A DNA stretch of 64,000 nt from Octopus bimaculoides (Eukaryota). The DNA is taken from the NCBI RefSeq assembly GCF_001194135.2, contig NC_069000.1, forward strand, positions 7,515,061-7,579,060. The letters run 5' to 3'. The translations under genes were made by a program, and so were the position numbers. Shown one piece after another: positions 1-64,000 of this stretch (position 1 is its first letter; the number at the start of each line of letters is the position of its first letter). The notes under the pieces were generated by a model. It had not been told where the DNA came from and did no database searches. It was given only the letters and a program-made list of their open reading frames with translations.

Positions 1-31
1 GATGATGATGATGATATATATATATATATAT

Positions 32-67
<36 letters not shown>

Positions 68-340
68 GTTATTTTACTAGTGTCAGTCATTGCATTGCAT
101 CTGTGTTGGATTTTAATCACTCATATTGACCCCATCCTCTCCCAGGACATAGTTGGTGCCTATTGATCTTTGGTGAATAACACGCTTTGACATAAGGAGA
201 AGAACATAAGTTTATCCTAGTTAATATAAGCACTGACACATGGTTATAAATAGATATATATATAAGGGAAATTCACTGGCTTCTTGATAAAATTCTTGTA
301 AAAGAGTTTTATCCCTTTTTGAATTTATTTATATATATAT

Positions 341-680
341 AAGATCACCTGAAGGCAACGCTGACAAAGTGTCATATCCCTCCAGACAGTCTCGAATCAA
401 TGGCTGCAGATCACACTAGCTGGTGCGACATATGCAAGACTGGCACCACCAAACTCCAAAAAGATCTACTGCAGAGTGATGTGGCATGCTGTGCCTGGCA
501 CCACATGCAGAAATCTGAAAGTCAACAGCAGCAAGGCTTTGCATGATCCACCTGCGGATGTATCTGTCTCTCCAGAATCGGACTTCATAGTGATCAGAGG
601 TCACACAGCTTTAAATGATGTTTGGGAAAGTACTCATTACTTTGCGATGTTCATGAAAATGAATGAATGAATGAATGAAC
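341..680 (+). mobile_element. 3' end of an RTE-clade LINE, decayed
   Basis: Translates KDHLKATLTKCHIPPDSLESMAADHTSW and later *STCGCICLSRIGLHSDQRSH, resembling the RTE C-terminal zinc-finger-like motif, followed by a (GAAT)n tail. Confidence 0.75.
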
Positions 681-807
681 AAGTGTTCATAGCTTACATT
701 GGGTGCAGCATATGGAGTTTATACCGACTCCTTTTCTGCATATTGAACAAGGTCTTTTCTCTGAAGGTACACGGGTTCTAGAGTCCTGTCTTCAGGCAGG
801 AAACTGA

Positions 808-11960
<11,153 letters not shown>

Positions 11961-11966
<6 letters not shown>

Positions 11967-12020
11967 TTTAAGATCTTGTTAGTGTCATTTTCTAATTAAG
12001 ATCTCGTTAGTGTCATTTTC
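11961..12020 (+). repeat. About 29-bp tandem duplication overlapping the ATP6V1A stop codon
   Basis: TTCTAATT(T)AAGATCT(T/C)GTTAGTGTCATT twice, plus a partial third unit. Confidence 0.8.
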
Positions 12021-12109
12021 CCATCTTTTGTACAGATTTTGATTCTAACTTAGCTGTATGGTGTATAAATGTTATTTCAGCCCCTCCCCCACCTCTTTCT
12101 ATCTTCTCT

Positions 12110-12400
12110 CCCAGTGTACCATTGCAGTCTGTGTTGTAGTGTAACTACTACTACAGTCTCTGTTGTATACTTACCATTACAGTATGTGTGTTGTAGTGTA
12201 TCACTGCATGCTGTTGTAATGTACCTATTACTGCAGTCAATGTTATAGTGCATCACTGCAGTGTAATGTACCTAGCATGGCAGTCAGTGTTGTAGTGTAC
12301 CTACCACTGCAGTCTGTGTTGTAGTGTAACCACTACACACTGTTGCAGTAACGCTACAGTTGTTGTCTCCCTTTACTTCCAGTGTTGTGTAAGTCAGGAT
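12110..12400 (+). repeat. Degenerate minisatellite in the ATP6V1A 3' region
   Basis: Recurring CTGCAGTCTGTGTTGTAGTGTA-like units. Confidence 0.65.
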
Positions 12401-12467
12401 AACCAAACCCTACGCCCTCATCACAAGATGCTGACAACTAGGCTGTGCAAAGGATTCTTCTGGAAAC

Positions 12468-12675
12468 NNNNNNNNNNNNNNNNNNNNNNNNNNNNNNNNN
12501 NNNNNNNNNNNNNNNNNNNNNNNNNNNNNNNNNNNNNNNNNNNNNNNNNNNNNNNNNNNNNNNNNNNNNNNNNNNNNNNNNNNNNNNNNNNNNNNNNNNN
12601 NNNNNNNNNNNNNNNNNNNNNNNNNNNNNNNNNNNNNNNNNNNNNNNNNNNNNNNNNNNNNNNNNNNNNNNNNNN
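12468..12675. other. Assembly gap (other gaps: 19812-19853, 28464-28677, 42043-42068, 55653-56046, 60801-60810)
   Basis: Runs of N. Confidence 1.
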
Positions 12676-13171
12676 TATATATATATATATCTATATATAC
12701 ACACACACACACACACACATACACACATATACATTCCCTTGTCTTGTTGAGGCAAAGAAATGATGCTGTAGAATATGGCACTAAAACTAACCCCAGGAAC
12801 CAACTGCTTCTCCCCACTTCTTCATCTCACCTTAATATTCTATATAGACCCTACTGATGATAATGGGGGGAATTCCCTTTATATCAAATTGCTGTCTTCA
12901 TTATCATGATGATGCAAACACACACCTCTCCCCACTGCTGGGAGTTGTACAGTGTAGCTCCATTAATCAATGGCTCTCTGCTCCCATTCTTTTCATGTAG
13001 TTGTAGCTGCTGTGTGTAGTTTATGTCCTGCTTTCTTTTGCCAACTCTGCAACTCCAATGGTTTAGTTTGTTTATGCTGATTAAAGTTGTATATTTCTTT
13101 AGGTTGTCTTTATTATTAATCAGTGGAATTGGATGTTATAGATGTGTTGGCAGCAGTGACTTGTGTCTGTG

Positions 13172-13203
<32 letters not shown>

Positions 13204-13474
13204 AACACACCCAACTGTGAATAACAGATATCAGGTTTGTTGAGTGACATGTATACATACACAGATAGCTGTGTCCTCACATTAGAAGATTCTCCCTTCT
13301 GGTCTCTTTCTCTTCACATATTGTTCCAATATCTCTTTGTGAAATCTAAACCAGTTTTCCGTTTTACCAGAGATTTTCTCTGTCTTTTTCTTTCATTTCC
13401 ATTGAAATAATGTTTGTTGTTTTTTTTTTTTTCCAACAACTATTTTCCATTGATGTGTAATCGTTAGACAAAGA

Positions 13475-13480
13475 AATAAA
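13475..13480 (+). terminator. Candidate ATP6V1A polyadenylation signal (second candidate 13855-13860)
   Basis: AATAAA followed by GT/T-rich sequence. Confidence 0.35.
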
Positions 13481-14726
13481 AATGCTGTTGTGAGTAGTTT
13501 TAAAGAAACCCAAATGAGCAGCGTTCACTGCTGTGTCTAGCCCCTGTCCTTAACAGAAAGCTGTTAAGGCTAGCTGAAAGCAGGGACACTTATTTGCTAA
13601 CGTTGTCCTTAAACAATAGTTGTTCTGTTTGTGCTGGTTAGGTAGAGCCAAGCCAGAGATCTTCTAGTCATCCTATCAAGTTGGTGAATCATTGTTAATC
13701 AAAGAGAAACAATCAGGTCTTCTCCCTAAATAAATCTTTTTTTTTTTTATTATTTCCAAAGTTTCATAAAAGGAATTTGTTGTTGAAACAAAGAAAAAAA
13801 ATATGGAAAAAAAAAAAAAAAATCTATTAAAATAAAATGACTGTCTGCTGTTTTAATAAAAGGTTTCTGGTAAATATTGTTAATATTTCTGTCGTGTTGT
13901 CTGTTGTTGAGAGGAGCCTGGTTTATATACAGTTACAGATGGTGTGCATGAGTGTAGAAAAAAAGAAAATGGTCATATGCAGAATGTGTGAGTATATATA
14001 TAAAAACAAATATTTATACTGCTTGTTCCAAAAGTCACTGATGGGTTTCAATTTTTAATAACTTCCTTGACTTTATATCAAAATTTCATGCATTTATTTG
14101 TAAAGGACATAATTATGCACAAGTCAAACTTTGAAGCCCCACTACATCACATGAAAAACGGCGGGAACTTAGTTGCCAGCCCAATATTTAACATAGACAA
14201 CCTAAGGAGTTATTTAGAGAAATATCTCTAACTAGGAATTGAAATTATGTCCCAGGTGTTATGTGTGTGGGTCTATCATAAAGGTTAACTCTCACTGGCT
14301 CATTCCACTTAATTCTAAATAGGTACCATGATTTGTAAATTGTAACCACATGGGATACATGACAAAAGTTTTATTTAAGTTGTGGTGGGATTTCAGCTCA
14401 ACTAGTTGAGGCAAAATATACTGTGCCATCCATCTCTGATGATGTAATAGAGTTGAAGGAGTCTAGTTAATCTCTAACCTTTGTAATCTATAGCTTAGCT
14501 CTACTGCCTAGATTAACTGTATATTGTTGCTCTCTCTCTCTCTCTCTCTGTACATTGTTGGATGATTTGCATTGCTTCCCCTGCTTTCTGCCTGTCTTGA
14601 TTTAATAACCTACAGCTGTACTGCATGGCTTAGCTGTAGCCTCATGAAAACTCTGTCAAATTAAAACTTCAGTGCCCTTAGTCAAGTTAAAACCAGTGTT
14701 TATGCCGTCAGTCAATCAACAACACA

Positions 14727-14732
14727 TTTATT
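14727..14732 (-). terminator. Candidate COG8 polyadenylation signal (others at 14093-14098 and 13746-13751)
   Basis: AATAAA on the minus strand about 140 nt after the stop codon. Confidence 0.4.
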
Positions 14733-14871
14733 TGAAAAATATTTTAATGTATTTACAACCAAAATCTATAAATGTCCAAAAAGTTAATAAATAGTTCAGT
14801 AAGACCAAAGAATCAATAAACGAGGAATGATGCAAGAACTGTCCCTCCCAACACCACCACACTTGGACTGG

Positions 14872-17800
14872 TCAGTTAGTGGCAGAAGTTTCATCTAATT
14901 TAATATCATCCAAGTCTATTCTGTCTAATGATTCAGTGGTTAAGATCATGTTAGGATCATTGTCTTGAGGCACCACTTGTGACAGGGGGAGGGAGGATAA
15001 ATTGACTCTTGTAGGATCTATGGTAAAAGCCATGTTAGATATGGTGGTTGGAGACTCATCAGTAGTTGCTTCAGGGAAAGGAGCTGCTGTGACGGGGCTC
15101 ATCTCAGGAATAAAGGCTAGGGTCTTAGGAGGGACATCAGGGGTGGCCTCAGGAACAAAGGCTGGGACATCAGGGGTGGCCTCAGGAACAAAGGCTGGGA
15201 CATCAGGGGTGGCCTCAGGAACAAAGGCTGGGGTTGCCGGGGTTACAAGACTTGCCTCAGGAACAGAAGCTGGCATGACAGGGGTTGCTTCTGGAAGAGA
15301 AGCTGGCATGACATGGGTTGCCCCTGGAACAAAGATTGGGGTGACAGGGGTTGTCTTAGGAATGGAGGCCGAGGTCTCTGTTGTTGCCTCAGGAACACAG
15401 GCTGGGATGACAGGAGTTGCCTCAGTTACAGAGGCTGGGGAAATAACCAGTGTATCCTCTGGTGTAGAAGCTGCAGATGTATTAAGGGTTTCTCCTGCTA
15501 CAGTGGCTGAGGACATCTCTGGGCTAAGTTCTCTCTTAGTAACTGCGTTTTCAACTTCTTGAGCATTCTGCTGGGATGCTTCTACATTGGTGTCTTCCAG
15601 AGGAGGAAGGTTCATTTCCATTGCTGCTGTTTCCATGACATCATCTTCCTTTTCAGGAAGCAGGTGACTGACTCCCGCTTGGATAGATTCAATGTTTAAA
15701 CTGCCAGGATTTCCCTAAATAACAACAACAAACATTGTAAGAAACATAATCAATGTTGAACTGTAGAAATGAAATTGTAATGATCAGATCTTTCATGGAA
15801 GTATTAGCAAAGAGATTGATATAAGCTCCTTAAACTCGGGCTATAGATTGTTAAGTAATTCAAATGTTAGTGCAATTAATTGTGATGAATTCCCTAGGTA
15901 CAACACACACACAACTGGTTTCCATCTCATGGTCGAGTGGTTATTAGTGGGCCATGTCAGATACAGATGTTGGAACTAATCTGGTGATAGAGAGGGATTA
16001 TTGTCTTTCAGATATTTTGAAAGATTAAGGCTTCAATACAGTAAAGATGTAGGGAGGAATTGTCGGGGGATTGTGAACTCTTTTTTTTTTACAAATAAAA
16101 GGTTCAGAGTTCCAAACTAGTCTAGGAAGCAATTTGTAACAAGATGCTCGGGTGTATGAGAGTGTATGCAAAAGTATGTACAACTGGAAGCTCCATCACT
16201 GAAACCCAAAGGCATCAAATTTACATTTCACCTGACAGTGATGTGGTGGCTAATCTCTGGCACCATCATCCAGAGGATGTAACTTAGATGGATACTTACC
16301 ATTGCTGTGAGGTCAACAACTGTCAGTCCCAGTGTCTGAGCCAGCTGTGACGGAGGAAACAATGTTAACATGCATTTCTGTACATAAGGCAGAAAATGTT
16401 TGGTGTAGACTTGAAGCAGGTGTTGCAAATGGTCAGTCTCGGCATTGCTTAATGTACTTTCTTCCGCCCTGGACATAAGAAAGGAAAATAGTGACTTTAA
16501 ACAATGTTAGCATACAGAGGGATTTGATGAGAAACTGTAGCAGGGTTGGAGGAAGTGAGATTGTGTGGTGTTCAGACCTTTCTAAAAATGAAATTAATAA
16601 TAGGAAGTGAAATAGCTGGGGACCAGTTGGTGACCCCAGATTTTGCCCCATAGAACTATAGCTATGTTGAATTTACAAAAAAAACTGTAACCCTGGCAAC
16701 AACAGGATAGTCTCAGACATATTGGCCAAGCAGCCTAAATCATAAATGGGGAGGCACAGCTGTAGAGTTGCAAAAGTACAGATATAAAATAATAATAATA
16801 TATAATATATAGTGCTCAGGTGCTCTACAACTCATCAGAAAAAGTAACCAAAACTGCATGAATAGTACAGAGAATATGCACAGGAAGTGAACAGTGGAAA
16901 AGATTTAAAAAAAAAAGAAAAAGAAACAGGGGTGGGGGGCATCAGGCGAATTTCAGGAAGCATAGAAGTCTTGACAGCTAACAACTGATGCAGGTAGTTT
17001 ATTCCATGCCTCAGCAATTCTGAGTGTGAAAAAACGTTTATGGAGATGCAGATATGAAGATACAAATGCGGAGGTTACAGCATCACACAAGGAAAATTAT
17101 AAAACAGTTGAGTATATGGATGTTGAACTGAGAGTTCTTTTACAGGGATTAGAAAAACCATAGGACCACTGCAATAAGTGTGTGAATCTGAGAGGAGAAT
17201 ATGTTGAATAAAATCATAATTAATTGAACCTCCTGCATTTTCTTTTACCCCAAAACCAGGAACTTTTCAGCACCCCCTTGTAATAGAGCAACTGTCAACT
17301 CACCGATGAAACAACAATATGACATCATTGACCTTCAATAAAGACTTCTCCAGTTTGTCGCTGATGTCACAGGCCAAAGAGATTGGCAGACACAAACGTA
17401 AATCGTTAAAGGCAGTCAACACATGGTTACAATAATTAGCCAAAGGTTGAAAATCCAGGAGAACTGAAGGCGGGTATAACTGACCAGGCTAAAATACAAA
17501 GTGGACAGAAGTAATGGTCAAATACGGATTGCTATTATTAGAATGGCAAGGCAGTGTGTTGGCAGAATCGTTAGCACGCCGAGCGAAATGCTTAGCAGTA
17601 TTCCGGCGGCGTCTAATCCATTAATCATGGCTGTCCAATGATTAAGATGCATTGTTTTATATTAAATAAAGACAGTATCCATCTATTCGACACTATGTCA
17701 CATTTTCGTACTCAATACAAAATAAGATATCTATATTTTTATCCATTATTTACTATTGTAAAAAGGAATTAATGATAGGATATTATAATTCATACTAATT

Positions 17801-20800
17801 ATCATTATTAACTTTACCAATACATATTGACTAAATTAAATAATATATTTTCTGCTCTGCATGGCGATAGATACATTAATTTCTCCAATAACATTAATTA
17901 ATTAATGTGAAATGATTACAACTGAGAATAGAAACCAGATCACAAGAATAAGTTGTTTAAAGAGGTGAAAAGTGTTACCTGGGTTGACATGTTGTATGCA
18001 AGACCTCCAGTAAATGTTAAACCCATCAGATTGTAAGACTGCATCATTTCAGAGAACCTGGCAGATAATAATGTAGAAAAGATATTATTGAGATCATGTA
18101 GAGAAGATGTAGAGATAGTGGAGAGTTCACGGTATACGATGGATGATACATAAATTATGAAGAGATATTATGTGGATAATACTCAGAAAAAAAGATTTCA
18201 AAAGCTGGTAGCTCCTCAGTTAATAAAGCAGTTGCCAGTGAGGTCTTTTAAGGTTAATACTATGACAAATGTGGGGTTTGTAAAGTGGCAGATTGTTACT
18301 GGTTGGTCAATATAATCTACTGGACAGCATACAACACAACACCACACAATGCAACACTACCACCATCACAACAATCACATACAACCTCAGATAACATGCC
18401 CTAACACAAACAGTAAAACACTATATGTATGATATTGCCATCATCATCATTTTAACATCAATTTTTCATGCTTGCATGGGTCAGATTTATTGAGGCAGAT
18501 TTTCTATGGCTGGATGCCCTTCCTGTTGCCAACCCTTACCCGTTTCCAAGCTTTTTATGTGGCACCAGCATGGGTGATATTTACATGGCACCAGCACCAG
18601 TGCTTTTTATGTGACACCATCACCGACAGGGCCACCAATTACCTTGCAAGACAAAATCATTTCCATTTTTTAACTGAAGAAGTTTTACTGAAGAAGCTTT
18701 CCTTCAAAGCTGCTGGCTTTGTGCCAGAGAGTAGAAATGGGGGAGGGGGTATTCTGATGTAGAAGATACATAAAGCATCAATAAATTAGATGATGGGGTG
18801 ACTCACTCTCCTGAATGAACCTCTATGTGATCACCTGACCTGCTAGAAATTGCAACAACATCTTAACCATAATGTCAAAAAAAGAAAAACATATTGTTAA
18901 TGAGGTCTGAAATAAAAAAACTAAAGATGAAAGATTGAATGGTCATGGTTGGGATGCTTTTCTTTATAAGATCAGGGCTAATTTGGAACTAAATGACAAC
19001 AACCACTTCATTTAAAACAGCCACAGTCACAACGGTGAAGGCAGAGCTGGGAGTAATATCTTGTTATTTCACTGTCTCCATAAGACTGTAAGAGAAGGAA
19101 TATACAACATCATATGCCACTACAACCACACCATCACATCCACTACACTACCACACAACCAACACCAACACTACAACCTAGACAGTAAAAGACTCACTTC
19201 TTGTTAGCATTGTTGAGTGTCACTTGAAACGAGTTGAGGGCAGCAGAGTAGAATATTGGCACCAGGAGACTGCGGAAGTCAGCCCCTATACGACTGAAGG
19301 ACAGACTGAAGTACATACACTGACCAACCAGGGAGTCTAGACGGCCTCCAACACCTTTAGACAGGTCACACTCCAGAGTGCTGAGGAACTGGTTCACCTA
19401 AAGATAACAAAAGACAATCATCTTCATGACCACTACCATCGACGAATACATCAAAAAAGATATTTACAGTATGTATGAGTGTTTTAGTTCTCTATTTCCC
19501 CACCCATAGGTTATGGGCCCATCCGTATTCTATTATCATGGTCAGACAATTATTGTCTGCTATATAACTCAGTGATATTTCTATTAACATTGGTTTTACA
19601 TTTTGGCACAAGGCCAGCAGTTTCAGGTGAAGAGAAGAAAGTCTTTTACATTAACTCCAGTGATCAACTGGTACTTATTTTATCAACCCTGAAAGGATTA
19701 AAAGCAAACTCGATCTCGGCAGAATTTGTCATAAATGCAGTTTTAAGTTTATCATTATCATCCAATTGATACACTAACAACTGTGTACACCCCAATACCC
19801 CCCCCCCCCCANNNNNNNNNNNNNNNNNNNNNNNNNNNNNNNNNNNNNNNNNNATACCACCCCACATCTGTTAGAGTGTCACTTACCTTGAGTGTGAGCC
19901 AGCTATAGAAAGGTGAGGAATGTTGGAGGAGGTCGTCGCGTGGTGCTGACGATGACGATGATGTCACAAGTGTGTCATCATCAGAGAAGATGGCACGGTA
20001 CTGTGTTATGATGTCGAATAAGTGGACGCGACTTGCTTCGATTATCTTGGTGATGTGGACATAGGCTGGACAAGAGGAAAACAGTACATTAGGGATATTA
20101 GTTGTAGTGTTGTTATAATGTTACTGTAGTGTTAGTTATGATGGTAATTACAGTGGAAACTGTAATGGCAATTATAGTGTAAGCTGCAGTGGTACTACAG
20201 TGTAAGCTGTAGAGGCAATATAATACACAGACTGTCAAAGTTCTGAATGTGTTATGGTCCTAATTCAGGTATTTTCAGTCTGTTACCTATTAACAGAGTT
20301 GTAGTGTCTTCCTAAATCAACTGATCAAGCTGTAAACAGGTATCGTGTGGAGGTAGCTATTTAGGAGATTTATATACTGTTAGAGTAAATGAGTCTACAA
20401 CTGGATGTCTAGCCTTCTGTTAACTATAGTGACAGGTGGTGGGGAAGAGTGAAACCTGTTTATCAGTTAGGCAGCCTGAGGCAGTTATGTGTGAAGTGAT
20501 GACAATATACACCCCAAACATCAGCCAATTAAAAGAATTTACAGCTACAACCAACCTCTGTTGGTGAGTGAGAGTTTGAGTATGGAGCAGCTTACCATCA
20601 TCTGTTGGGATTCCATCAATGATACACTGGAACCATGCATCGCGAGCCTGAGGAAATATAAAGAACAGGTTAGGGAACCTGAAATGTAACTACATTAACA
20701 ACAGTAGCCATTCCAAAATTACTCAATAAAAGTGTACCAATACTCAGTTCACAGACACACACGCACACACACAATAGCCAACAACACCAATTTGACAGCA

Positions 20801-23800
20801 AAGTTACATCATATAGCATTGTTACAACGTGACACTTCATGTGTGTTACAACACTGTCATCCACATGGGCTACAATACTCATCACATGACATGAGTTACA
20901 ACAGTCACACCACATGACAAAATTATCACACGACATGATACAGCACTGTCACAGCTTGTGTTTCAATACTCTCATATCACATGCATTATAATATATAGTT
21001 CACAATATTGTCAAACAATGAAATACAATGTCACACCATGTTACAATCCTGTGTTACAGTAAAATTCCAAGGATACACAGACACAAGACACATACTGACC
21101 TGCAAAAATTTGATGCGTAGTTCAGCCTCTGAAAAGACATCCATCCTTCTTAAGTAACCAATAACTCTTAGACAAAGAGGCAGTTGGATGTTGGTCCGCA
21201 GTTGTTGGATTAACTGATTCAACATCAACTGTGTTGATCCTTTAACTTCATCAACGATGCTCTGGGAGAGTAAAACACGCGAAGTAATTAGTGGTGTGAA
21301 TCCTTTTATTTCATCAATGATACCCTTTAAAACATCAAGTAATGAATATTACACACTATTAGTCGGGGGGGGGGGCTCTGAAAGGGGTCTCTTAGAAAAC
21401 ATATTTTTGTTGTGTCAGCATATACAGAAGAAAAACAAACAAACCATCCACTTGTTTTGACATTTTCAGAACTATTTCACTTGTGCTTTGTTGACCTTAT
21501 TTGAAACCTTACTCTACATTTAACACCATCCTTCAATGTCTCGCCAACTATCTCCTGACCCCAGTACAATATGGTCCTCAACAAGATGGGGGTACCTATC
21601 CTTCCTCCAAGGAAGCTGAAGGCTGCTAGAGGTAGACAATCCTGAAGACAATTATACATAGAAAAGCTAAATTAATATCCTGTGAAAATCTGAAAGGCAA
21701 AGTTGACTTCAGTAGAGTTTGAACTCGGAACATATAGATAGCAAAATGCCACTAAGCATTTTGTCATGCTAATGATTCTGCCAGTTTGCCACTTTAATAA
21801 TAATAACAATAATAATTGTTTCTACTAAAGGTACAAGGCCTGAAATTGGTGGGGAGGAGACTAGTTGATAACATTGATCCCAGTGTTTCACTGGTACTTA
21901 ATTTATTGACCCTGAAAGCGTTAAGTTGACCTCGGCAGAATTTGACCTTAGAAAGTAGCGGCAGACGAAATACCACAAGGCATTTCACCTGGTGTACTAA
22001 CGATTCTGCTAGCTCGCAACCTTTCTTAATAATAATAATAATAATCCTTTCTACTAAAGACACAAGGCCCGAAATTTGGGTCGGAGGGGGTTAATCAATC
22101 ACATCGACCCCAATGTTTCACAGGTACTTAATTTATGAACCCCGAAAAGATGAAAGGGAAAGCTGACCTGGGCAGAATTTGAACTCAAAAAAACGTAGGG
22201 ATGAACAAAATGCCGCTGAGCATTTTTCCCGGCGTGCTAATGATTCTGCCAGCTTGCTGCCTTAATAGTAGTAACAACAACATCAATAATACTTACAGCA
22301 ATGACAGGAAGATTGTAGTGTTTCTTCTCCAGCCGTTTCACATGAGCAGTTAGCTCCAGAGCCTCTTCATAGTAACCATTTCGCACACAAGTGTCCATCA
22401 GTTGTGGCATCTCTAGGATCTCCAGTAACTGGGTGTGACGTTGCAGTGTTAAACTGTTCATACGACGGCTGTAATAACATGACAGAGAAACAGAATAAAA
22501 CATGATGCCTAATATATTTACAGTTACAATATATAATATATATAAACATTATATATATAAAATTATATAATTATATTCTTTTACTTGTTTCAGTCATTTG
22601 ACTGCAGCCATGCTGGAGCATCCACTATAGTCAAACAAATGAACCCCAGGACTTATTCTCTGTAAGCCTAGTACTTATTGTATCGGTCTCTATTGCCAAA
22701 CTGTTCAGTTATGGGGATGTAAACACACCAATAGCGGTTGTCAAGGGTTGAAGAGTATACTTGGTGGGTTGTGTTATGGCACCAGCGCTAGAGAGGTTAC
22801 CATGCCATTGATAAAATTAAGAGTCCTCTTAACTCTACACTTTATATATATGCGTGTATGTGAACAAAGCAATAAATATTTGTTAAATATCTTCACACAA
22901 ATGACATTGACATAGAGAGATGCAAATATTCATTCATATACACTCACGTATATAAGTTATGAAGCAAATATGTAAAAACAAAAAAGTACACTTACATATA
23001 CAGACACACTTACATGGACAAATTTAAACACACATGTACGCATGGAAATTGACACATACACACACACGCAAAGAAATATTTATACAGTAGAGATGTTGGG
23101 AGACTGGACATGACGGTGATGGTAGTAGTAGTAATGATTATAATGGTTGCGGAGGTAGTGATGGAGGTGGTGGTGGTGGTAGGGAAGATGTTACTAATAG
23201 ATAATGGCAGGTGTTGTGGTTTAGATGAAAGTGTACATGCTGAAGAAGAGGAAGAAAAAAAAAATGAAGAAACAGCTGAACCTCACCTGGCATTAATCTC
23301 CTGTGCTCGTTTAGCAATGTTCTCACATTCAGAAGAGAATGGTGGCAACTGTTGTAATAAGTTACTAACATGTTTCTCAATGATTTGAAACTGGAAGAAA
23401 AAAGATGAAACAAAAAGAAAAAAAAAATTAATGAATGGTTATGAACCTGGAACAATGTGGTTTAGACTGAACCTGGAACAATGTGGTTCAGAAGTAAACG
23501 TTTTACCACACAGCCATGCCTGCACCAACATGCATGTACTTGTATCAAATATTGTAAATAGAATGTTTATAGTGAATTGTCTAAGTAGATATATTAGGTG
23601 ACTAACTCTGAGGCTGAGAGATCAACAACAGGCCTAGATTATTGTGTCAAAGACCAGCTCAATTCTCCTAGCTTTCAGTAGGCTGGCTATTAGAACTGTT
23701 GAAGAAAGTTATCTGGTGATAGACTAGTACCCTATCCAAGGGAGGTGTACTCTCTCATTCATTTTAAGCTACAGAAATCAGAGCTGGTCCCTGTGGATGA

Positions 23801-24203
23801 CAGAGACATTCTTAACTTTATTGTGCTGTTGAAAGAAAAGAACAAGAGGTTAAACAATGTCCATTTGTTTGTATATACTCACATCTTCAAAGATCTCTCT
23901 AGAACATTCAGCTGTCTCAATAAATGTTTTGTAATTATGAAATGCTAAATCCTGAGTTTCCTCGAGAATCTGTGCTTTCTCTTCTGCAAGTCTCTCTGGT
24001 TCTCGGCCTGCAATCAGAAAATATGGTGCATTTATAGCAATACTCATAGAATGATAATTGGTGTACATGCTGCATGGAGTGGTAGCATGTCGTGTGTACA
24101 GTGGTGTCTCAGTGCATATAGAATATGGAGTGGTAACATGGTGTATATACAATGATAATATAATTTATATGCAGAGTTCCGTGGTAACAGTGTGTGTGAG
24201 TAC

Positions 24204-24254
<51 letters not shown>

Positions 24255-27200
24255 AGTGGTAACATGGTGTTACAGAAGGAATTTTAGATAGCACTTCACA
24301 TGTAAGGATTTAAATTGGCACACTCATTTCCCCCATGTTTGTATTATAAATACAGTAGGGGAAGACACATGGCCTATGGTTAGAGTGTCAGGCTCACAGC
24401 CATGAGCTAGTGAGTTTGATTCTCAGACTGGGCTGTGTGTTGTGTTCTTGAGCAAGACACTTTATTTCATGTTGCACCAGTTCACTCAGCTGTAGAAATG
24501 AGTTGCGACATCACTGGTGCCAAGCTGTATTGGCCTTTGCCATTCTTTTGGACAACATCGGTGGCATGGAGATGGGAAGCTGGTATGCATGGGCAACTGC
24601 TGGTCTTTCATAAACAACCTTATCCAGACTTGTGCCTTGTGAGTGGGGGGGGGACTTTCTAGGTGCAATCCCACGGTCATTCATGACCGAAGGGGGTCTT
24701 TAGTAAGGATAAAAGTAATTTGTTTGAAGCATTGTATAAATGTATGAATAATATAATAATGATATGTCAGTAATAACATGTTTCTCCAGACTCTTGGATT
24801 ATTATCTTTCTTATATTTGATAAGAGGAATCTTTCCTGAAATGTTACAGAAACATTAAACAACCCATATAAGGCAATACAATATTTTCTCTATATTTTCA
24901 TTTCTTGACATCACTTTACATATTTTGTGTTACTTCTCACCTGCATTGTTTAAATTTTTTTAAAAACATTTATCATATATATATATACAGTGGCAACATG
25001 GTGTATACACACTACAAAATGGTAACAGTGTGTATATAAATAATAAGCAGTAAAAGTAATAATTCAAAGGTAGTCTGTGTACTTACTCAATTTCTCGATA
25101 CCATAAGAACTTAATTCTGCTAGGTATTGGACAAAATCAGGGTTTTCTTTCCAACTTTCTAGAAAAAAAAAAAACCCAAATATTATTATTTAGTTTTTAT
25201 ATTTCTCTTAACAATAACAATTTTAAATGTAGGAAGGTAAAGTAGACCCTGCTGGGGTTTGATCCCAGAACCTAACTGCATGCACATAAATTGGCAGGGA
25301 AGTTTGTGTAGTGCTCAACTAATTCTGTAATTGTGCACAGACAATTATAGAATTGGTAGACTGAATTAATTATAATAATTCACATGGTGACATAGAAATG
25401 GTAAGCAAAGCCGCCTCTTGCAACAGACAGGTCATCCAGGATACACTGGACAATATAGTCCCCAAATACATTGCACATGACAGGATGGTCACAGCTGGAA
25501 TGTTTATGATTATTAATCTTCCCTATCAGGACTGACTTGATGTCTGAACAACAACCAGGGAAGGTGTGCAAACTGCAGGGACATTTTCAACGCTACCATG
25601 TTGAGAGGGTGAAAACAAATGCAAAACAGAAAGATGTTTAGTTACCTCCCTTCGTTTGTATAGCTTTCCAAGAGTGGCCTTAATGTAAAAAGATTGGATG
25701 GTTACGGTTGGAATGTCATTGATCATAGACCGGCTGAATTAGGGTTGAACTACTGTTAAGCAACTTTCCTTTATTCTCACAATAAAGTAAATAATTAAAC
25801 AAATATTTGTACGGTAAGAACAGATATACTAAAAATATTGTTTGAATTTCGGAGAAGTATGATCTTCATTAATATACAAATATATTCAGACTACTGCCTT
25901 CATTTTAGTTGTCATAGTCATATCTCGGTTATTGTACTCTCCAGCTTTCTTCAGGAATTTTCAGTATTATATACTGATATAGTCACACTAGTGTCCTCAT
26001 CTTGGTTGTTATAGTCACAACAGCACAGTCACTGTTCTTTCAGTTTTCTCTATGGATTATTATTATTATTATATCCGCATATAACCAGACCAGTGTCTGA
26101 ATATATCACTAATTAACCTCATATATTCAGCAATGTTCATAGGATTCCAAACCAAACTATTTACTCAATTCATATCATTGTCCATGTCTGAATTATTACA
26201 TGGTTTATACCAGTAAAGTAATTTTGTAAGGAAATGAAGGAGAATTGTCAGACTTTCAGAATAACTATCTCTACCTTACGGGGAAGGGAAAAGGTGTGGA
26301 AATTGGGGAGTAAAACAGTGAAAAATAAAAATTAAAAAAACATTGTTTGGTAAATGAATTCTTCCACAATCGTAATTCCTGTTGCATGAAGCAGGAATAC
26401 TAAAAAAAAGGAAGTGAACAACAACTACACGATTATTTTGCCCCTTTCCATCTCCGTAAAATAGTGATAGCTATTCCCAAAAGTCCGTCGTAGGATTAAT
26501 CTAAGTACAGAACTGAAAGGTAATCTTCCAGTTTCGAGAGGTTAAAAAAGTAAATAAAATACAAGGGAAATAACTGAACGTCATCCGTACTACTTTGTTT
26601 ATAAATAAATCACGTGATTTGATTGACGTTAACTGTTTATATATAAATCACATACGTGATTGAACATCATAGTTTCTTATGAGAAATCTGCACAACATCT
26701 AACCCTAAACTTTTATAAAAAAAAAAATTCCGTCGCATGCTGTTTGTAAAAAGAAAAAAAACATTCTAAACTTTTATAAAAAAAAATTCCGTCGCATGCT
26801 GTTTTAGAGAAAAATTAGTACGGATAATACTGGTAATTCGTTCAGTTATTTCCCTTGAATATTTTTATTTATTTCTTTTACCACGAAACTGGAAGATTAC
26901 CGAACTGATATTTACTTTTTATGAACTCAGGAAGGATGAGAGACATGTTAAAACATTGTAGGATTTGAACTCATTAGAGTAGAACGACTGTCCTAATAAT
27001 TATTAATACTAAAAAGGTTAGAAATCTAAAGCTTTGTTAGAAGCGAACTTATGACCTGATTTGTCACAGGTTCACTTTAACTACATAGCTATTAACAGGG
27101 AGAAAGATATGAACATTAAACATTCCTGTAAGCCCTTTATATTAAATCTCAACGAGGTAGCATTTATGCAGTCGTTCGATCTGCTAGAAAATAGCACAGC

Positions 27201-27583
27201 AGCCAAACTGCCCTAAAACTACGCCCTGTTGCATTAAATATGGAAAGACATAGTAAATAATATGGCTTTAGAGGTGCTATATTTGTTAAAAAAAAGAAAA
27301 TGATAAAAATAGAGGATGACCATCGCTGCAATGTCTTTGAACATCGATGTGTTCGGTCAGGTGTAACCTGGTGTTAACGACAAAACAATCTCTTGTCTCA
27401 ACAAACCAAATAAATCAATAAGAGAGTTATACGGCGGAGATATTAATGTTAGGAGTATAACTGTCACCAGGTAGTGGATTGTTGTTGCAATTACCACAAA
27501 GAAAAACAGTAAAAATTACCGGGGAAAGAATCTTTAAATATCGCCGTCAGAATTGTTTCATCTTCCACGTCAACGGTAGACAT
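14872..27583 (-). CDS. COG8: Conserved oligomeric Golgi complex subunit 8, 801 aa
   Basis: Exons in transcription order: 27520-27583, 25087-25158, 23883-24007, 23287-23390, 22297-22468, 21100-21261, 20596-20647, 19887-20065, 19198-19397, 17979-18057, 17304-17488, 16300-16468, 14872-15714 (2406 nt, in phase). Starts [22 protein letters not shown]; contains [66 protein letters not shown] and [40 protein letters not shown]. Confidence 0.96.
15131..15229 (-). repeat. Three perfect 33-bp coding repeats in the COG8 last exon ([11 protein letters not shown]), flanked by degenerate copies over about 15070-15450
   Basis: GGGACATCAGGGGTGGCCTCAGGAACAAAGGCT x3 on the plus strand. Confidence 0.95.
16900..17100 (-). 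mobile_element. 3' fragment of a CR1/L2-type LINE
   Basis: Minus-strand [20 protein letters not shown] matches the conserved C-terminal motif of CR1/L2 ORF2. Confidence 0.65.
17130..17283 (-). mobile_element. Partial mariner-type MITE, same family as 53478-53700
   Basis: TIR CCAGGAACTTTTCAGCACCCCCTTGTA plus shared internal sequence. Confidence 0.75.
18440..18610 (+). mobile_element. SINE family C (CATGCTGGCATGGG...GGCTGGATGCCCTTCC...GCCAACC)
   Basis: Recurs at about 36890-37070, 39945-40095, 40130-40270 (-), 43290-43480, 48975-49155 and 58200-58290. Confidence 0.7.
21690..22264 (-). mobile_element. Head-to-tail array of three family B SINE copies separated by (AAT)n
   Basis: Copies at about 21690-21795, 21812-22025 and 22046-22264. 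Confidence 0.8.
22580..22750 (+). mobile_element. SINE family D (TTCAGTCATTTGACTGC.GCCATGCTGG), probably reverse orientation
   Basis: Recurs at about 43830-43900 and 58310-58460. Confidence 0.6.
24360..24705 (+). mobile_element. tRNA-headed SINE family E
   Basis: A-box-like TGGCCTATGGTTAG and B-box-like GAGTTTGATTC; related copies at 44700-44830 and 44950-45260. Confidence 0.65.
26520..26900. repeat. Foldback / MITE-like element in COG8 intron 1
   Basis: Imperfect inverted arms 26520-26592 and 26817-26900 (GTAATCTTCCAGTTTCG...CAAGGGAAATAACTGAACG) around an internal 60-bp-period duplication. Confidence 0.7.
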
Positions 27584-28041
27584 GTTGGTGACACTAGAGA
27601 GTTCCACTCTGTGCCGTAATGTGGCAGACGATAATGTTTAGCTGTATATAATTGTGTAATGTTTACACTGTAATGTGTAAGATGCGTGCATACTATGTAT
27701 ATAGCTGTGTATTATTTACATAGTACTGTGTAGTTTAGTACAGCAGTTGTCAGTGGTGGCCACATTAGCTAGTGATACTAGAGAGTTCCACTTAATAGTA
27801 ACCGGGGCAGACGATACAGTTGTTGATTTGAATTTTGGAGTTGTCTCCCTTAAAAAAATTAGTACACTTAAAAGTATTTTCTTTTCAATAGGGACAAAAT
27901 TTCGATGAATCAATAATAAACGTTCACCAGTTTTTCCTTACTTGGGAAAACAGGTGAAGGTTAGTGACAGTAAGAGTATTTGGCTGAAGAAAATCTGCTT
28001 CACTCAATTCCATGTGAACCACATAAGCATGGAAAAGTAGA

Positions 28042-28906
28042 TGTTAAAACAATCTGAGGAATTTCAACCATGTTTCGTGGTCTGCTACCACAACAGCTCC
28101 TTTATAGGATCCAGTTAGCTGAAGATATCATCAGGAGGAACCACGTCCTGTTTCGGCCCCTACTCCTCTACCGTTTTGACGTGGGGGGCCCACCCCCTTT
28201 CGGAGGTGTCTTCAGCTCTGGTGTTGGGTGCATGTCTTTTTTCACTGTTTGTGACTGTTCTGATTCAACTGTGGAATGTCCCTCGCTATGGTTATTTTCC
28301 AGGAGGTTCTGGCCACACGTCTTACGGTTCATCAACCCGAGTTGTTGAATTACTTTCTTCTGACATACCTTCCCTTGGTGGATTAGGATCCAGTTAGCTC
28401 AAGACATCATCAGGAGGAACCACGTCCGGTTTCGGCCCCTACTCCTCTACCGTTTTGACGTGGNNNNNNNNNNNNNNNNNNNNNNNNNNNNNNNNNNNNN
28501 NNNNNNNNNNNNNNNNNNNNNNNNNNNNNNNNNNNNNNNNNNNNNNNNNNNNNNNNNNNNNNNNNNNNNNNNNNNNNNNNNNNNNNNNNNNNNNNNNNNN
28601 NNNNNNNNNNNNNNNNNNNNNNNNNNNNNNNNNNNNNNNNNNNNNNNNNNNNNNNNNNNNNNNNNNNNNNNNNNNNNCAACTCTGGTGTTGGCTGCATGT
28701 CTTCTTTCTTCTATTCCCTGGCGTCTTCGATGCAGCATCAACGAGTGTCAGCGTCCGACTGATCGTCCTGTCAAGTTCCCCTTTTTATATCTGCTGCTAG
28801 GCTCCAGCAGGCAGCCCCAGCTAGTTGTCACGTGACACTGTCTAAATTTCCCGCTGCTAGGGTCCAGTAGGCAGCACCAGCAAGTTGTCACATGACACTG
28901 TCTACA
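28042..28906 (-). mobile_element. Possible solo LTR or other unclassified repeat, interrupted by a gap
   Basis: TG...CA termini, minus-strand ATATAAAAA at 28782-28790, a 279-bp internal duplication and a 60-bp duplication. No clean TSD. Confidence 0.35.
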
Positions 28907-28909
28907 ATG

Positions 28910-29620
28910 ATGTTAAATTGCTGGTCTTCACTAAGTTTACCCTGAGGCTTCCCAATTCATGGTTCTGCTTCCAAGTCTGGAATTTCTTCTTTCAGTGTTC
29001 AACAGACTCTGCTGTAAGAACTAAGTCTCAGCCTATAGGAGTTCCTAAGGATAGCTGGTTTTAAACTCCTTGTTTATAGCTTGGAAGGCTATAGTAAAAA
29101 AGAGGGGACTAAGAACTGAGCCTTGGTGAACACTAAATTCCTCACTGAACTCATGGTTAACCATTTTGTTGACTGCATCTCTGTACATAGTTTGCACTGC
29201 TCTCACAAGCTATTTATCAACACCTGGTTTCCTTTAAGACCATAAGACTACTGACTATAATACCCTGTCAAAGGCCTTTTTCAAATCAACAAATGCTAGT
29301 CACAGAAGCTTACTCCTAGCTAAAAATTTCTCTTGCAGCCGTTTCACTGTGAAGAGAAAATCAGAAGTACTCTGGCCTGTATCAAATCTGAACCTAATCT
29401 CATTTAATCTTATTCTCTTCCTAATTAATTATATTCATACTCTTTCTGCTAATTTCATAACTTGGTCCATCAGTTTTCTGTCTCTGTAGTTGCTTCTTAT
29501 ATTGTTATATTAATCACTGGGTGGGACACTTCCCTGACTAGCTTCAGCCCTACTCAGATATTTCAGTATCTTAATGTCTATGCATGAAGAACCTACTGCC
29601 TTCTCTGTCTTCATATTTTG
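28910..29620 (-). mobile_element. RTE-clade LINE reverse transcriptase fragment with stops and frameshifts
   Basis: Minus-strand LAFVDLKKAFDRV, LVRAVQTMYRDA and HQGSVLSPL, plus a degenerate YADD region. Confidence 0.85.
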
Positions 29621-29975
29621 ATGTCCATTTACATTGAAATACTGAGGCAACTTGCTCCTCTGTTCTTCTCATTACAGAATACTGGAAAATATCCTGCTTT
29701 TTGCTTCTTTCAAACTGGATTCACACTTATCATCTATAACTATATTATACAAGTTATTTGTTGTCTGCTTTTTTCCAGTCTTTCCATGCCTCTCTTGTAG
29801 CTTTTATTGCTCTATCTATAGTTCTACACTACCATATTACCTTATTTGGCTGGTACCTTGCCCCAGCCACAAAACTTGTCTGTAACTTTTATAACTTTCA
29901 GCAGGTTGTGTTGTTAAAATTCCCAGTTGTTTTCTGTTATAGGTTTGCCACCCTGTTGTCATCACCACCACCACC

Positions 29976-30132
29976 TTCTTCTTCTTCTTCTTCTTCTTCT
30001 TCTTCTTCTTCTTCTTCTTCTTCTTCTTCTTCTTCTTCTTCTTCTTCTTCTTCTTCTTCTTCTTCTTCTTCTTCTTCTTCTTCTTCTTCTTCTTCTTCTT
30101 CTTCTTCTTCTTCTTCTTCTTCTTCTTCTTCT
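29976..30132 (+). repeat. (TTC)n microsatellite, about 50 uninterrupted units
   Basis: Seen directly in the sequence. Confidence 0.98.
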
Positions 30133-31348
30133 GTTGGCTTACACAGGTCTGCTGTGCAACATATCTCAACACTCAATCCTATTTCACGTCATCTGTGAAT
30201 CTCAACACCCTGAGATCTAACCTTACTACTTTTTACCATGTCTTTCTTTACTCTCCAACCCACTACATTCCTTCAGCTGCTCAGACAGTGTCAAAGACAA
30301 ATGTACAGCTTTGACATAATGATGGAAAATTGGACACAAATCTTCAATTTAATCTAGTAACAATCATCAGCAACATGACCTTGACCTTAATAGATGATGC
30401 CAATATAAATAGTAGGTTGTTAAACACTGAGTCATAAAAGGCTAAAATTTGGCTGTTATTTCTAGCAAGACAGGCTGCTCTATAGAAGCTCTTGTTGGCT
30501 TGAAAGCTTGAGCATAGTTAATGAGAAATAGAGGGTTTTATACACACACACGTAGAAATAGCCAGATAGATACAGAGAAAAAGAAATAGCGAGATAACTA
30601 GGTAGTCAGACTAACAGATAGGTAGATAGATAGATAGATAGATATAGAGTGAGCAAGTGAGAGAGAGAGAGAGAGAGAGGAGACGAAGGAAAAGACAGAA
30701 AGAACATAGTAAGTAATGGGATTACAAAAACAAAAGAACAATTTTAATTCTATTAATAAAGGTGAGTCTTTATTTATTTGGCCATTATGTTTCCTCATTA
30801 ACAAAAACAACATATATTTTGACAACATTAATTTACACTTTCAATGATCTATTTTAAATATTAATGAAATATATTTTAAAGGATATTTCGTTATAATAAT
30901 AATAATGGTTTCCGATTTAGGTACCGGGTCTTCAATTCTAAAGGAAGGTTTTTAGTCAATTACATTGACCCCAGTACTTGACTGGTACTTTATTTTTATC
31001 AATCAAATATGAAGAAAGGCAAAATTGATCTTGGTAGGATTCAAAACTAGAATGCAAAGAGCTGGAAGAAATAATGTTTGATAGTCGAATGGTTCTGCCA
31101 GTTTGCTGCTCTTTTTAGATATATTTATAACAATGCTATTGTTTGGTACCAGGTCAACCATGACAGACCTGCTGTTTGTTGAAAAATACTCCAGCCATGA
31201 CAACCCTGCCTTTATAGAGCTATGTCTAAGACTACATTAGCTAATATATATTGTCTTCATTTAAGAAGGTGAAGTGTAATTTGAGGGATGTTTGGCTGTT
31301 ATTCATGGTAAGTTGTGCAACTACATGGAGATAATTCTTTTACTGGCC

Positions 31349-31381
<33 letters not shown>

Positions 31382-31896
31382 CCTTTCTACTATAGGCACA
31401 AGGCCTGAGATTTAGTGGAAGGGGACTAGTCGATTACATCAACTCCAGTGTTTCACTGGTATTTAATTCATCAACCCTGAAAGGACGAAAGGCAAAGTTG
31501 ACCTTGGCAGAATTTGAACTCAGACCATTAAGACAGACAAAATATCGCTAAGCATTTTGCCTGGTATGCTAACAATTCTGCCAACTTTACACCTTAATAA
31601 TGATAATAATCCTTTCTACTGGAAGCACAAAGCTTCAAATTTAGGGGAAGAGATTAAGTTGATCACATCAACCCCAGTATTTGTAGGATGGAGTGATAAG
31701 ATTTTTGGGGATGGGTGATATATCTTATGGGGTAAATATTAAGAGCGGAAATGTGTGTGTGTGTGTGTGCATGTGTCTGTTTGTGTGTGTGTGTGTGTAG
31801 GAGGTGTAGGATTTTGTTTGGAAGGGACATAGATTATGTTTGAAAATAGGTTCAGTTTCATTTCTTTGTCCTTCCTCTTTAGAAACATTGCCTCTT

Positions 31897-32066
31897 TTAA
31901 AACCCTGCTGGAACAGCTCCACTTCTATAATCAATGTTGACAGAAAAGGTGCCATTTTTCTGGTATATTCCATGAACAAATGAAGGAGGTCCATAACTAG
32001 TGATATCATGACCAATTTTCCTCAGTTTCTCAATCACTTTCTGAAATAAATGAAAATACACAGAAT

Positions 32067-32108
<42 letters not shown>

Positions 32109-33602
32109 GTGATGATGATGATGATGATAGTAATAAATGCCCTGATGCAGTACCAGGCAGTGGCTCTCATGGCTTCTGATCTTAATTGATTGGAAGTGTT
32201 ATCATGTACATTGTTTTGTCTTGGTATAAAAGATGGGCTGCAGCAAATATTCTGCTTAATACCACAGATTTGCTAGTCAGTTGTTTGACCGTAACCAGTT
32301 GAGCATGTCCCTTGGTGGCTGACAATATGTGCATCTCTAACCATGAGCAGAAGTAGTTGGGGAGCATCATAGCCATGTGTTGAGAGGAATTCTTTGAGGT
32401 TTGGATAATTCACTTCTGGAAACATGGGTGTTTTGTTCAACATCTTTAAACAACTCTTATTCAGGGACCTTTTGAACTGGGCCACACCAGTGAGGTCATG
32501 CACTGTTTATCTTGATATGAAATCACCATGCTGTGCACATATGGTTGTGATGCTTCACATATTTGCTCCCCGGTGTCACTTTGATGGTATTCACTGCTCT
32601 CTCACTCCATAATAATCACAATGGTTTCACTGCTTTTCTGTATTTAAATAATGAGAAGTAATAAAACATTGTTGTTTCCTCACCTTTGGTAAGTAGTCTT
32701 CAGTTTTAGTCTGTGTTGGAAGAATCTGGTTGTGAACTCTGAGGGCATCAATGGCTTCTTTGATAGTGTCATTGAACCACACTAGATTGTTCATCACCTG
32801 TGTATATATGCTACATTATATTATGTTTTATATATATACACACACGCACACACAAGGGTTGGACAAAATAATGGAAACACCTAGCATCATAATTTTGAAA
32901 TATCTGTAAAACAGTCAAAAGCTTGTTATTTTTTTCATGTTTTTGATTTATTATTAGTGTTGCTTAATATGCTTTGCTAAAATTGCTGTTTTTTTTGGAT
33001 ACCATCAGAAAAAGGTAATTAAAATTCATTAAAATGACAGATCTATCGAACTTTCAAAGCAGTCAGATTGCTGGCGCTTGTATGGCAGGCACTAGCATAA
33101 CAAAAACAGCCAAAATGTTTGGTGTATCAAGAAGTACTGTCTCAAAAGTAACGACAGCCTTTGAGAAAGAGGGAAAAACCTCCTCATCAAAACAAAACAC
33201 TGGAAGAAAACCAAAATTTTCAGATAGGGATCATCGGACAAACCAACTTACATAGGAGAGAGAAGAAATAATTTTAGTTCCTCCAGAGGCTCCAATAACC
33301 AGTTTGGTGCTGCCTGCTCTGTCTGTCATAATAATTGGTGACACATAGGACATAGGAGACTTGTTGGCCCCAATCAAATTAGGGAGACGTTGGTTTATTG
33401 AGGCACTGCGATTGTGTCTGCTTGGTGTCGAGAATGCTGCCATTCCATTGTTAAACAAAATTCCAGTCCTTCGTCCCAAAATCTGGGCACCAAACCTAAA
33501 AGACAAGACAGTTTGCATGTGATACTGTAAACCCTGTAGTTGGTATTGCTGGTGATGCTGCAGTGAATACATTTGTTACCTGTAGTGTATTTCTGATTGT
33601 GT

Positions 33603-33641
<39 letters not shown>

Positions 33642-34957
33642 TTGGTCTTTATATGATGCGTATGTGTGTGTATACACACACATACACGTACACACACACA
33701 CACACACAAATATGTATATATACATATACACACATACATATGTATATATATATTATATATCCAACAATGCTGATTGGATTCATCACGATCAAGGTATTGT
33801 CTCACCTGTTTGATACCTGTTTAGAATTTTACTTGAAGATGGTGGATTGTATGTCATGGCGTAATCTAAGAATACATCAATAAAATTCTACTGCAACAGC
33901 TGTTGTAAATTTTAAACCTCATTTGTGTTCTTTTATTTATATGTGTGTGTGTGTGTGTGCATGTGGGTGCATGCATGTATGTGTCTGTGTGTCTGTCAAA
34001 TAAAACTGTATACCACATACCTATGATTGAGTGAGCTGGTCACTGCTACAGCAATACCATCCGAGCCGATGCAATTCAGATGAGTGGTCCCTAAACCTTC
34101 CTCATTGAGGGTACCAGGGTTATAATATCCACTGTCATAGGTGCTATGGTCATTAATCCGTGATTTAATCCCTGTGGCCCACTCTGTTGATGTTAAATTG
34201 ACAAGGAACTTTAAAATAAGAACGAAAAATAAACTAACATCAGATTATACCAGAGTTTGCTGTGGATGACAGAATTCATGTGTTAAGGCAACGGTGCTGT
34301 CATTACCATCACCATCATCATCATCATCATGATCACCATCATCATCATCGCAACCACCACCACCACCACCACCCTCTTCATCATCATCATAACTATCATC
34401 ATCACAACCACTACCATCATCATTACCACCACCTTCATCATCCTCATCCTCACCACCACTGCCACTACCACCATTACCACCATCAACATCATACCACCAC
34501 CACCACCACCACCACCACCACCACCACCACCACCACCACCACCACCATTACTACCACCGCCACCACCATTATCAACAGTCACTCATCTGTGTTACACTAT
34601 CGCCAACCACTCACTTCTGTTACACCATCAACAATACCTCGCACCTGTTACTCACCTGTGAGACATTTTCATCAAAGCTGGGGTCCTCTAGTCGGGATCG
34701 GATGCCATACGCAAACTTGAATGTTTCGATGATTCTGTGTAGTGTTGTGGCGAACATGTTGAGGTTGGTGCGGTGGTTGGGCTTGAACTCATACACTGAA
34801 GCATCAGAGATAGAGTAGTATAAGATATTACAGGTACTCAGTGGGTAATGTGGGATGTGGTGGGTGTATGTTGAAGTAGAAGGGGAAGTGGTGTTAACGG
34901 AGATGTAGAATGTTGTGACATAGCAGCATACTTTCTTTGTGTTAGAGAGAGAGAGAA

Positions 34958-35001
<44 letters not shown>

Positions 35002-38000
35002 AGATAGAGAGGGAGAGAGAGAGATAGGAAGAGAGATAGATAGACGGATATGGCTAAATGGTAGGTGAGAGATGACAAGGTGACAGGTGGTAAATGGCAG
35101 GTGATATATGATTAGATGATAGGTGACAAATGACAGGGATTGATGACAAATGACTAATGAAAAGATAACAAATGACTGATGACAAGATGACAAATGACAC
35201 AGGCAAGGTGACTATGACCAGATGACAGGTGACAAGTGACAAGTTAAAGATCTTACGGTCAAGAACATTGAGTATCAGTTGCACTATTGGGCCACTCGAT
35301 GGAGGTGGTGTTGCCATTACTTGGTCACCGTTGGACAATCTCGTCCTTAATGAGGCTGGAAACTTTACATTATAAGAGGTGAGGTCACTCAAGGACATAA
35401 GAGATCCTGAAAAATAAGGGCAACAAGAATAACAGCATCAATGGTTTCTTTATGAAACATAAATCGATTTTGTTTGTCAACTGGGGCCTTGAGTAAGTGC
35501 CTTCTACTATAGCCCTGGGCTGACCGAATTGTCATGAGGGGATTTGGTAGAGAGAAAATGAAAGAAGTCCTCTGTGTGTGTGTGTGTGTATGTATGCATG
35601 AGCACATACACACACACATACATATATATATGTGTGTGTGTCTATGTATAGACACACATATGTGTGTGTGTGTATTTGTTAACATTTGTGCTTCAATGAA
35701 CTGCATGAGCTACAAGAAGGGATGAAGATGATGATGATAATAATTATATATATATAACTTGGAAATAACTTGGAAATAAGGAAAAAACAAAACACAAAAG
35801 AAAACATTTGAGGAGTGTGCATAGTGATTCATACTTCCCTCACAGATCAAGTTTCATAAAAGAGTGACAAAAGTCTGGTCCATGTGAATATTTTGTCACA
35901 GATCTTGTTAATATGATATTGTAATATAAAGGTGCAGCTAGCTGGCAGAACTGTTAGCATGCCAGGCAAAATGCTCAGTAACATTTTGTCCATCTTTATG
36001 TTCTGAGTTCAAATTCTGCTATGGTTAACTTTACATTTGACGGATATTTGTCCTCATCTTGTTTGTTGTTAACACAACGTTTCGGCTGATATACCCTCCA
36101 ACCTTCGTCAGGTGTCTTGGGGAAATTTCAAACCCGGGTTCTCATTCCTAACGATGTTACTATTATTATTGTATTATTATTATTATTATTATTACTATTA
36201 TTAATCAGGTCGCTGCCGTGAATCGAACTCGGAATCTTGGGGTTAGTAGCCCGCGCTCTTAACCACTACACCATATGCCCTGACGAAGGCTGGAGGGTAT
36301 ATCAGCCGAAACGTTGTGTTAACAACAAACAAGATGAGGACAAATATCCGTCAAATGTAAATAATGTAAATAATTCCTCATCTCTTAAATATAGAACTGT
36401 GAGGTTAACTTTGCTTTCATCCTTTTGTTATTTTAACCCTTTAACATTCAGATTATTCTGCCAAATGTAATGCTTATTTATTCACATTGTTTTGAATTAA
36501 TCATGTATTGTCTCATAGCTTTGAGATATCGATGAAGTGATTGTATATTTCTAGAATAACACTGTTGGGTAGATGTGAGTGGTTGGATCTGGCCAGTTTG
36601 AACCTAAAATAGGTAGAATATTTGGGTCTGATATAGCCAGTTTAAATGCTAAAGGGTTAAGGGTCCATGAAAAGCTTTGGTTTATATGTATAGCAAGAAA
36701 CAATTATGTTTCTTTCTCTAACATTTTACATAGTTCAGCCTATACAAGTGAATGAGCGAATAACGAAATAGGAATTTTGAAAGAAGTATCTACAAAATTA
36801 GTTTTTAAATATCGAATGGCTATGGGGGTCCACCAGAATAAAATGGTAATCAAAGGGGTCTAAAGGTAAAAAATGGTTGAGAATTACCATCATCACCATT
36901 TAATGTCTGTTGTCCATGCTGGCATGGCTTGGATGGTTTGACCAGAGCTGGAAAGTTAGGGAGCTGCACCTGCCTCCAGTCTGGTTTGACATGGGTTTTA
37001 CAGCTTGATGCCCTTCCTAACGCCAACCAATTTACAGAGTGTGCTGGGTGATTTTATGTGGCACCGCTTACTCTAAAAAATAAAAGTGATGTAAATAAAC
37101 CAGAACTTGAACTCACCTTCACCAGCTTCTCTCAGATCTTCAACAATGGCATTAGACAAGGAGCCATTATACACAGCAAGAAATCCTTCATCAGAGATTA
37201 TCCTCAATGTTTTTGCTAGTTTTGGGTGTTTCATGAGATCTCCTTCTTGATAAACACGTCTTGTTGCCTCATTGACATACAGCTCTCTGATTGGACAAAA
37301 TCAATGCAACATATTGATATTACTTATATCTTCAACACTACTATCAATAATATCAAATATCAGGTGATATTATGAATGCATATAAGCTAAGAAGATGAAA
37401 ATATATTTAATATTAGCTAATATAAGTAGGGTATTATTGTTTACAGGTTATATAGGGCTTATATAATGAGAAAAGCTGCATGTATAATGAGAAAAGCTGT
37501 ATATAAAACGATAAAACCCTTGAAACAAAAAGATCCCATAAACAATAATACCAGATCTCTATTTCACTTACCTGAGTAGGGGCTGATCCTTAATTTCAGA
37601 CTCCATTTCTTTGAGGGTATTAGCCAATGAATGCGACACATTAAAACCTTGTGTTGCAAGTTGTATCACAGGAACAAACAAGTGTTTCCATGGTAATGAG
37701 CCATACATCTGATGTGCCTGCCATAAACCGTACAGTTGCCCAGGAACAGTCACTGATGAAGGACCTACATCGATTGGAAAGGTCATAGGAGTAAGAGGTG
37801 TACTGAGAGGGGGAGATTCTGGCTGAGATGGTCATGTGACTGTGTATAATTCAGAAAGTATTGTTGTGGTTGCTAAGGGAACACTCTAGTCAGTTGGTAT
37901 TATTAAGGGGAATAGAGTTGGAAAATCAAATATGTGGCATCATTTCACAGATCCATTGCATTGACATATATATGACATAGTTTGGTCTCTATATTGACCA

Positions 38001-40649
38001 TCAGGTTGTGTTTAGGCTGTTGGGTGGTTGTAAAGGCATGCTGTGTGGTAGTGAGAGCATGATGGTGTGTGTTAGTGAAGGAAAGTTGTGCTGTGTGTGA
38101 GGGCATGTTGTGTGATACCGAGGGTATGTTGTACTGCAGTGGAGGGTAGCTTGCATGTTAGTGAGAGCATGTTGTGCATAGAGAGGGCATGCTATGTGAT
38201 ATCGAGGGCATGTTGTACTGGAGTGAGGATATCTTGTATGGTAGTGAGATCATGTTGTGTGGTTGTGAGGACATGGTGCTTTGTGGTGAGGGCACAGTGC
38301 TTTGTGATGAGGGCACGGTGCTTTGTGGTGAGGGCACGGTGCTTTGTGGTGAGGGCACGGTGCTTTGTGGTGAGGGCACAGTGCTTTGTGGTGAGGGCAC
38401 GGTGCTTTGTGGTGAGGGCATGTTGTGCGATTGTAAGATCATGTTGTGTGGTAGTACAGTATAGTGTATGGCAGTAGTGTTACAGAATAGTGTCTAGGGA
38501 CGTTAGCATTAGTGTTTAATCACATGTCTGATCTATGATGAAAGGTGTCCCAGTCATGGCCATCCCATTTTTGTTTAAAACATTACATTATTCTAGATGC
38601 ACATGACACTTTGAGAGGGGTAAATAGATTGCTGGATACAGAGAGAGAGGGGGAGGTGGAGAGAGAGAGGCAGACACACAGATAGGTAGAGGGGTAGAAG
38701 TAGTGTAGTTACCTGTCGGACGAGACATATTCTTCAGGCTAGTCACATGATACGGTGATTTACCAGAGGCATCTATGATGACATTCTTCTGAGATTTACT
38801 GCAACAACGACAACATCATGATCAGAACAATGCCTTTTGAGGAAATTTGGCTGATGGAAGCACACACACACACACACACTTATATACACAAATAATGGGC
38901 GTCTTTCATTTTCTGTCTACCAAACCACAAAATTTTGGTTGACTTGGGGGTCATAGTAGAAGACATTTCTCAAAGTCCTTTTTTTAGTGATGATGATGAT
39001 GATGATGATGATGACAGTATCGATTGTGATGCTGCAGCAGATGATAGTAGTTGTGATGATGATGATGATAATGATTGTGATGATGATGTTGATGATGGTT
39101 GTGATTATGGTGATAGTGATGGCAGCAAGGACAATGATAGCAATAGCGATGAGATCACAGAAACAATAACCATAGCAACAACAAAACTGAAAATGAAAAA
39201 GAAAAAAAAAGTATATTTTAAGACTAACCTCTCCCTCCCCCATCACCTCAGGTCCAAGGGAAGGACACAGTACACTTGATAGGTGTTGTGTTAGTAGTTA
39301 TCGGTTCAAGATTCTGACAGTGATCTTCGAACAGAACCAGAAGAAGAAAAGAAGATGAAATGAGAGAATATTCTTGGACAGAGCAAGAATGGTTTGGAGT
39401 TAGTTTGTGGTAAAAGTAAGGGAAATGTTGAACTGACCTGTCATAGATATTCATAATCAAACTGCCTCCGATTCCAGTGGACATTGGTTGGTCGAGTGCC
39501 ATACAGACCAAAGTGACAATCACAGAATCAATTGTGCTTCCGTTCTTCTCTCTCAGAATTGACCTGTTAAAACACATGTAGAATTGGAGATATTTTAAGG
39601 ATGTTGATACTGTAGATATATATCAATATTTAAATATATACTGGTGGTGCCCCAGCATGGCCGCAGCCTCAAAGCTGAAACATAGAAAAGAATAAAAGAA
39701 TAGTACATATACAAATATTGTCGGTCTGTTAGATAGTATGTAAAACAAATGATAGAGATGGAAAACACAGGAAACTGTCATTTGTTTTATACTCAATGTA
39801 TACAGAGGAATTCCTGAGGTAGATCCAACAACAGTTGTGTAATTACCGTGGGTGACGTCAGGTAACCATAAGCAGTGAATGTGCTTCATTAGTGTACTAC
39901 AAGGAACATAGCCAACACTCAAATATTAACTTATATTCATCATCATCACCACGATCATTTAATATACATTTTCCATGCTGGCATGGGTTGGATGGTTTGA
40001 CAGGAGCTGGTAAGGCCAGGAACTGCACCAGGCTCCATTATCTGTTTTGACATGGCTTCTATGGCTGGATGCCCTTCTTATTGCCAATATTGTAAATATG
40101 TAATATTTTATGCATACTAAAAGCACTCTGTACATTCTGTAAAGTGGTTGGTGTTGGGAAGGACATCCAGCCATAGAAACCATGTCAAAACAGACTGCGG
40201 AGCTTGGAGCAGTCCTCTGGCTCAGCAGCTTCTGTCAAACCCATGACACTATGGAAAACAAATGATAAATGGTGATGATCATCATCATTGTCATTGATAT
40301 TGCACATATTCCAACAATGTAGATACATAAATATTGCAAGTATATGAATATTATAAACACATAATTATTGTAAAGATGTAAACATTGTAAATGTCAATAT
40401 TATAAAGATATGTTTGGAAGATGAAATTACTAGTGTAGGGAGGCAAAAAGATAATCTTAACAAGAGAGAATTACTTACATGCCAAGTTGGGAACACATAG
40501 ATGAATCACTTGTGATTACTGCCTGGTTGTATTCCAACAATTTGGAACTAGATATGGCAAAGTGGAATCTGCTCTTTTGGATCAAGTAGAAGTAACAGAC
40601 GAGGATCATAGCAACCAACACTCCAATGGAGAGGACAGCCAACTTTCCT
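31897..40649 (-). CDS. GGT1-like: Gamma-glutamyltranspeptidase / glutathione hydrolase family protein with type II membrane anchor and atypical substrate pocket
   Basis: Exons: 40479-40649, 39438-39563, 38713-38798, 37572-37764, 37117-37286, 35257-35406, 34656-34795, 34021-34208, 33252-33495, 32684-32797, 31897-32040 (1726 nt, in phase). Signal anchor KLAVLSIGVLVAMILVCYFYLI, STGIGGS, VTVPGQLYGLWQAHQMYGSLPW, cleavage motif G|TTH, GASGGT, and C-terminal DYRSGAVPAGF*. The start-codon exon is uncertain. Confidence 0.93.
32853..33240 (+). mobile_element. Tc1-like transposon 5' fragment (TIR plus HTH-coding region)
   Basis: TIR CAAGGGTTGGACAAAATAATGGAAACACC; ORF 33034 MTDLSNFQSSQIAGACMAGTSITKTAKMFGVSRSTVSKV. 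Confidence 0.9.
34290..34570 (+). repeat. (CAT)n/(CAC)n low-complexity tract
   Basis: Seen directly; intronic in the GGT-like gene. Confidence 0.9.
36033..36402 (-). mobile_element. Non-autonomous retroelement with a tRNA-like head, (AAT)n, hammerhead-bearing tail and 82-bp inverted arms
   Basis: Arms 36031-36112 and 36279-36360 (one mismatch); 10-bp TSD GGTTAACTTT at 36023-36032 and 36403-36412, inside a family B SINE. Confidence 0.8.
36068..36116 (-). ncRNA. Type I hammerhead ribozyme motif, minimal Penelope-like form
   Basis: GACAC CUGACGA A GGUUG-loop-CAGCC GAAAC GUU GUGUU: stem I 5 bp, stem II 5 bp, conserved core. A second core without stem I lies on the plus strand at 36280-36320. 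Confidence 0.6.
36437..36656. mobile_element. piggyBac-type MITE
   Basis: TTAA|CCCTTTA...TAAAGGG|TTAA. Further copies at 45854-46062 (also TTAA-flanked) and about 47958-48147. Confidence 0.8.
38085..38460 (+). repeat. 21-bp minisatellite (GTGAGGGCACGGTGCTTTGTG)
   Basis: About six near-perfect units at 38280-38420 with degenerate flanks. Confidence 0.9.
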
Positions 40650-40965
40650 CTGTAAGTCGCATAAATAAATAAATAAATATGAATGCATACATAAACACAC
40701 ACACACACATGTATTCCAGCAGAGGTACATGACATGAATTTGAGACCAAATATGTAAGAACATTACTTTTTTGTATGTGGTTATAATTCATATATTTTTC
40801 ATAGTAAGGCAGATACATGTCTAAAGTTAGAATATTCCATGTTTCTCTTATGCATAAACCGTTTTGAGACTGTGTTTATTGATAATCTTAACTGGTTGCA
40901 GCATGAAAGCTGCAGCCATACAGGGGCACCAACGTTGGCTTTGCTACACCTTCATTATTTGAAAC

Positions 40966-41036
40966 CTCCTCTCAAAAGTGGCATTTGGTGAATGAGGGAG
41001 TTTGATGCTGCTGCCCTCCTCTGTGTTTCCTGCCAT
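40966..41036 (-). CDS. Candidate first coding exon of the GGT-like gene (MAGNTEEGSSIKLPHSPNATFER)
   Basis: ATG at 41036 opens 71 nt ending in phase 2, which matches the phase of exon 40649 and gives ...FERR-GKLAVL. The donor AG|GTTTCA is weak. Confidence 0.4.
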
Positions 41037-41730
41037 GTGGTAGGCTCATCCGGAACCCTTGACAGGAAGAGATCCAGTTTGGTGCATGTGTGTGCATGCA
41101 TGTGTGTGTCCGTGTCCGCACTTAACAATATAATAATCCTATTTAGAGACAGTAGAGCTAAAACATAAAACTTACCTTTTAGTACAATGCATGCTGATAG
41201 GAACAATATGCCTCCAGTGTTGTAGGGGTTATTTGGAGTTCTTAAAGACACTTGCTGTTGTTGTTGTTGTTGTTGTTGTTGCTGTTGTTAAAGTGCTAAT
41301 TCTTCAGTTGTCTTTGGAGGTCATAAAACAACTAGAATGCAATGCAAGTCTAATGATCTCTCCCACCAACCACCACCACCACCACCACCACTTTCATTCA
41401 TCATCATCTCTGACACAACTATCACCATCAGCGAGATTCCTTCATCATCAGTGCCACCATTATCGACTACCCCCTGGCGCTGCCAATACCATCACCCCCA
41501 TCTCCAAACTTCTTCATTGCTACCACCACCAATTGCTACCCCCACTCGACACTACCACCATCTGAAACATCACTGCCATCATCATCAACAGCAGCAACAC
41601 TGCAGTCTCTTGATTTTTCCTCATTACCACCACTAATGCAGCTGATATTCTATATCTTATATTTGTACAGATTTATATATATATATATATATATACATAC
41701 ACACACATATATGTATACACACACACACAC

Positions 41731-41763
<33 letters not shown>

Positions 41764-41847
41764 TATACATATGTATATGTATATACATATACACATATAT
41801 ATATACATACACACACATATATATATATACACGTACACACACACACA

Positions 41848-42042
41848 CAGAGTCTACCAAAAAAATGTATACACACTTCAGGAAATGAAAACTCTGTATA
41901 AACATTTTAATTCAGTGTTATTGCAATTTATTCAGATTTATTGCAATTTGATAAAACATCAAAAGAGGTCTTTATATTTATAGGGGTACTTATACAAGTT
42001 AAATATTTAAGCAGATTTTTCCTCTCCTGGAGTGTGTATACA
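41848..42042. mobile_element. Tc1/mariner-type MITE, right end in a gap
   Basis: Left TGTATACACACT and right AGTGTGTATACA inverted termini. Confidence 0.55.
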
Positions 42043-42068
42043 NNNNNNNNNNNNNNNNNNNNNNNNNN

Positions 42069-42116
<48 letters not shown>

Positions 42117-42559
42117 ATATAGGTTTTGTCATGCAAACAGGGAAAATGGAACTCAAAACATAACTAGATATATATTTTTATTAATATTTAACAGAAGTAA
42201 GAGAGAGGCTCAAGTTTGGTAAGTGCCAATGCATGAAACTCTCGGCCCTTGAGTCACTCTCTCGCTTCTGGTAAATATTAATAAGAAAAATATATATGTA
42301 TATATATATATGTATACACAGCTATACTTTATGTGTGTGTTTGTATGTATAGATTCACCTGTGTGTCTTGTGTGTGTACATGTGTATTTACGTGCACAGG
42401 TGTGTATTAGACCTATCCAACCCATGCCAGCATGGAAAAACAGATGTAAAATGATGATGAATGTACAATGAAAATAAATGTGCAGATGAGTGCGTATACA
42501 CACACACGTATGTATATTTAATATTGTACTAATTTGGCAGTGTTCTTTTCTATGGTCTT

Positions 42560-42820
42560 ACTGCTGCCACCGCCACCACCACTGACCCCCACCGTCACTA
42601 CCACCACCATCAATCTGATTCACCACTGCCACCACCACCACCACCACCATCAATCTGATTCACCACTGCTGTCACCACCACCACCATCAATCTGATTCAT
42701 CACTGCCGCCACCACCATCAATCTGATTCACCACTGCCGCCACCACCATCAATCTGATTCACCACTGCCGCCACCACCACCACCATCAATCTGATTCACC
42801 ACTGCCACCACCACCATGGT
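42560..42820 (+). repeat. About 30-36-bp minisatellite (CCACCACCATCAATCTGATTCACCACTGCCG)
   Basis: Five to six units, with length varying in the number of CAC triplets. Confidence 0.9.
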
Positions 42821-43203
42821 GCTGTAAACCATCACCTACCCCCACCCCCACCCACTATCCTTAATCTGATGAAATAAAATGTAAAACAGATCAGATCCCT
42901 GACTTCCATTGTTCTAATAAAATTTCTCTCATAATGCCACCACCTGTACTATTACCCCCACTACTACCATTGCTGTGGCTGCTGCTGCTGCTACTACTAC
43001 TACTACTACAGCTGCCATACCACTACTGCTACTATAACAACTAAAGTACCATCTGTACAACTACCACCATACTATTACAACCATACCACTAACACTACTA
43101 CCACCACAACAACCACTACTATTACTACTACAATAGCAGCTATACCACCAACTGGACTATCACCACCTCCACCACCACTAATCAGTTACTCGGTATATAT
43201 ATG

Positions 43204-43255
<52 letters not shown>

Positions 43256-44167
43256 TATAATCAAATATAGACACATGTATACATGCATCATCATCACCAT
43301 CATCGTTTAACATCCACTTTCCATGCTGGCATGGGTTGGACGGTTTGACTGGAGACTGGCAAGTCAGGAGGCCACACTCGGCTCCAATCTGATCTGGCAA
43401 AGTTTCTACAGCTGGATGCCCTTCCTAACGCCAACCACTCCGAGAGTGTAGCAGGTGCTTTTTATGTGTCACCGGCACGTAAATATATATATATATAGAC
43501 AGAAAAACTAACTAAAATAGACTACCATATTTGCTGGTATATAAGACACACTCTTGCAGAAGATGCAACCTTGCTTTTACAAGTATATTTTCATCGTACA
43601 CTCACACACTCAGTCTCTCACCCAAAACACAGTTGAAGTTGACACATGGCAATTTTTTGTTACATTTAAGAGTTTGAAAAGTGCATCTTAAACGCCATCG
43701 TATACAATAGCAATACAAAATTAAAAGAAAGATACAGGAACGTTTCAGACATGTTATCCTTTATTAAGAAAAACAGAGAAGGAAAAAAAAACGTATCTTA
43801 AAAATACAAGGAAAATAAAGATATTTATCTGTTACTTGTTTTAGTCATTAGAATGCAGCCATGCCAAGACACCGCCCTGAAGAATCTTAGTCAAACAATT
43901 ATATTTCAGGCCATCTAATCAATTTCTTACAACCCCAACTGTTTGCTAAATAATTAAATATATTGCTTGTCTATAAACATTTTAATAGTTTAAATATATT
44001 CACTCACATTCAAATATTTCCAGTCTCTTTCTTCTCGTCTATGTAATATTTATCTCCAGCATATATTCATTTACTTCACACATACTCTTTTTTCCCCTCT
44101 TCCTATCATTAAACATGTACATATAGATATATATAATATACAAATATATACAATATTACACACACAC

Positions 44168-44210
<43 letters not shown>

Positions 44211-44229
44211 CATACATATTGTGTGTGTG

Positions 44230-44267
<38 letters not shown>

Positions 44268-45430
44268 CACACACACGCACAATATTTCTTTCCAATAGTT
44301 CTTCTGTTACAATTTCGATGATTTGATAGATGAAACTACAGTAAATTGTAGTTATAGATTTTTCAGTTTTATTAATTAAATATGTGTGGGTGCGAGTACA
44401 CAGGTGAATGTATATACAACATACAATACATATATATATATACATGCATATATCTATATATACACACACACACAAGCACACGTAATACAAATCATAAACA
44501 AGTTATGAAGATTGATACCAATTATCAGTACTAATCAATAAATTTTCATTAATCTAACAGTAGACAGAAGTGGTGGTTGGTGTTAAGCTGTAGTGATGGT
44601 GGTGAAGATAGTAATAATAGTAGCAGTAGTAATAGAAGTGTTTGCTAACTCTTTTAAATATTAGATACCTCATACCAGATACTCACCGTTCTACATGGTG
44701 AAAGTACATGGCCTAGAGGTTAGGGAGTTGCACTCACAATCGCAAAATCAGGGTTTCACTTGCTGGACTGGGCAGTATGTCCTTGAGAAAAACACTTAAA
44801 TGAATAACTCTGCAATGGACTGCAATCCAGTGTTGTGACTTCAACCACTTATAGGCCATTGAAACCGGCCCTATAGGGTTCCAGGACTTGAGTCAGTAAA
44901 TGCTTAGGGATTGATGCTAATGACTGTTGTTCTAGATGTGTTGTTGATGAAGGTACATGGCTTGATGGTTAGGATGTTCAACTTACAATTCTAAGGTCGT
45001 GAGTTCAATTTCTGATGGCGTGTTTTGTCTTTGAGCAAGACCCTTTATTCCATGTTGCTCCAGTTCACTCAGCTGGCAAAAATGAGTAGTACCTTCATTT
45101 CAAAGGGTCAGCTTTGTCATATTCTGTCTCATGCTGAATCTCCCTGAGAACTATGTTAAGAGTATGTGTGTCTGTGGAGTGCTCAGCCACTTGCACATTG
45201 ATTATTTGAGCAGGCTGTTCTCTGATCAGATCAACCGGAACCCTTGTCATCGTAACTGACAGAGTGCCAGTTATGTGTTGTTGACATACCACACACAGCC
45301 CTCCAACCACTGTCCAATCCAATAATATCACACAATCCTCTGATCACTGTCCACTACAATAACATCACACACCCCTCAGACCATTGTTCATCCCAGTAAC
45401 ACCAAAACAATATCGACTGACAAAATTAAA

Positions 45431-45436
45431 TTTATT
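45431..45436 (-). terminator. Likely MRPL39 polyadenylation signal
   Basis: AATAAA on the minus strand about 130 nt downstream of the stop codon. Confidence 0.6.
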
Positions 45437-45566
45437 CAAATATCTACAAAAGAATATAAAACTGAACTGAAATATCTTGAGTGGAGTCGGAGGATTACCA
45501 CTGTAAAGTTGAGTGTTCAGGATTAACAAAAGAATATCATTGGGTACAGTGTAGCAAGGCTTGACA

Positions 45567-48500
45567 TTAGGGTAGCATCTGGGTGTCTTGCTGTACAGGT
45601 TCTGGTTGGCTTTTCTCTGCTTCTATCTTTTTCCGTACATTTGGGTAAGTACACCAGTTCTGAAAATGAATAGGAAAATAATCTCATTAAATATTTTGTT
45701 ACCATATTTTTGTTGAGATACTCTGCGTTTACTTCGAGTGATTGACATTAAATGTAATGAAGAATTTAGTAAAATAACTTAGTTATTTCGTATGTAGGAG
45801 TGTTTGTGATACATAAATCAATACAGTAGTCATCTAAACTTAGTTATTATTAACCCTTTAGCATTTAAACTGGCCTTATCCGGTCCAAATATTCTTGTTT
45901 AATGCTTAAGCAGCCAGATCTGGATTCTCACACCTACCCTACTATGTTATTCTAAAAATAAACAATCCCATCATCAAAATCTCAAGATAATGCATGATTA
46001 ATTTAAAACAATGTGAATTGATAAGCATTACATTTGAGAGAAAAATCTGAACACTAAAAGGGTTAAGCTGGTATTAGGAACAAATTAACACTAAGTTTTG
46101 GTGGGAGATTTGAGGTCAAGTTACAAGATAATAAGTAAGGGTTACATTACAGAACAATCATTTGCTTGTTTGATGGCTCCAGTTAAGAAGTATTTAGGGA
46201 CTCTATCTTGTGAAAATTAGGAACCATGTGATAATTAGGGATCATAAGAAGATAGCATTAATAATTCTGTATTTATTCATGCATAGCAAAAAACCCTTTT
46301 CAGAGTAGACCCCTTATAACCAGGAGTGTATTATACTGGTTTTGTGTATTTTGTGATGGTCAAATATCTATCTATCTATCTATTTACACACACACATCCA
46401 TAGTGTGTTTGTGTTTATATATAAAACAATCTGCAATTACTTTAGGACCAACCAGCTGGACACATTACATACAAATAATATTTTTTTCTGTGATCTATTT
46501 ACTAAAAGCTAGGAGTGTTTGTGATACATAAATCAATACAGTAGTCATCTAATACAGCTGTGGCTGAAGTAAAGACTGTCCTACACTAACAGCCAATGTT
46601 ACAGTGAGCTGACAGTGAACTTACCAGTTTCTGGGACTGTTTCTCCAATAAATTGTATGTCCATTGGTGGAGCTGGCAATGAAACAGAAAGACAGAGGAA
46701 TTCAGATGGATATTGTTGTTTTTCTCAAATGCAACTGACCAACGCTACAGACTCGCTTGTACATTACTGACTAACACTACAGTCTCTTTCAAACACAACT
46801 GACAAACATCAGTCTCTCTTACACAATTGGCCAATGTTAGCCTCATTATGAAACTACAGACCAATCATTCATTTCATCCACATATATTGTCAGTTACTCC
46901 TGCCTGTGTGAAATCTTCCTCTACTCATGTAAGTCAACAATAATTATGTTTCTTTAAGGATGATGATGATAGAGATGATGATGATGGTGATGTCAATGAG
47001 GACAGCTACAATGAAACAAGAAGCAAGGGCATGTTACCTACCCAGAACTGGTTTGGTATCGCTACTCCTTGTACTCTTTGTAACTTTCCATAGTCAGGAC
47101 ATTCAATATTATGTATCTGAAAATATTTAAGAGTAGTAGTAATCAGTGTATTCTACTAGGGTGACAAAAGATCAATATAACAGAGATTGAACAGTAGGGT
47201 CCCCCAGCATGAGAGGGACTAAACAGTAGGGTCTTGCAATATATATGTATAAAACAGGGGCTGAATTTTAGGTTATCTTGACATGACAGTGGCTGTTATA
47301 TGGTTTCAAAATGAGAGGCTGGCAGCAACTGTGAAGTACCTCAAAATGACAAGGGGCTGAAATGTTGGTCTCTGAAGATGATAGGAGTTGAACTCTATGG
47401 TCTGTTAATCATGATAGCAAGGCTGAAGTGTAGGGTCTTTTAACATGATAGAAGCTGTTATAGGGGGTTTTCAACATGAGAGATGCTAAACTAATGAATC
47501 CTTCAGTGTGTCAGGGGGCTAACTTATAGGATTTTGACATGACAGGAAATTTACAGTGAGGTTCGCTCCAGAAGACAGGGACTGAACTGCAGGGTCTCTC
47601 AACATAATATAGACCTTTGGACTGTAGGGTTCTCTCAATAAGAGAAAGTTTGATAAAAATGATAAGAAAGTGAAACATACTGCTGTAAGTGAAAATCTAC
47701 ACAGATGGGCTGTGGAGGATATCATGGGTCCCTGGCTGATATCAATATGATCACCAACACGATACAGGTTTATACTATCTCCGGTACTGGATTGAGATGC
47801 AATGCTGGGAATCTGCTGCAATTTGAATCTGAAAATAAAGTTGTCATTTCTCATATATATTTTACATCAAGGTTTCAATTTCAGCTTTGGCTTTGTTTTC
47901 ATAAATATATATACGGTTGTCATAATTATATTTATAACTCAACACACAAAATACTCAACCCATTAGCATTTAAACTGGCCATATCCGGCCAAAATATTCT
48001 CCTAATTTTATGTTCAAACTGGCCAGATCTGGTCTAAGCAATCATGTCATTGACATCTCAAAGCTACAAGATCATGCATAACTAATTCAAATGGATGTGA
48101 ATAAATAGGCATTACATTTAACAGAATAACCTGAATACTAAATGGTTAATTGTGGTCGTCTTTTTGTTAGCCAGACAGACTGTGAGGCAAGCAAAGTAAG
48201 CTGCCTTGCTCTAAAACACTCCATACACTGAATTCACCACTATGAGACCAATGACACCATTCAACCTCATATTACAAATGTGTATGTGTGTATCTACACG
48301 TACGCATTTGTACACACAAGAGGTTAAGAAATTTACTTCACAACCACATGGTTTTTGGGTTCAGTCTCAATGTGTGACACCTTGAACAAGTGACTTCTAC
48401 TATAGCACCAGGGTGACTAGTGCGTTGGTAGATAAAAACCAACAGAATAACTCCCATCCAGACACAACACAACTTCTGGACAACACAGATGTTATCCATA

Positions 48501-51500
48501 CATCATACAACAGCCACACACACAAGGTATAGATAGACAAGTATGTACTACTAAATAGAAGTAAATAAAGCTATGAACCTGTTGTGTTGGAACATTTCTC
48601 TTGCTGTCTGTTCGTTGACTGTTAGAGGTTCAAACCTGTAATCCTGGTACTGGAGCTTAGAACCAATAGAGCTGAGGGCGTATAATTCTCTCTGCAGATA
48701 AATAAAAGATCTGTACTGTAGTGGTGGTGGTGTTAATGGTGTTAGTGGTGAGGGTGTCAGTGGTGTAGTATGGTTGGTAGTGTACATCAAGTTATCACAA
48801 CATAAGATTTTACATTAATATTTATGCAAATCAGTTTACCAAATCCCTTGTCAACATCGACAACAGTAAGAACAAGATCTTACTTACCCACAACATATTT
48901 AAGACTTTATAATATCATGGCTATGACATATGTAGACATCCTAGACTGTACCTTAGCTTACCCATGATGATGATCATCATCGTCATCATTTAGCATCAGC
49001 TTTTTATGCTGGCATGGGTTAGACTGAAACTGGTAAGCTGGAGAGCTGTACCAGGTTCCAACCTGATTTGGCAGGGTTTCTATGGCTGGACACCCTTCTT
49101 AATGCCAACCATTCCAAGAGTGTAATGGGTGCGATTCACATGACACCGGCATTGGCCCTGACTATGATTTCACTTACATACTTAAGACAACAGAGCTATA
49201 ACATACATAGACGTCTTAGATTATGACCCTGCTATGGGTGCTTTCATGTGCCACCAGCACCTATTACTTGATATTAATTTCTTTTACAGTTCTGTACACT
49301 GCACCATGCCACAGCTACCCCCTGTTTCTGTGAGCTACTCCTTACCACAGGTACTCACTAAATCTTCGATGTAGACACCTAATCTGTTAGAAATAGCAAC
49401 TAAATTCTGTTGGCTCAAATGCTAACATTTCAAATAAACAGGGATACACTGGTTAATGTAGTTCTACATTGAAATCCTTAGAGAAAAAAAGACGTGATGG
49501 TCATGACTGGGTTGTCATTGATTATAAATCAGCTGATTGAGTTGATCTATACACAATACCTATTTCTTTAAACAAATATATGCCTATGTATGTATGTATG
49601 TATATATAAATGTATGCCAGTAAAAATACACATATACACACACACAAAGCATATACAGATGCATGTGAATATATTTGTGTGTGTGTGTGTAAAAGACAGA
49701 GATGATGTAGGAGACATACCAAAGTTGGCTTCCAGTTCGGTAAATTCAGGTCAGCATCATATACAAAACTGCCACTTTTTACTGCAGACAAAGAACAATG
49801 TTGTTAATTACAGCAACGAGGTGGAAGATGTTGGAAGTGGGAGAAGAAGAAGAGCAAATATGAAGTATTGATTAAAATATATACACATATAATGTGTTTG
49901 TGTGAGTGCATGTATACATATATATAAAATTATATTTGGAGAGACAGACAGTCGCATATATTTATGTACACACACATCGAGAGAGAGAGATATGCGTGTA
50001 TGTGTTTATGCATGTACATGCATGTATATAAACATGCATACATACAAATATGCATATGCATATATTATATGTATGACATGCATTGTTGAGAATAATGTAT
50101 GACCACTCAGTCAAAATGTAAAACAAATATGTTGTTAGTCAATAACCAGCACACAAAGAATTTGTTTGAAATGTAAAAAGTCTATGCAGAGTCTACCCCA
50201 CTTTCTCTCGTTAATTGTGTAACCTGAACTGGTACACCATGTACCACATGCCAGACACATAAAAGAGACACATGGCAAGAAAGGTAGGGGACGTAAAACC
50301 CAAATAAGTCATTGCTGATTCCACCTATTGTTGCACTCCGCACTTATGAGGGGGTGCTGAAAAGTTCCTGGCTTTAAAGAGGCCCACATACCTACACACA
50401 CACATGCATACATATTTACAGACAACCATATATCCATACACACACATGCATATATACATACAGAGACATATTCATAACACATTCAGTGTTGATGTAAATA
50501 AATATTTGACTTCGGGTATGAAGGAAGAACAAAAGGTTAACAACTCGAATTGCGTAAAAAGCCCCATGATGGGGTTATTCAATCTACAAAGGATTTAGGG
50601 CCAGAGTAAAATTGACAACTATGGTAATAACTTGCCTTTTGAAGGCTTTACTGACCACAGGCAGGTTAAAAGTGAAGGTTGGTATTTAAAGTTGACACTC
50701 ACCATTAGGGGATGGGAAGCGACACAGCTCCACATGGTAGTCATCTTTAAATGCTGACATTAAAACGTAACCCAGTATAAAAGAGCAGGACCTCCAAAAT
50801 GCCTGAAAATATATAAATTACATTTGATAACTGTGGCTGATATCAGGAACACACACATATTATATAAACACACAAACACACTGTATAAACACATGCATAC
50901 AGATGAAAAAACATGAACACATGCACAACCCTGGAATCAAGGAGGGAGCCATTATATAGCCATTTGACCTGCTAGAAATTTCAACCAAATCTACCTCAAT
51001 TCCACTGAACCTTATTAAAAACAAAGGAAGGAAATATTAGATAATGTAATCCTAGATACAGTTTTTCTGAATAATAGATGGGATGGACACATCTGGAATG
51101 TCTTTGATCATAGAAATGGTGGACCAAAGCTGAGTTGAAGTGTAGAACAACAACAACAACAATATATTGAAGTACTTACTCTGTTGACTTCTTGACAGTC
51201 ATCCTCTTTGAAATGAAGGAAGCTGAGTTGACAGTCTTCAACAAGAGGTCGATGCATGTCCCATATCTGACCATTAACACATGCCACTACTGACCGCTTC
51301 ATTAACAACTCTGCTATGTCTGTAGGCAGAACATAAAACAAATTTAGAAGAAAAGCTTAATATATGTATACATATGTATGTAAATATATATATATATATA
51401 TATATGGAAAAAAAGTCAAGGTAAAAAATGCTAAAATAATTTTATCAAAAACATTTCAGTTTCGGTTTCAGTCATTGAGACATTTTCAACCTTAAGAATG

Positions 51501-54500
51501 GAAAACAATTAAATTTTGGAAAAATTAAATGAAAAATTTTTTAAAAGAATATTTGCATAGTATTTAAATACAAGGGGCATTTTCCTTGTTTCTGCCTGTC
51601 TCTGTCTCTCTTGTTTACTCTTGTAACCCACAAGAGTAAACAAGAGAGAGACAAGGAAAATGCCCCTTGTATTTGAATACTATGTAAATATTCTTTTAAA
51701 AAACTATCCTTGGATAGTTGCCAGTTACTTGTGTGTAACATTCTCAAAAGCTGTGTGTTCAATCTAAATACTCAAGGACACACTAGCAGTAGATTTGGAC
51801 ACATAACCTTTATCCATCTGTCTGACCTTTGACATGATAGAAGGTCAACAGTGAAACCTAGAGGTCATTGTTAAAATCTACCTACATAGAAGGGATGTAG
51901 GACTTCTTGATGGGGGAAGTTAGAAAGAAAGACTACTTACGCATGGCACAATTAAAGGGTGTTGACAAACCCTTGTTCATGATTAGAGTACAATCCTCAG
52001 GAGCACCCACATGTTCCACTCGGATCTTCTCAATCCTTTTGAAAAAGGACAGCTGCCGTTTCTTCTCCTCATCAAACAATTCATTTTGTCTCTTCCGGAT
52101 CTCAGCTGGGTTCTTCTTTTGGGAGCAGTAGGTCTGATAACCTGAAATATGACATATTTAGGGATCTCAGAACTGGAATGACACAAGGAACAGGACTGGT
52201 ATTGTAGTATTAAACAGGGGGTGGGGTGGCAGTGTATCATAATGTGAGTGGGGATGGGGAATATACAGTGTAGGTGGGATGGGTCTTATGTAGCACTGCA
52301 GCCTTCACCACTTCAAACTAAGTCTTCCTTGGTTTTCCTCATCAGTGAGTTCCACTAACTTGGAGTGTTCAGTACTTTCTCATGCAACAGTTATCCTCCA
52401 TGCACATCAGATGCCCATTTCAATGTAGCATTCTCTCTTCTACACCTGATTCCTCACACATACAGTTTTTCTCTCAACTCATTTGTACTCTGGTATTCAG
52501 GTGCACTAACATTACACACGCATGGCTGTGTAACAAGAAGTTTGCTACCCAAGCACATGGTTCCAGGTTCAGTCCCACTGCATGGCTTCGGCAAGTGTCT
52601 TCCACTAAAGAGATACATTAAGGTAAAAAAAAACAAAAAAAAAACACTGGGGTCAATTTGTTGACTAAAACCTCTTCAAGGCAGTGCCCCAGTATGGTCA
52701 GAGTCTAATCATTGAAACAAGTAATAAGTAAAAGGTATCCATCGAAGTATGCCGCTTTCATTTCTTTATAGCTTTTGCAATCAAGGCTTTTGTCTCATTA
52801 CCATGCATTATTGCAGTTGTGTCTACTGTCTGCTCTTCACTCTGAGGAAGAAGGCATTTGTAGCCAAATGAGGTAATATTGATGATTAAATTTCAATTAA
52901 ATATAACATTTGATCACTTGTTTTCTTTATTCAAAATTCGGACAGAACTTATGGAATGACCTGATATATATGAGTATATGTGTGTATAAAACAGACACAG
53001 ACACACACAATAGGCTTCTGAACAGTTTCTGTCTAGCATTTTCACTAACAAGGCATGGGTCAGTTTGAAGCTATAATAAAAGACATTTGTCCGGGGTGCC
53101 ACACAGTGGAATAGAACCTGAGACCACAAGGACCTGAAGTGAATTTCATAACCACACAGCTACGTATGCACCTATATTATAATTAATTACTCATAGTTTC
53201 CTTTTATTGAATGAGCTAGAAAACACCCATATTAATATTGATGGATGGTTGGGAAAGGAACTATTCAAATACTCCCACACTATTTATCCACCTTTATGTT
53301 TGCTAATGTTTGGAATGTACAGATATTCACTGGTAACATGTCAAAATCTTCACAAAAAGAAGTGGTTATCATTTTAGTTGTATGAATTACAAATCGGATA
53401 ACGGGATACATTCCTGAAGTCTTTATTCAACAGTTAAAGGAATTCTTGAGTTCTTGCAGCTCCCTTCTTCACAACATTACAAGCGGGTACTGAAAAGTTC
53501 CTGGTTTTGGGTAAAAGAAAATACAGGAGGATCAGTTAATTATGATTTTATTCAACATAATCCCCTCTCAGATTCACACACTTATTGCGGTGGTCCTTCA
53601 GTTTTTCTAAGCCCTGTAAAAGAACTCGGGAAGTTGGACCATCAATCAAGCCTTTTGGGATACGCTTAAAGTCAGGAACTTTTCAGCACCCCCTTGAATA
53701 GTCAGTATTTCCATGGCAAATACTAACACTTATTGAGCTTGTTAGGTGCTATCTGATGGTCCATCTGCATGCAAGAGTTCCATGGGGACTTTACAAAGGA
53801 CCCCAATACTTATTATTATTATCAATATTATTGTTATAAAGGCAGCAAGCTGACAGAATTGTTAGCATGCCGGGCAAAATGTTTAGTGATATTTTGTCTG
53901 TCTTTATGTTCTGAGTTCAAATTCTGCCGAGGTCAACTTTGCTTTTCATCCTTTTGGGGTTGATAAAATAAGTATCAGTTGAACACTGGTGTCGACGTAA
54001 TCGATTTAGCCCCATTCCCCCTAAATTGCTGGCCTTGTGCCAATATTTGAAACCATTATTATTGTTATTGAGATGAAATGTCAAGGCAAACATTATATCC
54101 GATCCCTTTAATGATATAATAGTTCCTTCAGTTGTTGTTTAGTCTCGGGTCCAAACCTTGATCTAGCCGACCTATGATCAAATGACATGCCAGCCACGAC
54201 TATCCTATCTTTTTTCCAGGCATTATGCATCTAGATCACATAATTCGATGTGTTCTTCCTCTTTTTTTTAAAGATGGTAGAGATGCTAGAAAGCGTAGCC
54301 AGATCTTTCAGAGAGATTTCGCTGCTATTTTTAACAAGTTAAATGATAATTTAGAACAGACACAGGCAACCTTTTTCGAGAAGGCTCATCATCCGTTCAA
54401 AGTAATTCTTTGTTCGGTTTGTTATTTAGAAAGTCCCACGGGCCGCAGTTTGACCTTTTCTAAATCTGAGGATGCCCCATTGAACAATGAGGGGAGGGAG

Positions 54501-54922
54501 CTGTGCCGTCCAGTGCATCCCTTTAGCGATAGGAATGGATAGAAGCGGGACAGGAGAATCTGCGATAGGGTTTCGATTTTCAGCAGTGTTTCTGACTTGC
54601 ATTTATTTACATCACTATACTCAGTGAAAGAGGCATTAACACTTCATAGTCAAAGTACTCCGTCCTCTTCATTCGCTTATAAATAAGAATAACCATAAAT
54701 AATCTTTGTTGTTACCACACTGTCTTAAATGAACAACGTTCTGTCGAAAGACAACGAACACAACAAGCTATCAAATCCCCCTTGCTAACAGACCAATCAT
54801 TACTAAAATAATAATTATTATTGTAACTACAATATTCAATCAATATATATATACTCACGAGAGAAACTGCTCCATGCAGAGAGCCATCGTAGAGGTCGTC
54901 TGTTAACACACAGAGCAGCCAT
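45567..54922 (-). CDS. MRPL39: Mitochondrial large ribosomal subunit protein mL39, 347 aa
   Basis: Exons: 54859-54922, 51941-52141, 51180-51319, 50703-50802, 49720-49781, 48579-48691, 47681-47828, 47042-47116, 46625-46672, 45567-45659 (1044 nt, in phase). Transit-peptide-like MAALCVNRRPLRWLSAW, MNKGLSTPFNCAMH, TGS-like VNGQIWDMHRPL, AFWRSCSFILG, and LYRVGDHIDISQGPMI. No synthetase catalytic domain. Confidence 0.95.
45854..46062. mobile_element. piggyBac-type MITE in the MRPL39 last intron
   Basis: TTAA-CCC...GGG-TTAA. Confidence 0.8.
53478..53700. mobile_element. mariner-type MITE, about 220 bp
   Basis: Inverted termini GGGTACTGAAAAGTTCCTG and CAGGAACTTTTCAGCACCC; a solo TIR lies at 50345-50375. 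Confidence 0.8.
53840..54055 (+). mobile_element. Family B SINE, near full length
   Basis: Matches the other family B copies along its length. Confidence 0.8.
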
Positions 54923-54929
54923 TGAACAC

Positions 54930-55531
54930 ATGTAAGTGTAGCATGCCACTTACCGATGTCACCTAACTAACCGTTCCTTCTAATAAAAAGGCCGCTCTTA
55001 GTATTCTTAATATTCTTAATATTCTACATTCTTACTCAGGTATTGCTTTAATGTTTATTCGAAGACTTGAGTTTTGCACCTACCTCTAAAGCATTATCAG
55101 AGAATATTTGAGAAAAAAAGAAAACATGTTCCATGTAACTTCGGAATCACGCATAAACATATTGGTCAAACTAAAGGGTTTAACCCGAGCAAAAAAAAAA
55201 GAAAAAAGAAAAAAAATAGTGTAATAGGTGTAAAACAACTTGCTCTAAACGAATATGAAAAAAAAAAAAATGCGCGCTCGCGAACGGGGGTGGGTGGTGG
55301 AGGAGAGGACACGGAACATTCACATCGTCAGACCTTGACCTTTAAACTCCAGTGTTTGACCCGAGCAAAAAAAAAAAAAAGTGTAATAGGTGTACAACAA
55401 AGTGTAGTAAACGAATATGAAGAAAAATGCGCGCTGGGGGTGTATATGCATACACACACACATGTCTGAGTGATTTGCATGCAATGTACATATATAGAGA
55501 GTGGGCTAGAAATAATTATATATAAATAAAT

Positions 55532-55563
<32 letters not shown>

Positions 55564-55650
55564 TGTGGTATGACGTCAGCAACTCGGGAGCTGACCGCTG
55601 ACCGGAAGAGGAAGAGGGGCAGAGGGACCCTCGATTGGGATTTCGTGCCT
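54930..55650. promoter_or_regulatory. MRPL39 upstream region, probable bidirectional promoter
   Basis: CpG-enriched relative to the window; CRE TGACGTCA at 55571-55578; ETS-type ACCGGAAG at 55601-55608; duplicated unit of about 90-100 bp. Confidence 0.5.
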
Positions 55651-56046
55651 TTNNNNNNNNNNNNNNNNNNNNNNNNNNNNNNNNNNNNNNNNNNNNNNNN
55701 NNNNNNNNNNNNNNNNNNNNNNNNNNNNNNNNNNNNNNNNNNNNNNNNNNNNNNNNNNNNNNNNNNNNNNNNNNNNNNNNNNNNNNNNNNNNNNNNNNNN
55801 NNNNNNNNNNNNNNNNNNNNNNNNNNNNNNNNNNNNNNNNNNNNNNNNNNNNNNNNNNNNNNNNNNNNNNNNNNNNNNNNNNNNNNNNNNNNNNNNNNNN
55901 NNNNNNNNNNNNNNNNNNNNNNNNNNNNNNNNNNNNNNNNNNNNNNNNNNNNNNNNNNNNNNNNNNNNNNNNNNNNNNNNNNNNNNNNNNNNNNNNNNNN
56001 NNNNNNNNNNNNNNNNNNNNNNNNNNNNNNNNNNNNNNNNNNNNNN

Positions 56047-56190
56047 ATCCTCTTCCTCCCCCTCCTCGGAACTTTCCAGGAATGAAGTAATACCCTCACC
56101 TTCCTTGGAACTTTCCAGAAAGTAATTAATCCCCCTCGTCCCCTTCCTCGGAATTTTCCAGGAAGTAATTAAATCCCTCCCCTTCCTCCC
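56047..56190 (+). repeat. About 45-55-bp tandem repeat with GGAA(C/T)TTTCC cores, probably extending into the gap
   Basis: Three units visible after the gap. Confidence 0.75.
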
Positions 56191-56712
56191 CAAATAAAAA
56201 TAGGAAATACACTACATAACAACAAGTAAAGAAACTGATCAGCCAAAACCTACTTATATTCTTTTGTGAACCTCTAAAAAATTGCATTACAAAAAATGTT
56301 GACGCACCTGACTATTAAAGTCTTTAAGATTGGATTTTGTACCTTTGACCATTACAGTATCAAAGAAGCAAAGGATTAAATCTAATCAAACCAAGACTAA
56401 ACTCCTAACATCCTGTGCCCACCTAACAAAGGGACACACCTGAACATACTCATTTACAAAGCTCTACATACGTGAATAAATTCTAAACAATAGGTGCAGG
56501 TGTGACTGTGTAGTAAGAAGCTTCCCAACCAAAGGGTTCCGGGTTCAGTCCCACTGCGTGGCACCTTCGGCAACTGTCTTCTACTATAGCGTCAAGTTGA
56601 CCAAAGCCTTGTAAGCGGATTTGGTAGATGGAAATTGAAAGAAGTCCATTATATATATGTTAATGTATATGTTTGTGTGTCTGTGTTTGTCCCACCACCA
56701 TTGCTTGACAAC

Positions 56713-57430
56713 AAAAGAGGTCAAATTATTGGTGCTCGTATGGCAAGTGCTAGCGTAATGAAAACAGCCAAAATGCTTGGTGTATCAAGAAGTACTGTCT
56801 CGAAAGTAATAACAGCCTTTGAGAAAGAAGGAAAAACCTCCTCATCGAAACGAAACTCCAGAAGAAAACCAAAACTTTCAGATAGGGACCATTGGACTCT
56901 TATGTGAAACGATCACAAAAAAACAACTCCCAAAATTCCTGCAGAGCTTAATGACCACCTCAAGAACCCAGTTTTCACAAAAACTGTTCGCTGGGAGCTG
57001 CACAAAGCCAGATTTCACAGGAGGGCTGCAATCAGAAAATCACTACTTTCAAAAACAAACATTGCAAAACGTTTTACTTCATGGCAGAATTAATAGTGAA
57101 GACTATTTAAGCATTTTATCTGATCAAATTCATCCTATGGTTGCGGAACTGTTTCAGTATTATTGAACATTCTCGAAATTATTGAACATTTATGGTGCAT
57201 TTTAGAAAAACAAATAAGGAGTTGATATCCTCCACCGTCATCACTACAAGAACTGGAGACTGTTTTAGCTGAAGAATGGACAAAAATTCTTTTGGAAACA
57301 ATTCAAACTTTGTATGAGTTCATACCTTGTAGAATTCATGTTGTAATTACTGCCAAAGGTGGTCTTACCCCATATTAAAATAAATTTGTTTGAAATTTTA
57401 AGGTGTTTCCTTTATTTTGTCCAACCCCTG
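56713..57430 (+). mobile_element. Internally deleted Tc1-like copy with 3' TIR
   Basis: HTH-coding region, deletions across the DDE segments, and TIR AGGTGTTTCCTTTATTTTGTCCAACCCCTG. Confidence 0.88.
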
Positions 57431-57438
57431 AATATGTA

Positions 57439-57469
<31 letters not shown>

Positions 57470-58479
57470 TTCCTTGTTTGATAGTTTAAGCATGTGTCAC
57501 CATCATTGAAATGGGATTGCTTGTTTTGAATATTCTGTGTAAACACATTCACATGTTCAGCCATGGGCCATGGGGAAACTTTACTTTGCTTGGAAATATG
57601 TAGGTATATATGTGTTTATAAATATGTGTGTGTGTGTATATATATATACATATACATACATATATGTATGTATAGACACATACACACACACTCACGCACA
57701 AACACATATTGTAAGTTACCATATGAGACTGAAAAGAGAAAATGTTATCGTTTATGTCTTACATTGTATATTACAACACAGACAGCCATAAAATAACTTT
57801 ACTCAGTGAGAATAAAAAAGAAAGATACATTCCATATTGATAGAAAATCTGAGAAGAGAGACCCATTTACCTTTGAATATAAAACCTTTACAGACAAACA
57901 ACTGACAAGATTATATTGCATTCTTTTTGTCTCCTTTCTATTCTTTTCTTGTTTATTATTTTCATGTGGTCCATCATGCTTCTATAATAGCAGCCCTCCC
58001 TTTTTCATTGACTAACTGTTTCTCTATTGTCCTTTTTGACACAGAAACTTATATATATGGGAATAAGGGCAGCATTTTCTTTATACTTGGAAACCACCCA
58101 TTTTTTTCAAAGAAAGGAGTGAATGCTGTAGTTTCAGGATGTTTCACCATTCCTCCTCCTCCTCCTCCTCCTCCTCCTCATCATCATCATCATCGTCATC
58201 ACCATTTAACATTTCATGTTCCATGCTAGCATGGGTGGAATGGTACCCCAAGTGCTGGCCAGGCCGAAGCCTGCACCAGACTTATGCTTTTTTTTAATAA
58301 TCTTTTCTTTTACTTGTGTCAGTCAATAGACTGCAGCCATGCTGGGGCACTGACTTGAAGAATTTTTTTTTAGTTGAATGAATCAACCCCAGTACTGATA
58401 TTTTTTTTTTTTATAAACATGGTATTATTCCATTGATCTCTTTTATTGAACCACTATAGTAGAATAATAATAATTATTA

Positions 58480-58526
<47 letters not shown>

Positions 58527-58734
58527 TACAAATGCCATTGTTTTCGTTACAATCATTGTGGTTTTTGGATATGTCACGTTGTGTAGTGGCAACATTACAA
58601 CAGTTAACAATAGTAACATTACAGCCTGAAAAACTTCAGGTCTTTCCTATTGACTTCCTCTGCCTGCCTTGTTTTTATCACTCCTTTAATTTGCATACAG
58701 ATAACACTTTTACACCACACACAATCATGCACGT

Positions 58735-58779
<45 letters not shown>

Positions 58780-59382
58780 TATGCACACACACGCACATCT
58801 ACACCACACAAGCGTAAATACATTGCCACTTGGCATGGTCATTCGATATCCTCAAAAAGGCAAATAGGAAACCCTCAAATCACACCCTTTCATCTTAGAA
58901 CAGGACATGTCTGATAATGTATCTTTGAAGAAAAGTAAGTGTGAAGGGGCTGATAGAAAGAATGAAAGAATAACAGAGTCATACAAAATTTATATATACA
59001 ATTATAAATAAGGGCAAAAGAAAAAATTTCTATGCCAATATGCTATTTATATATATATAGATATATATATATATAGATAGATAGATACACACACACATAT
59101 ATATATGATGTTTTAGTCTTGTCAGGGACTAAATAACTGCTTTAGTGGTGTGCATGATAAAATACATTCAGTAAAGAAAGATTTGGCATAAAAAATGGCA
59201 TCCAGACCTTAAAGCCCTGCTCTAAAAAGAAGTACCCAAGAGACTTGAGACCTGTCACGTCTACCAAGAGCAGTAACTCCAAATAAGATCTGTATTGGAT
59301 GATGATGATGCAATAAATTTACGCCAGCATGTGGATGTAAAATGATGTTGATGATGATGTATATGTATGTATATCTATATTC

Positions 59383-59423
<41 letters not shown>

Positions 59424-59441
59424 TAGATATTTATACATATG

Positions 59442-59472
<31 letters not shown>

Positions 59473-59940
59473 GTCTATATATATATATATATATATAATG
59501 TCGATACACACACACACACACACATTTATTTATTTATGATGTCTGTATATTGAAACAACTGAATGAGAGCATCAAATCATTATATTGGAGTTGCTTTAGT
59601 GTCGCTTTTGTCAAACCATCATTGTTTTAGAGTCACGTTTGATAAACATATGCTGCGTTGTGAAGGGAATCCTGAATTTTCTCTTTCTTCCTCGCTTTCA
59701 CTCCCTGTCTGTCTGTGTGTCTGTCTCTCATTTCTCTCTCCCTCTCTAGTATTAAATTTTCTCACCAAACAACTAACTTCCTTCTCTGTTGGAGCAGGTT
59801 TCTGTTCATAGAAACAACCTGTGTGTGTGTATGTGTACATACATTATGTCTCTGCACAAGTGTGTACATTTATGAGTACGTGTATGTGTGTATATATATG
59901 AGTATGTATGTATATGTGTGTATATATGTGCATGGATGTG

Positions 59941-59983
<43 letters not shown>

Positions 59984-60019
59984 TATATACATATACACAT
60001 GCACAAATATGTATATATA

Positions 60020-61245
60020 CAGGGATTGGACAAAATAATGGAAACACCTTAAAATTTCAAACAAATTTATTTTAATATGAGGTAGGACCGCCTTTGGTAG
60101 TAATTACAGCTTGAATTCTATGAGGTATGGACTCGTACAAAGTTTGAATTGTTTCCAAAGGAATTTTTGTCCATTCTTCAGCTAAAACAGTCTCCAGTTC
60201 TTGTAGTGATGATGGTGGAGGATATCAACTCCTGACTTGTTTTTCTAAAATGCACCATAAATGTTCGATAATATTCAGATCTGGGGACTGTGGTGGCCAG
60301 ATAAGATGTTCAACTTCCTAAAATATTCCTAGAATGTTCCTTGAGCCATTCAGTAACAACTTTAGCTGTGTGAATTGGTGCATTATCATCCTGAAAGATT
60401 GTGTTTCCCTCCGGAAACAGTTCCGCAACCATAGGATGAATTTGATCAGATAAAATGCTTAAATAGTCTTCACTATTAATTCTGCCATGAAAGGAAACCA
60501 TTGGGCCAGTGGATTTCCAAGATATAGCCCCCAAGATCATTACAGATCCTCCTCCATGTTAAACAGTTGGAAAAAGGCAGTCTGGGTCAAATGCTTCTTT
60601 TGGCTGTCTCCACATGTATACTTGGCCGGTGGTCGGAAATACGATAAAAGATGACTTGTCCAAGAAAATAACATTCTTCCACTGCTCTAGGGACCAATTC
60701 TGTAGGTTTTTACTCCACTCTAAACGCTTTGCAATGTTTGTTTTTGAAAGTAGTGGTTTTCTGATTGCAGCCCTCCTGTGAAATCTGGCTTTGTGCAGCT
60801 NNNNNNNNNNTTTTGAAAGTAGTGGTTTTCTGATTGCAGCCCTCCTGTGAAATCTGGCTTTGTGCAGCTCCCAGCGAACAGTTTTTGTGGAAACTGGGTT
60901 CTTGAGGTGGTCATTAAGCTCTGCAGTAATTTTGGGAGTTGTACTTTTGTGATCCTTTCACGTAAGTGTCCGATGATCCCTATCTGAAAGTTTTGGTTTT
61001 CTTCCAGAGTTTTGTTTTGATGAGGAGGTTTTTTCCCTCTTTCTCAAAGGCTGTCATTACTTTCAAGACAGTACTTCTTGATACGCCAAACATTTCGGCT
61101 ATTTTCATTATGCTAGTGCCTGCCATACGAGCACTGACAATTTGACCTCTTTGAAAGTCCGATAGATCTGTCATTTTAACAAATTTTAATTACCTTTTTC
61201 TGATGATATCTGGAAAGAAACAACAATTTTAGCAAACCATTAGCA
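60020..61245 (-). mobile_element. Near-complete Tc1-like (DD34E-type) transposon, transposase pseudogenised
   Basis: TA|CAGGGATTGGACAAAATAATGGAAACACC TIR; ATG at 61174; FQDDNAPIHTAK and [13 protein letters not shown] motifs; frameshifts and stops. Confidence 0.92.
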
Positions 61246-61254
61246 AACCAGGAT

Positions 61255-61800
61255 CAATTGCACAACACCATAACAATTGAGTGGTCTGCTTATAAACCAG
61301 GTGATGTCCCACATCTCATGAAAACTAAGTTTCCCCAAATTGTGATGGTCTTTGTGTGTGTCTTGAGTGAGAGCAATGTCATACTGCCCCACATCTTTGA
61401 ACTGGGATTTGGGGTCAATCCAGATGTCTGTGTGAAGCTGCTGGAGATTGTGGTCTAACTCTGACTGGAGAGGGTTGCTGGTGGAAGGCCATATGTGTAG
61501 TAGCAGGATTTGACTCCTTGCCATATCTCAGGAAAGAGTCGGAAGTGGTTGTTGGAGAAATCCTGACTTCACCAACTCCAATTTCTAACCTCCTAATTTC
61601 CCCAGTTGTAATCTCATGTATTTCTATGCATGGGGCCTGGTAGACAAAGAAACCAACCACTCTGTCTGCAAAACCAAGTTGAAGCTGGTGACCAAGTTTA
61701 AGGAGGTGTTTTCAGTTCTTCCCAGGGATGCAATGAGGAACACATGCGCCAGGTTTCAGAGCTGTCTTCAGGTCATGGTGGAAGCTACTTTGAGTAAAAT
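61255..61800 (+). mobile_element. maT / DD37D-type transposase remnant
   Basis: *QDLTPCHISGKSRKWL and F*PPNFPSCNLMYFYAWG resemble QQDSAPCH...WPPNSPDCNPMDFYVWG, followed by LPRDAMRNTCARF. Confidence 0.7.
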
Positions 61801-62047
61801 GTTGTCTCCCAGCCATAATCTAGTTGATATTTTTTGATTTTTTGATGAGATATTGTATTTTCTTTTCTTTTTATGCAACCTGTCAAATTTAGACACTCAA
61901 AATATCAATTTTTCCCAAAATTTTGAAAGTAATTTTGCTCTTTTTAAAAATATTTCTCTCGCTTTCTCTAAGTATGTACCTGTCTCTCTGTCTGTTTATT
62001 TGTCTCTCTGTCTATCAGTCTCTGTTTACCTGCCTGTCGGCCTATCA

Positions 62048-62098
<51 letters not shown>

Positions 62099-63070
62099 AG
62101 TTTGTCCTCTTTTTCTCACCATTTTCACTCCTACTCTCCTCTCACTCTCTCATTGTCCAGTTATTTTATTCATTCCGCTCATTTTCTTATTGTCTCTCTT
62201 TATATTATTTCCATTGTCTTCTGTAGTCACACACACACTCACACACAGCCACACACACATACAGCTATATGTTCTCATGCATTGCCTCTGTATCGATATA
62301 CACTTCCCTTACACTGTCACACAGACACCCCCTCACATCCACCTCACGTGTCTATATACATGTATAAATAGGAGCAAAAATCTCACTCTTTACGATTCAT
62401 TAGACAAGTAAACAAATGGATACAAGAATGTTGAGGTAAGTCATTATTATTATTATTATTATTAGGAAAAATTTTCCTTGATATCTGCTACATTTGCACA
62501 TTATCCACTGGAAGCTACCCAGATACTTAAGGTAGATAATGAATATGATGTTCTTAATACATTGGATGATTATATGAAATTGAGATGTGCTAGGACCCGA
62601 CAGATTTAAGAAAAAAAACCAGGTGCACACATGAGCGCATGATAAAAATGCAATGAAGCTTTGAAATTGAAGGTGATAGTGTTCTTCATAAACTGCGCAA
62701 TTAGGGTTATTCTCTATATTTCTTTTCAAGTATAATTTTCCTGGTATCATACCTATCAATGTTTCTGTTCCTTTCTTTGTTACCCTGAGTGCCTTATGAT
62801 TACAGGTGTTGTAATGGTTTCCATTTTCAACATTTTGGTGGTCTCTATACCCAGGCATCTGTACCTCTGTATTTTACTGAGCTCTCTGACTGCAACATTT
62901 TTATCCGTGGAGACAGTCATATGAATTAGGAGATGAGTTTTATCAATATGCTTTTTAACTGTTATATCTAGGTTTATATCTGGTTATATCTGATAGTTAA
63001 ATATCAGAAGATCGTGATATGACTAGTCTCAGGTGACTGGTCAGAGATAGTGTTCATATTTTTCTTATCA

Positions 63071-63121
<51 letters not shown>

Positions 63122-63123
<2 letters not shown>

Positions 63124-63322
63124 GGTGGTGAGCTGGCAGAGTTGTTAGCGAGCCGGGCGAAATGCTTAGCGGTATTTCATCTGCTGCTATGTTCTGGGTT
63201 CAAATTCCGCCGAGGAATTACTTTCGGGGTCAATGAAATAAGTACCAGTTGAGTACCAGGGTCGATGTGAACAACTGTCCCCCTCTCTAGAAAATCCAGG
63301 CCTTGTGTCTGTAGTAGAAAGG
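63122..63322 (+). mobile_element. Family B SINE (another copy at 63782-64000, truncated by the window edge)
   Basis: GAGCTGGCAGAGTTGTTAGC...GGGTTCAAATTCCGCCGAGG..., flanked by (TAT)n. Confidence 0.8.
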
Positions 63323-63726
63323 ATTATTATTATTATTATTATCATTATTATTATTGTTACATTTTAAAAAAGGATTGACGTAACTCTTCACAAAGGTAAA
63401 CAGTCAAGACGAAGACTGCGATTCGATTGTAATAGATATTTTTATTGGTTGAACGATATTTCAACAGTAAGTCTGTCTTTGTCAAGTTCAAAATAAGAAG
63501 TGATAAAAATTCAAAATTATAGAAATTTAAAGTATGAATGAGAGCAACCAGCGTCCACACGTTGATGGAATGACATCATCAGTCTTTAAGGTTCAATTTT
63601 ATAACAGGCGAAAAGAAAAAGACAGAAAAAAGAAGACAGAACTTGATAAAGACAGATTTACTGCTGAAATATCATTCAACCAATAAAGTATTTATTACAA
63701 TTGAATCGCGCTCTTCATCTTGACTA

Positions 63727-63779
<53 letters not shown>

Positions 63780-64000
63780 ATAAAGGTGGCAAACTGGCAG
63801 AATCATTACTATGCAAGACAAAATGCTTTGCAACATCTCTTCTGACTTTCTGTTCTGTTCTGAAATGGATGAAAGGCAAAGTCTTGACTTTGCCTTTCAT
63901 CCATTTCAGGGTTGATGAAATATGTACCAGTTGAGAAGTGGGGTAGATGTAATCAACTTAACTCCTCTCCCGAAATTGCTGGCCTTGTGCCCAAATTAGA

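Follow-up and report, generated by a model that had tools for sequence, protein, structure and literature searches.

An octopus gene annotated as glutathione hydrolase 1 keeps the catalytic core of the GGT family with its donor-binding residues replaced

The Octopus bimaculoides locus is a GGT-family gene on the minus strand, with 12 exons encoding 580 aa, in which the catalytic core of the family is kept and the donor pocket is lost, as the initial annotation had proposed and as the residue alignments and the count of family-invariant columns bear out. The corresponding protein record, XP_014771229.1, is annotated as 'glutathione hydrolase 1 proenzyme', a function which, judging from the residues present, is very probably wrong for this gene. 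The explanation that we prefer, at roughly an even chance, is that the Octopus protein is an ecto-Ntn-hydrolase that processes itself and whose donor pocket has been re-specified, and that the Argonauta version later turned into a dead enzyme.

The spliced model is identical to RefSeq XP_014771229.1 of O. bimaculoides. An intact 11-exon ORF had previously been described at 31897-40649 of the 64,000-nucleotide stretch analysed here (the window). The 11 exons, with their boundaries and phases, were correct, but the ORF is incomplete within that interval, as exon 1, at 41192-41176, had been missed. This 17-nt exon, ATGCATTGTACTAAAAG followed by a gt donor, supplies the start codon, and the search for its pattern gave one match where 0 were expected. 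The 22 internal splice sites all conform to AG/GT, with consistent phases, and no stop or frameshift interrupts the frame. The features are as follows.

41176..41192, minus strand: exon 1, 17 nt, start codon, MHCTK and two bases of R6
40479..40649, minus strand: exon 2, 171 nt, signal-anchor (TM) at about aa 8-30 (about 40645-40577), start of the ectodomain, C58 (C50 in human GGT1)
39438..39563, minus strand: exon 3, 126 nt, STGIGGS motif (G88S), C83 (C74 in human GGT1)
38713..38798, minus strand: exon 4, 86 nt, IDASGKSP, with the R107S and E108G codons at 38767-38762 (S116 and G117 of the 580-aa protein)
37572..37764, minus strand: exon 5, 193 nt, same length in O. vulgaris and Argonauta
37117..37286, minus strand: exon 6, 170 nt
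35257..35406, minus strand: exon 7, 150 nt
34656..34795, minus strand: exon 8, 140 nt
34021..34208, minus strand: exon 9, 188 nt, predicted autocleavage between G391 and T392, nucleophile codon 34088-34086, H383 equivalent
34034-34032 and 34028-34026, minus strand: further residues of exon 9, T399S and the N401 equivalent, respectively
33252..33495, minus strand: exon 10, 244 nt, LFNNGMAAF (E420G, D422A, D423A; 33446-33435) and the degenerate lid-loop segment
33350-33345, minus strand: S451 (kept) and S452Y of PMSYV in exon 10, Y codon 33347-33345
33293-33276, minus strand: GASGGT of exon 10, G473/G474 equivalents at 33284-33279 (G485, G486)
32684..32797, minus strand: exon 11, 114 nt, H505 equivalent (RVHNQ)
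31897..32040, minus strand: exon 12, 144 nt including the TAA stop at 31899-31897, K562S codon 31923-31921 in YRSGAVPAGF

Each codon named in the initial annotation was found at its place on the minus strand, and the correspondences with GGT1 hold. The O. vulgaris gene likewise has 12 exons, with lengths identical to those of O. bimaculoides, and the Argonauta ortholog has 12 exons and an intact 580-codon ORF. The tRNA and Rfam scans of the window gave no matches, and the ORFs on both strands between 28 and 46 kb comprise exon pieces and low-complexity repeats only.

With respect to family and fold, the protein matches Pfam PF01019 (G_glu_transpept) with E=1.5e-134; the score is 450 bits (cut-off 27), and the match extends from position 2 to position 510 of the 512-position profile. 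Its sequence matches in the PDB are human, E. coli and Bacillus GGTs. The score for NCBIfam TIGR00066 is 299 bits, below the cut-off of 358; as this model is bacteria-centred, the score was not taken as evidence. For the O. vulgaris ortholog, which is 94% identical, AlphaFold gives a model with a pLDDT of 92.9 and a pTM of 0.91. In Foldseek comparisons, this model aligns with the human GGT1 heavy chain with a TM of 0.94 and an rmsd of 1.3 A, and with full-length precursors with a TM of 0.86-0.90. The protein is thus predicted to adopt the alpha-beta-beta-alpha Ntn-hydrolase fold of GGT (MEROPS T03). Inside the chain, pLDDT falls below 50 only at aa 441-446, which belong to the lid-loop region. 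Kyte-Doolittle hydropathy over 19 residues peaks at 2.67 (aa 11-29), and the model has a helix at 5-32. Ten sequons are present, seven of which are common with Argonauta, as well as the equivalents of the C50-C74 disulfide. The description of a membrane-anchored GGT-fold protein is therefore supported by PF01019, hydropathy, the predicted model and Foldseek; the anchor is of type II, and the ectoprotein is predicted to be N-glycosylated and probably lies at the cell surface.

The heavy-chain residues were mapped by HMMER alignment to PDB 4GDX, which places INAREVAP over IDASGKSP. The light chain was mapped with MAFFT, using a GGT1 ortholog (P0012) and a human GGT1 sequence, the numbering of which fits 15 of 15 published landmark residues. 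In GGT1, the alpha groups of glutamate are hydrogen-bonded by R107, S451, S452 and N401 (PMC6949936, a secondary source); the alpha-amino group is bound through a salt bridge with E420, R107 has D423 as its partner, and G473/G474 form the oxyanion hole (PMC6949936; PMC12663528), while the acceptor site consists of K562 and Y403 (PMC12663528). According to PMC4035087, which cites Ikeda et al., mutation of R107 or D423 strongly lowers the activity of human GGT1. In Octopus, the nucleophile Thr (T381, here T392), N401, S451 and the G473/G474 oxyanion hole are kept. The Arg107-Asp423 pair by which a glutathione hydrolase holds the donor alpha-carboxylate is absent (R107S, D423A), as are Glu420, Asp422 and Glu108, which serve the alpha-amino group (E420G, D422A, E108G), and S452 is replaced by Tyr. 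The acceptor-site residues Lys562 and Tyr403 are also replaced (K562S, Y403R), and further replacements are G88S, R448S and G564A. Since these pocket residues are lost, the protein is very unlikely to act as a glutathione hydrolase or gamma-glutamyltransferase. The loss of nucleophile or oxyanion hole by which a dead enzyme is recognised is absent in Octopus and present in Argonauta.

The frequency of these replacements was assessed in eukaryotic GGTs clustered at 50% identity (137 representatives). Of these, 129 keep R107, 127 keep D423 and 120 keep S452, and both R107 and D423 are lost in 2 only. Other positions are more variable, with E420 being E in 67/137, D422 being D in 88/137 and Y403 present in 60/137. 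The octopod signature occurs in none of the best 150 representatives, and the octopod pattern is more than chance. With near-invariant columns defined as those at least 90% conserved in the 137 representatives (50 columns), Octopus keeps 47, against a median of 48, which favours a still-working hydrolase. The three lost columns are G88, R107 and D423, two of which form the R107-D423 salt-bridge pair. Clusters with degenerate sites number about 9-10 of the 137, roughly 7% of related animal GGT clusters, and such paralogs, some of them without the nucleophile, are found in hemichordates, a nemertean, a psyllid, a tick, a mosquito and a cockroach.

Within the octopods, O. bimaculoides, O. vulgaris and O. 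sinensis have R107S, E108G, E420G, D422A, D423A, S452Y, Y403R, K562S and G88S in common, and the nucleophile T392 is present in all three. In Argonauta hians, the same positions are replaced; those from 420 to 452 are identical to Octopus, and positions 107/108 exhibit T/A. All four octopod sequences have Tyr in place of S452. O. bimaculoides and O. vulgaris show 38 nonsynonymous and 55 synonymous differences, for a dN/dS of 0.19-0.29 (p=6e-14 versus neutrality). Between Octopus and Argonauta, dN is 0.25, dS is >1.4 and omega is 0.11-0.18, a pairwise value that is uninformative on the constraint of the Argonauta copy. As the replacements are shared by the three Octopus species and affect the same positions in Argonauta, with intact ORFs and dN/dS of 0.11-0.29, they are neither sequencing error nor decay, in agreement with the initial annotation. 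The lid-loop and the 'PSPANFIxPGKRP' segment, which shapes the substrate channel, are divergent both from canonical GGTs and between Octopus and Argonauta.

The Argonauta copy has lost the nucleophile (T381A, codon GCA), G473 (G473A, GATAGT) and six other near-invariant residues. Lineage-specific losses at near-invariant columns thus amount to 0 in Octopus and 8 in Argonauta (p=0.008; 0.027 versus the background rate ratio), and the core was therefore still under selection in Octopus once the pocket had changed. Given that the Argonauta gene lacks the nucleophile and an oxyanion-hole glycine yet has an intact ORF, catalysis is not conserved across the clade and looks dispensable in Argonauta. 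Word-indexed searches and an exhaustive representative search, the latter with the O. vulgaris ortholog (P0001) as query, were empty between 56% and 40% identity for orthologs from squid, cuttlefish or nautilus, in a database that may lack these taxa.

Several known proteins can be compared with the octopus protein. Human GGT1 (PDB 4GDX/4GG2) and the canonical animal GGT1-like proteins have the same fold, a type II anchor and 12 coding exons, and share with it the nucleophile Thr, N401, S451, G473/G474, H383, H505 and the C50-C74 disulfide at 35-40% identity; unlike them, the octopus protein exhibits the donor and acceptor replacements listed above, G88S and a degenerate lid-loop. A published case is the venom gamma-GT3 of Aphidius ervi (Colinet et al. 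2014, PMC4035087), an expressed protein with mutations at donor-site residues that are known to impair human GGT1 severely. This protein and its A. gifuensis relative XP_044014151.1 (P0257; R107K, D423A) are, like that of octopus, divergent and endowed with the nucleophile. In contrast, they belong to an independent lineage, Hymenoptera, gamma-GT3 is a secreted venom protein, the replacements are far fewer, S451/S452, E108 and D422 are kept, and the change of R107 to K is conservative. An intact core with the R107-D423 pair gone is the Octopus configuration, found otherwise only in the Aphidius protein. The paralogs of Saccoglossus, Ptychodera, Tubulanus, Diaphorina, Ixodes, Uranotaenia and Diploptera are GGT-family proteins named 'glutathione hydrolase 1-like' and, like octopus, have several active-site replacements, but most of them also lack the nucleophile (T381G/S/Y), as Argonauta does and Octopus does not. 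Our literature searches found no paper on this octopus gene, and nothing on GGT pseudoenzymes as such or on the donor-site residues of GGT6/GGT7.

The subfamily of the Bacillus halodurans 'cephalosporin acylase' (PDB 2NLZ) and HpxW (PDB 5HFT) stand for bacterial and archaeal T03 proteins whose donors are not gamma-glutamyl compounds and which, like octopus, have a Thr nucleophile, the Gly-Gly and no Arg/Asp pair; the 2NLZ-like subfamily even exhibits Ser-Gly at 107/108 and Ala with Ala/Gly at 422/423, as in Octopus. However, the identity is 22-27%, these proteins are soluble or periplasmic, and their residues are R at 420 and H-T at 451/452, as against G and S-Y in Octopus. Membership of the octopod proteins in this group was rejected on the residues at 420 and 451/452 and on the grouping of the clade with animal GGTs. 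Given the T-A of Argonauta at 107/108, the Ser-Gly match probably reflects coincidence or convergence. For this reason, and since the word index had enriched those bacterial matches, convergence with the S-G / A-A subfamily was down-weighted as a mechanistic clue.

In a NJ tree (100 bootstraps), the octopod clade is supported at 100% and groups with animal GGTs at a placement support <40, a weakness that is probably due to long-branch attraction to fish GGT5a. The octopod lineage evolves at 2.4-3.5 times the rate of canonical mollusc GGTs. The closest canonical GGT is Mytilus californianus XP_052060351.1 (P0124), with 40% identity. The gene order TGS-gene, GGT, COG8 is held in three octopods, and P0124 also adjoins COG8, in a different orientation. 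A canonical molluscan GGT gene beside COG8 is therefore the probable ancestor of the octopod gene, the orthology with Mytilus being based on best match and one conserved neighbour. For Pecten, Patella, Lottia and Ostrea, either the 10-kb flanks contained no informative neighbour or the protein had no record, so that Mytilus alone showed COG8. With P0124 as query, no cephalopod canonical paralog was found among the best 120 matches. The genomic context points to no candidate substrate.

Based on these observations, the following course of events can be proposed. Before the split between Octopus and Argonauta, the donor pocket (R107-D423, E108, E420, D422 and S452), together with the acceptor residues Y403 and K562, would have been rebuilt, in such a way that a glutamyl donor could no longer be held by its alpha-amino and alpha-carboxylate groups. 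In Octopus, the catalytic core and nearly all other family-invariant residues have been kept under purifying selection, and the precursor would most likely still self-cleave between G391 and T392. The resulting heterodimer would act at the cell surface on a substrate that is not a gamma-glutamyl compound, hydrolysing or transferring one of its amide or acyl groups; the lost charges suggest that this substrate may be uncharged. The Argonauta gene would later have lost its nucleophile and other invariant residues, leaving a catalytically dead or dying homolog. That the gene encodes a working cell-surface GGT-fold Ntn-hydrolase, re-specified before the split for a non-gamma-glutamyl substrate and secondarily inactivated in Argonauta, is a tentative reading to which we give somewhat less than an even chance.

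The initial annotation had named two outcomes, a new amidase and a processed non-catalytic protein. Catalysis could indeed have been lost clade-wide, the protein being a GGT-fold surface glycoprotein, processed or unprocessed, that acts by binding, e.g. as a receptor, chaperone or adhesion partner, and the catalytic-looking residues of Octopus serving folding or maturation. The eight losses of Argonauta, which include T381A and G473A and yet leave an intact 12-exon ORF and seven conserved sequons, agree with this explanation, as do the replacement of donor and acceptor residues in all four species, the variation of the lid-loop region within the clade and the recurrence in animals of degenerate-site GGT paralogs, some nucleophile-less. 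We nevertheless consider this main rival rather unlikely, since Octopus keeps as many near-invariant columns as working GGTs, with zero lineage-specific losses even though dS is saturated, and since a purely structural role would not predict the asymmetry between Octopus and Argonauta.

A protein that is still a gamma-glutamyl enzyme, with another binding mode or a narrow substrate, appears improbable. GGT5, for instance, prefers leukotriene C4. The retention of T381, N401, S451 and G473/G474 would fit such an enzyme, E420 and D422 are variable even among animal GGTs that are canonical elsewhere, and the new Arg at position 403 (R414) or other residues could stand in for R107. However, R at 403 also occurs alongside an intact R107 in other GGTs, which speaks against compensation. 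Moreover, R107 and D423, each kept in 93-94% of representatives and needed for full human GGT1 activity in the mutation work of Ikeda et al. cited in PMC4035087, are replaced by small uncharged residues along with the replacement of E108, E420, D422 and S452. An artefact or a decaying gene, whether through a mistaken gene model, a fault in the assembly or recent pseudogenisation, is very improbable. All protein records are computational predictions, exon-skipping isoforms are annotated (O. sinensis X2, 525 aa; O. bimaculoides X2, 561 aa), and the published Argonauta model omits exon 3, but four independent assemblies agree on the residues and exon structure, and the uninterrupted frame, the 22 AG/GT sites and a dN/dS far below 1 are at odds with decay. 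In addition, no alternative exons with canonical residues are present in the window, and the N-runs of the window are all outside the gene.

As the gene is annotated 'glutathione hydrolase 1 proenzyme' in four genomes, cephalopod glutathione and redox studies that count it among the GGTs would be misled. The octopus case is not unique, given that degenerate-site animal GGTs recur and that the Aphidius venom gamma-GT is a published precedent (PMC4035087); of the roughly 7% of related animal clusters with degenerate active sites, the searchable literature documents only one wasp venom protein. The octopods also provide a clean natural experiment, in which Octopus held the catalytic core very long after the pocket was rebuilt and the sister lineage Argonauta then eroded it. 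They lend themselves to testing whether GGT paralogs of animals turn to new amide substrates, as their bacterial homologs did, or become binding proteins. If true, the re-specified Octopus protein would be an animal counterpart of HpxW and cephalosporin-acylase-type enzymes, and a new activity among metazoan T03 proteins.

The stretches that the initial annotation had described as an intact 11-exon ORF were read from the minus strand of window positions 31800-40750 and then spliced. All 11 exons exhibit AG/GT boundaries and consistent phases, and the codon coordinates were all correct, but the first of these exons starts in phase 2, which leaves the ORF incomplete within 31897-40649; a twelfth exon outside this range is required. 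The back-translated pattern of the orthologs' N-terminus, MHCTKR, has one match (none expected by chance) at 41192-41174, with a gt donor following exon 1 and its start codon. The full GGT gene comprises 12 exons, and its 580-aa product has the same sequence as XP_014771229.1 ('glutathione hydrolase 1 proenzyme isoform X1', Octopus bimaculoides), which independently confirms the 12-exon model.

Exons of the GGT gene (window positions)
41192-41176, minus strand, exon 1
40649-40479, minus strand, exon 2
39563-39438, minus strand, exon 3
38798-38713, minus strand, exon 4
37764-37572, minus strand, exon 5
37286-37117, minus strand, exon 6
35406-35257, minus strand, exon 7
34795-34656, minus strand, exon 8
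34208-34021, minus strand, exon 9
33495-33252, minus strand, exon 10
32797-32684, minus strand, exon 11
32040-31897, minus strand, exon 12

No second, canonical-type copy of any GGT exon was found in the window. Two annotated isoforms lack internal segments, namely X2 of O. bimaculoides (P0277, 561 aa) and X2 of O. sinensis (P0002, 525 aa), the latter without approximately residues 306-360, upstream of the predicted cleavage site. Intron 6 holds, at 36060-36390, a tRNA-like stretch (ggtgtagtggttaagagcgcgggctactaaccccaagattccgagttcgattc) and an (ATA)n run that are bounded on either side by a perfect inverted repeat of ~75 nt (tttgacggatatttgtcctcatcttgtttgttgttaacacaacgtttcggctgatataccctcc...). 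The arrangement resembles a tRNA-derived SINE or a foldback element; ARAGORN and Rfam returned nothing for it. Intron 4 contains a 21/42-nt minisatellite (GTGAGGGCACGGTGCTTTGTG) of ~20 copies (38018-38455), intron 8 a long (CAC/CAT)n tract (34301-34568), and further microsatellites lie at 32068-32108 and 34943-35044. Assembly gaps (N runs) at ~28460-28740 and ~42040-42070 fall outside the gene. A SINE-like element ending in ...ggtcaaaccatccaa(g/c)ccatgccagcatgga... is present in three copies in the GGT introns:
~36905-37050, SINE-like copy
~39975-40100, SINE-like copy, intron 2
~40150-40270, SINE-like copy, inverted, forming an inverted pair with the preceding one in intron 2

Nearly the entire Pfam PF01019 profile aligns with the protein (E=1.5e-134), whose closest solved relatives are the human GGT1 chains. 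The AlphaFold model of the O. vulgaris ortholog (94% identical; 62-sequence alignment) reached a pLDDT of 92.9 and a pTM of 0.91, the sole poorly modelled internal stretch being residues 441-446, in the lid-loop region. This predicted structure matches the human GGT1 heavy chain with a TM of 0.94 (1.3 A) and single-chain bacterial precursors with a TM of 0.86-0.90. The most hydrophobic stretch, residues 11-29 (Kyte-Doolittle 2.67), is preceded by K5 and R6 and is consistent with a signal anchor of type II like that of GGT1. Both cysteines of the C50-C74 disulfide are present, as are 10 N-glycosylation sequons, 7 of which also occur in Argonauta hians.

The glutamate alpha groups are hydrogen-bonded by R107, S451, S452 and N401 (human GGT1 numbering), the alpha-amino group forms a salt bridge with E420, R107 is partnered by D423, and G473/G474 form the oxyanion hole (PMC6949936); the acceptor site includes K562 and Y403 (PMC12663528). 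HMMER, run exhaustively against the representatives of 1.84 billion clusters at 50% identity, yielded 137 single-domain eukaryotic relatives. Heavy-chain residues were assigned from a HMMER alignment to 4GDX, which places INAREVAP over IDASGKSP. The small subunit was aligned with 120 database homologs, including rodent GGT1 (P0012), and with a human GGT1 sequence (569 aa) that carries the published residue at 15/15 landmark positions checked.

Active-site residues in Octopus (human GGT1 numbering)
Kept: T381 (nucleophile), H383, N401, S451, G473, G474, H505
Conservative: T399S (Ser is natural in 44/137 relatives)
Replaced: R107S, E108G, E420G, D422A, D423A, S452Y, Y403R, K562S, G88S

These alignments bear out the initial annotation, which had listed all of these residues except H383 and H505 and the additional replacements Y403R, K562S and G88S. 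Among the 137 relatives, R107 is kept in 129, D423 in 127, S451 in 130, S452 in 120 and T381 in 131. Octopus retains 47 of the 50 near-invariant columns (≥90% conserved across this set; median relative, 48/50). As only G88, R107 and D423 are lost on a normal conservation background, the loss is aimed at the donor salt-bridge pair. Since the R107-D423 pair, E108, E420, D422 and S452 have given way to uncharged residues, either small or aromatic, the protein, judged from its sequence, cannot bind a gamma-glutamyl donor by its alpha-amino-acid end. Its annotated function, glutathione hydrolase, is very unlikely, and residual gamma-glutamyl activity is improbable.

The active-site residues of O. 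vulgaris and O. sinensis are the same as those of O. bimaculoides, and all 12 exon lengths are shared with the O. vulgaris gene. Between O. bimaculoides and O. vulgaris, 38 nonsynonymous (1343 sites) and 55 synonymous (397 sites) differences put dN/dS at 0.19-0.29 across methods (p=6e-14 against neutrality). Together with the omega of 0.11-0.18 between Octopus and Argonauta, this agrees with the expectation of a dN/dS below 1. Beside such values, an artefact or a pseudogene is a most unlikely explanation.

The annotated model of the Argonauta ortholog (P0003) omits exon 3, which is intact (126 nt, AG/GT boundaries) at 13006-13131 of the Argonauta locus (L002); with it, the gene comprises 12 exons and 580 codons without a stop. 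In the following intron (L002:13209-14419), the 3' half of this exon (encoding ...ALDQPMSTGVGASLIMNIYD) is repeated ~10 times in tandem, each unit including the exon 3 donor site and the intron start, and this array is probably why the deposited model lacks the exon. Argonauta has NNGMAAF, S452Y, Y403R and G88S in common with Octopus, exhibits T-A at 107/108 and carries A at 562, so the rebuilding of the donor pocket predates the separation of the two lineages. This split is deep, as dS is saturated (>1.4; dN 0.25). The signature that the initial annotation proposed to check across cephalopods is conserved in three Octopus species and, for NNGMAAF and S452Y, in Argonauta, but not at 107/108.

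The octopod sequences form one clade by neighbour joining (100% support) with a long stem of 0.51 substitutions per site, and its placement among animal GGTs is not resolved by this method. In Tajima tests, the octopod lineage exhibits 2.4-3.5 times the lineage-specific changes of canonical mollusc GGTs (p 1e-7 to 1e-14). The top single-domain match, a Mytilus californianus GGT (P0124, 40% identity), is canonical throughout. The order TGS-domain gene, GGT, COG8/Dor1 is common to the window, O. vulgaris (L001) and Argonauta. The Mytilus gene (L003) also adjoins COG8/Dor1, head to head and in the opposite orientation to octopods, which suggests that the octopod gene descends in place from a regular molluscan GGT and is not a novel insertion. 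In the window, both neighbours lie on the minus strand, like GGT: the last exons of the TGS-domain (DRG-like) gene upstream (46595-48706) and COG8/Dor1 exons downstream (20010-27613). Database searches found neither squid, cuttlefish or nautilus orthologs nor a canonical cephalopod GGT, which may reflect database coverage.

Whether the retained core serves catalysis is where the readings diverge. In Argonauta, the nucleophile itself is changed (GGG GCA ACC CAC, G-A-T-H), as are G473 (to Ala), G87, G283, T397, N441, K447 and I477, and only 39/50 near-invariant columns are retained. Lineage-specific losses at these columns number 0 in Octopus and 8 in Argonauta (p=0.008; p=0.027 with the overall rate ratio, 29:51, as the baseline), an asymmetry absent at less conserved columns. 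Argonauta illustrates the fate of these core positions once constraint is lifted. Because the complete Octopus core, catalytic and structural, has been as faithfully retained as in working GGTs since the pocket changed, we favour, at about even chances, a self-cleaving, catalytically competent Ntn-hydrolase. In Octopus, the precursor would still cleave itself, and the rebuilt pocket would accept a substrate other than a gamma-glutamyl donor. A more doubtful reading takes the protein to lack catalysis in every octopod, its core being kept only for folding or maturation. In favour of this are an Argonauta ORF that stays intact without the nucleophile, a lid loop that is not conserved and the loss of the acceptor residues; the fidelity of the Octopus core favours the Ntn-hydrolase. 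The initial interpretation is supported in part: pocket loss with a retained core stands, and its catalytic and non-catalytic versions carry these unequal weights.

The bacterial analogy drawn initially was fair, as HpxW (PDB 5HFT) is related to the octopus protein in sequence and fold, but it does not extend to subfamily membership. The subfamily of the Bacillus halodurans 'cephalosporin acylase' 2NLZ exhibits, like Octopus, Ser-Gly at 107/108 and Ala-Ala/Gly at 422/423. In contrast to Octopus, the bacterial proteins, only 22-27% identical to it, have other residues at 420 and 451/452. Given these differences and the Thr-Ala of Argonauta, membership was rejected and the match is probably due to convergence or coincidence.

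In 9-10 of the 137 clusters, several active-site residues are replaced, in most cases with the nucleophile among them; these clusters come from Saccoglossus, Ptychodera, Tubulanus, Diaphorina, Ixodes, Uranotaenia, Diploptera and Aphidius. The proteins (P0184, P0185, P0206, P0213, P0223, P0258, P0159 and P0257), from hemichordates, a nemertean, a psyllid, a tick, a mosquito, a cockroach and a parasitoid wasp, are all annotated 'glutathione hydrolase 1-like', the nucleophile often being replaced too. Degenerate animal GGT paralogs appear to arise time and again, and all are annotated as active enzymes. The closest configuration to Octopus is the Aphidius venom gamma-GT, which keeps the nucleophile; its A. 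gifuensis relative (P0257) exhibits R107K and D423A. A literature search turned up no publication on this gene of octopus. Donor-site loss is not unique among animal GGTs and is no categorical surprise; the octopus gene is a more extreme variant among paralogs with an abandoned donor site. The finding corrects the annotation of this gene, allows Octopus and Argonauta to be usefully contrasted within one clade, and makes the octopus protein a candidate, open to test, for a new Ntn-hydrolase specificity in animals.
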